Assembly: GCF_964194025.1 (NCBI RefSeq)
Contig: NC_134472.1
Location: 70,804,001-70,868,000 of the forward strand
Direction of reading: 5' to 3'
DNA length: 64,000 nucleotides
Origin: Convolutriloba macropyga
Taxonomy: Eukaryota
Below are positions 1-64,000 of the stretch, piece after piece. The translations under genes were made by a program, and so were the position numbers. A model generated the notes under the pieces. It did not search any database and was not told where the DNA came from. It saw nothing but the letters and a program-made list of their open reading frames with translations. How positions within the stretch are numbered: position 1 is the stretch's first letter; each line of letters opens with the position of its first letter.

Positions 1-644
1 ATTACTTCATAACATTATGATTGAAAATCTAAAAACTAGCGAAACAGTACATTATCAGAAAATAACTAGCACTATTTTTTAACCTTCTTCAATTCCAGGG
101 ACCAGTGCTCATGATTTACTGAACATAAATATGGAAACTGTGCAGACTAACAAACGAAGGTTTAAACTAAAACTACTAAGTAACGGCACGTTCTCTGTAA
201 CAAAGCGTTGCATGGTGTACTGGGGCACAAACAAAAAATGTCCGTTTAAACTTAGCGTCCTTCTTTAGCGTCCTTCTTTCAGGGCAAAAAAGCGAAGTTG
301 TTCGAAATCTAATTTTTCTGAAATTTATAACCAATAATTGTAATCAATCGCTGTTCTCTCGTAGACATTTGGTTGCAATTCCTGTTAATTATCAAAAAAG
401 TTGAAGTTAAGTAATCAGAAAGTTCTACTCCTAACTTCCATTTCAAATGAAAGTCACCACTTTTGTTCCCTTTGGTTCTCTAAAAGCGTTGGAACGAAAT
501 TGCAACTCCTCGGGCCTCGCGTCCGCCACTTGGGCGCCTACGCTTGCGTGTCAGTGTACTAAATTCCTCGGGAGACAGATTTTGTTCAAACATTAAGTTA
601 TTTTTGTCTATTCTACTTTTGGCCAATCAATAATTCTTACTCTC

Positions 645-765
645 AAATGTACAAATTATATGTTGATCTATAATACGTTATTATTTAAAAAAGTAGCACG
701 TTCACCTGGGGGCGTAAAAACAATAAGCTCAATAGGTTGGGGTGAGGGAAGCAGAACAGATCCGT
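645..765. repeat. Partial, diverged copy of the small MITE seen at 35386-35554
   Basis: Reverse complement of ~648-715 resembles 35441-35505 (CCCCCAGGTG(A/C)ACGTGCTA...CAACATATAATTTGTA). It ends in a CAGAACAGATC TIR-like motif. Confidence 0.5.
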
Positions 766-1099
766 TATTTTAATACCGCTTAGAAGGCTAAATTTTTTGC
801 TTCATATTAATTCAATTCATAGACATTATTTTAACAAACACCTTTGGGTTGGGGCCCTTTTTCAAGTCGTGGAATTTAAAAATAGTTTGCGGTTGACCAT
901 TTTAAAAAGTGTTAATCCGAAATAAAACAAGGTGCTACTTGATTTTCGCTTAATCATTAAAAGTTTTCCCGACTATCCATGCATGCTTCATAAATAAACT
1001 CTTGCTAATCAAGTAAAGATTACAAAGAGATAACACTATATTATTGTAAAGAGATAGTTGTAGCTAGATATACAATGAGATTAACTGATTTAGGTAGAA

Positions 1100-3850
1100 A
1101 CATAATTAGATTTTATTGAAGTTTAACTGGTCACTGTTCATTTGAAGCAGAAGTCACGCCTTGTGCTAGCATTTTGTATAGGAACTGCTGTTGACTCGTC
1201 TATAGAATACTTTTTCATTCGACCTTTGAATACTTGTAAACTTACCCTAATATCTTGCAGATATATTGGTAGTGAGTTTCACTTCAGCGCTACATGATTA
1301 CAGAATGATTTAGAGGAAGAATGAGATGCAATAATCCTCACAAAAATTATTTGGTTAGTGTGTTTGTTAATCTTGTAGCGGGCCGTAGATATTTTAATCT
1401 GTTCATGAAAGTTTCTTTTCATATTCCGGATGTTAGGAAGTAGTACGTCAAAATTTTTAACTCGGTCAGCTGTCTTACACCGATCATATTTTTACGTTCT
1501 TCTTATTCAATTGACGACTTGATACTAGTACGAACAAATACACACTTCATAAAACAATTCATGTATTTCTCTGACAAAAGCAACAAAGTTAAACTGTTTT
1601 GAAAGAGGCATAAATCAGAGTGGTCGACAAAACTAATGGCAAGTGAGTAAAAAAGCATGCATAATACTGTGGTGGGAAATCCATGTTGTACTGTTTCAAT
1701 AGTTGATACCAACAGCCGTTTTTTGCATGATTTTCTTACTTGTAATTGAAAACAAAGTTGACTGCCTATGGGAGCACCTAAAAACTTACACTGGTTTGAT
1801 TTTTTTGACTATTCCTGTTCCAACAACTACATTCTCAGAATCATAGAGCCTGTTATCATTTTTGCGCGTGAACGTAATCAACCAATTTTTTAGCATTAAG
1901 TTTAACCTATTGATACAAATATAAGTTTCCGAAATTTTAAAGATTTCATGCAAAAATTTTAAAGGAATATCGGGTTTTTGGGAATAAGAAACAATAAACA
2001 ATCATCAGCATACTGCAAACGTTTACCAATTTCACGTATTGGCTCTGTGTGTTCAATTATAAATAAGTCGAAAACAAGTGTTCCTATAACAGTCCCTCGT
2101 GGAACATCTTGATTAGATCAAACCAAATAGAAACAACTCAATTAAAGCAAACTTGTTTCAATTAATCCGTAAAAAACATTTTATGACCTGCAATGCAGAG
2201 GTTGATAAACTTTGGGATTTCATTCGTTCGAAAAGATTTAGTGTATTAGTTTGTCGAAAACTTTAGATGAATCGATCAAAACTGCATAAACATTAATACT
2301 ATTTAATATTAACGGTTGGACTGATTCAGTGAAAAATAGAATAGCATCTTGTGCTGTTATCATTGTCCAAATTGAAGCACAAGATGGAAGAACACAGTCA
2401 TTAAGGCATTGATTTACAATGAATGTTAGGTGGGGAATTAAAATTTGCTAACTGTCAGAAAAAGCCCAAGAGGGTACTTTACAAGGACCAGTGGGCTTGC
2501 TGGGATTTCACTCTCTAATGTTGTCAGAAAAAATTTTCTTGATATTGGCCCGACCAACGGCGATTCGCCAACATTGAAACAGTTTGTTTCTTCAGCTTTT
2601 TAACCAAAATACTGTCCAGGGGTTTAAGAATAAAAAATTGAAATATTCTAAAATTTTATGTCGTCAATAATCATATCACCGGAGGAACTTTTTACTGCAG
2701 TCATATTTACAGTTAGCTTTTTGGTAAAGCTTCAGCGCTCTTTAGCAGTACTAAGGAAGGAGAAACAGTTGCAGGAGAACTTCTCCTATTTTTCGTTCAA
2801 TGTACGGGACACTTGGTTTCAAAGCCTACTGTATAGTGACAAATGTTCTGGCGATGAAATCAAACTAAAACTCTCATACGCTGTTTAAAGTTCACGCTGT
2901 ACACTTTTGCATTCCCGGTCAAATCCTGTGTTTTTTTTTCAATATTGGAGTTGTTCTGTATAAAAACACTTTTTTAAGGGGTAGAACTTCTGCACTTGAA
3001 AGATGATGAAAAAGCAAATTAAACAGATCATTGGCGTTTCAACAATTATGCATTTTGAATCAGGGCGTATCTGACAATGATTTTCAAAACAAGCTTTTAT
3101 CAAAGCTGTTCTTATTTAAATTTTTAATATGATGCTCTTTTGTTTTCGAAGGCTTATTTCAGTAAACAATACAGATTCAAGTGGTCGTTTTGGAAATGAC
3201 TGTTAAATACAAAATGTCTATTGTTGGCAATTTTTTTTTGATAAAATGTAATCATTGTGAGTTTTCGCTGTCTTACATACGCGCATAGGTAATATTGGAC
3301 CAGCTACTGTGAAACCGTAGGGTAGAACTCTTGAGTCCATATCTATTTTTGAAAAGATTAAAGTAAACTATGTAATTGTTACCAAATAAAACGGTAAGAC
3401 TGAATAGATTCACAAGTAAGGTTTTCTATATCAGTCAAAAAAGGCTGAAGTAACTCACTCTAATATAAAATGAGGGGGTCGGATGTTGTTTTCAAAAGCA
3501 TTTTAGGACAGCTGTTGTTTGTAAATTTGCGCATATTTGCAACCCACAGTTTTAATTCATTAGGTTTTTCTAGGGCTTGTTCTAAATGCTCAAAAATCAT
3601 TACACCGCCCCTTCCCTTTTTTGGGTTGATTGCACTTATATAACATACAAATATTTCATGATTGTTTGGGGCTATATTCCTTAAAGACCTTTTGAAATCT
3701 GCAGTCAACCAGCTTTCTGAAAAATGCACAACATGCACAATGTTTCTCCTATGCCATCAACAATAAACGTCAATTTCATATAATTTTTTTATACGTTTTT
3801 AAAGTTAATATGAGCAACGCATTGTGAATGTCACACGTATGTAAAAAAGG
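1100..3850 (-). mobile_element. Decayed non-LTR retrotransposon ORF2 (APE endonuclease + RT; CR1/L2-like group)
   Basis: Minus-strand motifs occur in the correct order: endonuclease SESWL and KGRGGV (ORF 3460-3738), RT AVLIDSSKVFD (~2255-2285), DVPRGT (~2090-2110, equivalent to GVPQGS) and QYADD (~2000-2015). Many stops and frameshifts. Confidence 0.8.
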
Positions 3851-4726
3851 GGTGTACTAAAAACCTTGGGTTTCAAGGTCAAAGATTTAGTTTAAATTTT
3901 AATTTTTTACTTGATTAATGACTGACACAATCTTGATAGGTGTCGACATATTGAAATAGACAAAGCTCGGGCTTCGAGCAATACTAACAATTGTGACATA
4001 TCAGTATTTACTTGGTTAATTTACCACGGTGATAGAACCGATATTGTGTACGGGCAAAACTGAGGATAAAACTCACTCATTGGATAATAAACCTACCTTC
4101 AGAGTTAATCACTCAATTAGATCTTCATTTATTTGAAACAATTCTCTTCTGCTTTTATCTACTTATTAATTAAACTTCAATCCTTGTATTTTAAACAAGT
4201 ACCACGCTCGACTACAAAAGATAATACATATTGCGCACGGGCGGCTGCTATAATGGCGACAGAGATTAAAAGTAAATAGAAAACCACCACCCAATAACAT
4301 TGAGCGTTGTACTAATTTCCAAGAGAAATCTATTTTTTGTTTGAAAACCAATTTTTAAACTCGAGTTCGACGTCTTAACATCACGACCCGGAGGTGGAAT
4401 TGTGGACTGCTGTCGGGATTCGAAAACAACAACTGCCATCTTGGAACTATAAAGTGAGTACTCCCTAAAAATTCGAATAGCATAAATCAGGGCGTACATG
4501 TTTTTTTGATAATAAAATAGCGTTCAGAAACATCAGTATTTTATTTTGACTTAATTTGACTTAAACTCAAGCATTAAACCTCGAGTGTTTTTTGCATTTA
4601 TTGACGAGGGAATTAGAGTTTCAATCATATTTAAAAGCTGTTAACTAGAGTGTCGAAAAAAATTTCGAGTTTCGAACAGAATTAGTGAAATATTTTGAAT
4701 AACAACAGCTTTTAAATAAAATAAGG

Positions 4727-5390
4727 ATGGCGCGGCACTCCTCAAAAACGCTGTTACCGGAACCGTTTACTGAATCAAATGATTTTGAAAGTTACATTAC
4801 ACACTTTGAGCTCTTGTCACAACTTCAATAGTGGCAAAGAAAAGAAACAGTAAACGGCGCCGAGACCGAAATTGATGAACGGCCGCATTATTTCGCGTTA
4901 AGGTTACAAAAGTCGGCTATTGATTTCTATCGTACACTTTCGGAGGACACTAGAAAAAGTTATGACGAGACCGTAAAGGCTTTCAGACAACATTATAATG
5001 AGAAACCAGTAGTGTTCCGGGGGAGGCTAGCTAGGAGAGTCCAGCAGCCTGGTGAAAAATTAACAGATTTTCTCGGTGATTTGCAAACTTTAGCCTTGAA
5101 AGCATACCCTCAGGAGTCTAATGAGATAAGAAAACATCTCATTTTGAGAGGATTCCTCGAAGGCATAGAAAATAGTCAGTCAGGTGCGACTCGACCTGAG
5201 AAAGAACTTGGGTGACGCGGATATGACTTTAGACAAAGCTTTAGAAAGAGCACTACACATTGAAGCAGTCACGAAAATTGAGGAGGAGAATAATGAGCCG
5301 CGGGTTTCTGCCATCCAGTCGAATGAAAACACACAACTGGTTAATTCGATTAACGATTTAGTGCAAACACTGCAGTCTAATCAACCCTAA
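4727..5390 (+). pseudogene. gag: Retrotransposon Gag (disrupted)
   Basis: ATG 4727 gives MARHSSKTLLPEPFTESNDFESYITHFELL...RVQQPGEKLTDFLGDLQTLALKAYP...FLEGIEN (retrotransposon gag motif QxxxE). In-frame TAG at 4829, 4-bp AGTC duplication frameshift at ~5175, truncated at ~5388. Confidence 0.85.
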
Positions 5391-7045
5391 ATCAACCTAT
5401 AGTTTACCAAGTGCTGGTACCCTGGGGTAGAGTGTCCAACGTTCTTGAGCTGTTACATGATTCGCCTAGCGCAGGACACTTTGGTATAGAGAAAACGTAC
5501 AAAAGAGCTTGCGAAATGTTTTATTGACCGTGCATGAGAAGGGACGTAAGAAACTGGATAGAAAGCTGTGACGTTTGCCTAAAAAGGAGAGGCACTAAGC
5601 AGAAACATCGGCATTCACTCTCAAAATGGAAACCTAGTCATCCATTTTCGCAAGTATCTCTTGATATCATGGGTCCACTTCCCGAGTCTCAGGGAAACAA
5701 GTACATTTTGCTTATCGGTGATCAATTCAGTAAGTGGTACGAAGCTGTAGCGTTACCCAATCAAGAGGCAAAAACTGTGGCAAAAGCGTTTGTTGAACAC
5801 TGGATAGTAAGATTCGGCTGTCGAGTCAATCTACACAGTGACCAAGGGTCAAACTTCATGTCTAAATTGTTTCGTAGTCTTTGCAGTGAACTAGGAATTC
5901 AGAGGACATCAACCACATCCTACCACCAACAAGGGAACGCGATGATTGAACGAACAAATCGAACAATAGAAGAATGTCTCTCCAAATATATAGGACAATA
6001 CCAACACGAGTGGACTAATTTTCTACCTTTAGCGATGATGGCATATCAATCATCAATTCATAGTGTAACAAGATACAGCCCAGCGTTTGTGGTACTGGGT
6101 TTTCCACTGTCGCTACCTATAGAATGCATCTATAGCACACCACAGACCACAATATATGCAACACCAAGTGACTATGTTTTCACGATGAAACAAAAACTAC
6201 AGGAAACACACCAGTTGATGCGAGAGTATATGGATGTCGAACAAGAACGCCAGAAGTCGTATTATGATCGCAGTAAGTAAGGGCCGTGCTATAAAATTGG
6301 CGAACAAGTGTTAGTTTTCAACCCAACGGTTAAAAAAGGAGAAACAAGAAAATTTACTTCTTTCTATAGAGGACCATACATAACTGTTGAAATTATAAAC
6401 GATTTGAATTTCAAGGTAGAAGATAAAAAGACGAGGAAAGCTATCAAGGTCCATTATGACCGACTAAAGAAATATAAACACGAGAAAAACCATTCACGCC
6501 TGAGCCTCAGGCGAAACGAAAAACAACCAGTAAGGAGCAAAAAAATAGCAATTTGAACAGCTCAGACGATGGTGATATAATTGAAATAGAATCATCAACA
6601 GACAGTAAAAGCAATCTAATTACAGAAAATCAATCCGAAGCTGAGCATGCTAGCGATTCACTAAATGTTACAAATGAAACGCCTGAGAATGAAGCTAAAG
6701 AATCAGAGCAAGAAACCTCTAAAGGGCAAGAGAAGGCACAAAATGTATGTTCCCGAGGGTGGAGGTGCAACTTCATCAAAAGCCAGCGAGTACACTGAAA
6801 AAAAATCAGCAGAAACAAAAATTCCAAAAACAGAAAAAAAACAGGAATCTAGTAGTAAAACAAAAAGTACTGAAGAAAAGATTAATAGTAATGCCAGGGC
6901 ACCAAAAATGGCTACAAGGTCTGACAGTCGATTAAAATCGGTGCCTGAGAGATTAAAAAATTACTTTACTGTGCAAGATGAGGAGTACTTTAGCAGCCAG
7001 GAAACTGATGATGTTTTTGTTTCAGGAAAATCCAGAAAGAAATAA
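5390..7045 (+). pseudogene. pol: Pol C-terminal part: gypsy integrase with GPY/F domain and a charged low-complexity tail (disrupted)
   Basis: HHCC finger LHDSPSAGHFGIEKTY...FY*PCMRRDVRNWIESCDVC; DDE triad SLDIMGP / HSDQGSNF / MIERTN; YRGPY...VHYDRLKKY. Stops at 5525 and 6278; inferred frameshifts at ~6478 and ~6745. Confidence 0.9.
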
Positions 7046-9045
7046 TGGAATCGAAAAGAAAGACGAGTTCTTCTGGAGCATCGTGTGATGGAATATCACT
7101 ATGTTTGCATCTGGCATTGCTAGCCGTTTTTGCTTCTCCTTCACTTTGTATTAAATTATACGGCTATGATTTTGACAATATCGTATCAACAAAAATATAT
7201 TCTTTGGATTACAGTACAAACTGTGATAACAAAATTCGAGTATCGAAAACAATAGAAGAAGGTAGTTTGATATATGCTGAGGTTCAGCCCAAGATAAAAT
7301 TAAGATTTTGCATGTATGAAGCGGCATATACTGTGTCTGCACTTAAAAAGAGCAATGTATATGACGATGTTGCCTTTATTACCAAAAACTCAAGACTCTT
7401 AAAATCCATATATCCATTAAACGAAGGAACCTGTAGGAGCATTTGGCAAAACAAAAACTTTGCTTTACCAGGTTTTGGAGATAAAACCTTTAAAGTCAAC
7501 AATTTAGTAACGGAAAAGATTTTACAACGAGCAAGTGAAACTACGTATGCCGAGGAGCATAGCCAGAGCTTCATGAAAAAAAATAATCGTGAAGGTGCTA
7601 TGTATGCTGAGCCTGTAGAGTGGGTTTCACCTACAGGAGTAAAACTTTTTGGAAATGTGATGATCAATGCAAAACTTTACATCGGAACAATTTGGGGAAA
7701 GCTGATACAAAGAAACCTCTTAAGCTTTAAGGATCCCCTAGGTTTCTCGAAAACTGTTTTTATCAAAAACACATATTTTGAAGACGATTTAGTAAACTAT
7801 TTTTTTGAAAATCGAGGTGAGCAAACATGTCAAACGATCAAACACTTTAATAAGGAGGACCACGTAAAAATTTTTGGTAACAACAAGACCACTTTTATCA
7901 GCGGAAAAATATTACACAAAAACAAATATGAAGATTTTGCATTAGAAATCTTAGAGGAAAAAGCAATTAGTTTGTGTGGACAGCAGGTGAAAACAACCGG
8001 AGTTCCAGGTGTTTTTTACTCCGAGGAAAGTTCAGAACTGAAAACTGGTAATCTTAAAATAACCATGGAAATGTTTCTTTCAAGCGTTGTTGACACCTTG
8101 AATTTCGAACTTCTCAAGGAGAGAGAAATTTTTTTTGGGAAAATTAGAACACTCCAATGCGAGATTCAACGACTAAAAATTCAAACTATGATTGAAATAT
8201 CAAAAAACATTGTTAGTCCATCGGTAACGCTCTTCGAGAAAGGAACTCACGTCGAAAGAGCAGGATCTGTGTTAGATGTTCATAAATGTGCAAAGATGGT
8301 AGCAACAATAACTAAACTTCCTTTTTGCACAGAAGAAGTTCCTGTGTTAGTAGAGGGTCAGAATTTTTCTTCTATTAGATATATGGACCCTATTAAAAAA
8401 ATTTTGTATCATAATTATACAATCGCTGCATTCAACCCGCTGTACCCAAATGTTGTGAAATTAGAAGACGGCAGTTTTCAACAATATGGAGAAACGCTGA
8501 AGAAATTCAATCGTGAGGTATATCAGTGGTCGATGAATAATAACTTAAAAGTAAGTGATGAAAACCTGCATCGCAGCCTTTTCTCCATATCAGACGTAAA
8601 ACAAAGTCAAATTGCTCGAACAATTCGCCATAATAGTAAAGGAATTATCAGTCGGGAAGCATTCCGAGATTCGGATGGAAAATACAGTCATGAAAATTTT
8701 ATTCATTGGAACGCTCAGTTCCAAAAACAATTTTTTCTAACAAATGAAATAACAATTTTTCGTAACTTAAAAATTGAAAGCTTATACGTTTGGTTAAAAG
8801 CTAAGGATATTGCTGTGTCAGTCTTAACAGTCTACCTCATATTCCAAGTTGTGAAAAATTTTCCTAAATTGTTCATCTATTTAGGATTAGTCATTAATGG
8901 AGCCTCCTGGCAACAAGTGTTGCGGAATCTCGACCCTGTAACGGGAACACGTATGTATAATCAACTACTCAAATTAATTAATGAGCGTCGAGAACAAAAG
9001 AAAATGATTGAAGAGAAAGAGTCCTTGAAAGAGTCGGTTGTGTAA
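7045..9045 (+). CDS. env: Envelope/fusion glycoprotein, chuvirus (Jingchuvirales) glycoprotein-like, 666 aa
   Basis: Uninterrupted ORF directly after pol. It has a signal-peptide-like N-terminal hydrophobic stretch (LCLHLALLAVFASPSLC), a C-terminal TM-like segment (IAVSVLTVYLIFQVV) and NxS/T sequons. Motifs YGYD..SL...C and LQCE...AGSVLDVHKC...CTEEVPV...YMDPIKKIL...NPLYP match my recollection of the chuviral G consensus. Confidence 0.8.
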   Translation: MESKRKTSSSGASCDGISLCLHLALLAVFASPSLCIKLYGYDFDNIVSTKIYSLDYSTNCDNKIRVSKTIEEGSLIYAEVQPKIKLRFCMYEAAYTVSALKKSNVYDDVAFITKNSRLLKSIYPLNEGTCRSIWQNKNFALPGFGDKTFKVNNLVTEKILQRASETTYAEEHSQSFMKKNNREGAMYAEPVEWVSPTGVKLFGNVMINAKLYIGTIWGKLIQRNLLSFKDPLGFSKTVFIKNTYFEDDLVNYFFENRGEQTCQTIKHFNKEDHVKIFGNNKTTFISGKILHKNKYEDFALEILEEKAISLCGQQVKTTGVPGVFYSEESSELKTGNLKITMEMFLSSVVDTLNFELLKEREIFFGKIRTLQCEIQRLKIQTMIEISKNIVSPSVTLFEKGTHVERAGSVLDVHKCAKMVATITKLPFCTEEVPVLVEGQNFSSIRYMDPIKKILYHNYTIAAFNPLYPNVVKLEDGSFQQYGETLKKFNREVYQWSMNNNLKVSDENLHRSLFSISDVKQSQIARTIRHNSKGIISREAFRDSDGKYSHENFIHWNAQFQKQFFLTNEITIFRNLKIESLYVWLKAKDIAVSVLTVYLIFQVVKNFPKLFIYLGLVINGASWQQVLRNLDPVTGTRMYNQLLKLINERREQKKMIEEKESLKESVV

Positions 9046-9270
9046 AAAAAATGAAAATGGGTTGTCTTGAGTTCAAGACCCAAAAAAAAGAATGAAAATG
9101 ACTTGTCTTGAGTTCAGGACGGGAAACAAAATGAAAATGACTTGTCTTGAGTTCAAGACCAAAAAAAAATTAAAATTAGTTGTCTTGAGTTCAAGACCAA
9201 AAAAAATGAAAAAGAGTTGTCTTGAGGTCAAGACAATTAAAAATAAGGGAGAAGTCTTGAGATCAAGACT
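9046..9270. repeat. Array of six 16-bp palindromes GTCTTGA-GN-TCA(A/G)GAC in 35-41 bp A-rich units
   Basis: Copies start at 9064, 9105, 9144, 9182, 9219 and 9254. GTCTTGA and TCAAGAC are reverse complements; copy 2 has one mismatch. Confidence 0.95.
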
Positions 9271-9351
9271 GAAAATATTGAGAAACTTTAGAAGCAAAAA
9301 TGGTGTTTATTAAACATAGCAGGCAGTGAGACCCCACAAATTGGTGAATAT

Positions 9352-10218
9352 GTGTACTATATGCCAGAGTTGTGGAAAGTTATTTCGGAGATTTCCCCGG
9401 GAGTGTACCGAGTGGAATATTGTCTGTCAAGGACTCGGAAGGTGTCTACACTAGAACCTCTGGCACCAGCCAATATTCGGTCCCGAGCTCTGCAGACTGA
9501 AGTGGAACTGCAAAGCCAGTGCGCGCAGTTAGAGAAATTGAAGAGTACAAACTCTTTACTCCAAAAAGATCTTGTCGAGCTTCGACAACAACTAGACAGA
9601 CATTGCGACAAAGCCAAAGAGGCAACAAGAGAAGCATTGGGAAAACTGAGCGCCGAGTGTGGGGCGCTAAGAGATAACCTAAAGGCGGCGGCAGCTAGAA
9701 ATGCCGAACAAGAGCAGTCAATCGACTTACTTAAGCAGGAGTTGGCCGATCTAAAAGTCAATACTGATAAAAAGAGCGAAGCCCTGGAGAAAATGGAGAA
9801 AGAGAATGACCAATTGAGGTCAGAGCTTCAGCAGTTGGAAAACTATAACCAGTACTTGGCGAGTGAGTGCCGAAGGAAAGACACTACAATTGATAGACAA
9901 AAGCATTCTTTGAAGAACGAGAGAGCCAAAACGAAGGCCACAGAGAAGTGTTTATTCGAGGTTCGAATTAAAAATGTACTGAATTGGCCTGCGACATTGT
10001 ACGAGATTTTGTTGGTAAAAAGTTCTGCTTCAAAAGATCAGATCAAAAAACACTACCACAAAATGAGCTTGTTGACTCACCCTGATGCTAGTGGAGATGA
10101 GGAGTTTTTCAAGATCATTAATCGAGCATACCAAATACTGATGAACGATGGGGCGCGAGAAGCGTACAACAATTTCGGGCTGGACGAGGCAGAGAAACTC
10201 ATGAATGACGAAAAATGA
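9352..10218 (+). CDS. Coiled-coil protein with C-terminal DnaJ/Hsp40 J-domain (element-borne accessory gene)
   Basis: Long heptad-rich central region followed by TLYEILLVKSSASKDQIKKHYHKMSLLTHPDASGDEEFFKIINRAYQILMNDGAREAYNNFG, a canonical J-domain with HPD. First in-frame ATG is 9361; the frame is open from 9292. Confidence 0.85.
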   Translation: MYYMPELWKVISEISPGVYRVEYCLSRTRKVSTLEPLAPANIRSRALQTEVELQSQCAQLEKLKSTNSLLQKDLVELRQQLDRHCDKAKEATREALGKLSAECGALRDNLKAAAARNAEQEQSIDLLKQELADLKVNTDKKSEALEKMEKENDQLRSELQQLENYNQYLASECRRKDTTIDRQKHSLKNERAKTKATEKCLFEVRIKNVLNWPATLYEILLVKSSASKDQIKKHYHKMSLLTHPDASGDEEFFKIINRAYQILMNDGAREAYNNFGLDEAEKLMNDEK

Positions 10219-10334
10219 TACCTAAACTTTTTATATGAAAAGTACAAACTTTTTGTAATTTAAAACGCTTATGTATCGAGAGCTGTAAAATTTGTTTGAT
10301 TTTATATGAGTGAGTGGCACACTCTATTCTTATT

Positions 10335-10350
10335 GAGAGGGGGCAGTGTG
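10335..10350 (+). promoter_or_regulatory. Polypurine tract and probable start of the 3' LTR (TGT at 10347)
   Basis: GAGAGGGGGCAG|TGTGAG, ~120 bp after the J-ORF stop; a typical gypsy PPT/LTR junction. Confidence 0.65.
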
Positions 10351-10499
10351 AGTGTTTTTTTCCTCGAATTTTCTTTGTATTCAGTTTCTGGGCCCGGATT
10401 TCGCTCGACTTCACCACGGTTGTTCAAAAATAGTTCAGCAAACAAAAAAAAACGTCAATGCGCAAACTGATGTGTCAGAAAAATTCTTACATACGACAG

Positions 10500-10930
10500 A
10501 GTTAAGCTCTTGTCCCACTTTTTGAACCTATTAAAATTTTCAAACGCAATCATTTCAATTTCGTGCATTGTGAAAGTAAATTTCTCATTATCGGTAAGAA
10601 CCTTACCAACATTGTTCTCTTCCTCAATTCACTAGTTATATTGGCACGAACTGGGGTCAGGCCGTCATTAGCAAAATGTTCAGTATTTTTTAAACTCCGG
10701 TTTTGTTTATCAACTAACTAGTGCTTAATAACGTCTAACAAATTTGGCAGTTGTCGGTTTTGCGCCTGTACCTCCAATTATTAAGTGATGAATTGTACTA
10801 ACATAATTTGAAGTGATTGCAACACCGGCTTTCTCAGCCACAACCACCATCTCTGCAAAGACATCCTAACCTGGCTCCTCATCCACACTAAAGATACGCA
10901 CATTTTCCCTGCTCATGTACTACTCAATAA
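10500..10930 (-). mobile_element. Decayed LINE ORF1 (L1-ORF1/Tnp22-like) remnant
   Basis: Minus-strand reading resembles RENVRIFSVDEEPG..DVF..KAGV..IT..KP.TAKFVRR..NDGLTPVRA, the typical CR1/L2-group ORF1 pattern, with stops. Confidence 0.6.
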
Positions 10931-10944
10931 TTTTAGCCTCTTTG

Positions 10945-11305
10945 ACTGAACACAGGGACTCCACAGCAGAGGAACGCTTTTTTCCATTTCCTGGACAACA
11001 CAGAAAAATAGGATGGGCCTTGTGAAGAAATTTTTGGGGATGATTGTCGGCACCCAGTTGTTTGTCCAAATGTTGCAGCCATTCCCATCAAGCCCCGGGC
11101 ATATAAATTTTTCAGCATCACAGTTTCAACATCTGGGAGCCGACAGTGTTACTTTTTTAACATCAGCATCACAGTTTTCAGCATCGAGGTGCGGACATTC
11201 ATCCCCAAAATTTTTTTCCGAAGGCGTTCTTATGTTTCTGTGTTGTCCAGGAACAGTAAAAAAGCGTTGCTTTGCTGTTTAGGCCCGGAGAGGAATTTCA
11301 GTTCG
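10945..11305. mobile_element. MITE / foldback element with ~100 bp imperfect TIRs
   Basis: 10963-11060 (ACAGCAGAGGAACGCTTTTTT..TTCCTGGACAACACAGAAA..TTTTGGGGATGA) is the imperfect reverse complement of ~11180-11278. There are internal CAGCATCACAGTTT repeats. Confidence 0.75.
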
Positions 11306-11329
11306 GGCTCAGTTTAAATGGAACGTAGC

Positions 11330-11850
11330 AAACTGTGATGCTTAAAAAGCTTCTCTTTTTAATAAATATCTCCTCAGTTTTCTCCTTTTCATTAATGACT
11401 TTCATTATATCTCTTAATAAATATCTCTGTTCATTATTCTCACTTTCTTTACCTGAAACTCCAAAGTCTTTCTTTTTGCTGACGACCTTAAACTATTATA
11501 TAATGAAAATCTTGGAAACGCACACAGAATCAAACAAGATCGAGATACAATGTTGCGTTAGAGTTACGTAAATATCATCAGCTTCAATTTATCGAAATGT
11601 CAGTAAATTTCAATATCAAGTCGAGACTAAGCCCGGTGTTGGGTCAATGGTCGCTTGAACAATCGAGAACTGTGGAGGACCTTGGAATCACTATGAACGA
11701 CAGCTTCACTTGGAAGGAACATGTAGAATTGCGGACTCGTAAAGCCAATAAATTCTTCCACCAAATTAAAAGAAACATCAAATTTCCTGACGGTTACTAC
11801 AAAACTAAATCTATATAAGAGTACGCTTATTCCAATCTTAATTTATAGAT
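11330..11850 (+). mobile_element. LINE RT fragment (CR1-like)
   Basis: FLLFINDF, FADDLK and EDLGITMNDSFTWKEHV motifs across broken frames. Confidence 0.75.
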
Positions 11851-12110
11851 CTATTTGGGGGATATAAGTTATCTGACCACTAATTTGGTAAAAACTAAGG
11901 GGCCTACGATGCATGTAGGTCGGAAAATAGGGGATGTAATGGGAACTAATATGGGGGGTTATAATGGGAAATATTATCAACCACTAATAGGGGGGGGGGG
12001 GGGGGGTTATTATGGGAAAGACCCTTTAATTTCAGGTAATCTGAAGAGACTTATTAAACAGCTGAAGCTATTGAATAGGTTCATCACAACAATTGCCTTA
12101 TTCGACTAAG

Positions 12111-12118
12111 CTCTTTTC
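12111..12118 (+). promoter_or_regulatory. Candidate TCT/5'TOP initiator of RPS16
   Basis: CTCTTTTC 56 bp upstream of the ATG; TCT motifs are typical of animal ribosomal protein genes. Confidence 0.4.
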
Positions 12119-12166
12119 AGCTTGTACAGTACAACCGTAACCTTCTAACGTTTCTTTCAGATCACC

Positions 12167-12610
12167 ATGAGTCAACCTCAGAGCGCCAACGTAGTCCAAG
12201 TGTTCGGTAGAAAGAAGACGGCAACTGCTGTTGCTCACTGCAAGGATGGCAGTGGAATGATTCGAGTCAATGGACGACCTCTTGACATGGTGGAACCCCG
12301 ATGCATGCAACTTAAACTGTTGGAGCCAATCCGACTGTTAACTTCAGTTTCTCTGTACCCTAAAGTTGACATTCGAGTTCGCGTCAACGGCGGAGGACAA
12401 GTTTCAAAGATTTATGCCGTCCGTCAAGCAATTGGAAAAGCACTTGTCGCTTACACTGGGAAAGTGGCTGATGAAAATAAGAAACAGATGGTACGAAAGC
12501 AGTTGATCATGTACGACAAAACGCTCTTGGTTGCTGATCCTCGAAGAAGAGAGCCCAAGAAATTCGGCGGTCCAGGTGCCCGTGCCAGATACCAGAAGAG
12601 TTACCGTTAA
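12167..12610 (+). CDS. RPS16: 40S ribosomal protein S16 (uS9)
   Basis: [17 protein letters not shown]...[11 protein letters not shown]...[24 protein letters not shown]; complete 147-aa ORF with no CDS intron. Confidence 0.97.
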
Positions 12611-15559
12611 TTCATTCGTCATTCTGATAACTGTGACTTGAATTGAAATTTTCACGGCTCAATTGTTTTTCGGATTTCAGGTTTTTAATCGCTGCGGTCT
12701 TGATAGCAGCAATATAAAAAATAATAAGCAATGACTATTGTGTCACGTGACTGAAAAGCCAATGATATTGTTTGTAAGAATAAAAACGTATTTTCGCCTG
12801 ACCGCTAGAAATCAATTTCAAAGCTTCAAATTAATTTTGTGAAATGGAAGCTGCTATAGTTTAGGAAAAGCTGAGAAGCTAGGACGATAAATTTGGATAT
12901 TTTGTTTTGGGCCGGTTCTGACCCCAAAGTACGATTTTGCTGCTATAGAGCACTTACTATGTAAAAACAGAAGTTGGTGCTAGAAAATTTGACGTGCCCC
13001 TTGTAGTTATTTTTCTCAAAATAGGAAGAATTTTTAGGGGAGCAAGAAAGAGCTTCAAGATTTGATATTAATTGCTCTCAAACAAAGTTGGTAGCAATTA
13101 TGATATTCCTGTGGTCTTTTTTATTCTATTTTTTGTTTGACGCGTTCAACTTTTCTTCATCAAAGACGGGATAAACAGTTAAAGCCCTGAACGCATTTTT
13201 AAGTGCTAAATTATCAGGTGCTAAAATCCGAACGCAGGTCTATCTAAACAAAAATATTAATTTATTTGGTAAAAACCCACGTGAAGCAGCAGGTGCTATA
13301 TATAAAAAGTGCTATGTTTTCGGCGCCAGATCTGCTACGTGCTACGTTTGTTCAGTAGTTTTGCATTCATTGTTTTCTTAATCAGAAATGTCTGGAGATG
13401 ACCTCAAATTGTCATATAGATCATGTGTACTGCATTATTTTCTGCAGAGAATATGTAATTGGGACTGCATTATTTGAAGTTACGCTACTTCTATAACACC
13501 GTAGACCATGTGAAAGGATACGAAGATTTTCTCCAATTTCCAAACACTGGGCAAGACTTTGATGTATTTTTACCCTTTGGTTCTCTAAATGTCATACAAA
13601 TTCTTAGCAAGTTTGTTATGAATTGTTTTTTTTGTATCGGTTGAAGATTAGATAGTTATACAAGGAATGTGATTGGTTTATTAGATTGACTAACTAAATT
13701 ATTTGAATCAGAGGTTGTACGAAGAGTTGGAAGAGATTGAAGAAAGATATAAAGTTGCAAACAGTTTTTGAATTGTGGCGAATCGCTCAAAACCTGCATC
13801 GGAATCAGAAAGAACAGATATAAAATAAATCGAGGATGGTGATAGGGGACGAGCAGAAAGAAATACTATCAAAATTAGACTTAAATATCGGGTTCAAACG
13901 GACACATCTGCTTCAGAATGTTTAAAACTGTTAGCGTTAGAAGTAAAAAAAACTTAGAATACGAATTGGATATTAAGAAGGGCCATTAATTAGGTATCTA
14001 CTTCAACAAATTTACGTTTAATTAACAATCTTGACAACCTGAAATGCTTCTATTTTACGGATTATGCATGCCCCGATTTCAATTCAATTTTACCCGGATT
14101 AGATTTAGCAAACATGTCAATTGATTTAAAACCTCAAATGTGTTGCCAACTTGATTTTAGACTTTGACTGTAATCAATTTTTGTCGCATTTGTTTTGTTC
14201 CTAATATTTGAAATATATTGCGATACCAGTATCTTATCTCTACCTGAGAAAATGGGGAAATTTTGCCAGAATTATTGTCTCTTGAGGTTAAATAATTAGA
14301 AGATTGATGAAATGGCAGATGTTGCAGCAGTCGCAAACACTTTTGCAACAGCAATAAGAGGAAGAATAACTACACCTCCACCAGCTACACCGCCACAGAG
14401 CGTTCATTTGACTCCATTTTTGGGAGCTTTAGCAGTAAAGTACTATGGGAGCAACTGGAATCTTCCATCGCCCTTGCCCAAGTACCAAATGCCCAAATTG
14501 TTTGTTTTTTAGCGCTGCTCCAAATTATTTTCTCGAACTGTCACTTGTCGGAAAAAACACTCAACAATGCGTTGCGATCATTTAAAAATTGATATTGAAG
14601 TCCGAATTGTGTGGAGTTTTACGAATTAAGGTTTCGAGAACGCATGTTTAACCACTCAATTTTCTGACAGACATCTTCAGAGTTGCTAATACTGTTATTA
14701 CCCTACTTTCTGTTGACAGCAATCTCTATAAATTGTGCTAACTTTCCAATTTCAAGCAGAATTATAGTCGATTCTCTTGTGCCTTTCTTTATATCGGAGA
14801 CTTTGTTGAAAATTGTTTGACCAAAGAAATATAAAAACAAGTTGCAGAATTCGGAAGAAAGAATTTACGCACATCTTGAAGTTTTTTGAATAATTAAGAG
14901 AGGGCAGTCACAGAGAGATACACTACTCTTTATTGTTTGTTTCTCTAAATTTGTAAATTTTATGCTTTCGTCCTCTGTTTTCTCTGATGAAATGAAATAT
15001 CAATCTAAAAAAGAGGTCTGCGTTTTTTAATGTTAATTTTATTTTTAGTGAAACGAAAGGAACGTAAAATGTTTTAAAAGAATTTCTGGTGTCTCATTTT
15101 TCTGCTTCAATAATCCTGTTTTCCAAGTTGTTAAGCTTAAATGAAACTCTTAACAAACGGGAGAATTTTGTTTTAGAAGTTCTCGATAGATGATAGATAA
15201 TTAAATTGATGGTGTGTAATTTACTCACAAAGCCTGAACTAATCTACAAACTTTTATTCAAATTCGACTATTTTCTTAAATAACCACATCAATCATTTTT
15301 AATGTTAATTTCGATATTCAGAGATACTATTTTAAACAAAAGATGTAATTTTGTAGGGAAAGCTATAATCTTATATATTAAATTTAAAAAGAATGGGACA
15401 AAAGTGACGGATTTTTTTGGTAAATATATTTAGAAATTATGTGAACATCTAATCAACTGATAGTTTAAAAATTCATGTTTACGCCCTTGTGGTAGTGCTA
15501 TAGTTTAGCCAAATTGTTGTGTTAAACTTATTAAAAAACTCTTGATTGTTGTCCTTTAC

Positions 15560-18500
15560 TGTGGTATCAGAGGCCGGATTTTGTTTGGGTAGCTCCAGTT
15601 ACCGGGGATTTTAGATTCCGGCGGAAGATTTTACGGGAGATTTATCTACAATTCAATATTTGATATCAAGCATTTGGCGCTAGAGTGCTCCGCGTCTGCT
15701 TGATTGATTCGATTCCCTACATTTTTGGCCATACTAAATATTTTTTCGGAGCCAAACATTTGATGTGAGTGTTCTCCACATTTGTTTGACTAATTAGTCT
15801 AGGCCCCTAGCGGCCACTTCCCTTATTCCCTCTTTTCCCAAGTTACGTTGGTGCACCCACCACCGCCGCCACCTCCCGAACCTCTCTGCAATATTTGTAA
15901 CGAGCCTTGCAATGTACAAGTGAGCGCATTTTGTGTCAAATGTAAGAAAATATGTCACTTTGGTTGTCTGGGAATTTCAAGTACGGCAAATATCAAAGGA
16001 ATGATCTACTGGTCATGTACTGGTTGTACTCCTATATTTACTGCAGAACTATCTGAGCTGGACAGAACTACGGCTGTTGAGAAAAAGCTCGATTGTGTTG
16101 ATTCTCTGATCTGCGAGGTGACTACTACGCAATGATATAGCGTTGATAAAGAAACTCCATTTCCCTTTCCTAAAAGCTGCCAAAAGATGACCTGCCAGGA
16201 ATCGAAGAATCGAAACGACAGCTCATCCAGTTATCAGAGTGCGACAGTAAACAAAAAGAGAAATGCGGATGAAATTGAATTTGAAACTGTACCGAGAGAA
16301 GGAGGTAAAAACTGGAACGAACACCAATCCAGCAGTCATCATGGGTGTAAAAAACCCCCGAAGCATCGTCATTTATATGTAGGTCGATTGAGTTAGAACA
16401 TAACAGCATCACAAATAGAGGAGTACTGTGCAGAAAATAAGGTTGAACTACTTCATTTTCGCCAAATTTCGAAGTCAGAAGCTCACCTGAAAGCTTTTCA
16501 TTGGATAATTAAGTTTGATGAGGAGAAATTAGAGTTACCTGATTTCTGGCCGGAAAACGTTACTTTGTCAAGATTTTACCTGATTGAAGCCGCCCGTGAT
16601 TGGTTAGAAACAGTGGATCAAAAATGACCACTAGCCATTCCTCAATTTAAACAAAGGACGAAACAAAGATCTACAGAACTAAACATTTGTCTACATAATG
16701 TTCGCTCTATCAGGAACAAAACAAAGGATGTATGTAAATGCCCTCTTAGAAGTAAATGAAATTAGTTTTGGAGTATTTATAGAATTGTGGATTACGAATA
16801 ACTCAAATGACGATGTTATTCTAAAGCAGTGCTGTCCCCCAGGATTTTTTTCTATAGTGCAACAAGGTTAATGAAAGAGGAGGCTGAATTTGCCTCTTTT
16901 ACAGACGTAATCTCAATTTGGAAAATTTTGAAAAGTTTGCCTCTGAATTTTTCGAATGCTGCTATGCCTCTTTAACTGTTGTGACTACCACTTATTTAGT
17001 AATCGCTGTTTTTCGACAACCTGTGTTAAATGTTGAATCTTTCATTGATCATCGTTATCTTTGAAGAAAAAAGGCTACAATTCGACAAGATTGTTATCAT
17101 GGGTGATTTTAAGGTTTCACTAAATGTAATTAACGATGCATCATTTGACTATATTTTAGCGTCAAACAATGTCTCAATGAATGTTAAATCGAATAGCTTC
17201 ATTACTTCTTCGGACCATTCGTTTATTTGCTTCTTGCTCAGCAATATGACACAACGCAAATCGCAACACCAGTTGATGTACTGAAGGTTTTAATAAGTTA
17301 TTGAAGCCGTGCTTAAAATTTGATTTTGCCTCCAGTTTTGCTGAAGCATGGGCTATGTATCTAAGGTCTGAGGAGATTTTTGATGATTTTCTAAGGTTTG
17401 ATCATTTTGAATTCCGTTCTACCTCTCAAAATAAAAACATTTACTAAACGTCAATGCCCATTTTTTGACAACGAGATTTTAAGTTTGAAATAAGAGAAAA
17501 GAAAAGCAGAGCGTAAATATAGGAAATCGAAAACATCTGTACTAAAATCTGAAAATGAAAATGTTACCCATATGTATTTTGAAAAATTCTAAGAAGCGTA
17601 GATTATACATTGAGAATGCGTTGATGGAAAATTGTAGCCGTAAAAGGTTGCCACCTTAAAATTGCTTCTTGGTCAAAATGTAAAACAGCTCGCAAAATTT
17701 GTAAAAAAAACAGCTTGCAAACGATTTCAACAAGTTCTTTATATCTTAAGTGGAAACTATGATTGCATCGATTCCCACTGCCATTTGTCCTGAAATTCTG
17801 AAGGCTGAAGTTAGCTCAATGAGTTCGTTCAAAGAGTTGTCGATAAGTCAGTTAAGAGATTCGATTTTGGCGTCGTCAAACAGTACATCTGCACTGGAAA
17901 TCATTCCCACATTTTGTAAAGTCATTTCCAGACTTTTTTCTCGACTTTCTGAAGTTTATTAATCTTTCGCTGAAGGCGGGATATTTTCCTCAGTCCTTTC
18001 AAATGGCAATTGTTAAACCCCGCGCGAAGGAAGCAAATTCTCATAGTGAAGATTTTTCAAACTATCGACCTATCTCAAACCCGTTACATTTCAAAACTAT
18101 TGAACGCGCGGCTTTTATGCAAATGCGAGAGCACTTTAAAAAGATTAATCTATTTAGTCAATACCAAATTGCCTACAGGAAGTTTTTTCATGAATTTCTT
18201 CTTTCGATTCTTGAAACAAGTTTGGTTTGCAAAGATAAAGTGCTTAGCTTTTTAAATAGTTATCTGATTGGTAGATCTCAAAAAGTGTTGATTGATGGTG
18301 AATATTCGATGGCAAGAACTATTAAAACGGGTGTTCCTCAAGGATCTGTTCTAGGTCCTGTTCTCTTTTCATGCTATCTTGTTCCTCTTGAAGTTCTGTT
18401 TGAACGTCTTGATGTCAATTATCATTTTTATGCCGATGACACTTATCTATTTTATTTACCATGCTTCGATAAATCAGGGGTCTTTTGGTTTGATACTTTG

Positions 18501-19308
18501 CAAAAGTGTTTCAGTAGTGCTAAGCTCCGATTAAGCTCGAATAAAACTGAGTTCTTGTTTATTAGTAGAAAGAATAGTTAAATAGCGATATTGAACTTCC
18601 AGCTGTCGTCAATTTTTCTAATAATGTTACTTTGTTGGGCTTCAACTTAGATTCCCGACTTTCATATACAAAACCAGTTAGTTCTGAGCGTCGTAGATGC
18701 TCAGAACTGAGTTAGTTCTGAGCGTCGTAGATGCTTTTTACGAAAAATTTATTCCATCAGAGATACAGTCGACAGAAATTCGTTGATCGAGTTAGTTTGG
18801 GTAATGATTCTCTCGCTACTAGATTACTGCAACTCACTGTACTATGGACTACCTGCGTATACTATAGATATTACAGCGTATAATGAACCCAGCGTGTCGT
18901 GTCATTTTTAGGCTATCGCCTTGTTCACCAACAGCAAATAATATCAAAGAGCTTTATTGGCTACCCATGAAACAGCGAGTCCCCTACAAAATTCTACTTT
19001 TTGGTGACCGTTTGGTTCACCATCCGTGGAAATTTCCCGTATCTTGGCGCATTAGATTTTCCAAATGATAAGGTGACTGGATGCCAATATGCGTACAATC
19101 TGAAGGTTCCTAATGTCAGGACTGGATTTAGACAAAGATCATTCAGTTTTGCAGTTCCTTTTAAATGGAATATGTTGCCTTTTGAAATGAAACTGATGCC
19201 CCATGAGTTTGATTATCGGAAAAAACTGAATTTTTTTTAATCTTTGATTTTGAAAGAACTTTTGAGTTTGTAAATGGTGCGTAAACCTAAATTATAATAA
19301 TAATAATT
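15560..19308 (+). mobile_element. Near full-length decayed L2-clade LINE (ORF1 with PHD finger; ORF2 APE-RT; (TAA)n tail)
   Basis: PHD finger CNIC..CVKC..HFGC..WSCTGC (15848-16135). Endonuclease HNVRSIRNK, MGDF and SDH. RT NYRPIS, GVPQGSVLGP and FYADDT. L2-type LDYCNSLYYGLP and LYWLPMKQR. TAATAATAATAA at ~19295-19306. The 5' end is approximate. Confidence 0.9.
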
Positions 19309-19399
19309 CCTTAGTCATGAGGGCAAACGATTAATTATGTTCATAGATGCTAATGAAAAAATATTAGTGAGGCTTATTACAAAGTTTTTGTTTGTCGCG

Positions 19400-19930
19400 A
19401 TAAATAAACCCGTTCCCGCTGTTTACATGAAAGCTTTTGCAAGGAGCGTCATTGCTCGACTCGTTTTGAATTGAAAGAAATATGCGTAGTGTACGCGGTC
19501 ATTTCTTTTGAAAGCGACTTTAATATGTTTAACCTTATTTAATTGCTCTCGAACGAAGGTTGAAGCAGTTTTTGTAAACGTTTGTCTCCTTTTTATGCAA
19601 AAGTTTTGCACGATCGTTTTCTTCTAGAACATTCTCTTTATTTCATTTCAATTTTTTTCACAATTAGTTCTCAATTTCTTGTTTGACCTTAATTGCTCTA
19701 TTTGAGAAATTAAGTCTGCGTTGCAGAAATAAAAGCGATTGTTAGCTGCGAGAGCAGAAATGCCCTGATAGGAGGTCGGGGGTTCGAATCACTCTCTAGT
19801 TGGACCGGAACCATAAAGAGAAGTTTTTCTTTGACACAGCCCCTCTGAATTAAACTGCCCCGCCTGTCGTTCGACTGCAATTTGTCCGACGTTAGTCTGT
19901 TTAAAGCTTAACTTTTCAAAATTTATGTCC
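19400..19930 (+). repeat. Dispersed repeat with tRNA-like segment (related to 28480-28760 and 38950-39395)
   Basis: Shared AATTGCTCTCGAACGAAG..TGTAAAC..TTCTAGAAC core; B-box-like GGTTCGAATC at ~19781-19790. Confidence 0.65.
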
Positions 19931-20577
19931 CCAATACGTCAGTGGTTTGAATTCTGGATTATGAGCGCCAAAAAGCCACTGAAGAGTTAAAAAATACTAA
20001 AGAATTGATTTCATTTAGTTTGCTCACATAAAACTTGACCTAGTGTACAAAAATTCTCCAATGAATTAATCGCTACTGAAATTTTTTTTGGTATTGCGAA
20101 AAGAAATCAGTATTAAAATTTTATTTAATGTTTTCGATGATTTTCTATTATTATTGTACTCCCATATTTTTTTGGTATCATAATCCGAGTCATTTTACAG
20201 TCAATTTTCTTAGTCGTTTCTGGCGAAAATCAGGAAAATAACTGTACGTTTGGCTGTGATTATATTACTGCCTAGAAATTAGTCCAGGTGGAGAAACGTA
20301 TGATTCGACTTAGGAAAACAGCTCAACTTACCGTATTTTTCTATAAATTTTCCCTATATTTTTAATTATATGATAGGTCTAAGTCGTAAGTTTTGTGTTA
20401 AATTTGTACAGGAAGACAGATAATACAGGATAAATTATGTAAATTAATACTTTTCTATTTAATGATGTATTGTCAAACAGTTCATTTTGAGATTAAACCG
20501 GATCAACGTAAGAAACTTTTAACAACTGGGTATTTTGAATCATTTTCCGGTTTAATGAAAGCTTAAAAGTACATAGA

Positions 20578-20742
20578 ATGAAAAGAAAAAGGCAGCCAGG
20601 TTTAGCAGAAGCGAGGAATGATGTTTTGGAGGCAGTTGTAGCCAATTACGAGGACGAGGGTCTAGATCCTGAGTCTAAGGACAACGACAATAAGAGTGAA
20701 TCATCAGATGACGAACAGGAGGACGTCGACTCCGAAACAGAG
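20578..20742 (+). CDS. EBNA1BP2: rRNA-processing protein EBP2, exon 1
   Basis: MKRKRQ...acidic N-terminus ending DVDSETE|GT, phase 0, joining LQIALESGLLKPGLNV of exon 2. Confidence 0.75.
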
Positions 20743-21238
20743 GTCAATTGCCGACTTCTTAAACCTTTGGCTCATTTTTTTTAAATCTGGGAGTCAGATT
20801 TTATACAGCATCTACTTTATTAATTTAACCTAAAGCCATAGGAATATTGGAGGTTTTATAAAGTTACTTTTCTGTATGATAGCTCCCGAACGCCTTTAAT
20901 TTCGATTTACAATATCAGGAAATATTTTCAGTAAAATAATATCATTGTTGACTGGTGAAATTTACTACTGGGGTTTTAGATTTGAATTTGCTGTTTTATG
21001 AAAAGTTGACAGATTTTTTTTGGTATTTATTATTGTATTGTAGACGCATGGTTTATGACTCTCAATTTCAAATCATGTATTTGGAGTGGAGTTGGGATGC
21101 CTTCAAGTTGCATGCCCACTAAGTTGACCCGGGGGGGGGGGGGGGTAGTTGACATCATTTGGCATTATATTGAGGAATCGTTTGGCAGTGGCCGGATATT
21201 ATCAGTGTTTTATTCGCGGTGGCCGCCGTATTGGCCGA

Positions 21239-21595
21239 CAGGGCGTTTAGCCGACAACCAAAAAATGAGAAATTTAACCGACAATTTAAGTAAAATGAGC
21301 AATAAAACTTATTGTGAAGCTGTGATTGGCCAATTTAAAACACTATTTCGTAAGCGGACAAATATACCGCAGTTTTTTCAACTACTGTAACGAAGGTCTA
21401 TCCGTGGTCGGACCGTATTTTACCGCATCTGGCCATGCCTCGCGGGCCATGGCCATGCCTCAGCGGCCCGTGGGACTTGATATGAATCTATCACAACCGA
21501 ACTACTGTTTTATGGCCCAATGAGTCTTTTATGACCAATTATGATAAAACTGTCGGCTAAATTTCTCATTTTTTCCTTGTCGGCTAAACGCCCTG
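21239..21595. mobile_element. MITE with ~45 bp TIRs (CAGGG ends, Tc1/mariner-like)
   Basis: CAGGGCGTTTAGCCGACAA..AAAAAATGAGAAATTTA at the left end is the reverse complement of TAAATTTCTCATTTTTT..TTGTCGGCTAAACGCCCTG at the right end; TA follows the right end. Confidence 0.8.
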
Positions 21596-21701
21596 TAGGC
21601 CAATTTTGCTAGCACTTTTATTCACTGATTGCCCAAGAAACGTCGCACAGCACAGTATTAAAAATGTTATGCTCTATGAGGAAATACTGAAAATGTTTCA
21701 G

Positions 21702-21961
21702 CTCCAAATTGCTCTGGAAAGTGGTCTTCTAAAGCCAGGCCTGAATGTCGAGTTGCCCGCAGTTGAAAACATTATATACGATACAGAATCAATGAAAACA
21801 ATCACAGATAACCTGCGTGAGCAGAATATGGAGTGGCTAGAACGGATGGATGTGACGTGTGAGCCAGTAGACAGCTCAGAGTGTGTGAGGAATGACGATC
21901 TGTTGGAAGCAATACAATCCAATGATTTAGTCAACGATGATTTCAAACGAGAACTAGTTTT
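21702..21961 (+). CDS. EBNA1BP2: EBP2 exon 2
   Basis: TTTCAG|LQIALESGLLKPGLNVE...WLERMDVT...NDDFKRELV|GTAAGT; EBP2 motifs LKPGLN, W.ER.D and DDFKRE. Confidence 0.9.
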
Positions 21962-22589
21962 GTAAGTTTACTAATGAGCAAGAGACATGCTGCAATATGA
22001 CAGTTATTTACAAGGCCTGTGAGCTGGTTTCTGTAGCTGAGCAAGAGACAATCTTGCAGTCGTCGGATGCAACTATTTTTGATAACTTCTCAGTCCGGGG
22101 CCTTTTCAAACGTACTCATCTGAAATGAAAAAAATTCCTGTCACTCGAATTCGAAAATGATCTAAAAGTACTCCATTTATACCCTCAGTCTTGTTAACGA
22201 AGACACAATTGCAGAATTTAATGAAATAGATCGGACAAAACTTACTCCCTCCCCCACTTACCCCCTCCCTCCTCGTCTACCTCCTTTCTCCCTCCCTCCT
22301 CCTCATCCTCCTCCTCTGTCGGTTGTGATCTCAGTTTTACGGAGACTTGGTTATTTATGATAAGAAAAACACCGATGGAAGAAACAATATTGAAAACTTT
22401 TAGTTCAAAAATGAAAACCTCTTCTTATTTTAAAACAAACCGCTTCTTACTGTCCAAAGAAACCGTAAGCATCAGTTTTAGTTGCTCTCAAACGAATAAC
22501 GGCTCTTCTCCGCCTAACTGGTCTCGGAGTATGTGATTCGCCAAAAATTTTTTGGGGAGACTATTTTATTATGTGAAGGGTGGTTGGTT

Positions 22590-22850
22590 CCCCCCTCAGT
22601 CAACCCCTACTCACCCCTGCCCCCACTCACTCAGTCCCTCGCCACCCCCCCCCCCCCCTCAGCATACCCACCGCCAGTCATTCACCAACACTCACTCGTC
22701 AACCCTCCTGGCGATTTGGACTCCCCTCGTCCAGCGCTCCAAACCCTGTCTCATCGCTTGACCCCCCGCTCCGCTCACCCCCCACCCATTGCTAGCATCC
22801 CTAAGCCCTAGCTGGTTACTAATGAAGCCGACCTATCACTGATTGTTTTA
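22590..22850 (+). repeat. C-rich dispersed repeat (second copy at ~29955-30170)
   Basis: Shared CTGG(C/T)GATTTGGAC..CGCTTGACC..TGCTAGCATCCCTAAGCCC(T/C)AGCTGG..GAAGCC. Confidence 0.7.
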
Positions 22851-22851
22851 G

Positions 22852-23706
22852 AGCTAGTTGTCAAACTTTAATTGGCTATGTTTTTGAATATTTGACTATA
22901 AATATTGCTAACGTGATAATTAAAAACAAAATTTTTTTAGTTGTTATAAGTAATTTACTTGGAACCAGCCGATCGCGGAAACAATATTTTTTTCCATACG
23001 ACCTTAGTCTGCATAGCCAAATTCGCACAGCGGATATAATTAATTGTTGATGATATCTGTGTTTTGAAACGAACTTCATTTGCATTAATTGTAATTCAAT
23101 TGTTGATTTTGCCACATTAAGTTTAAGCTGCGAAATCTAAATTAAAATCAGAAAAACATTAAATACAATTAATGACAATAGAAAATTGTGTTTACCAAGT
23201 CACTAGAAACTCAATTTGGTATAATAATTATTAAATACTTAAACTGACGATTTTGTGGCTATATTTACAGATATCTTGGTCCAGCTAGTCGTCCAACTTT
23301 AATCGGTTGTTTTTGAATATTTGACTATAAATATTGATAAATTGATAATTTAAAACTGAATTTTTAGTTGTTTATAATTAATTTACTTGAAACCAGCTGA
23401 TCGCGGAAACATTATTTGCTCCACACGACCTTAGTCTGCATAGCCAAATTCGCACAGCGGAAAAATTCATCGTTGTTGATGATGTCTATGTTTTGAAACG
23501 AACTTCAGTGTAATAATGGTAATTCAATGATTTTGCCATCTTAAGTTTCTTTAGCTGCGAAATCTAAATTAAAATCAGAAACCCATTAAATACAATAAAT
23601 GACAATAGAAAAACCTCTTTACGAAGTCGGAAACTCAATTTGGTAAAATTATTATTAACTACCTAAACTGACGATTTTTTTTGGCTATTTACAGATGTCT
23701 TGGTCC
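22852..23706. repeat. Tandem duplication, 2 x ~430 bp
   Basis: Unit 1 is 22852-23282 and unit 2 is 23283-23706. Both share e.g. GACCTTAGTCTGCATAGCCAAATTCGCACAGCGGA. Confidence 0.9.
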
Positions 23707-24329
23707 ATTCTCTGCATTTACATGCTCCACGAGGAAAATGTTTGGTTAAAACGACAGAAACTCTGAAAGAACTTGGAATAAAAGCAAACTGTATTGACGA
23801 ATGGCAACTAAGAGTTCTTTCACGTTAAAGCGCATAAATTCCTCATACAATGGCCAATAAACAATTGTCAAAATTTAGTACAAGCTAACAAAAACGACGG
23901 TAAAATGTGGCTGTGTGTTAATATCAGAAATTATAATAAAACTGAAAAATAATTGTGAAAAAGCGTTTTAGTTGCTACATTTTTGAGCAAGACTAAATAG
24001 CAATGCTGATTAATTATCAGCTGTCTCTGCTTGGAAAATACACTGATCTTAGAAAGATGTTGCCAACTTTTTTATTGTTCACATAAACGATTTTGATTCC
24101 GCTGTAATGAGGCAATGAAATTTTTTGCAGGCAGTATGAAACTTGTTTCCTCTTGAATGCCATCCCGGGAAATAAATGTTTTTGGTCCGTTTGTTGTTGC
24201 ATCGGTTCATGTTATCAGCAACTTCATTAGATTGTCATATTTTCCGAAACACGGAAGAACACATGTTGTTTCATTTTGAAAAAAATTGTTCTATAGGTGC
24301 CCTGTAATTATCGTCTCTTATCAATAACA

Positions 24330-24620
24330 CCATGTTTATAAAAAAAAGATTTAAAGCTGTTATCAGGAACCAAATAAATAAATCATGGATATAAATTATA
24401 ATTCTTCGCAACAATCAGTATGGCTTTGAAGAAACGTGAAAGTGTTGATGCCATTATGTAATTGATGAGAATTCATTAAAGATAAAAGACAGAAAAAAAA
24501 TTGTTAAAGCAGCTTTTTTTTCGATCTCAAAGGCTCGTGATTTCATCTATGCTCAATTTTGGAAACTAAGATAACAAACCTCGGCTTTGAGTAGTCTGCA
24601 AATAAGTTTCTACCGGAGCG
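24330..24620 (+). mobile_element. Short LINE RT fragment
   Basis: NQYGF..E.VDAI..AAFFDL.KA.D motifs across broken frames. Confidence 0.5.
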
Positions 24621-25019
24621 CATAGTAGCATTTTTTTTCAATTTTCGCTTTTTACCATTTTAATGTCTTGCAAATGTTTTCCTAAATATCACATAAATCA
24701 ATGCTCGAGACTTTAAAGACTGACGGAACATTTCAAAACTTGAATAATTAACTTTTTTTCCAAAAAAAACGAACAATTAAGATATTGTTGCAACAGTTGC
24801 CAGAGAAGGACTAATTTCCTGCGTAATTATTCAAGAAAATACGGCTAAAATTACGGAAACTAGGCAAAACTAATCACTTTCTCGAGTTGCTTCCTAAGCT
24901 GTTTCGAAAAATCTGGGCTTCATGTTTTTTCGTCATACCTTGCGGTGTAAATTAAGATTCGTTTTTTTAACAATTCGCTAAAAATTATCAAATTTTCAAG
25001 ATTTTTAAAAGTGATAAAG

Positions 25020-25525
25020 TTAACAGGAGGTGCATAATGAGTTTTTCCGAGGAGGTCTTGACAATCTGCGGAGCTTGAAACCGGGAGTTGCATTTCTGTT
25101 TGCCTCTTTAGCCAGTACCATGTCAGCAACACTCTCGAAAAGATCCTTTACGCCCTCGCCAGTTTTCGCTGATGTTTGGAAACTTCTGTGGTATATAGAA
25201 CCGGATATTTGCTCGAGTGTTCGTGTCTGTATTCGTTTCATGTCGCATTTGTTGGCAACCAGAACGAAAACGGTGTCGTCGGGAACTATTTCTTCAGCCT
25301 TTTGCTTCCACTGGTCAAGAACTGACATGGATTTGTCATCGTTGATTGCAAATACGATTATGACTGCGTCTGCAAATCTGAAATTGACAGAGGGTACAGT
25401 TGATACGTCGCATTGTTGCCCACTTAATGTCCACAAATTCAAGTCCATCCGAGTTTTGTTTCGGATAATCCTCTTAACGCAGAAGTCGCTGCCGAGAGTG
25501 GCAACGTAGGTTTCGTTGAAGCGAC
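25020..25525 (-). CDS. Rab-like small GTPase, exon 2 (nested antisense in EBP2 intron 2)
   Basis: TTTCAG|GRFNETYVATLGSDF...LNLWTLSGQQ...VANKCD...TSAKTGEGV...LCTSC*; phase matches exon 1. Confidence 0.88.
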
Positions 25526-25811
25526 CTGAAAAAAAAGCTGATTAAGTTATCCACGAGTAATTCGGATCATTGGTTATTAACTCCTGTTGTTTGAGCAGAA
25601 TTATAAAAGTCGCATTTCGACATGATACGTCCTGCCGCTAAAATAGGATCATCTTTAACTGATATTTTTACACATTTTAAGAGTGGTAAATATAATATAA
25701 TATAATGGCTGTTCCTAATTCGGAAATGAAAAATTTTGATCTCGTTGGGAAGGAAAACAATTCCAAAAACATTCTTGGATAGCAGAACAAATGTTTTTGA
25801 TGTTCACCTAC

Positions 25812-25908
25812 CGTCTGTGTACTGCCGGACAAGACTAGTTTTTCCGGTGTAGCCATGGCCAGCTAGGATGATCTTGTACGACTTTGTAGCTTCTTTTTCT
25901 ACTGACAT
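25812..25908 (-). CDS. Rab-like small GTPase, exon 1
   Basis: MSVEKEATKSYKIILAGHGYTGKTSLVRQYTD|GTAGG; P-loop GxxxxGKT; phase-1 intron of 286 bp. Confidence 0.88.
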
Positions 25909-26571
25909 GAGTAGTATTTAAACTTTATCAGATCTTGCTTAGTGATTGAGCAATTGAGTTACGGTTCGAATGTTGAATAAGATCAATGGTTTGGATTGGT
26001 TGTTGATTCTTCGAGTGGCATGTTTAGATTTGGAAACTGTTCGTTTGTCAAGTTGTCATTAATTTGTGATTTATTTAAGTTTCAGGATCTGATCGTAGGG
26101 TGCGAGTAATACTTCCGACATCTTCTTCTGACGTAATAAAGCATTTTGATGAAGTCGTCCATGAAAAAAGTATAACAAATTACACCAGAAGTCGTCCATG
26201 ATAAAAAATAATACAAGAATAAAAGAGTGTTGTGACATGTTCTTTCAAAATTTTAAGACGAAGTTTTCTGCTTTGAATTTTAAGAGGAGTGAATGAAGGT
26301 TAAATAAAAAAGGAACACTGGATTCAGCCATATCAACGATTATTCAAATTACTAATTACTCTAACATTCAGCAGAAAAGTTAAGCAATTTCAAATTTTGT
26401 CGCAAATTTCAAAGAAAAAAACGCGTTAGATTTATACGTTTTTATACGTCATCCCAACAACAAATTAAATTGTATCAGTTTACACCGAGTCATTGAAAAG
26501 AGTCCATTGTTGCTCATCCTGAGGTCGTCCTGAATCAGTACCGAGTCATTTATCTAAATGGTTTTTACATT

Positions 26572-27515
26572 TTTAATAGTCGTCGTCAGCATCTCAACGG
26601 CTATTATATAGGCGCTCTCCTTTTTTTCTTACAATTCAAAGAATTTGAATGGTATTTGGGCGCTCTTTTTTTAAGATCTGTTCACACTTTTTTATGATTT
26701 TTGAAGTCAAATTGGAGTAGTTATTTTGGTCACGCCGAAGCAGGGAGTGGAACGAAAAAGCGAGTGGTTTTTTTGGTCGTGAATTTCTTTGCTCTATTTT
26801 TAAGGTAGAGTGCGAAGACGGTGTTTGAACAAAAATTCGCTTTCTCGCTAGTAGTTTTTGTTCACATGCGGCAACTTCACTTTGATTTTTTAAAATGTTT
26901 TTTCGATTTTTTGGATCGGATTTCTAAATGGTTTTCCTAATTATAGTTTATTCTAGGCTTAGTTTTACTCATAGTCCGTTCTAGGCCTAGTTTTTTGTTC
27001 AGTCAATAAAAATTTTTTGAATTGTGCGTCAAGACTTGTCCTGCTATGTTTTTTAATTCGCTTTACCTTTTGATCCCGATTTTCGTTTTACATAAGTCAC
27101 TATTTTCACGACTTCTGACTTACTTCACTCACTGTTTCAACTGAATGGATTTTAAATTCTTTCATGCATTGAATTACGCAATGCTGTGAATACGGTGAAT
27201 GTCAAAAGAACAAAATCAAAAGAGACGGGATAAACCTATAAAGCCGGGTCATTAAGTCATAGTGCACTAGGTTATCAAGTGCGTTAGAGTGTTTGCTAGC
27301 TGACAGGTATTGAGCTTATTAGCTTTTATTTTAGAGGCTGAATTAAGTATAGTTTTAGAATCTAACTGAAACTGCATGCCAAATTAGAACACTTTGACAC
27401 TGGAAAAAAAAAAACAGAAAAAAATTCGGCCAATTTGTCTCTTGTTTTTCTTTTTCTGTCTCAATCCCGATATGCATCAAGGGTGGCTATTTTCCGGCAA
27501 TCTGCCCGCTATGTT
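26572..27515 (+). mobile_element. Helentron/DINE-1-like non-autonomous element, copy 1
   Basis: 5' TTTAATAGTCG..CGGCTATTA and 3' GGCTATTTTCCGGCAATCTGCCCGCTATGTT; internal part is homologous to 33560-34140. Confidence 0.6.
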
Positions 27516-27730
27516 TGCAAATTGCTTTTAGATTTCCTCATTTTAAAACATTGTTCTTAGTTGAATAGCCGGCTACTGTGACGTCACTGTTTATGTTACG
27601 TAGCTTGATCTTATTTATTTGCTATGACTTACTTCCTGTTCCTGTTATTTGAATTGTGATATTTGAGATGTTTTACTGGATCGATATGGCTATAATTCGC
27701 CTTTTAAAAAGGTCAGCGTTTTTGTTTCAG

Positions 27731-27854
27731 TTTTGGACAAGCACAAGCAGCTGTGGCCATTGCTTTGCCGAAGCTACGCAAACTGGGTGTAAAGACAGAA
27801 AGACCTGCAGACTTCTTTGCAGAAATGGCCAAATCAGATGAACACATGAAAAAA
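27731..27854 (+). CDS. EBNA1BP2: EBP2 exon 3
   Basis: FGQAQAAVAIALPKLRKLGVKTERPADFFAEMAKSDEHMKK, with the hallmark RPxD(Y/F)FAEMAKSD; AG/GT borders and phases are consistent. Confidence 0.93.
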
Positions 27855-28114
27855 GTGAGATCGCGTCAATCTTTGTCATTTTTGTTATTTTAGAACATGT
27901 TATAGATAAACTAGCATAAAGGCTTCAAACTGTTTTTTATTAGAATGGACATAAACAGCTGTTTGATATGATTAATGTTGTGTAATAATCGAAGATTTTT
28001 ATTGACTGCACAATAAAGTACCATTTGAGTAAATTGAGTGATCTGTATTATGCCATCTTTATTGCCCTAATCATGGATTGTAGTCGGTAGTGCTGTAATA
28101 CATTATTTGTTCAG

Positions 28115-28204
28115 GTACGTGAGCGGCTGTTGGCAAAGAGCAAGACGGCAGAACGAGTGGAGAAGATCAGAAAGCTGAGAGAAGCCAAAAAGTTTGCAAA
28201 GAAA
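28115..28204 (+). CDS. EBNA1BP2: EBP2 exon 4
   Basis: VRERLLAKSKTAERVEKIRKLREAKKFAKK|GTAAGT; 90 bp, phase 0. Confidence 0.9.
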
Positions 28205-28292
28205 GTAAGTGAATGAATAATACCACTCGGTTATTACATGTCAATCGAAAGGTCATCAAACTGAGACAAAGCCGAGGTTTTTTCTTAGTTTT

Positions 28293-29071
28293 ATAAAAGC
28301 CGCGAAGCGATAGCGAGGTTATTATTGGTCGCATCGTAGTTTTGTTCTATACTTTGTCTCCATCGATTATTCTTGCGGCCATCCGACTTTTCCATTTTAA
28401 ATGACTTCTATCGCTGTGCAACTAACAATGTGTGCGTGACGTCATTTCTCACTCTGTTTTTGTCAGTTTGTATGTCAATAGGTTTCTTTTGAATTGCTCT
28501 CGAACGAAGTTTGAAGCAATAATTGTAAACATGCGTGTCTTTTTTATGCAAAATTTTTGCTTGACTGTTTTTGCGCTTTTGTTCTAGAACCTTTTTGACT
28601 TCCTGAGTGACCTTTTTACACTTTAGTTCTTAGTTTTTGAGTGATCTAAATTGCTCTCGTTCTGAAAAAAAACTTTGTTACTAAAATCCATTGTGAGCGA
28701 AAGGAGAACAAAGACATCGTAGCCGAGTGGTTCAGATGTCAGACTGACAACCTGGAGGTCTGTTAACGTTTTATCATGCACGACGTAACTCACTCAAAGA
28801 CTTTTTAACGCTCAAACTTTAATTTAAAAAAAATAAAAACATCTGTTTTTGAAGGTCAAAGTAGTGCACCGTTATGAGATTCTTGCGTAGAAGGTTTCTG
28901 TTACTTGACCGAATAGAAAAAAAACGTGTTCAAATGTTTATCCAATGAGAAAAAGGCGAAGTAGCCCTGTTTTGATTCATATGCTGGAATCTTATTTAAT
29001 AATTTGTCTGTTACAACAGGTCTCGACAACTTATTTCGCAGCTTTTTTGCGGCAATCTGCCGTGTATAGTT
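28293..29071 (+). mobile_element. Helentron/DINE-1-like element, copy 2, with internal tRNA-like segment
   Basis: 5' AAAAGCCGCGAAGCGATAGCGAGGTTATTATT; 3' GCAGCTTTTTTGCGGCAATCTGCCGTGTATAGTT; A-box-like TAGCCGAGTGG at ~28719. Confidence 0.6.
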
Positions 29072-30876
29072 AATCATGCGTTATTAAGTTAATGAATCGC
29101 AAGATATGCAAAATTTATTGCAACGAGAAGATTGCAAAATTTTTTGAAGACGAGGGCTGATTGCCAGTTGGACTCTATCGATGCATGCTTTCTATGAAAA
29201 TTGAGCTTAAAGCTATAGAGAGAACTACTTTTGTTGTTTTTGCATGCTTTCTATTAAAATCGAGCCTGAAGCGATGAAGAGAACTAGTTTGGTTAGTTCC
29301 AATATTCTAAAAGCTAATTTGAAAAATCGGTGAAATTTAATTTTTGTGACGAAGTAATGACGGAAAAGTTAACACTATTTCGCATCAGGTAACACTATTT
29401 CGCATCAGGTGAAACTGAATTTTGCTCGTAGGGTCATACTCTTTGTTAATTTTCAAATGGTCTTTTTGAGAACTTTTAGAGTCATGGGTTTTGCGCATTC
29501 AATTCTTTGGATTGAAATTCGTCTGCTAATGGTTTTCCTAATTTGTTGGTGAAAAGCTTAAACTCACGATTGGCTACTGATTACATCCTTCACTGATTGA
29601 ATTAATTGATTTTTGGGTTTAAGTACGCAATAAGTACTAAAAATCAATTGTAAAAGCTTGAAGTCAAGAAAAGCGGAATGACCCTGTAAAAGCCTGACTA
29701 TGTTATTAATTGCTCTGAAACTAAGTTTGTAGAAATTATGTTAGTCCTGTGTTTTTTTAAAGTGTGATTTCTCGCTCGTCTGGTCTGATTTTTTGTCTGA
29801 CCCTTTTGACTTTTCGTCCTCAAAAAAGGGATAAGCAGAACGTCCAGAGGGCTGTGAGTTCTCTGAGAGCCTTACGCCTAACTAGTCTCTAAGAATGCGA
29901 TTAACCAAAAAATTTCATGGTGTGAATGGTGAGGGTTCATAGTTTGAAAAGTTTGACCCCTCACTCACCCCCATTACCACCACCCCAACATTCCCCGTCC
30001 ACCCTCTTCATCTGGTGATTTGGACCCCCTATAGTCCAGCCCTCCCAACTTTACCCCATCCCCCACCTACCGCTTGACCACCGCACTCCGTTCACCCCCA
30101 CCCTAATGCTAGCATCCCTAAGCCCCAGCTGGCTAATACCGAAGCCAACGGCTCACCGATCGTTTAAGAGCAGTTCGCCCAAGCCATTTTCTTTCAATCT
30201 GAAGCCATGTTTTAAAATTTGTTGTGCCATCACAAGGAACCTCAATTTTTCCCCCAATTCGATTATTACAAGCTTTTAAGTGTTAACATTCCAGATTATA
30301 TCCCGCATTATTTTTGATCCCAAATTACCCAAATTGAAGTTGTATTGCTGTGAAATGTTTCATGCGCTTGGAGAATTATACTGCGCTGAAACATTGATGA
30401 AGACTCTCTGCTTTTTCCCCCAAATATTTTATCCATAGAAATTCATTGTGTAAAAGAAGTATGTCACAAGTTTCCCTCAATTGTGGCTCGATGATTCTGC
30501 AATTCAAGTATATGTTACTTAACATGTGATAAGAAATATAGAATGAAGTGCCTTTTTTAGCGTCTTATTGTATGAAAACATCATGCTGAATTTATTATTG
30601 CGTTTATATGCATCCTGCCTGTCAGGTGTAGTAAATTGGGAATAATCCTGAACTGTGGGAACCACCACTATCGGAACCGCGGAATTTTTTTGTCTCCATA
30701 AACATTTTTGATCAAAGCTGTATAGCATAGTAAGAGGCAGAACTTCCCACCATTACAATTAATATTTACCATGATAGATCTCTATAAAATGTAATTATAA
30801 TGGGCCTATTTCATCAGAGAAAAGAGGGTGATCCGTTCCGAATGTCGAATAAATCGTTGTTGATTGGTTTGTGTAG

Positions 30877-31067
30877 GTGCAAATAGAGAAAGAGAAGAGT
30901 AAAGTGAGTGAGAAGCGGAGTGTGAATGAGAAAGTGTATCTGATCAAGAAAGGAAAGAGCAAAGACTTCTCTTTTCTCAACGAGGACTCAGTCACAGGCA
31001 ACAAGACCCTTGACCTCACAGACAAAGTAGTCACCAAGGCACTACTCAAAAATGTCAACAGCTCCAA
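30877..31067 (+). CDS. EBNA1BP2: EBP2 exon 5
   Basis: TGTAG|VQIEKEKSKVSEKRSVNEKV..KKGKSKDFSFL...|GTAAGT, phase 2. Confidence 0.85.
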
Positions 31068-31349
31068 GTAAGTCTCGAATTTAGAATTGACCTTTTTAAA
31101 GGATCAATGTTTCTTTCCACCAATTACATAATAAGCCTTGTCCTTTTGACACTCATATTGTGAATTTTGATAACCCTTTTCCCAAAGTCTATACAAACTG
31201 TAAAAATATGCTGTGTGATTAATAGCCGTGAATCGATAGCGGCTTTTATTGGGGACATCGTGGTTTTCTACAATTCAAAGAATATCAAAATAAAGAGATT
31301 TTTTTTGAATTCTGCTTTTTCCGAGGAGTTACGTAGGTTGAAGTTTTTG

Positions 31350-31860
31350 TGAACGTTAGCCTCACAATATGTTGTTTTAATTTTCTTCATGAAAAATGGC
31401 ACAAAATTTGCTGACAACTTGAGTCACCTTTCTCGAACTTGAACTGTAGTGCAGACAAAAACTGCTGACCAAATATCTGTTCACTCAAATGAGGGCTATT
31501 TGTACCTGTAGATCTTAAGAAAGTGTTCTGGAACTAACATTTTGGCGGCTTTAACTGTTTATCAAAATTATTTGGTTACCAAAATATCCTTTAGGCTGTT
31601 AATTCCAACACTTACGTTTTTTAACAGCCGTAACAGCAATAACAAATTCAGTTGTTTTCTCGTCATTGATTTTTACGTAGCAAAAATTTGTATTTTGGAT
31701 TTGTACTTTAGAAAAAATAGCAATATTTTCATTCCAAATACAGACAAATCTGCTTTCAAATAGGGGTCCAATTTTGGGAGACACAATGTTGTTCAAATTA
31801 GGACCAATGAATAAGTATTCTTCTTTCTGAGTAAAATTTATCGTTCTTATGGCTTAAACA
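31350..31860 (-). mobile_element. Possible Penelope-like GIY-YIG remnant
   Basis: Minus-strand IYRYK.PS...Y..S pattern resembles the PLE endonuclease start; very degraded. Confidence 0.25.
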
Positions 31861-31869
31861 AAGTGTTTT

Positions 31870-32639
31870 TTAATAGCCGCACAGCGATAGCTGGGGCTAT
31901 TATTGGCCTTCTCTTGTTTTTTTTTATTTCGTCGTCATGATTTTTGTTACGACCATATGACGTCACAGCCACTTTTTGTTCATTCGTTCATGCAATTTCA
32001 ACTAAATTGCGTGTGTGACGTCATTTTTCGCTCTTAGTGGAGCGAGTTTTTTTGTTCATGCGCGTGATTAAATGTTTGGTCACACTTGACTTACCTCACT
32101 CTCAAAAATGACTCCTTAACAGAATCCAAAAGTTCTGAATTTTTCCTTAACAGGTTCTGAATTTTTCCTTAACAGAACCCGATGTGTATCCAAAAGTTAC
32201 TATTTGTTTTTAATCTATTTACGAACATTTAAATCACTAATCTATATTACTAACATTTGTAATAGTTTTCTTAATGGAGAGGAGTCAATAACAAGACTTT
32301 TGTTGTATAACAAGAGTTTTTTTGTTCATGCGCGTGATTAAATGTTTGGTCACACTTGACTTACCTCACTCTCAAAAATGACTTCCTCACTTTGAAACTG
32401 ACTTTTATTTACTTTAAATCAAAGAGATAAGGTCAAATGGGCGTGTGTCACTCTAAATGAAGGTTATATGAGAGCAGCTAATAGGGGCAGCAATAACTTA
32501 TACAGATTTTTAATCAAAATATAACAGATCAGCCTTCAATGAAAAGACGAATTTTTTTGGTCTGTCTTTTTTACTGTTTTTTAGACTGCCGATCTACGAA
32601 TCTGTTGCGGCTATTTTCTGGCAATATGCCAGCTATGTT
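31870..32639 (+). mobile_element. Helentron/DINE-1-like element, copy 3
   Basis: 5' TTAATAGCCGC..GGGGCTATTATT; 3' GCGGCTATTTTCTGGCAATATGCCAGCTATGTT. Confidence 0.65.
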
Positions 32640-33559
32640 AAGAAATTTTCCTATTTTTGTCGGTATTTGTTTTCTCTTTTTTAGTCTTTGAACACAGTCT
32701 AAAAGCTATCATCTAATTTGCTATCTAGGGAGAAATAAATTTTTAATGCTTCAGTTGATATCATATAATTTTTCCTTAACAGAACCCGATGTGTATCCAA
32801 AAGTTACTATTTGTTTTTAATCTATTTACGAACATTTAAATCACTAATCTATATTACTAACATTTGTAATAGTTTTCTTAATGGAGAGGAGTCAATAACA
32901 AGACTTTTGTCGGTCTAGATGTTGAACAGTAAAATACCCAAATTTTTGAAATTGATTGAGACGCTGCCTTTTTAAAGGAAAATTTAAGCCTTTTCTGCCC
33001 TTTTGGAGACCAAAACGTTAATTGGAGACCAGAATGGACGCAAATCTAACCTCATATTTTTATTGATCGATGTGCAAATTAAAGCCAGTGGAAACCCATT
33101 GTAATTTCCTTGAAAAGTGATTGATTTTTTCTGGGCTTTAACTTTGTTTGCGTAAAATGGTTGGTGAATCTTGAGTTCAGCATGTATTGGTTGTTAGTTT
33201 GTAGTGTTTCAGTTACAAGATTATCTACTTAGTTTTTATTAGTTTGTTGTGTTTATTATGGTGTTATTATTTTTAGAAAGGTCGTTTTCGAAAAATTAAT
33301 GGTTGATGAGCTTTGGCACTTATAATCTTATTTCCGTCACCTTGCAGCATAGTCTCAGCAATGAAGAGTTTCATCATCTTTGGGTTATTTAGAACGCTGT
33401 CTTCATTTTCGTGTTCACAGCCTTTTTGGATTTTGGTCTTTTTGAGTTTCTTTTCTGCTGTCTTGTCACATCGCATCATTTATAATGACACATTATTGAC
33501 CAGTCACTTATCAGTTTAACATTTCAATGGCGCTGAAATAAAGCGCAACTAATTTGAAT

Positions 33560-34644
33560 TGTATGGGGGCGCTGTATTTTTACAATTCAAAGGATTTGAA
33601 TTTTATTGGGGCGCTGTCTTTTTTTTAAGATCTGTTTACACATTTTCATGATTTTCGAAGTCAAATTGGAGTAGTGATTTTGGTCACGCCGAAACAGGAA
33701 GTTGAGCAAAAAAGCGAGTGGTTTTGCGGCGTGAAATTTTTTCTCTCTAATTTCAAAGTAGAGTGAGAAAATGGTGTTTGAACTAAATCTCGCTTTCTCG
33801 CTACTGGTTTTATTTTCACATGCGGCAAGTTCACTTTGATTTTTACTGTTTTTTCGATTTTTTGGATCGGATTTTTTTCTAAATGGTTTTCCCAATCCAC
33901 ACATGATTCATTCTTGTCCTAGTTTTTTGTTTCAACCAAATTTCCATTTTTCGCTGGTGGTTTTTTGTCCACATGCGGCATTTCGACATTGATTTTCTGT
34001 TTTTATTTTTTTTTGATCTGATTTTTTTAAGAAATGGTTTCCCCAATTCACTCATAGTCCGTTCTAGGTCTAGTTTGTCAAGGAAAATTTTTTGAATTGT
34101 ATGCTAGGACTTGTCCTGCTATGTTCTTTTAGTTCGTCGTCTCCATGGATGATTCTTACGACCTGACTTCTTGGTATTGACTTTTTCAATGACTTCAGTG
34201 ACTTCAACTGCTTTGCAGTTAAAATTTGTCTGCGTGACTTCATTTTTTCTGCGTTTACGTCATTTGCGTGACTTAACTGACTCAAAAAATTGACCTCTGA
34301 ACCCGCCTAATGAACTTTGATTTTTATGAACTTTTACTAGTTAAATGTCAATTGTGTGTATCTAAGTAGTGCTAAACGTATATGCCCTAATTCTTGAGTA
34401 TTAGAGTCTTGAGTTTTTGATTTCGAATATGAATTTTGAAACAGCTCCATTAGGTTTTTGCCTTATAGAGCGTATGTGTCTCATAAAAATGAGTCCAAAT
34501 CTAATCAAAAAGTCTATTAAAGGACTGTGGTTTATTAAAGGACTGTTGGTCAATCTGTCTTTCTTATTTCTTTAGTTGTTTCATTTCATGGAAGGCCACA
34601 AGCGTCTATCGCGGCTATTTTCCGGCAATCTGCCGGCAATGTTT
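33560..34644 (+). mobile_element. Helentron/DINE-1-like element, copy 4 (5' end not located)
   Basis: 3' GCGGCTATTTTCCGGCAATCTGCCGGCAATGTT at ~34611-34644; internal homology to 26610-27060. Confidence 0.55.
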
Positions 34645-34939
34645 ACAGAAAGTGCGTAGTTATGGGTAGTCACTGTTTTTTGCATGTCTCGAGAGCTTAA
34701 CTAAGATTTTGATTGTAATGCTTGTGGTTCAATCAAAGAAATTCGAGGCCTGTTTTAAAACTGCAGAATATACGGAATGAAATTATGAATTTGAAGTTAA
34801 TTTTTTATTCGACCAACTGTTTTTGATAGAAAGGAGCGTTTGATGTCAATCATGATTATCGTGCATTTTGTAGATGTTATTTTCAACTTTTCACTGCTGA
34901 TTTGTAAGTGAATTGATTAGAAGCGCAGCAATATTTCAG

Positions 34940-35159
34940 ACAGCAGTCATCTTTCAAAAAAGAAGTGCAGAAGAAGCGCAATAAACTTCGGGAGGCCAAA
35001 GACCTCAAGTATGGCTTTGGAGGTCGCAAGCGGAATATGAAGAGGAACGACAAGAGCAGTTTTAGTGAATTTGGGAAGAAAAAGAAGAAACAGTCAGCTT
35101 CCTCTTCAGGCGGTGGAAAGGTTATTAATTCTAAATCTTGCTTGAAAATTCAAAACTAA
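34940..35159 (+). CDS. EBNA1BP2: EBP2 exon 6 (3' end uncertain: stop at 35159 or donor after 35120)
   Basis: TTTCAG|..QQSSFKKEVQKKRNKLREAKDLKYGFGGRKRNMKRND; hallmark K(F/Y)GFGG.K motif; phase matches exon 5. Confidence 0.88.
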
Positions 35160-35385
35160 AAAATGAATGTGTTTCCGTGTCACACGGAGGATATGTTTTG
35201 TCCACTCTGTTAAACTTTCAAACATATTTATGACCTGTTTACAAATCTTCCTGTACTTATAGAAGTGTTATGATTGTTTACATTAATTGTAATGGTCTAT
35301 CCTATAGGTTAATGTATTGTGTTCAAATTTGAAATCAGTTTGTTCACACTTTGAGGCAATCTTCAAGACCTGGAGAGAAAAAAGG

Positions 35386-35554
35386 GATCTATTCTGTTTT
35401 GCCCCCCCCCCCCCCCCCTAGTGGGCATAAACACTTTATGACCCCCAGGTGCACGTGCTATTTTTTACATAGTAACGTGCTATGTAACAACATATAATTT
35501 GTAACTGGGGTGCATAAAAAACACTGGGGGGGGGGGAGCGAAACAGAATAGATC
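35386..35554. mobile_element. Small MITE (~170 bp)
   Basis: Perfect 14-bp TIR GATCTATTCTGTTT / AAACAGAATAGATC, flanked internally by complementary poly-C and poly-G tracts. Confidence 0.75.
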
Positions 35555-36552
35555 ACGTGTAGACATACTGCTCTTAATTTTGCACGCAACCCACTTAAGA
35601 TGAGGATAGACCGTTACATTTACTTCATAGAATTATAACAATTATATGAATACATGAAATTTGTGTGAAGATCATAACTATAGTTGATGGAATTGATGCA
35701 TGCAATTCTGTTTTATGTTAAGTCTTGTAGTCGTTGGCATACCTCGCCGTAAGTTTCCTGCTTTGAGAAGTTTTTAGAGTTAATATTTGGAAAGCTTTTT
35801 TTGTGTTTCAGAAAAGTAAGCAGATGAGTGTTGGAAGTGGAAAGGGCCAGAAAGGACATAAAAAGAAAAGGAATAACAAACGATAACTTAAACAATGTTT
35901 CTGTTTCATCTTTGTTTTTGGTTAATTGAAATGTTATACAAGCTGTCTTGTCCTTCGTCGATTCTTTACTCGGAGTGTCGCCAATCTGAGATGCGATATT
36001 TTTGACGCAATTATTTGGAAAGTATAACCGTCCAATCTGCTCTGGTAGTTGCATTGGCACGGTTATTAATATTAAATCGAAAAAGGGTAACCTTATAAAA
36101 TAAAACGAGCTCAAACCACACTTGCGGAGTTTTGACAATCACACAGGCATCTTATCGGACCCGGAAGGCAAAAACAGCGCACCGTTTGCCGTCAAACTTT
36201 TAAAAGACCAAAATTTATTTGTATGTGATACGAAAAATCATTTAAAAGACATGTCTTCAAATGACTGTTCGCTATACTATAAAGATATGGATTCAAGATA
36301 GCGTGGGCTGAAGTATACTGATAATCAGTTCGAAGCACTGTAAATGGAAAAGCTTGGCCATTAGCCACACTTTGGATGATGGTAGAGCTGAATGTAACTA
36401 GCTGAGAAATCTTGACACTGCTGGTGCAAAATTTCGATGGAAAAGGTACATTAATGCGAGTTGGGCTGGTTTTTCGGCTACTTCGTTTTTCACGTTTTAC
36501 AATTTGAAAATTTGCAACGGTTTGAAAATTTGAAGCAAAATCAAGTTCTTTA

Positions 36553-37085
36553 TTAATAGCCGCCCTCATCTTCTCAGCCGGCTATTATTGCGCTCGTATT
36601 TTTTTTTACTTCGTCAAACTTTTTTTCGCTTTATCATTTTGCCGCTTTTTCGACATTTTGCGTGAAATCTTTTTGACTTCTCTAGGCTAGTTTCTCTCTT
36701 CTCTCATTCTGCTAAAAGTGAATTTGAACATCAGTTGCTAAGCAAAGCAATTCAAAATGAACAGAGTCGGTATAAAAAATTGAAGTCAGAAATAGAAACT
36801 GGATAAACCCATAAAGCCCAATTTTAGATGCCCGCTATTTGAACGTTGTTCCTATAAGTCTTAGTTACCACCTCTAATGGTTATTGGTGTTGATAGTAGC
36901 CCCTGTAGCCTCTCTCTAAGAATTAGAAGTATGCTCAACTACGAAATGCCATCAAAATAAATCGGACTTAAAAAATATTTTTGTACAAAAATCTTTTTTT
37001 TTTCAATATATTCTATTCGTTCAATCCCAATCATGCTTATTGGAATCAACGGCGGCTATTTTCCGGCAATCTGCCGGGTATGTTT
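36553..37085 (+). mobile_element. Helentron/DINE-1-like element, copy 5
   Basis: 5' TTAATAGCCGCC..GCCGGCTATTATT; 3' GGCGGCTATTTTCCGGCAATCTGCCGGGTATGTT; last ~290 bp resemble 27220-27515. Confidence 0.65.
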
Positions 37086-38877
37086 AAAAAAAAGAAACCT
37101 GCGTAGTAGATTCTCTCTTTTTATTTTCCATCTGAAGGTGTTTACAAGACGTTCTTAGATATAACGCCTCCATAATTTGCTGACGTCGAACTTGGGTGGC
37201 GTCGTCCATTGCGGTTAGTGTTGAAATCTAAAAACCAGCCCAGATCTTTGGTTTTGGGAGTTAACAATATCGAGTCTGCTCGTGCAAGTGTCTGCAATGC
37301 ACAAGAAGTTTGAACATAAAGCACAAAGAAACTGAAAAATAGTCCAAAAATGATCTTAGCAATTGAGTCAAATCTTTTCTTTTCTTTGCTAAAATTCACC
37401 CATTGACTCAGCGCCAAAAATGACAATTTTTCAGAAAAAGGAAAATTCAAATTCATTTTTTATTCATGTTTTGTTCAGAAAGAAATTCAGATTTTGTTTT
37501 GTCATTAAAAATACAAAGCGCTGCAACAAGTTTTCAAAGAGAAACTTTAAAATGCCCTATTGTTTTATGAATTGTGAGCAACGTCAAAGGCAAAATTATT
37601 TTGTCAAAAATCTCCAAATTTCAAAAACTGACATTTCAACCTGAAATTTTGCTCTTATTGCAACTTCCCTGTTCTGAGATATCTTTTAGTGTCCTTCAGG
37701 CCCAAACAGATATAACGACAAAATGGGAAAAAAACTGAAATTTTCAAGACTGAATTTTTCTTGCAACAGCCGTCAAAATGCTACGCAAAATTTCTAAATT
37801 AACTGAATTATAGCTTTTAGAGATAAACAGATTAAAATATAAAAATTGTCGAAAGAACTTGAAAACAGGTGCATAAAACATGCTTAAAGTTTGGCTATTA
37901 ATGCCTTTAAAAGATTTATTGTGTTGCTAAGATCAAACTTTTAACACATGTGATAAACTAATAGAAGCTGAGTAAGTCACCTGTACGACAAAAAATGGGC
38001 TAAGTAAAAAAGATTCTGTAATTTTTGAAAATTTGCAAATTACCAATATATACACCTCAAAAAGTTGATACCTCGAAAGCTCCTCATCCAAACAAGATCT
38101 ACTTGGACAATGGCTGACATTATTAAAGAGAGCTAATTGAGAATTTTGAAACAATAACTGATTAAAAAACAAAACGAGAAACTGATGATTACTTAATGAG
38201 AAATTAGGATAATTTCTGAATGTGGGATACAAACTGTACAAAGTAGTGTTTTCAGGAGATTTTTCCGGGGGCTACGGATTGCGGATCATGTTTTTCTACT
38301 TGAATTTCTAGCTTGCATTCAGCTGCGTTAGGATTTCTTTCACCAACGATTGAATATCATGCCTTCCAACAATTTCAAAAGTTTACAGTGCTATTTTTTC
38401 TAGAATCAATAGCATGACCTGCCTAGTTTTCGAGAAAACTTTTAGACAAATATATATGACAAGACGCAGACCGATCTGGGGTGGGAAGTAGCGCAACAAA
38501 GAAAACAATAATCTTCAAATCTTTTTCACATTCGATTAATCCTACTGTTTTTGCAATCAAACTTTTGCTTTTGATTGTACGTGTGTACGTATGCAACGTC
38601 TTTTAAAATTACGTTTCATGGGAACTAAAATATGGGATCTCCGATTTCCATTTCAATCTTTTTTTTACTCCAGGTACAAATGTTTTGCTAGACAGCAGCA
38701 ATTCACTACATAAAATTTCACTCACGCCTGGAGACAGAAATGTTGCCCACAAAGCTGTGTGGCTACAAAAATGCAGCCCTAATTTCCATCCCTATATAAA
38801 TGGTCAAAATTTTCAATTTTTTGTTTTTCCAATTTTCTGCAATTTCTTGGGAAGCGCTTATTTCAGAAGTCTTAGAT

Positions 38878-41800
38878 ATTTTTTCACGTTGAATTCATAT
38901 TTACGGAATTTGTGTTTTTGTAAGATGAGTACTGATGTAAAGAGGAGTAATGGCTTCCAAACTGTTTAGCTACTCCTGAACGAAGTTAGCACCTATTACT
39001 GTAAACGTATGTCTTTTTTGCAGTTTTAGTTCGACCGTTGTTTGCTCTTTTGTTCTAGAACATTTTTTGATTTCAATTTTTGAATGATTTTCGACGTTGA
39101 GTTTCCTGATTTTTGAATGACCTATATTGCACTTGTTCAGAAATTACCTCGTTGCTAAGACAAAGCCGATTGTAAGATAAGTAGTCACAAAGCACTGGTA
39201 GCCCAGTGGTTAATGTTGCACTCTACAAGTCGCGGTATCAAATCATTCTCTAGTCGGATTTTTTTGCACTCATAATGGGAAATTTATCTAGACTACAATC
39301 CTTCTGAATTGAATTGCGGGGTTTTGCATTCCAGAGCAAATTGTCTGACGTTATTGGGTTTATGGTTTCAAATAACTGCAAGACATCTTGTTTTTGACTT
39401 TGTCTTGTTTCTTGCGTCAGAAGGTGAAAGTTATTTTGAGAAGCTTTTCAGGAGATCAGAAGGTGACAAGATTTCCGCGAGAACAGAGCAGTAAAGAGAA
39501 TAAAACCCCAATTTTTCAAAAGAAAAATAAATTAAAACCTTCAAAAGACCACGAGTTCCAAATTTTGAGTGGGTTTGTTCTCAATCACGTGCGGCCATTG
39601 GGCACAACTGTCTGTCATAACATTGATAGTCGGGTAATCTATTCATGTATTTTTCAGGGTATCCATTTGGGACCTGTCGTACAAATTTTTTGAGATCTGA
39701 TTTCAGATTAGCTACTATGTTTCTGAGATCTGATTCGTTCCGATTGAGTAAACAGTGCCATTGAGGTTAGATGCTGGCAAACTGTAAACCAAACGAATTT
39801 TTTTTTCTAAAAACTATTATATTTGGTTTTGTTGCTTGTTTAAAAAATTTTTCAAATGACATTTCAATAGTCTATTGGAATTTGCAGCTTTTAAACGTTT
39901 TCTTCTGACTTTTTCTCAATTTCTTTTCTTATTGGTAGCAATGACAAAGTAATTCAAACTGGAAACAAAAACTTTGATTGAGTGGCAGTCTCCAAGTGCT
40001 CTGGTTGCAAATTCCTTGCTTAATTTAAAGCGCTTTTTGTTCAGCTTTTTGTCTAATGTGTTTAATTTTGTTTTGATCAAATTTGTTTAATGAGTTCTGT
40101 GAAAAAATAGGTTTTACTAAAATGATGTTTTCCAGTGTAAATTTGACTTTTAACGGTTTTGCCACAACTTGTTCTGTTGAACTACGAGCGAGTTTTTCAA
40201 TTTTGCGAGCTACCTTTTTTTTCAATTTCAATTTCTTTTGAGAAGTAGCAAAAAATTATCTGTTTCACAAAATCTGACAGTGCAATCTATTACTGAGTCT
40301 TTTAAATGAGAAACTTGATTTTAAGTGTTTGAGGGGTTCAGTTTGGAGCGAGATATTTTTTGTTCTCTTCGTTTGTTTAAAACTTTTAATTTCATTTTCA
40401 GTCTTTTCTTTTGTTTTTCTGTCATTTGTTCCTCTTCATTAATTTTTCACCAAAATTGTAGTAATTTTCCTTAAGAAATGATTATTGAATGTCACCGGTT
40501 GATTGGCATTTATTGGTTGAGCTATGTAAATGGTTGAGCTAATGTAAATGACAATACGGTTTCTGTAAGAAAATAGTTTGATTTTTATTATTATTATTTT
40601 CTTTCATTTACTTTTTCTAACTCTGTCTCTAAAGTCTCATGTTTGATTGACTTCAAATGATTTTGCGTGATAAAAAAGATGGTGATTTAGTTAGGTTAAA
40701 ATTCTGTATGACTTATACAGCGTTGGAATTTTGGAAACATTTATACTCTATTATTTTTGTACGGTTTTCCCCGCAAAAGATCAATGACAGATAGTTCCAA
40801 ATCAATTTTTTATGCCTGGATTACCAGTCATGGATTATTCCTCAACTCATAATTCATGCAAAAATGAAATATGAAATTTGTTTGCTTTGAGAACTCATCG
40901 CCGGTAAGCAGTTAACTTTGCATGCTTCTGAATTTGTTTTTATATAACCCTTTAATCGAACTCACGTTTGACTTTTATATACAGTTCTTCTAAAAAAACT
41001 CATATTAATGGAATTCAAATAATGACGCACTTTTCAACAGTTCAAGCTGCTCTGATAATTTGCGTCAAATTTTGTTTCTTAAAAAATATACAGAGAAACA
41101 GGTTCTTGATTTTATTAATGAAAGAAAGGCTGCTTTTTCTTTCGCAATTTTTTATCGTAATGCAATAATAGTTGAACATTTGGCAGAATTTTACAAGATG
41201 GTTGAAATTCAACGCATTCTCTGAACTCTAAATTTCTCCACAAAAACTATCCATTTTTTTGTACCAGCCACATATTGTCACATATTTATAAGAGTCAATA
41301 ATTTGTAGTTTTTCATGGGCAAAATTTAGAGGGAACATTTGCCGAAGTCACAATTTAACAAACGAAATTAATATTTTGCTGCTGATAACCTATTGTCTTT
41401 AATCTTTTATTCAAACTAATTCGTTTTCTAAAACTTAACTCTACTTTTATTCTTACAAGGTAATGATTCATACAATATGCGTTATTTCAATCACAAATTT
41501 TAGTAAATGAGGTTTTTGCTTGAAGCCAATAAATTTGCCAATGAAAAAGGTATTGTTTTGAAGTTCTATTGTCAATTTTTCTGTAATTCTACCTAATAAA
41601 ATTGTATCGTTTTCCAATGTTTGTGCCTTTTTTTTACGTTTGCGGAGCGTACATAATACGTGCAAGCAGTTTTGTTTTCAATTGTTTTGTTTAGCAGTTT
41701 CAGGATCAAGAGTATCAAAATCATTTTTACTTAATTTGCTATTAAAGAGAAACTGAAACCTCAAACTAACCCTCATTTTCTCGAAAATCTTGTGTTTTCT

Positions 41801-44407
41801 AGTCATCATCTCATATTCTGTTTAATTTAGCACTTTTTCAGGCGCATTGCTGAGTGCTCCGTGGGTCTAAAGCTTTTTTCACGTTGAATTTAAAATTGTT
41901 GAATTTGTGCTCTGGTAAAGGGAGTATTGATGTAAAGAGGAGTTAACTTTGTCATGTTTCTTGAGTCAGAAGGTGAAAGCTATTTTGAGATGCTTTTCAG
42001 GAGATCAGAAGGTGACAAGATTTCCGCGAGAACAGAGCAAAAAGAGAAAAAAACCCCAATTTTTCGAAAGAAAAATAAATTAAAACCTTCAAAATACCAC
42101 GAGTTCCAAATTTTGAGTGGGTTTGTTCTCAATCAAGTACGGCCATTGGGCACAACTGTCTGTCATAAAGTTGGTAGTCGGGTAATCTATTCATGTATTT
42201 TTCAGGGTATCCATTTGGGACCTGTCGTACAAATTTTCTGAGATCTGATTTCAGATTAGCTGCTATGTTTCTGAGATCTGATTTGTTCCGATAGAGCAAA
42301 CAATGCCATTAAAGTTAGAAGCTGGCAAACTGTAAACCAAACGAAACTTTTTTTCTAAAAACTATTATATTTGGTTTTGTTGCTTATTTAACAAATTTTT
42401 CAAATGACATTTCAATAGTCTATTGGAATTTGCAGCTTTTAAACGTTTTCATCTGACTTTTTCTCAATTTCTTTTCTTATTGGTAGCAATGACAAAGCAA
42501 ATCAAACTAGAAAGAAAAACTTTGATTGAGTGGCAGTCTCCAAGTGCTCTGGTTGCGAATTCCTTGCTTAATTTTAAGCGCTTTTTGTTCAGCTTTTTGT
42601 CTAATGCGTTTAATTTTGTTTTTATCAAATTTGTTTAATGAGTTCTGTGAAAAATTAGGTTTTGCTAAAACGATGTTTTCCAGTGTAAATTTGATTTTTA
42701 AAGGTTTTGCCACAACTTGTTCTGTTGCAATACGATCGAGTTTTTCAGTTTTGCGAGCTACCTTTTTTTAATTTCAATTTCTTTTTAGAAGTAGCAAAAA
42801 ATTATCTGTTTCACAAAATCTGACAGTGCAATCTATGACTGAGTCTTTTAAATGAGAAACTTGATTTTAAGTTTTTCAGGGGTTCAGTTTGGAGCGAGAT
42901 ATTTTTTGTTCTCTTCGTTTGTTTAAAACTTTTAATTTCATTTTCAGTTTTTTCTTTTGTGTTTCTGTCATTTGTTCCTCTTCATTAATTTTTAACCAAA
43001 TTTGTAGTAATTTTCCTTAGGAAATGATTATTGAATGTCACCTGTTGATTGGCATTTATTGGTTGAGCTAATATAAATGACACTACGGTTTCTCTAAGAA
43101 AATAGTTTGATTTTTATTATTATTTTTTTCTTTCATTTACTTTTTTTTACTCTGTCTCTAAAGTCTCATGTTTGATTGACTTCAAATGATTTTGCGTGAT
43201 AAAAAAGATGGTGATTTACTTAGGTTAAAATTCTGTATGACTTATACAGCGTTGGAATTTTGGAAACATTTATACTCTATTATTTTTGTACGGTTTTCCC
43301 CGCAAAAGATCAATGACAGATAGTTCCAAATCAATTTTTTATGCCTGGATTACCAGTCATGGATTATTCCTCAACTCATAATTCATGCAAAAATGAAATA
43401 TGAAATTTGTTTGCTTTGAGAACTCATCGCCGGTAAGCAGTTAACTTTGCATGCTTCTGAATTTGTTTTTATATAACCCTTTAATCGAACTCACGTTTGC
43501 CTTTTATATACAGTTCTTCTAAAAAAACTCATATTAATGGAATTCAAATAATGATGCACTTTTCAACAGTTCAAGCTGCTCTGATAATTTGCGTCAAATT
43601 TTGTTTCTTAAAAAATATACAGAGAAACAGCTTCTGGATTTTATTAATGAAAGAAAAGCTGCATTTCCTTTCGCAATTTTTTATCGTAATGCAATATTAG
43701 TTGAACATTTGGCAGAATTTTACAAGATGGTTGAAATTCAACGCATTCTCTGACTTCTAAATTTCTCCACAAAAACTGTTCATTTTTTTGTACCAGCCAC
43801 ATATTGTCACATATTTATAAGAGTCAATAATTCGTAGTTTTTCATGGGCAAAATTGAGAGGGAACATTTGTCGAAGTCACAATTTAACAACCGAAATTAA
43901 TATTTTGCTGCTGATAACCTATTGTTTTTAATCTATTAATCAAACCAATTGGTTTTCTAGAACTTAATTCTACATTTATTCTTACAAAGTACTGATTCAT
44001 ACAATATGCGTTATTTCAATCACAAATTTTAGTAAATGAGGTTTTGGCTTGAAGCCAATAAATTTGCTAATAAAAAAGGTATTGTTTTGAAGTTCTATTG
44101 TCAATTTTTCTGTAATTCTATCTAAAAAAATTGTATCGTTTTCCAATGTTTGTGCCTTTTTTTTACGTTTGCGGAGCGTACTTAATACGTCCAAGCAGTT
44201 TTGTTTTCAATTGTTTTGTTTAGCAGTTTCAGGATCAAGAGTATCAAAATCATTTTTACTTAGTTTGCTATTAAAGAGAAACTGAAACCTCAAACTAACC
44301 CTCACTTTCTCGAAAACCTGTGTTTTCTAGTAATCTCAAATTCTTTTTATTTTTGCACGTTTAGACTCATTCAGGCGCATTGCTGAGTGCTCCGTGGGTC
44401 TAAAGCT
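38878..44407. repeat. Tandem duplication of a ~2.5 kb unit
   Basis: Unit 1 is 38878-41875 (with an extra ~450 bp at 38950-39395) and unit 2 is 41876-44407. Near-identical ORF pairs are 40968/43497, 41468/43997 and 39388/41954. Both units end GCTGAGTGCTCCGTGGGTCTAAAGCT. Confidence 0.95.
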
Positions 44408-47400
44408 ATGGGTTACCGAAAATTTACTCAAGTCAATACCCCATTTCTGATCTCTCGAGACATTGCCCCTATATGTTCTATGCAAACGGCTGAAATGGAG
44501 GTTTCTCTGCTCGCAAAACGTTAATTTTGTATTTGAATGCTAAAAGACGGAAACACGTCAGATAACCCAAAGCAATCTTTATTTTCGAAAAGTCGATATT
44601 AATTTATCCTGCTATTATATGAAGAACTTTGAGAAGTTTGCTCGACTTCTGTTTTTTAAAGAAATTTTCTAGAGTCAAAAAGAAAATGTCAGTTGCCTTG
44701 GTTGGAGATCAATATGATACTGTAAATATATTTTTTGCTCGTTTAAAGCGTCAAAATGTTTTTGCATCTGAGATCTGAGTGTACTATGAAGTTGTTCTCC
44801 TTGAAACTCATTTGCACTTAGATGCCAACAGACCCGCTTCTTGAAACACATCTTCCGGAAAGTACATATTTTCTGAAAATAGAATCTTTTCTGACTTATT
44901 TAACGAGGTCTCAGTGACAGTTCGTGGCTTTCTAGAGAAATGCAATTTTACAAGACAGCCACAGTAAAGAAACTTGAAAACAGTCGGAAACGAAAAATTT
45001 TGATACGATCTCAGAGACTGTCCAACTTTAAGTTTCATTGCTGTTATAGACAACTAAGACGTTTTTGAATCAACGTCAATATAACATGAAGAAAGAAAAG
45101 TAGAACTTTTAGATTCAATTTATTGATGAAGCAACTCCTTGTAACCTTTCAGCTTCTTCATTTACCAAAACTACACTTTCTGCTCCCGGGAAGGCTCTTT
45201 ACTTTCTTTCTCTAGTATTGTTGCATCTTTTCAACGCTTACTGCTCTCTGGAAAGTTGACCAAAATAAAGTTAGCCGTTGATAGAGGATTCTTGACTCTG
45301 TTTTCTATTTCTGTTTCTATTTCTATTTATTAAAAAATTAGATGCCTTGTGCGAGCAATGGATCAATATCCTCCATATCAATTTCATTTTGGGATTTCTG
45401 TTTGATGCCATGTTATTTGATAAACAAATGTTATGGATGTACAATTCTCAGCTCTAACTTTTTTCATGTTATTCATCAAATCATCAACACTTTGTGTGTG
45501 TCACTTAAGCTTAAAAACGTGAGCTCCATGTTATTAGGATTGCACTGATCTCGCACTAAACGTTCTCTTTTCCACAAAACGGTCTTTTCTTTCGAAGTTG
45601 AAAAAATTTACAATTGGTGTTGGTGGTTTAATAGTGCTTGGGATGGAAGGTAATTGGTGACAACCAACTATGAACTATGCTATCTCCGTGAACTTGATTT
45701 TTTAGGTAGTTGTGGAAAAAATTGGAGCAGATCCTTCCAATAATCTGTCCCATGCACCAAAGATAAACTGTTCATAATGATAGTCCTTCGACGGGCATCT
45801 TTCAATACCGTAGTCCTTCAACGAGTAACTTTACTCTTTATAAAGTACCTTATCGAAGTTAGTCTAATGAAAGTTTCCTATTTTTCGTCAATTGTTTGAA
45901 AAAGTTCTTCAGAGACATCGGCTAATGCGTGACTATTTCAGTCAGCGATGTCGCTTACTTAATACTTTGTGCAATTAGAGAATCACAAATCTCTGGGAGT
46001 TCTAATATCATGAAATCTGGCTCTTACCTCTTACGATTATTTACCTTATTTCTCTCTAAGGTCAAAAAGTTTTTTAAAGTTTAAATTTATGATTCATTAC
46101 GCGCTTTAGGATTAGGATTTAAGTTGTTCTTTGACAGGAGCAATCTGCGAGATCATATTCAAAAGATATTTCATCTCACAAGTTTCACTCCGCCCTGTTC
46201 GATCTTCAAAATAAAATTTCACAATGCTTTATTGTGATCCAAAACTATATGAGCTACATTTAAGAATCTTCTAACTGCCTGAACGCGCAGATTGTAGATC
46301 TTTGTTTCAGTTTTTGTACCCTTATTTTTCTCCAATGTTTTTTTATATGAAATACCATAAGACTGCAAAATTCTTGCTTTTTGATAACATGATACTACAA
46401 ATCTATATATTTTTGATCAACATTTTAGGTTGCTCGGGTTTCGGCACTCAGTTCAGAACGCATTGGGCAGCGCTTCCTGTGAATAACGCGCAGCCCAGCA
46501 ACAAATTCTGGCAGAAGAAATTTAGATAGTATAATTATGCACCCAGTCAATCCACAATGCCAACCGCATTAAGATTAAGGTATTAAAATTATCTTTAAAT
46601 TATTTTAAAATCGTATGGTTATGATGATAAATTGCATTAATCTTCTAAGAGCTTGAAAATTCACTAGTATTTTGTTCGAAGTCAGAAGAATATTGTTAAG
46701 CCGTTATGTTGTGAAATTTTACCAGATTGTGACAAAATTATCTAAGAATTTAAAAACTGCTCAAGTTTGTATAAAACGTATTTAAACCACTGACTTATTT
46801 TGAGAAAGTTATAACGTTATTATCGAACGATAACAAATCATAATGACCCTATAAGATCTTTTAAGATATCGCTTAAAATCTTTCAAATTATGTTAAGTTA
46901 TGTTTTAAATTGATCCATAATTTTTTAAGCTTTTGTTAGGTTAAAATATTCTTTGACGAAATTTCTGCGACTGGGAAAATTTTCACTTACTTTACACTCG
47001 AAATTTCAAACTTTTCACGTACTTAAAAAGTCGTGATTTCAATTCCCAGAATCAGAGCGAAATAACGTTTTTGGTAACGCACTTTCGCCATTTTTTTTTA
47101 AAAAAAAACAAGGTTTCTGCAGTGGTTCCTGGACATTCCTATTGATTCACTCTGCCATTAATGTTCAATTTAACGCGCTAAAACGCCTCAAAACAACGAT
47201 CCACAATTAGTTCGCTTTTCTCAAAATTCCCTTGAAGTACATATCTTGGGCGATGGTTAGGAAACGCTCATTAACATGTTTTGGAGTTAGATTGGTTACA
47301 TTTTTCAATCTAAATTTTCGGGCAGTTGTAAGTTTCACACTGAGTAATATATTTCGAAGATTAGAGTATCTGATATCTCTGAGAGAGTCAAGGTATTTCT

Positions 47401-50400
47401 ATCTGATTTTTACCATTCAATTTTTTGTCAATAAGCGTCTACGAGTCATTCAAATAAACCGGGACCTGTCGAGTGATATCTCTTTTGAAAAACATTGAAC
47501 AAAATGAAGCATAACCCGAAGAGCTAATTTACTGACTTCCTTTAGAATAGTTTCAAAAGGAATTGGTTTCCTTGTATGTAATTATCCCTTACAATCATGA
47601 TTTACTATATTTATAAGATTCGTATTCGAGTTGTTTGTTCACAGACACCATCTTCATGACCATATTTTGCGTATTTTCTATCTGACGGGTTATACTCTGC
47701 CTTGTTAGACCTTTAAAGTAAAATCACTTTATTTTTTATTGAGATCTGACATGATTGAGCTTCATGTATAATTAATCTTGTAAGAATTTATAATATGTAT
47801 ACTTGACTGAAACCGCACATTATAGATCTTCGTTGAGTTTTTATCATAATTTGTTTTCCATTTTTTGTTCTGACCCCCACTTTAGTGGAGAGGGAGGAAC
47901 TATATACTCAAATGGGTTTCTTTTGTTCAGTCAATTTTGGCCGATCGAACTATTCATCGTAGAGAGTTGTTAACGTCTGTCAGAAGTAGAGACCTGAAAA
48001 TTGCTGTTACAGACTCCGTAACCTCCAAAGAAGCGCTAGTTCAGTTTAGACGCCCTAAAAAATTCTTCTAGAATTAAAGTTCTGCCGTTTTATACAAATT
48101 CAACTCAATAATTATACAAAAAGTTCAATGTTTTTTTTTTTGCAATTAATTAAATTACCGTTTGATCTGCTTCACAATTATTAGGAACATTTGAGTAGTT
48201 TCTTGGACGCGCGGCGAAATCAGCGTTAGATTTGATCTCATTATGGATTCTTACGAAAAGAAGTTTTTAATTCTTAGTTTGGCGCTGCTTTTTTTTTGAA
48301 AATTTTTTGCTTATTGTTTGTTTTTAAATTAATTACTGACAAAATGTTCAATTCCCAGATCAATTAATGACGGCTTCCATTTATGTCAAATTGAAGCCTA
48401 ATGGACATATCGTTTGTTTTCAGAGAAAACCCAATGGTTTTTATGTTTTTGACGAACAGTTTTAGTTTAATTTGAGTAAATTATTGTGTTTTGCCTTCAT
48501 CTTTCCTTTTCATCCATTATCTTTCTTTTTGCAGTCTAATTGCGAAATTTCACTTATCAAAGATACAAACGGCTTCCTCAAGAGGTTGAAGTGAACCTAT
48601 ATAATGCATTCGTTTGTAATCTAATGTTTCTTATGCTTTTGAATATAGTTGTTATAAGAAAATTTGTCTTTTTTTGAACTGTCATTTCTTTTCACCTCAT
48701 TTTGTTCATTTTGAAGCCTTTGCGCAGTAAATACGGGTCAAACTGTTTTCATATGGAACACAAACGATTTTGTGGCTGTTTTTCTTAAATAATGGCTGGT
48801 TGGTTTTTGTGCTACGAGTTTTTATACGAAATATTATGATTTTTGTTTGTAATTTCCCATTATTGCTGTTTCTTTTTGTTTCTGTGGTTAAATGTCACAT
48901 TATTGAAAATTCCAATAAAAAAATGCGCTGAATTAATGCAATTGAACATTTTTTTTGCTTTTATAACCTATGGTTTTAAGGGCTGCGACTCCGTTCTCTT
49001 GCGGAATTTGGTAGTTTTTTTTAATTTTGCTCTGTATGTGTTGTTAATTTTTGTTTTTCTGTGCCATATATTGTGTATAAAACGGTCTCAATTGCCACTT
49101 ATAAACACATAAATGAACTCAATGACTAACATTGATATACAGATAAAGGTTTTGATGACTTTCAAAATAATTTTTTTCCAAAAAGTAGAAGTTTTCTTCA
49201 AGCTTTCCCTTTTTTCCTGGTTTTCGTAAATTTTTCGTATTTTACCATTTCGCATAATTTTTGTTACTTAACCTCATTATTGAGGGATATCGTTAATTTT
49301 TCGTTGAAGCAATCAATAATTTCTCTGTTCAATGATCGTTTTGACTGGTGTTTTAGGGCTTTGTCAATTTGTTTTGGAAAAATTCTGTGAGTTTGGATGC
49401 TTTTCAACATTTGTGTTTCTTGTTGTTGTCAATTTGCGATAGTTTTTTAAATAAAAAACGTCTTGACGTTCCACGGAGACCGAAGATTTAAATTTCTCGA
49501 GGTTAACATCTTTTTAGTTTAAGGGCTTCAACACTGTGGTTTTGTAAAGTTGATTTTGAAATTTCTAGTTCTGCTTGAATTTGTTGCTATTTTATGCTAT
49601 TTAAGCGCACTTATTTTTTTTATCACTTTGCAAGATAAACTGTCTATTCTTTTAGTTTGAAGTTTGTGTTTGTAATGAATTTTCAAAGTAATTGTTTTTA
49701 AAGACAATAGATTTTTGAGCTTTAACAATCTTATTTCTGTTAATTTGCAGCGTAGCTTAGATGTCTTTATAGATAGGTGACCTCCATTGTCTACGGAACT
49801 ATTATTTTAACTTCATAGATGCTTTATTTCCCTCAAATGGTCTTTGTTCTTGGTATTACGATCTTTCATAAAAAACTCGTGATTCTTGCATAATTGCAAT
49901 ATTTTAGATTTCTGTTTTCTTTTCACAGTATCTCAATAATGGCCGGTTTTGTTGCGCTTTGAAAGAAAGCAAAAAAACTCAATGTTTTTAGTGAACGGCT
50001 TAATATTTAATTGGCTGGGACACCGTTTTCGTCCAAACTTTGATTTTTCTGCCTGTTTCTCGTTCTTTTTGTATTCGTATGGCATACCTTTGATTATGAA
50101 AGGTCTCAATACCTTTCTATGGAGGTATAAATAAATTTTTCAATGAGCTCAGTTGATACATAATGTTCTTAATTAGTTTGACATTATTTTATCGCTGTCT
50201 TTTCTGGTAGTCACATTAATGACAGGTCTCATTGGCCCTGTGATGTATATTGTTTTCATTCATTCAATGGTTTGTTGAACGATATAGTATATTTTAAATC
50301 TCTTACTCATTTGGTAGACAATTAAGTGAAAAATGTAAATGAGCGGGGTCGGAACGTTATGTGCATACGCTCATAACCGAGCCTCCTTGTTAGATGAAAT

Positions 50401-52320
50401 TTCATAATACTGTAAAATTCATGCATTTTGTTAACATGATACTTTGTCAAAGCTATATATCTTTACTCAACCGGTAACTACTGCTTCGTAATTTTGTAGT
50501 TCATATCTTTTGTTCACTATCTGTGAATGTGTATTTGTTGTTGTTTGGAAAACTTTAACAAAATGTTTCCTTCAAATTAACCACAGCTACATTGTTTCAA
50601 ATTTTCACAACAGACTGTAGTCTGCAATTTCCAATATAAACTTTTATGTAATTATATGAATAAATTTTGAAGCATGACGCCATAAAAATTTGCAAAACTC
50701 TTGGAAGTCGAAATATCGCCACCGACTTTTGTTGTTATTTGCAACTGTTACATGACTCCACTCCAAGTTGGTATAAAGTTGCAACAACTCTTCATAGTAA
50801 TATGCAATACTTTCAAACCACAATATCTATGCGAGTTAAGTGTGCGTAATGGTTTCCCTATTTCCTTTTCTTTATTGGTAAATATATGCGAGAGCTGGAC
50901 TTTGTGTATCAGACATACAAAGCCGGCGTAGAACTATAACTGTTTATACTCAGCATAACTTTTGAAATATCATACTACTATCCAGCAATTCTACTACTTA
51001 CTACTTTTTTGTAGCCATTATTGTGCTTAGCTATTTTCCAGGTTAACCTCTGGCTTTTCCGTGGAATTTTTGTGATGAAATCGGGATTTGTTATTTCCAA
51101 AGTGTTTTTTGGCGTTCATTCATATTCCCACATTTTTATTATTTCACGTTATATTTCTGTTCAGATTTTACTCTTTTTTGCAGCGTGATCAAACAAACTT
51201 TAAGTATTTCGTAATCAACTTTTTAGTTCTCATTTTTTCACTTTTTATCATCAAAAACAGACGCATTTATTAAGTATCATTAGCAGGTCTTTTTTGAACT
51301 TTCAGCAATTGCCGGCTTTGTTATTAAAATAGATCTTCTATCTTCTCAAAATTCAATTCATTTTCGAATTCAATCAGAACATTTCCTTGTTCATTATTGC
51401 ATTTTATGGTACCAAATTTCCCCCTATGACTCATGTTAGTAGGGTTTTGAAATTGGGTTTCTGTTATCAATAACCTAATTTGAGAGAAATATCAAATTTT
51501 GCTCATTTTCTTTGCATAATTTTTACAGAACGAGCTCTTTTTGCGCGCAAAAATAGCGTTGATTTGAGTCGGTTTTAGTTCGATTTCGGTTAATTTAAGC
51601 GGTTCGAAAGAGAAAGTTCATTTCAAAGGATTTGAGAGTGAAGGTGTTTCAAACTGTACAATCATAATCAATAAAATCTTTTCTCTCTGTGTCGCCCAAA
51701 CATTCCCAATTTTCACCTATTTCACCATTATTTTGAACTCCAAATAAAGCGCCAATTAGGCCTGCTATATCGATCAGCCCGAGAGCTGTAAATATAAACA
51801 CCGTACATACCCATAAACACAAGAATATCCCCTTAAATGTACCGAATATTTAGTCCACGTAAGAGTTATTTAGTCCCCGCGAGCTAAGTTAAGCTACCCT
51901 ACAGCGATAGTTCTAACCCGTTTATCAGTTTTCGGTTATCAAAGGGTACCTTTGTGCACGGTAATGCGTGAAGAACCCGTTTCAAATAAATGTATTCTGA
52001 GAGTATATTCCTATAAATCACTTATAAATAGCCTCCAAGAATAACAACTGAAATCTGTGTGAATTGCTGTGTAATATACTGCCTCCGCTTGTACTATGAC
52101 ACGTATTCCATGCATATAAACATATTTCACCGTGAACAGGGTTTTCTCTGTTTACGAATCGAATCTTGCTTGAAATTGGGCGCTGAGGTTGAACTGAAAT
52201 TTACTACTTTACGGCAAATAGTTTCACCATTTGTTGCAATAGAATTCAGTGCCCGAATATGCACACGCTGCGTGTGAAATCTTAGCAACTGGCGTGATTT
52301 GAATACCTTCTGTTACCGTA

Positions 52321-54248
52321 ATGGCAGGATTGCACGTTTGCCCAAAAGTGGAACCCGACCCGCTAACGGAATCGGACGAATATGAAGAAAACGACACGGT
52401 TGATGACGATTTTAGTAACTGTTCTAGTTCTTTGACCTTGAAATTACCCGAAGTTCAAGTTAGTTCAAACAACGATTCGGACCTAATAAGTGAACATATA
52501 TACGCATTGCCCTTTCCTAAACTAGCAAACCCTAATGCCGACACGTTAACGTTTAAACACCATAGTAGCACCAGGACCACCCCAACGTCGGCAAATCCGG
52601 TTCCCAGAATTTCGAGTCCTGAAATCTCTGTAAGTATGACAGTCCCGAAACCCGTTGCGGGGTTTCCGAGCGTTCCACCGTTGCATCGAAGGAACACAGA
52701 TACGATTCTGAAACATCCTTCATTACATCGGCCAATCGCTCCTAGACCTCAAGTTTCCAAATATGGAACCAATCCTCGACTTGCGACATCTAATCAAGCC
52801 GAATGGCTTACGTCATCGCCTGGTGATTGGACGACGAGAAGTTTCGGGAGATTTAAGAAAACCGAGAGCACAATTTTGCCCTCGACGTCGTCCGAACATA
52901 ACAGTAATGAAAACGATTACTATTCGCCCGGAGATTATATTGATGTAAACGGTCGAATGTTTTATAAGCGAGGTTCTTTAATGGATCATCAATTGTACTG
53001 CGAGAGTAAGAATTTCGAAAAGAGGTCGAGTTATAATAACGCAACCGGGGGCGGGGTTTACTTAGAACCAGTGCAATTGTTAGCTTTGCATGATAACGGG
53101 CAACTAAGACCCGTTTCTTTTGTGAGCCCACAAGAGCAGCAGTATGGCAGTATTTACGAGAGTACTAATAAGAATGATAGCGATAGCTCAGGGGCGGCTG
53201 CGAATCATGGTTTTAAGATGACAAAATTTGACAAAAATAGACGGCCCGTTTCTATGATAAACTTGGGAACAAACAGCAGCAATTCAGGCGCTCAGAAACA
53301 TTTGCAAATATTGACTCAATGCTACGAGGTCGAGTCATCAAGAGAGAACATAGATCGTACAGCAGACAATTTAGTCAGTAATGCAAATGAATCATTTATA
53401 ACCAGCACCACCACAACTAATGGTAATATTAATAACAATGCGACTAGTATTAACAATAACCAGCTGAACTTAAAACAAACTTTGACTTCTACGACTCAAA
53501 GCAAAACATACACAAATGGTCTAACCTCAAATGGACACCATCAAACGACCAAATCCGCCACTAATTTAACCTTAAGTCACTCAAACGATCAAAATTTACC
53601 GCCTTCAAACTATCAAAGACTGGTTATAAACAGTCCTAAAAAGACGTCAAGCTTTATGGAAACTCTTTCGAGCTCCGAAAGCGAAAGTGTCGCTAGTTCG
53701 TCAACTAGTGGAAAACCTTCAGGAATCCCGAACCGCTTCGAGCAGAAGTACAAATTCGACCTAAACAGTGAATCGGAAATTTCTTGGGGCGATGCTGAGA
53801 TGGCATTCGGAGTTCAAGTCACGAAAGAGCATGTTGTGAACAGGAATTACTACTATGACTTTCGAGTTACAGCGAGCGAAGGTGCCAACGTAAACTACCA
53901 CTCATTAGACCGGGAGTTTGATTTCATAACCACAAATTTTCCGCTGGTCGAAACGAAATTCTTCGAGGAACAACTTCGGAGAGTCTACCCGACCATCGTA
54001 ATTCCAGACTGTCCTCAACTATCGCCAACTCCCAGCTCTGGGCCATACTGTGGAACTCTTTCGTTGGAAATCTGGCTGTCGTGGCTCGGGAGGCATCCGG
54101 TTATTGGGAAAAGTCCTATTTTCTGGCATATGTTGCGATATGCCAGGAGTAAAGACTGGCATGGCCAGAAGACATCAATCAAGAAAGTGGAACAGTTTAT
54201 TAAGCAAAGGGGAGCTTCGCTAGCAGATGGAGCGGCTGAAAATGCAAT
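52321..54248 (+). CDS. Sorting nexin SNX9/18/33-like (PX-BAR), exon 1
   Basis: Long S/T/N-rich disordered N-terminus, then PX-like YYYDFRVT..YPTIVIPDCP..LEIWLSWLGRHPVIGKSPIFWHML..KDW (compare SNX9 CRHPVIS.SEVF..FL..KEWK). Donor AT|GTACGT, phase 2. Confidence 0.8.
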
Positions 54249-55461
54249 GTACGTATTTTCCACGATTGCCCAGTTTATGCCCATTTTAAAAACTCACTTT
54301 TTGGAATTTGTTGAATGCATATTGCACATATGTTTACATGCAAAAATGACCTTAAAGTTAGATTAAATTAGTTCGGAGTTTATTTTTTAATATGCAGATA
54401 TTGACGGTTACAATTTTATCGACTAATAACAGCGTTTACAATGAAGTTATCCTAGACTAACGTCAAATTTCGGCGACCTATTGTTTAAATGATAATTTGT
54501 TGTTTACAGCTTCCATGTCATTGTAGGGTATGTACGGTTTTGTTTCTATTTCGAACTGATAAAATTCAGTTTTCATCCTATAACAATCATTACCTTTCAG
54601 TTACTCTCTGCAGGAGTTACTAGCTTACATTTTCTGTTTACGTTTGCTTAATTCTCTTTACATTCTGGTATCAAGTCAAATTTATTTTGGAACCAATCAA
54701 CTAAAAAGGCTGTTTAACGAGGAGGCTCGGTGATGTGCGGACGCACATAATGTTCTGTCTCATCTAATTCCTAATCTTTGATCCATTTTTTCTCAACTAG
54801 AGGACATAAAGTGATTCTTCGAAAACCGAGAAACAATTTCTAAATGCTGACGTAACTAACAAAAGTTTCCCCAAAAAATTAGCCTCTGGAGTGAAAAGTA
54901 GTTTTGATGCCTGAGCAACTCAATTACTAAAACTACCAAAAAAGTCACATCTTGGACCGATCAAGCAAAAATAAAAATATAATTTTATAAATCAACTTGA
55001 AACTTTGTGAAAGAGCAGAGTTTCCGAATTTGTGCATTGTCTGCTCTACGGGTAGTTGAGAAAAACATGTGCTCAAATTAAAAAAGGTCAATTTTGGGGT
55101 TGATGATGTGTAAACTGCAAGGATTGTTGGAAAATTCCGGAAAACGGACGATAACTCTTCCTAATAGCCTACAGACGTGAAAACATCACAGACAACCTTA
55201 CAAAGAAAACTTTAATTCCGAGTAGAGTACGCTCATGTATATATTTATTTAATGCGTGCGCCTGATATGCAAATTATGACAAAGGGTAATAAATTTCTAA
55301 AAAGTAAAATTTTTCTGTTATGTCTACATTTCCAGTCAAACTCCTTCAAAAAGACTGCAGAATTTTAATTAACGGCTAGAGAAATTTTTTTCGAAATGAA
55401 ATGTATGTTAACATATACTGAGTTTACTTGCAGAACATCCTTTGAAGCAAAAACGGGTTCA

Positions 55462-55537
55462 AAAATCAAAAACTGAAAAAAGTTTGTGGCAATGAGGAAA
55501 ATCAAAAACTGAAAAAAGTTTGTGGCAATGAGGAAAA
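55462..55537. repeat. 36-bp tandem duplication
   Basis: AAAATCAAAAACTGAAAAAAGTTTGTGGCAATGAGG occurs twice. Confidence 0.9.
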
Positions 55538-58419
55538 TAAGAAGGCTCAACTACCATTATAAGTAATTTAGCTGGAACAGACGAAAATCTTACCATGTGT
55601 CACCCATTACAAAGTAAATGATATAACCAAATTATTACAAAAGATATAACCCAATTTCGGAAAAAAAATTAGACAAAATGTGAAAGGCTGATTTGGCGGC
55701 TATATACTATTCGCAAGAAATTTTGCATTTTTCAAAATCAAACACATTGCACAAAAGTCTATCCCAATGATGCAGGAAGGATATTTCATCTTTTAAAATG
55801 AAACCAATCCTTTCCAGAGGAAAAAAAATATCACACATTTTAGCAATTCATAGCAAATATTTGAATGAAAAGTACGGAAAAAATAAACAATAGAGAAAAA
55901 AACTCGATTTTTCACAAATTTCAAACCTCGATAACTGGTGAAAAATGAAGAGATTCGGAAATTTATCATCTTCACTCCCACTATTGTGAGTGTAAACTGC
56001 ATCCGATGATGCGCTGTACTCAAACCTTGGTGCACTAAGGATGTGTCCGAGCACTAAACGGTTCTTACAATTTAATGTAAAAGCTTCCAATAGTATGGAT
56101 GGTCTTGTGCAAAATCAATTATGTCAAGTTAAATGAATTGCTTTCAAAGCTATCAGGGGTAAATTATCCATCACCAAAGGTTAAAAAATCATTTCGAACA
56201 AAATTGAATCAAATTGGTCAAATTAGACATCAGCAAAAATTTTCAGTGACCTGTCTTTTCCAAATTCGGATTGTTCAAAACAACAAAAAACTGACATTCA
56301 TTTGATTGCATTATTTTTTCCTCTAACATTTCGTTTCTTGTTTTTGGAAAGTTTTTGTTTTTAAGAAATCTTTTATTGCTGTTCGCGCGACAAAAGAATT
56401 TTGCCCCAAATATTCTTTGAAGAAAAATTAACTATTAGTCACTGTGCTAGGAAATTATGACTTGTTTGATCTCTTCATTATGTTCCTTTATAGTGATTTG
56501 AAGCTATTTTTTTTTTCAAAAAATATCTTAAATAAGTTTAAGAACGTTCTGTAAGAGTTGAAATCATCGAAAGCATTTTGGTTTCAGATATCCAAATCTC
56601 ATTTTGATATATTTTTTTTCGCCGCTCATGTTTATATGGAGTACATTTGAGATCAGATGCTGTAATGAAGGAAAAGAATTTGTCGTAGCCAGAGTTATTT
56701 TCCATTTTAGGTCAAAATATGAGTTGATATAATCCTTTTGCTTTGTTAAACTATAAACATATTTCTGAAATTTGATTTTTCAGTTCAACTTTTATTTCAG
56801 AATTTTTTCTAAATTTATTTACTCGTTAAAAGGGTGTCTAGTTGTTGGAAAACGGGAGGAAATTTTTATCGCCGATTGGTTTTCTAGTAATAAATATTCA
56901 TTGCTAGTTGGGATTAGGTTAATAGCATTGGCATTTTTGGGTATACTTTTAAATGAGGGTTTGAGAATAATAATTAAGGTATCTTTTGTTTACTGTGTTT
57001 CCTGATTTTTTCATTTGAAATCTCTCCGATTCTTCACTTATGAAGTGACAGAATAACTGTCAATTTTCCTCGTTTTTAACTATTGCGCCGAAGTTTTCTG
57101 GGTTCTTGCTTCTTTTTATTTGATGACAGGAATAATGTTTTGATAAGGCTTACAAAAGGCTGAAAATATTTACGAAATTAGTCATTTTTCTTCACAATTG
57201 TTGTTTCACTTTGGCCTATTGCTTTAATAGGTTGATACTGTTGTTCACAATAAATTTTAAAAAGTTCTCATACAACTGAAAGTTGCAACATAAACAAGGA
57301 AGTCTGCAAACATTATATAACTAAAAACTTGTAATTTTGGTCAACTCCGATACTTGAGGCTCGCTTGAGGCAGAAATTAAAAATGGTTAAACAGTTCAAC
57401 TGTAAAAAAGGTTAAACTTCAATTTTATTAAATCTTCTAACTAAAAAATTAGCAGCCAAGTACTCAAATGACTAATTGCAGTTCAGTTTGTCCACGCAAG
57501 CGGCTCTTGTTGATTTCCCCGGTTGACAAGAATTTCTTATCGTAAACTTTTCATTTTATGGAGCATCAACCTCATACTTTGAAAAAATGGTACGATTTTA
57601 ACAGGGATTCAACTTGGTCTTAAATGAAAGTTTTTTGATCATAGCTTTTTTTTCCATAATGAGAGTTCTTTCATTACAGCTTTTTCAGAACTGGGATTTC
57701 TATGATTAAAACATTTTCCATGATTGAAGATCTATGGTAACTATTTCTCCATGACAACAAACAAGAGGACTTATGGGGGCATTGGTTTCTCCGCGCGACC
57801 TCATGAGCTTCAAAAATCTACAAAAAAGGATTTGATTTTTTTACTTGCAACTTAAGCAAAAATAGCTCAATTTCCAAGACATACGAATTACCTAAAGTCT
57901 AAAATTAAATCCCGGATAGGCCAGGATTTAAAATACATAACAATAGCACCATAAGCAACCCAAAAACAAAGCACACTATTTATACAGCACATGGGAGAAG
58001 CCCCCTAGAAATGGAGGGACTTTTAACGAAAAATCGTTTTTTCTCAAAAATGCAGTTTATCACCAAAATTAAACACAAGGAGCTGAAACCAAAGTTAAGT
58101 GTAAAATCAGCGGTTTCCAAAAGAATTGTAAACTTTGGTCTCTCAGTTCTATCTGGAAATTTTTTGTAAGAAGTTCTATGTTTACAACTTTTCGATAAAC
58201 ACCCAATCACTAAAACTGAAATATTTGGATTTTTCTACTCAAATTTTCGCAAATTTCTCAATATTTTTGCGTTTTCTGTTTGCGCTTTTTCGAAAAATTT
58301 TGCAAAAGTTCACAGTCAAATTTTTTCAAAGAAGCCATGTTATGATGTTGTAATTTTATAACTCTTTGACCTATGGGGTCAACCCGGGTTAACATCTCGT
58401 TCATGTGCTTCTATTTCAG

Positions 58420-59032
58420 ATTAACAAATTACCCAAACTTCCTTCACCAAGAAAAACTTCAAGCAATTGCAATAGAGCACAAACTACTCTCTCTTCTAAA
58501 CACAGTTGAACTTTCACTCAAACAACACTCTATGTTGATCAAAGCCGAAAAATACGTCATCAAATCAATCGGTGAAGAAATGCGCAACTTCTCGGAAATT
58601 TCCAAGTTACGTAATCCTGACAACACGTCATGCTCAGACAGCTTCTCGTTTGTCGGACACAAAATCGCAACTTGCGAAGACAAACTGCACACTGATTGGT
58701 TGGAAAGTTCGTTCAAACTTCGAGTTCAGTTGCAAACAATTTTGTCAGCTTATCGCCGGCTAATAAAAATTCTTAACAGTCGAAGTTTGAAAAAGTATGT
58801 GAAATTATTTCAAACATTGAACAAACAACCAAAACAAGGCTCTAAGAAGGTTCTAGAATCGAATGCTGCGTTATTGACGTGCTACACGTTTCTTGCCGAG
58901 CTGAACTATTTGAAATCGTATGAAATTGATTTGGTGTTTACGCCTACATACCAATTCGTGAAAGAAGTTCAAACGTCGTTCGAAGAAGCCTCGGAGGACT
59001 TAGCAAATGCTTTTGATACGATCAAGTTTTAG
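58420..59032 (+). CDS. Sorting nexin SNX9/18/33-like, exon 2 (BAR domain)
   Basis: TTTCAG|A phase 2 matches exon 1. The helical domain ends YTFLAELNYLKSYEIDL..FVKEVQTSFEEASEDLANAF (compare SNX9-family YALQAEMNHF..YL..Q..FY..IAEKL..A). Spliced product is ~846 aa. Confidence 0.8.
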
Positions 59033-62000
59033 TTTAATAAATTTTACAATCGAAATGAAATTTTCTAAAACTGAAATTTATATTTATGAATTTAATAATG
59101 CTTCCGTTTGATTTGACATAACCTGAGTTTTCGTAATTAGACTTTTTGTTGAAAACTTCATCTCCCTGTATTTTATGATGGCTTCATAAAAGGCTCCAAA
59201 TTCCCTAGCAATCTTTGTCGGAACCAAATTCATTTTGGATCTTGGTTATGTTTTATGTTTGGGGTTATGTTAGGGTTATGTTTGGGGGGGGGGGGGGGGT
59301 CTAAGTAGGCGCAATTTCTGCGAAAATGAACCAGTACTGGATACAACCCCCCCCCCTCCTCCCCCCACTTGCAACCCTAGTGTGCTAACCGTTGCTTCAA
59401 CTGATCTTAAGCTCTAGAACTTGGGCATCTCTTATAACCCAATCTTTCTTTTTTCCTCAAGGCGACTTCTCTCTAGTAGCTAAGTATACGTTGAATACGT
59501 GCAGCTCCTTGCCAAGCCATATGTCAAGATTATCGTATGTATAATTTACAATAGGTTGTTGGCTCTCAAACGCTCTAACAGCTTTCAAAATATATCAACT
59601 TAAAATAACGCACATCAGTTATGTATGATAAAAAAACGGTTTTCAAAAGGAGAAGTTGAATTGCTGATCGAGAAAAGATTTCTCTATTTATATGATTGCG
59701 GACTGTCGTTTGCAAATATTAATTAAGTGCACAAAATTTATGAACCATACATTCAGACACTTGTAATAAAATACAGTAACAGTATTCCTGTAAATAATTG
59801 AAAACAGCGCTACACTTTGAAAGGTATCCGAGGATAGAACTCACAGCTTTGCCTGTTTCTCCTGCCATGAACTAGATGGCAAAACAAGAGTGTAACCGTT
59901 ATTGAGAGCAGATGGATAGCTGTCATTTGAACATGTTTATAGCTGGCATATAATGCAAGGTATAAATTTGGATTTCCAGAAATTTGAAACCCACAGAAGA
60001 TTTCTATATACATGTCTGCACGTTAGCAACTTTATAACTTTATATAGGGCGAAAACAGGGCTTAAATTAATGACTTGAAAACACCTGCGGTATTCAAAGA
60101 TTCATGTTCTTGCAATGAACAGTACAATTTACGATACAATAATTCTACAAAAAAAGAGCAAATAATTTAAGTTAGTCGAGATTTCACCTGATACGTTTCA
60201 ACTACACGATAAAACATCTAGAAGATATCGGGAATTTAGATGTAACAACACAATTATAAGCACAAAAAAATTATTGTTAGGAAGATTTCAAGTAAGGCAG
60301 ACCCCGTTTGGGTTATCTTTATTGCCTCCAGGTTTATAAGTACAGAGCTAGTTATTTCTATGCGCGAAGTAGACTTACCTAACACTAGCTGGCTAAGCGA
60401 CTTTGGAAAACATCGCAGAAAAGTTTTAATTAGAAATCTATAAAGCGCCCGACTCAACGATATCATCATGGCGTGTTAATTCAGGAGACTGTTTCAAGTG
60501 GACTATCATGCACAAGTTAAAATAAGAATAGACTCTTCTCATTCTTATATTTATGGAGAATTCACAAAATAGATTTCCATTTTCTTCTTCCATCCCGGGT
60601 TAAAAAGTTTTTACACAGAGCGTTAGTTGCAGCTGGAAAATCTGTTTGCTTCTGCGAATTCTGTATAATCAGTGGGTTACTTGAACCGTCAATGAATGAT
60701 CCACGATCGTTCGTCTCAGAGATCAGTGAGAGTTCGCATTATTTTGTTTTCTGGTCAGAAACGTCTAGTTGGTGCTAAAGGTCTCTCACAGTCTTGTGAA
60801 AGTGAGTTTTTATGTCTTATTTGGAAAGAGATGTGTCGCATATGATTTTGTGTGGATGTACAAAAAAATCTTTTAATTGTCCACTTGTCGATACGATGTA
60901 GCAGCTAAGCTTCTGAATAGCATCCTTTTTAGCTACTGCGAGCTACCCATTCTAGTATTTTAATTGAGAACGGACCAACGGGAAAACAGAAAAAAAACAA
61001 AGTGAAGTTAAATTAAAAATCGAAAGAAAGATGAAAAGAAACAAACTAAAAGTAGTAGAAAGTTTACAAGAGTTTTTGGAGGTGGCAAAGGTTCTGTTTG
61101 CAAAATTGATTGTTTCTCTTGATCGTTAAGAGCTAGATATGTGATCTGTTGGGGTTTGTGGCTCCATATTTTTGTCTTTGCCCAAAATCAAATTTTGGAG
61201 GTTAATTCTAGGAACCACGAAAAACATCCAGCAACTCTGAGTTTCGAGACAGGCTTAAGGGCTCTAAGTTAGAACTCTGTTTTGTAGTGAGAGGTCACTG
61301 CTAAGAGTTGGTTGACAATCTATTTTTTTTTCAAGGGAGTGTGGAGCGGTTATTTGACTAAAATCCAACCGCAATACCACAGATGGAAAGTGTGGCCGTA
61401 CGTACACTTCGTTGTTTGACCTTCTATGCATCACGGAAGCTCAATTTGGACGACTACAAGTTGTCAATTTGCTGCGTACAGGTACACGAAGAGGAAGTGG
61501 TACCTGATGGGGTCGAAATTCGAATGCCTTTGCGGTACCGCATCTCAAAACAATATGAACAATTCATACAGTACGGTGATGCAACCTTTGAGTTCACGTA
61601 CTGCGCATGTGTGCTATCATCAATGAGGATTATGTCCGTATGAAGTAATGCTGAATAAATTCACAGTTATGCATCGTGAATAGTTTTAAGCAAGCATAAA
61701 TTCCTTCGCGCAACAATACATTCATAGTTTTGTATTTTGGTCCTATTCACGTGAAGCAATAGGATTTATCGATAGGACTCGCAATCGCTTTGCGCGTGAC
61801 GCTAACACTAAATTCAAGATAGAATGGGTCGTACTTTTTATAGAGGTTTTAGGGACCTGTGTCCCGTGAGAAAATATTTTTTAAGTATTCGTCGACGTCT
61901 TCGGCCAACGCAGAAAAGTACTTCGAGCCGTGCCAGAAGCGTTCAGGATTCAGAGCAAATAAGCGTACTTTAGGGGGACCATGCGATCGCAGCCTTTTTT

Positions 62001-62399
62001 CTGTATGATCTTCTCAAGTTTTCCAATCCTGCAGTTGACAGCTGTAAGTTCTAGGGAATCATTGGACAAGGCAGCAATTTTGCTAATTCGTTTGGGGACG
62101 TGAATCCCGAGTCCGGTGTTGGGGCCGGCGGGTCGGTGAAATTGTCTTTGGACAGGGGCAAAAGTGCGTGGACGAGCGATACGAGCTGATTTTTGTGCCT
62201 GTGGTGCCCTGAGGATTGCAGTGTCCTTACTGAGGGAGGTCCGTTAGGTGATGCTCACAACAGAGGCGTTTATGCTGAAGGGGATGGTTTTTGTGACAAC
62301 ATTGTCGAAGAAGTTATAGATTTGTGTTTCGATAGTTATCTGTGGAGGTCGTTAGTGTCACTTCTCGAGGAATAATGGGATAGGGCGATCGCAAACGGG

Positions 62400-64000
62400 T
62401 GCGTCGTGATATTCCAAGCTTGAAAATTACAGTCTCAGCAATTTATTGCTTGAAAAATTGGTGTGCCAGGAAAGAGTATTAGCCAGGCAATTTTGTAGGG
62501 AGAATAAGGATATCCGCACTAGTTCACTCGTTTTAGGATGACTGTGGGAGGCCGGTGAAGGTGAGGTATTTATTGACCCGGGATTGGATAACCGTGGTTA
62601 CAGTCTATGACTGTACTGAAGAGTGTGCTGTGCTGAAGAACGCTGGGATTTGCATTTGACAGCTATTTAGCTCTATTGGTTAGGGTAAGATGCACTGGGT
62701 AAGATGCACTGGACCAACAACAAAAAGTCGACGGGTGTTGGCTTGGTTTTGGGCTAAGAGGTGGGTGAGTTTTTTTGCTTATTTTTGAGTCGGGTTTGGT
62801 AAAAAAACGGGCATTGCTAAACAGTAAAAAAAAATTAAATTTGGTTACTAGAAAAATTTAAGATTTCTCCAGGAATGTCCTCTAAGTATTGGCCAGTTTA
62901 ATCAAGACAGTACAATAAAAAGGAGATAAGCATGTGATGGCTTTTGTTTGTGTGGTTTGAAAGATTCCAATTGAAGAGATTCTAATCTGATTTAAATCTA
63001 GTGTGCATTGGAAATGCCTAGTGGTCATAGATCATTGTAGGTAATGTAGTTGTACGTGTTTGTAAGTTTGAGTTATTCTATGCTGTAGGTGAGAAAAGAA
63101 TAGAGAAAATCTGAAGTTTCTGTAAAAATCATTTCATTTTGGGAGTTTTTGAATGAATAGTAGAGGAGCAATGTCTACGTGTTTTTTCTTTGGGGTAGGT
63201 GGTTCCTTACTACCAGTTGCAGTTTGCCTGAGAGAGAATGTTACAGAAACCAGAAGTAATTACTCTAGCCATAGTGACAGTAGATCCAAAACGTTTTCAT
63301 ATTGTAAGTGTTAAAATTAATGCGAGGGAAGCCAAAGAGAGTTTGTAGGAAATTAAACAGTATTCGTTCAAAAGGTACTTTTTAAGCGGGTACCAAGGAT
63401 ATCAAAAGATTTCAATAAAGGAGTTTTTTAAGTAAATTCCACGTTAGTTAGGGTGCGTCAGTGGAGGCGACGTAAAGTAAATTGTTTGCAACTGATGAAT
63501 ATTTTTACGAAAATAGTGCACTGTTTTTGTGTTTGAGACTATTTTGAGTCTAACTGTGATTGTCTCGCAAATTCTACAAAACTTATGACTCGTGTTTAAA
63601 GTTTTTCTGCTGTGTCATCAATTCAATGAAAAATTGTTTTTTACTTGTTGAGGTAAAGTTTTTTGTGGCAGTCGATGCAAATTTGTTGAGCGTTAAAATT
63701 AATTTGTGTGAGGCTGTATGAAATCGAGTGTGATTACGTTTGTAATGTTTTGCGACTTAATTGGCTTAGACGTTGGACGATATGAGTCATCGTTGTCTGC
63801 ATCTAGTGTTTTTAATGGATCAATGTTATCAACTTGACATTGTGCTTTACGCGACCAGGAGAATGTTCTAGGTATTAATTGATAAAAAAAGTTCACTGTT
63901 TTGGTAGTAAATTAGAATGCGTTCGTAGCATTGATTTTCAATAATAGAGAGTGTGCTATCCTGATGAACTTAAACGCAGAAGGTGCTTGTTTGAGTACTT
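62400..64000 (-). mobile_element. Possible highly decayed non-LTR (L1/Tx1-like) remnant
   Basis: Only faint motifs (KLSL.S.ALI, LSPFY) and strand skew; no intact catalytic motif seen. Confidence 0.25.

Follow-up and report, generated by a model that had tools for sequence, protein, structure and literature searches.

A defective element at 3823-10355 of the window

The stretch of DNA analysed here (the window; 64,000 nucleotides) carries at 3823-10355 a defective member of a multi-copy Ty3/gypsy-type family, laid out as a 5′ LTR, a PBS, a broken gag-pol, env, a palindrome array, an ORF with a J domain (the J ORF), a PPT and a 3′ LTR stub. The 5′ LTR (3823..4252, + strand, ~430 nt) begins with TGTGA and finishes with GCTGCTATA, and it is 96-97% identical to both LTRs of two other copies of the family (L002 and L011). 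A PBS-like sequence of the TGG type, TGGCGACAGAGA (4254..4265, + strand), lies 1-2 nt 3′ of this LTR, and the sequence that follows the 5′ LTR is shared with L002, L003, L004, L006 and L011. A tRNA scan of the window found no tRNA gene, and an Rfam scan of the window gave no matches. At the other end of the element, the PPT GAGAGGGGGCAG (10335..10346, + strand) is followed by TG at 10347, with which the 3′ LTR stub begins (10347..10355, + strand). This stub comprises only the first ~9 nt of the LTR, and the similarity between the window and the full-length copies stops there. A second LTR or an LTR pair was looked for within the window and none was found, because the 3′ LTR is truncated to ~9 nt. 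A sequence-only reading of this DNA had listed gag, integrase, a 666-aa ORF, palindromes, the J ORF, the PPT and the TG, and all of these were found on the + strand at the places it gave. Its limits for the element, 4400-10500, were wrong at both ends, and the 430-nt 5′ LTR had been missed. As a side observation, an RPS16-like ORF is metazoan-like.

The broken gag-pol remnant (4728..7044, + strand) starts with the gag ATG at 4728 and consists of the N-terminal two thirds of gag followed by integrase (IN), while PR, RT and RH are gone. A single internal deletion of ~2.9 kb extends from late in gag through PR, RT and RH into the first IN residues. What is left of gag (219 of 343 reference residues) contains one frameshift and one stop, and IN (547 of 560 reference residues) contains seven in-frame stops and no frameshifts. 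The integrase core was recognized by Pfam rve (E 4.5e-14, at about 5636-5923) and the C-terminal domain by Integrase_p58_C (1.1e-6), and the long charged tail is present. Editing or hypermutation was considered as the source of the seven IN stops and rejected, as the substitution spectrum relative to L011 has no strong G-to-A bias. Both env (7045..9045) and the J ORF (9361..10218) of the window are free of breaks.

LTR-bounded copies of the family

Full-length copies with PR-RT-RH, paired LTRs and TSDs, for which the sequence-only reading had proposed a search, were found. L011 is a near-intact copy of 9.8 kb whose LTRs are 99.3% identical and which is flanked by a perfect 4-bp TSD (CCAG/CCAG); its ORFs encode gag (343 aa), PR-RT-RH (836 aa), IN (439 aa), env (666 aa) and the J protein (285 aa). 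In its pol, Pfam domains follow in the order gag-asp_proteas, RVT_1, RT_RNaseH_2/RT_RNaseH, Integrase_H2C2, rve and Integrase_p58_C, and the PR-RT-RH-IN order is also seen in a distant relative (L007). The best PDB matches of pol were the Ty3 RT (4ol8, E 8e-82) and the Ty3 Gag-Pol (7q5b), and 8r0s (an 'Enzymatic polyprotein' chain) and the retroviral and foamy RTs were far weaker matches than Ty3. Peptidase_A17, the BEL/Pao peptidase, had no Pfam match. A BEL/Pao-type pol was therefore ruled out, and the domain order together with the nearest solved structures assigns pol to the Ty3/gypsy type, as the sequence-only reading had it.

LTR pairs of 88-99% identity enclose the internal region in L002, L003, L004, L006, L011 and L012, and in all six copies the J ORF lies within the pair. 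In these copies the J ORF stop is found ~125 nt 5′ of the PPT/3′ LTR, and the PPT GAGAGGGGGCAG directly abuts the 3′ LTR, as in the window. TSDs were also seen in L012 (GAAA/GAAA) and, imperfectly, in L004 (ATTT/ATTC), and no clear TSD was found in L002 or L003. The full-length form of the element is thus ~9.8-10 kb long and consists of LTR, PBS, gag, PR-RT-RH-IN, env, array, J ORF, PPT and LTR. The synteny of env, array and J ORF held in the LTR-bounded younger copies. L002 is an env-deleted derivative in which the array and the J ORF are still there, and env in L004 and L006 is interrupted several times by tblastn, in long low-identity alignments from which exact stop counts are unreliable. 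In an old subfamily (L013), ~50% diverged, the order gag-pol-env-J was found as well, with amino acid identities of 56% for J, 56% for gag and 43% for env.

Taken alone, the window, in which the 3′ LTR is cut down to 9 nt and no LTR pair exists, would allow the J ORF to be an adjoining host gene and 10347 to be something other than an LTR start. This reading is refuted by the six LTR-bounded copies that enclose the J ORF and by the position homologous to 10347, which is the start of the 3′ LTR in the other copies. The spacing from the J stop to the PPT and the TG in the window agrees with that in the LTR-bounded copies. Furthermore, a search with the J ORF as single query gave 83 related protein clusters, and a profile search then raised this to at least 157, which also speaks against a neighboring host gene; we regard that origin as practically out of the question. 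The LTR-bounded copies with the order gag...env, array, J, PPT show therefore that the J ORF is a gene of the element and not a host neighbor. It is the fourth gene of the element, and its position does not differ between young and old subfamilies. The family was observed in one assembly: the contigs of eight J-ORF clusters were checked, and all eight are in ERZ25071359. Taken together, it is likely that 3823-10355 holds one defective representative of a multi-copy, errantivirus-like Ty3/gypsy element of a metazoan, with the J ORF as its fourth gene.

The envelope gene

The env gene (7045..9045, + strand) starts where the IN ORF ends, and it is intact, with a 666-aa product predicted to be a class III (Monjiviricetes/chuvirus-like) fusion glycoprotein. 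In the translation, a hydrophobic segment at the N terminus is signal-like, and one at the C terminus would serve as the membrane anchor. Against the Pfam family PF24664 (Monjiviricetes_fusion), env of the window scored 28.6 bits (cut-off 27) and env of L011 scored 40.3 bits. When an AF2 model of env was compared using Foldseek, the top matches were xinmo-, chu- and rhabdo-like virus glycoproteins (E 1e-11 to 1e-7), and those in the PDB were thogotovirus Gp, herpesvirus gB and GP64, so that all top matches were class III glycoproteins; TM-scores were low (~0.2) because only residues 80-260 were confidently modelled. A sequence search of the PDB with env gave no match, and the gene is placed by Pfam and fold comparison only. 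By this profile match and predicted fold, env is placed among the class III fusogens of Monjiviricetes (chuvirus/rhabdovirus-like), which agrees with the chuvirus-like envelope proposed earlier. A word-indexed search with env returned nothing, though env of L011 has the identical length, which reflects a limit of that search and not an absence of relatives; an exhaustive search recovered 380 relatives, mainly fragments.

Arthropod genomes often hold chuvirus glycoprotein EVEs (PMC7642597, PMC10084718), and the 666-aa ORF might on this basis be a stand-alone endogenous chuvirus EVE that lies beside a retrotransposon by chance. This is refuted by the position of env, which is inside the LTR pairs in all full copies and which in many copies sits between IN and the PPT. 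In addition, a distant relative of the element (L007, L008) with a 29%-identical env shows the identical gag-pol-env order, and a chance neighborhood is almost certainly the wrong explanation. This relative, found in other ENA/TARA/Logan assemblies (L007-L010), has the order gag-pol-env-ORF4, and the 29% identity of its env extends over the full length. Its ORF4 (325-348 aa) follows env and includes a coiled-coil stretch; no J domain was found in ORF4 of L007-L010, and no palindrome array was found in these loci. The J ORF showed no homology to ORF4 in BLASTP or hhalign (probability 0.3%), and ORF4 is not claimed as its ancestor.

Env-bearing gypsy-type elements occur widely among animals. Previous work showed that gB-type, Chuviridae-like glycoproteins adjoin gypsy POL across metazoans (Chary & Hayashi, eLife 2026, PMC13524379). 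The 'ancient errantiviruses' of that study resemble the present element in the LTR-gag-pol (PR-RT-RH-IN)-env order, the class III glycoprotein, the multi-copy state and the presence of young copies. However, they have three ORFs, and DnaJ or a J domain receives 0 mentions there, whereas in the present family env is followed by a palindrome array and by a fourth ORF, which has a J domain. Mosquito BEL/Pao elements are also LTR retroelements with a chuvirus-derived, Jingchuvirales-like class III glycoprotein as env (Dezordi et al., 2020, PMC7642597), but pol is of the Ty3/gypsy type here and the J ORF is an extra gene. The sequence-only reading had regarded the combination of a gypsy element, a chuviral-type env and an Hsp40 gene as new. 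The first half of this was already in PMC13524379, while the J-domain gene appears to be without a precedent in the literature: in published work (Repbase and GyDB were outside the scope) we found no J-domain gene for any LTR retroelement.

The J-domain gene and the palindrome array

The J ORF (9361..10218, + strand) is intact and encodes 285 aa from the ATG at 9361 (a mechanical GTG start lies at 9352). Behind a short N-terminal part the protein continues as one long helix (residues ~37-203, coiled-coil-like), and a J domain (~210-275) lies at the C terminus. The J ORF matched Pfam DnaJ (PF00226; E 1e-16, 61.2 bits, cut-off 27.8) and, in the PDB, 37 J domains at E up to 0.001, with Sis1, DNAJB and DNAJA at E 2e-10. 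No named viral J-domain protein was among its sequence matches, and the best in the PDB are cellular. HPD forms residues 240-242, at its usual place between helices II and III, and aligns with the HPD of Sis1. In the AF2 model the long helix has pLDDT > 90, and the J-domain part is of low confidence. The hallmarks of classes A and B (a G/F-rich region, a zinc-finger domain and C-terminal substrate-binding domains) are absent, Pfam giving only DnaJ and coiled-coil-type matches, and the architecture would put the J protein, whose J domain is C-terminal, in class C (type III). The N-terminal ~45 residues differ between subfamilies, so the true J start or exon structure is uncertain.

In the main J cluster about half of the listed members are full length, and HPD is retained in 28 of the 37 cluster representatives that cover this site and lost in the other nine. 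Between subfamilies, dN/dS of the J ORF was ~0.5-0.6, which is only moderately below 1 and comes from copies chosen for an intact J ORF, an ascertainment. Among near-identical copies dN/dS was near 1 for every gene, J included, as expected because such copies are dead. LTR retroelements do capture host sequences, and the J ORF might be a transduced piece of a host gene, a neutral passenger without a role for the element. The captured ORF3s held by bdelloid elements (PMC5408684), the dN/dS of J, not far below 1, and the loss of HPD in nine representatives are compatible with such a passenger. However, its position and its coiled-coil/J architecture have persisted while the sequence diverged as deeply as gag did (L013), the env-less derivative L002 keeps J, many J ORFs are still open, and some loss of HPD is to be expected as dead copies decay. 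We therefore consider a passenger rather unlikely.

Accessory genes set 'complex' apart from 'simple' retroviruses, and very few, among them CERV of Cer1, are known from outside the vertebrates. The 3′ accessory protein CERV of the Caenorhabditis elegans element Cer1 is reported to be made from a spliced mRNA and to be needed for genomic RNA export (Sun et al., 2023, PMC10309623). Like the J protein, it is an accessory, non-env product of the 3′ part of a gypsy-type element, which it makes 'complex'; unlike the J protein, it is described in the abstract of that study without a J domain. Bdelloid rotifer LTR retrotransposons also have cell-derived extra ORFs 3′ of pol, with ORF3s of the GDSL esterase, DEDDy exonuclease, coiled-coil and TM types (Rodriguez et al., 2017, PMC5408684), but these types include no J domain, and here the extra ORF comes besides a bona fide env.

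If the interpretation is true, the J protein would be the first retroelement-encoded Hsp40, paralleling the J domain of the polyomavirus T antigen. Many viruses recruit chaperones through binding host Hsp40s, and polyomavirus T antigens have a J domain whose HPD recruits host Hsc70 for the virus's purposes. Both cases would share a virus-encoded, HPD-bearing J domain. However, polyomaviruses are DNA viruses in which the J domain is N-terminal in a multifunctional protein, whereas here it is C-terminal behind a helical stalk and belongs to a retroelement. Chaperone recruitment could then be built into a retroelement genome, and the gene would offer a handle on which step of the gypsy/errantivirus cycle needs Hsp70. 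The family provides unusually clean data for studying how a host domain, once captured, turns into a gene of a retroelement: it has hundreds of copies and several subfamilies, and it includes deletion derivatives in which J is retained.

We propose that the J protein is expressed from a subgenomic, probably spliced, mRNA and that its helical stalk may let it oligomerise or dock. The intact J domain and HPD suggest that the HPD motif would activate host Hsp70 during the element's own cycle, candidate steps being particle assembly or disassembly and the handling of glycoprotein or RNA. We give slightly less than even odds to the reading that this invertebrate retrovirus-like lineage has owned a selectively retained J gene since before the ~50% subfamily divergence and harnesses Hsp70 with it, the array being a co-evolved cis element of the module.

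The palindrome array (9044..9282, + strand) has six units of ~37 nt, each made of an A-rich spacer and a 16-nt palindrome with 7-bp arms, GTCTTGAG-N-TCAAGAC. In all examined copies of the younger subfamilies it occupies the spacer that separates env from J, with 5-21 units, and it was not found elsewhere in the window or in the examined loci. In the old-subfamily copy L013 the array is absent, so the J ORF as such can do without it. The array would be a cis element of the env-J spacer that was gained later. A role in RNA, where it could form structure or give the J ORF an A-rich leader, is more likely than a coding one.

One version of this mechanism, not exclusive of the above, is that the J protein is mainly an RNA-handling regulator like CERV or Rev, in which the stalk recognises array RNA and the J domain helps to remodel an RNA-protein complex. 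The Cer1 precedent of a 3′ accessory protein for genomic RNA export (PMC10309623) points this way, and so do the place of the array, which in the younger copies always immediately precedes the J ORF, and a palindrome core that is much better conserved than the spacers. Among the arm positions, 511 of 574 pair, with 26 G-U pairs on the + strand against eight on the - strand, and the array RNA folded much better than shuffled sequences (z = -7.05). However, any palindromic repeat folds well by construction, and the G-U strand excess is weak evidence for RNA structure because it comes mostly from one inherited variant. In addition, the J ORF of the old subfamily is not accompanied by the array, and no RNA-binding domain was detected in the J protein by Pfam. 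This version is improbable as the main role.

The array of Su(Hw) sites carried by Drosophila gypsy is known, and the palindromes could likewise be DNA sites for a dimeric host factor, serving as an enhancer, an internal promoter of the J ORF or an insulator. Such sites would fit the perfect 7-bp inverted arms, the regular ~37-nt spacing and the variable copy number, but no factor is known, and we hold this to be an unlikely function at about the same level as the RNA-handling role. The variant of the array that is most common breaks the DNA symmetry and preserves a G-U pair in RNA, which argues against DNA sites.

Structure of the element and its relatives

Alignment to full-length copies placed the gypsy-type element at 3823-10355 of the window on the + strand. 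The sequence-only reading had put it at 4400-10500; the features it listed on the + strand were all recovered by the ORF listing and Pfam, but its limits had to be corrected by this alignment. A complete 5' LTR (3823-4252), recognized by alignment to other copies, is followed on the same strand by a PBS located by comparison with those copies, gag pieces beginning with an ATG at 4728, an integrase core (rve, E 4.5e-14) with an integrase C-terminal domain, and a 666-aa env ORF (7045-9045). Six palindrome units of ~37 nt, each with a 16-nt palindrome with 7-bp arms, lie between env and a 285-aa coiled-coil/J-domain ORF (J ORF; ATG 9361 to 10218; DnaJ domain, E 1e-16). Next come the purine tract GAGAGGGGGCAG and, directly after it, a TG (10335-10348 together); the TG opens a 3' LTR remnant of ~9 nt, delimited by alignment to other copies and ending at 10355.

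The window copy is damaged. A single internal deletion of ~2.9 kb has removed the end of gag, the whole of PR, RT and RH and the first IN residues; in addition, gag carries one frameshift and one stop, IN carries seven in-frame stops, and the 3' LTR is truncated. No breaks were found in env or the J ORF. In comparison with the family copy L011, 1.5% of sites differ in env versus 2.4-2.7% in gag, IN and J, a small difference of uncertain meaning.

No LTR pair was found within the window. Self-comparison of other family loci showed that LTR pairs of ~430 nt flank the J ORF in six copies (L002, L003, L004, L006, L011 and L012), which places env and the J ORF inside the element, as had been proposed. 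In all six, ~125 nt separate the end of the J ORF from the purine tract and TG of the 3' LTR, exactly the spacing seen at 10218-10347 in the window, and this match agrees with the earlier placement of an LTR start at 10347. The best copy, L011, is 9,838 bp long, with LTRs that are 99.3% identical and a perfect 4-bp duplication (CCAG), and it provides the full-length form with PR-RT-RH that the sequence-only reading had called for. Its ORFs encode gag (343 aa, with a zinc knuckle), PR-RT-RH (836 aa), IN (439 aa), env (666 aa) and J (285 aa), and its interruptions, one frameshift and one stop, are confined to pol. In L003, a purine tract of the kind normal for a 3' LTR lies directly 5' of the 5' LTR (about 1488-1502), a hint that two copies stand in tandem or have recombined. 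In the old, diverged copy L013, ~1.9 kb of pol is tandemly duplicated (3563-5451 and 5467-7318, 90.7% identity).

The domain order in the L011 ORFs is PR-RT-RH-IN by Pfam. A PDB sequence search with the L011 pol ORF returned the Ty3 reverse transcriptase 4ol8 (E 8e-82) and the Ty3 Gag-Pol polyprotein 7q5b as the closest entries, and retroviral enzymes and 8r0s (deposited as 'Enzymatic polyprotein') were far weaker matches. Furthermore, no element ORF matched the BEL/Pao protease family in Pfam. On these matches, the element classifies as Ty3/gypsy, of the Metaviridae type.

A class III type envelope and a family-specific array

A search of the PDB by sequence matched nothing to the env protein. 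In Pfam, env scored above the cut-off set for the fusion glycoprotein of Monjiviricetes in both the window (28.6 bits) and L011 (40.3 bits). An AF2 model built from 39 relatives was confident for residues 80-260 only (mean pLDDT 55.7). Foldseek with this model gave xinmo-, chu- and rhabdo-like virus glycoproteins on top in a viral library (E 1e-11 to 1e-7), and thogotovirus Gp, herpesvirus gB and baculovirus GP64 in the PDB, a coherent set of class III fusogens despite the partly confident model. Given the Pfam and Foldseek matches, the earlier label 'chuvirus-like' is fair, and 'class III, Monjiviricetes type' is safer. Among the copies sampled, the window and L011 have an intact env; L002 and both L005 copies have lost part of it, and in L003, L004, L006 and L012 it is interrupted by several stops or frameshifts.

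Env-carrying Ty3/gypsy elements have been reported from across the metazoan phyla, with an ENV of either F type or herpesvirus-gB type (Chary and Hayashi, PMC13524379). Since gB-type ENV elements are reported there, the pairing of a gypsy element with a chuviral-type env, part of the combination presented as novel in the sequence-only reading, is not new. DnaJ is unmentioned in that paper. The element belongs to a known kind, that of env-carrying gypsy elements whose env is of class III; its new feature is the retained J-domain gene, and it also has a family-specific array.

In eight copies, the array (5 to 21 units) occupies the stretch from the env stop to the J start, and its motif was found nowhere else in the window or the compared loci. 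The palindrome core is conserved far above the A-rich spacers. RNA folding of the array against shuffled controls gave z = -7.05 for the + strand and -4.96 for the - strand, although strong folding is expected of any palindromic repeat; a function at the RNA level is slightly favoured. The proposed synteny of env, array and J ORF held for the gag-pol-env-J order in L011 and L013 but not for the array, which L013 lacks. This absence suggests that the array was a later addition and shows that the J ORF does not require it. In one L005 copy (1152-1921), the array has grown to 21 units, apparently by duplicating a block of ~8 units.

A J-domain gene kept by the element

The J ORF is multi-copy: with one sequence as query, 83 protein clusters of 56-95% identity were retrieved, and with a profile the number rose to 157; all of them come from ENA. 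All eight J clusters whose contig was checked lie in ENA assembly ERZ25071359, as does the window sequence. The J domain aligns with those of Sis1, DNAJB and DNAJA (E 2e-10) and contains the HPD motif, which is kept in 28 of the 37 cluster representatives covering it; in the largest cluster, about half of the members listed are full length. AF2 predicted a single long helix spanning about residues 37-203 (pLDDT above 90) and, after it, a helical C-terminal region in which helices flank the HPD loop. Pfam detected neither a G/F region nor a zinc finger nor a substrate-binding domain, and by this architecture the protein would fall in class C of the J-domain proteins. The intact J domain makes it reasonable to infer that the protein may recruit Hsp70, as proposed earlier.

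Between L013 and L011, amino-acid identity is 56% for gag, 43% for env and 56% for J. The order gag-pol-env-J in so diverged a copy shows that the association with J is older than the subfamily split, and J, at the same identity as gag, has not diverged faster than it. Most of env is gone from L002, a young derivative whose LTRs are 98% identical, yet the array and J ORF are still there. Together with the HPD retention, the full-length cluster members and the gene order of L013, this argues that the J gene has been kept by the element. Pairwise dN/dS of J between subfamilies was 0.5-0.6; between near-identical copies every gene gave a value near 1, as post-insertion decay would predict. The first ~45 J residues differ among subfamilies, so the real J start, or an upstream exon, is uncertain. 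Fusion ORFs occur in some copies: in P0002 (324 aa), the end of env with the membrane anchor is fused to the J ORF, and in P0075 and P0080, DnaJ is combined with Integrase_H2C2 or the aspartyl protease of gag. They are deletion derivatives retaining the J domain.

Full-text searches of the literature (Repbase and GyDB lying outside them) returned nothing relevant on J-domain, DnaJ or Hsp40 genes in retrotransposons or errantiviruses, and the catalogue of captured ORF3 in bdelloid elements includes no J domain (PMC5408684). The closest functional precedent is CERV of Cer1 (PMC10309623), an accessory protein in a gypsy-type element.

A distant relative and the surroundings of the copies

An exhaustive env search found P0087, a 679-aa protein with 29% identity to env, on contigs from other ENA assemblies, a TARA Oceans scaffold and a Logan assembly. 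On these contigs, gag (329 aa), pol (1,296 aa) and env are intact and are accompanied by a fourth ORF of 325-348 aa; this ORF has a coiled-coil stretch but no J domain, and no homology between it and the J ORF was detected. Having a fourth ORF behind env may be common in the group and, as far as these data go, the J domain is specific to the family of the window element. One of these contigs (L007, 8.8 kb) starts with the sequence with which it ends (1-322 and 8050-8826), which makes it a circularly permuted or tandem assembly; no recognisable LTR was seen between its fourth ORF and gag in the stretch inspected.

Three copies are followed, at most a few kb downstream and in the same orientation, by an ORF resembling a ribosomal protein: in the window, a full-length RPS16/uS9 ORF lacking introns (12167-12610, + strand, Pfam 1e-35); in L011, a Ribosomal_S13 ORF (15794-16099); and in L012, an ORF of 847 aa that contains a Ribosomal_L1 domain (12044-14587). 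They may reflect coincidence, retrocopies or target preference. Just 3' of the truncated element, the window also holds an inverted repeat of ~100 nt (10955-11054 and 11188-11286, 81% identity). Farther along are a 192-aa ORF with an RVT_1 match, a fragment of another retroelement (18003-18581, + strand), and a 142-aa ORF matching Ras-family GTPases (25023-25448, - strand), probably a host gene exon. A 681-aa ORF (52321-54366, + strand) in a GC-richer patch (GC 0.42), with a positive AT skew as in the element, had no Pfam match, no PDB sequence match and no similarity to env. Near the family copy in L012, a non-LTR retrotransposon with GDSL-lipase-like, endonuclease (Exo_endo_phos) and RT ORFs occupies 17096-20858 on the - strand.

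What the first reader, a model, noticed from the sequence alone, without database searches (positions are those of the whole stretch)
9292..10218. Accessory protein: short beta-rich N-terminus, long coiled coil, C-terminal J-domain with intact HPD
J-domains activate Hsp70 through HPD and are used by viruses (polyomavirus T antigens; pestivirus capture of Jiv/DNAJC14). Here the gene is intronless, in the sense orientation and just 5' of the PPT, where retroviral accessory genes sit. It could chaperone particle assembly/uncoating or antagonise host silencing (inference).
Basis: partly seen in the sequence, partly recalled or inferred. Interest (0 to 1): 0.8.

Follow-up and report, generated by a model that had tools for sequence, protein, structure and literature searches.

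The report
Chaperone-recruiting gene in enveloped retrotransposon
Virus-like jumping genes in this animal carry, behind their envelope gene, a fourth gene that selection has preserved and that looks built to hook the cell's Hsp70 chaperone onto a chosen target, an accessory not found described for such elements.

Summary
Confirmed and extended. The ORF is a fourth gene ('ORF4') of a multicopy envelope-carrying Ty3/gypsy element (LTR-gag-pol-env-ORF4-PPT-LTR), not a host DNAJ gene. It has 130 matches in the genome, and an LTR follows it in 29 of 29 other top copies. Net dN/dS between two subfamilies is 0.09, and 0.03 in the J-domain. A second family here (RT 79%, env about 30% identical) has the same gene at the same place. 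Homologues at 25-41% identity occur in public assemblies; two were tested and are not from this genome, and their context is unknown. The protein is an SH3-like barrel (Tudor/KOW/PWWP class), a helix of about 160 residues and an HPD J-domain. These J-domains form one clade (99/98), and no host donor was identified. The window copy is a broken element. Its ORF is stop-to-stop, and the conserved coding region starts before the first ATG, so the start is unresolved (splicing suspected, no RNA data). Most likely it targets Hsp70 to the element's own RNA-protein complex; anti-silencing is the main rival. Function is untested.

The parts
3823..4252 (+). 5' LTR (about 430 nt)
   Evidence: The same sequence follows ORF4 and the polypurine tract in 29 of 29 other loci; paired LTRs in other copies
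4254..4266 (+). Primer-binding site matching the 3' end of tRNA-Ser(GCT)
   Evidence: The pattern hits 54 genomic places; ARAGORN calls tRNA-Ser(GCT) in both loci scanned
4451..4459 (+). Candidate 5' splice donor in the leader (GT at 4454)
   Evidence: Kept in most copies of both subfamilies; a like motif in the leader of the second family; splicing not shown
4727..5386 (+). gag, broken in this copy (stop, frameshift, 3' part deleted)
   Evidence: Weak Retrotrans_gag match; zinc knuckle in another copy
5386..5402 (.). Junction of an internal deletion of about 2.9 kb (end of gag, protease, RT, RNase H)
   Evidence: Other copies carry about 2.9 kb between these positions
5402..7045 (+). Integrase and pol tail, interrupted by stops and frameshifts
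   Evidence: rve E 4.5e-14, Integrase_H2C2, Integrase_p58_C
7045..9045 (+). env, 666 aa from its ATG, hydrophobic leader, class III (gB/chuvirus-like) fusion-protein family; candidate acceptor AG at 7024-7025
   Evidence: PF24664 Monjiviricetes_fusion, 28.5 bits against a cut-off of 27 here, 41.6 and 52.7 bits in other copies; acceptor motif
9044..9282 (+). Tandem array of 6 units of 35-41 nt, each a 16-nt near-palindrome in A-rich linkers; only in this family
   Evidence: 2-19 units in 35 copies, spacer length in all three frames; both arms of the palindrome vary together
9292..10218 (+). ORF4, stop-to-stop frame; conserved coding from about 9319; first in-frame ATG 9361
9305..9319 (+). T-rich tract and AG: candidate splice acceptor in phase 1
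   Evidence: Seen in both subfamilies; an AG in the same phase and position in the second family; junction not observed
9319..9480 (+). N-terminal SH3-like beta-barrel (Tudor/KOW/PWWP class)
   Evidence: Models; structural matches Z 6-7.8; net dN/dS 0.057; 46% identical to the second family
9484..9972 (+). Long helix, probable coiled-coil stalk
   Evidence: Helix 56-218 of the model; net dN/dS 0.126; length varies among homologues
9997..10170 (+). J-domain, HPD at 10078-10086
   Evidence: PF00226; Sis1 J-domain TM 0.80 by target length; net dN/dS 0.034
10308..10346 (+). 3' motif shared with the second family (10308-10324) and polypurine tract (10335-10346)
10347..10355 (+). Stub of the 3' LTR; the rest is missing in this copy
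   Evidence: Similarity to other copies ends at 10355, where they continue into the LTR

Best explanation
ORF4 is an old accessory gene of a lineage of envelope-carrying Ty3/gypsy elements. This step is shown (about 0.97). It encodes a soluble adaptor: the barrel docks on a target, the long helix spaces or dimerises, and the C-terminal J-domain stimulates host Hsp70 at that spot. That the J-domain is a working Hsp70 activator is inferred from fold, HPD and selection (about 0.8). The most likely target is the element's own RNA-protein complex (genomic RNA with Gag/Pol), where local Hsp70 activity would aid particle assembly, RT activation or uncoating after Env-mediated entry. This last step is inferred (about 0.45). 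It is probably made from a spliced subgenomic RNA (inferred, about 0.6).
For: Linkage: an LTR follows ORF4 in 29 of 29 other top loci. In 40 ten-kb loci, env lies upstream in 37 and an LTR downstream in 38. In reverse, 53 of the 60 best env matches have an ORF4 match 0.6-2.6 kb downstream, a lower bound. Selection: net dN/dS between subfamilies (12 and 11 copies) is 0.093 (95% interval 0.06-0.14) for ORF4, 0.034 for the J-domain, 0.057 for the barrel, against 0.127 for env and 0.092 for integrase. Raw pairwise values in the second family are 0.19-0.31, and 0.12-0.17 in the J-domain. HPD is kept in 33 of 36 young J copies and is invariant in the 11-row alignment of divergent members. Age: same gene, same slot in a family with RT 79%, integrase 64%, env about 30% identity. 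Architecture; no signal peptide or membrane helix (highest 19-residue hydropathy 0.8). The barrel keeps basic residues on strands 3-4 (two Arg among the nearly invariant columns), which fits nucleic-acid binding. Precedent: passages of PMC7356129 on Hsp70-system activation of hepadnaviral RT and on the SV40 T J-domain.
Against: No expression evidence, no target, no biochemistry. The barrel matches Tudor, KOW and PWWP domains equally (Z 7.8, 7.3, 7.3; none reaches 8), so RNA binding is not shown. In this family 27 of 35 copies have no in-frame Met upstream of the conserved block, and an out-of-frame ATG precedes the first in-frame one, so the route to translation is unexplained. Gypsy elements generally replicate without such a gene (recalled), so it cannot be a universal need. 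Within subfamilies dN/dS is 0.6-0.8, as expected for decay after insertion; the frame is fully open in only 14 of 40 loci.
Confidence: 0.45

Rival explanations
1. Anti-silencing adaptor. The barrel mimics a Tudor or chromatin reader, docks on a host silencing complex (PIWI/Tudor granule or heterochromatin factor), and the J-domain directs Hsp70 to take it apart, as SV40 T antigen does with Rb-E2F.
For: Tudor domains fill the structural list: PHF19 (Z 7.3, rmsd 1.6, 50 aligned), SMN (6.8), TDRD3 (6.7), TDRD1 (6.2), Krimper (6.1); weak Foldseek rows agree. J-domain proteins act in silencing in plants (SILENZIO; passage of PMC8616336). T-antigen precedent.
Against: By eye, against recalled Tudor cage positions, the conserved residues are a Tyr-Tyr-x-x-Glu start and basic residues, not a full aromatic cage. 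The barrel is under strong purifying selection (0.057), with no sign of arms-race change at this resolution.
Confidence: 0.27
2. Rev/CERV-like regulator of the element's RNA. ORF4, made from a fully spliced RNA, binds a repeated RNA element kept only in unspliced and env RNAs and promotes their export or translation, with Hsp70 recycling the complex.
For: The palindromic array sits between the env stop and the candidate ORF4 acceptor, so it would be spliced out of the ORF4 message only. Both arms vary together: T-A 191, C-G 19, T-G 6, unpaired 11 of 227 units. KOW domains match the barrel (Z 7.3). CERV of Cer1 is a spliced accessory protein needed for genomic RNA export (abstract and passages of PMC10309623).
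Against: The second family has ORF4 but no array; about 25 nt separate env from its ATG. The palindromes could equally be DNA sites. The C-G variant may be one inherited event. No Rfam match.
Confidence: 0.15
3. Decoy. The J-domain binds Hsp70 or host J-protein partners without productive cycling, damping a host chaperone pathway such as small-RNA loading.
For: The element J-domains sit on a long branch (0.82) and differ from canonical ones around helix II and before HPD.
Against: HPD, helix III Phe and the helix IV motif are invariant; dN/dS 0.034.
Confidence: 0.08
4. Not functional for the element: a host DNAJ gene beside the element, or a captured fragment carried along passively.
For: The start codon is unresolved in this family. 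The first 32 J residues share 18 with a host class A-like exon, though unrelated J-domains score 18-19 too.
Against: 130 matches inside LTR-bounded elements; purifying selection in two families; one clade apart from the host-assembly J-domains.
Confidence: 0.03

Closest known systems
'Ancient' errantiviruses with HSV/gB-type env (Chary and Hayashi, PMC13524379; abstract, sections 5, 6 and 14 in part or whole, term searches of text and 7 supplements)
   Same: Ty3/gypsy pol order (protease, RT, RNase H, integrase), zinc-knuckle gag, env of the chuvirus/gB-like family after pol, tRNA-Ser primer site, many similar copies.
   Different: A fourth conserved gene between env and the polypurine tract. 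The paper's text has no 'DnaJ', 'J-domain' or 'chaperone', and its supplements no 'DnaJ'. Its pipeline looked for gag, pol and env only. Placement in its trees was not tested.
Additional ORFs of LTR retrotransposons: bdelloid ORF3 types (PMC5408684, passages), CERV of C. elegans Cer1 (PMC10309623, abstract and passages)
   Same: An extra non-core gene near the 3' LTR; CERV is soluble, multimeric and made by splicing.
   Different: Those genes stand in place of env and encode esterases, exonucleases, dUTPase or CERV's own domains. ORF4 comes in addition to env and carries a J-domain; no DnaJ or Tudor term in PMC5408684 or PMC6338049.
Polyomavirus T-antigen J-domain (passage of PMC7356129)
   Same: A virus-encoded J-domain joined to a targeting module; the model for directing Hsp70 at a chosen complex.
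   Different: DNA virus, N-terminal J-domain, Rb-binding motif and helicase; no homology tested or claimed beyond the J fold.
Pestivirus Jiv/DNAJC14 insertions (recalled; no paper read)
   Same: A J-protein-derived sequence in a viral genome.
   Different: Jiv inserts are sporadic recent captures of an identifiable host gene, and to my recall the active part is not the J-domain. ORF4 is fixed, old and has no identified host donor.
Class A/B Hsp40 J-domains (Sis1, DNAJA1, DNAJB8)
   Same: Best sequence and structure matches of the J-domain, helix IV included.
   Different: The J-domain is C-terminal, with no G/F region, zinc finger or client-binding domain. By architecture ORF4 is class C.

Membership tests
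Ty3/gypsy LTR retrotransposon (Metaviridae) | Paired LTRs with target-site duplication | tested here: met
   18 pairs at 92-99.8% and 4 older pairs at 79-89%; exact 4-bp duplications in 9 of 14 copies with both ends readable, read by eye. Not testable in the window copy, whose 3' LTR is cut.
Ty3/gypsy LTR retrotransposon (Metaviridae) | Primer-binding site and polypurine tract | tested here: met
   tRNA-Ser(GCT); tract at 10335-10346 directly before the LTR start
Ty3/gypsy LTR retrotransposon (Metaviridae) | pol order protease-RT-RNase H-integrase, gypsy-type profiles | tested here: met
   Order and the families RT_RNaseH, Integrase_H2C2, rve in another copy; the window copy lacks RT. No RT tree against BEL/Pao was built.
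Errantivirus-like (env-carrying) element, gB-type | env ORF after pol with class III fusion-protein homology | tested here: met
   PF24664 over cut-off in 3 of 3 env ORFs scanned; Env was not folded
Errantivirus-like (env-carrying) element, gB-type | RT phylogeny within described errantivirus clades | not tested
   Reference sequences were not held
Errantivirus-like (env-carrying) element, gB-type | Infectious particles | not testable with these tools
   No data
J-domain protein (Hsp40 co-chaperone) | J fold with HPD between helices II and III | tested here: met
J-domain protein (Hsp40 co-chaperone) | Stimulates Hsp70 ATPase | not testable with these tools
   Inferred from conservation only
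Class A/B Hsp40 | N-terminal J, G/F region, C-terminal client-binding domain | tested here: not met
   J is C-terminal; no DnaJ_C or zinc-finger match
Host DNAJC orthologue | Single copy, outside mobile elements, grouping with a host family | tested here: not met
Tudor / PWWP / KOW reader domain | SH3-like barrel fold | tested here: met
   Top rows Z 6-7.8, rmsd 1.2-3 over 45-55 residues for many
Tudor / PWWP / KOW reader domain | Family assignment by profile, aromatic cage or KOW motif | tested here: inconclusive
   No Pfam match for the barrel at E up to 1; structural rows tied; cage judged by eye only

The most novel reading that the evidence does not exclude
A lineage of enveloped Ty3/gypsy elements spread over several animal species encodes its own Hsp70-targeting effector: a reader-like barrel that docks on the host small-RNA or chromatin silencing machinery, and a J-domain of possibly non-animal or viral origin that makes Hsp70 dismantle it. 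That would be a retroelement counter-defence working like polyomavirus T antigen.
Probability: 0.2. Interest if true: 0.88.

Novelty: new variant of a known kind. Interest (0 to 1): 0.68.

Why it matters
Enveloped Ty3/gypsy elements are usually drawn with three genes. Here two deeply split families keep a fourth gene under selection as strong as that on env and integrase, which makes them 'complex' in the sense of lentiviruses with accessory genes. The gene points to a concrete host pathway, Hsp70, and its modules can be tested in isolation. It would show what such an element needs from the cell beyond gag, pol and env: help with its particle, with its RNA, or against silencing. It also shows that surveys keyed on gag, pol and env can miss genes behind env.

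Tried and rejected
Expression: no RNA holder listed. The 4 runs laid were contigs of unrecorded kind that behaved like DNA; the 15 joints shown, of 272, included no GT..AG skip. Genomic copies with a precise leader-to-ORF4 or leader-to-env junction: 0 matches each; no evidence either way. A start codon at the primer-binding site was rejected, because most copies lack it. A translated repeat leader was judged unlikely as the general rule: spacer lengths fall in all three frames (12, 13 and 10 of 35), though 8 of 35 copies have an in-frame Met there. Sixteen phase-compatible donors behind an ATG exist in one copy, none singled out by data. Context for outside homologues: nothing confirmed in viral contigs or metagenome contigs. 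ESM Atlas: best scores 0.78 and 0.80, no lead. Profile and region searches found no further full-length relatives with names. BFVD gave only J-domain matches to phage and giant-virus DnaJ proteins among named top rows. Rfam: no match. Donor: deep nodes of the J tree are unresolved, and the short-loop neighbours were chosen by similarity to the query, so no donor is claimed. No complex prediction was obtained, so dimerisation is untested. Literature: searches listed no paper on a J-domain gene in an LTR element, judged from listings and, for five papers, term searches. The library lacks most subscription journals and Repbase.

Full report
Observation. Window 9292-10218 is an open frame of 308 codons with a Pfam DnaJ domain at residues 236-293 (E 1.2e-16) and HPD at 263-265. 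A model from a 17-row alignment shows four strands, a helix of 163 residues and a J-domain at mean pLDDT 88.6. The coordinates are stop-to-stop, and the first in-frame ATG is at 9361.

The element. Upstream lie a broken gag, an integrase remnant and a 666-aa env that matches the Monjiviricetes fusion family PF24664. No LTR pair shows in the window, because the 3' LTR is cut after 9 nt: in 29 of 29 other top loci, similarity to the window runs to about 10355 and continues into the sequence at 3823-4252. Other copies hold about 2.9 kb more between 5386 and 5402, with protease, RT and RNase H in gypsy order. LTR pairs are 92-99.8% identical in 18 younger copies and 79-89% in 4 older ones, and 9 of 14 readable copies have an exact 4-bp target duplication. 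The primer site matches tRNA-Ser(GCT). This is an envelope-carrying Ty3/gypsy element of the type surveyed in PMC13524379, and the window copy is defective. The host is an animal that I did not identify.

Linkage. The protein search gave 130 matches from 128 scored of 2674 candidates, a lower bound. Of 40 ten-kb loci chosen by their ORF4 match (20 close, 20 divergent), 37 have env upstream, 29 integrase, 27 gag, and 38 an LTR downstream. In reverse, 53 of the 60 best of 150 env matches have an ORF4 match just downstream in my capped lists.

Selection. Copies fall into a younger subfamily A and an older group B. Net divergence between 12 A and 11 B copies gives dN/dS 0.093 (0.06-0.14) for ORF4, 0.057 for the barrel, 0.126 for the helix and 0.034 for the J-domain, against 0.127 for env, 0.092 for integrase and 0.010 for gag. 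Within groups the ORF4 ratio is 0.6-0.8, as for copies decaying after insertion; young against old A copies is too shallow to exclude 1 (0.29, interval 0.07-1.07). HPD is kept in 33 of 36 close and 12 of 21 divergent J copies. The frame is fully open in 14 of 40 loci.

A second family. The DnaJ family search showed another repeated J-domain. Of 20 loci fetched, 18 belong to a second element family and 2 are host genes; 17 of the 18 have env and 16 have pol upstream of the J ORF. The families share 79% in RT, 64% in integrase, about 30% in env, 46% in the barrel and 37% in the J-domain, and the helices do not align. Its ORF4 begins with its own ATG about 25 nt after the env stop and shows raw dN/dS of 0.19-0.31 between its subgroups. 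The representative library holds further proteins of the same architecture at 25-41% identity. Two were tested against this genome and have no close match (best about 50% for P0100; 34% full-length and 43% over the J region for P0115), so they come from other organisms.

Origin. In a tree of 45 J-domains (9 element-type, 15 from the host assembly, 21 others) the element-type ones form one group, 99/98. Adding three partial host rows, two of them class A-like, kept this at SH-aLRT 90 in a quick tree. All 10 element-type rows have 7 residues between HPD and the helix III Phe; the 14 of 18 host rows that could be measured have 10-14, while 14 of 17 outside rows have 7. These outside rows look like protist, giant-virus, phage or bacterial proteins by recall and were picked by similarity, and the deep nodes are weak. 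Two 'host' rows lie on GC-rich small contigs and may be from another organism. Against a clean separation, the window's first 32 J residues share 18 with a host class A-like exon. No donor is identified; a recent host capture is not supported.

The barrel. Folded alone (pLDDT 79.7), it matches SH3-like barrels: a PWWP domain (Z 7.8, rmsd 8.1, 63 aligned), a DSIF KOW pair (7.3, 2.4, 52) and the PHF19 Tudor (7.3, 1.6, 50); none reaches Z 8, Foldseek gives nothing under E 0.001 and Pfam nothing. The fold class is clear and the subfamily is not. Conserved residues include a Tyr-Tyr-x-x-Glu start and Arg/Lys on the last strands.

Expression. The first strand lies before the first ATG, these 14 codons are constrained (net dN/dS 0.026, with saturated dS), and homologues start with Met just ahead of them. 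In this family a T-rich tract and AG precede the block in phase 1, as in the second family, and a donor-like site is kept in the leader of both. The leader offers no start codon in that phase in the young copies, so the upstream exon is unknown. Eight of 35 copies have an in-frame Met within the spacer. There is no RNA evidence.

The array. Six near-palindromic units fill 9044-9282; copies have 2-19. The variable arm positions stay paired in 216 of 227 units, though one inherited change can explain the C-G class. The second family has no array.

Mechanism. A targeting barrel, a stalk and an HPD J-domain describe an Hsp70 adaptor. I rank the element's own RNA-protein complex as the likeliest target (0.45), host silencing machinery next (0.27), Rev/CERV-like RNA control third (0.15), then a decoy (0.08) and no function (0.03). 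Precedents come from passages of PMC7356129, PMC10309623 and PMC8616336. None was tested for this protein.

Novelty. Ten literature searches and term searches in PMC13524379 with its 7 supplements, PMC5408684 and PMC6338049 found no J-domain gene in an LTR element. Subscription journals and Repbase were not searchable. The scan's index has no look-alike by sequence, none holding all words and no notes on this genome. Verdict: a real, old, selected fourth gene of a known kind of element; new variant; interest 0.68.

Noticed in passing
window 9319-10346 against gag, integrase, env: Net synonymous divergence between subfamilies A and B is 0.75 in ORF4 but 0.18-0.21 in gag, integrase and env, and the LTRs are 74-81% alike: the ORF4-LTR end may have been exchanged between lineages as a module.
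   Followed up: partly
ORF4 of both families: Third-position GC is 0.49-0.51 in ORF4 against 0.32-0.38 in env and pol, in both families.
   Followed up: partly
L004, L006, L010, L011, L051, L056; G000:C2746: Tandem units of env end, ORF4 and LTR (or ORF4 alone) repeated at 1.1-2.6 kb spacing.
   Followed up: no
L036, L041, L064: After some LTRs the primer-site sequence continues for about 18 nt as in the tRNA, suggesting copied primer ends.
   Followed up: partly
G000:C10:2701272-2801477: A cluster of 50 matches to the tRNA-Ser(GCT) end within 100 kb; two were confirmed as tRNA genes.
   Followed up: partly
window 10955-11286: Inverted repeat with 84-nt arms (77%) shortly after the cut 3' LTR; MITE-like. 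A similar pair at 21230-21604.
   Followed up: no
window 12167-12610: Intronless, open ribosomal protein S9/S16 gene (E 1.2e-35), 1.8 kb from the element.
   Followed up: no
window 25020-25541 (-): Ras-family GTPase frame (E 1.8e-23), overlapped by an antisense open frame.
   Followed up: no
window 52303-54366 and 58370-59032: A 687-codon frame with no Pfam match and a 220-codon helical frame; by recall they resemble PX and BAR parts of a sorting nexin. An inverted repeat brackets the first.
   Followed up: no
window 17856-18581 and 11507-11818: RT fragment (RVT_1) and a second short frame that looks like a non-LTR element tail by recall.
   Followed up: no
window 38879-43359: Tandem duplication with about 2.5 kb spacing, 82-98% identical.
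   Followed up: no
L079, L080, L124 (small contigs): GC 0.52-0.61 against about 0.36 for chromosome-scale loci: probably DNA of another organism in the assembly.
   Followed up: no
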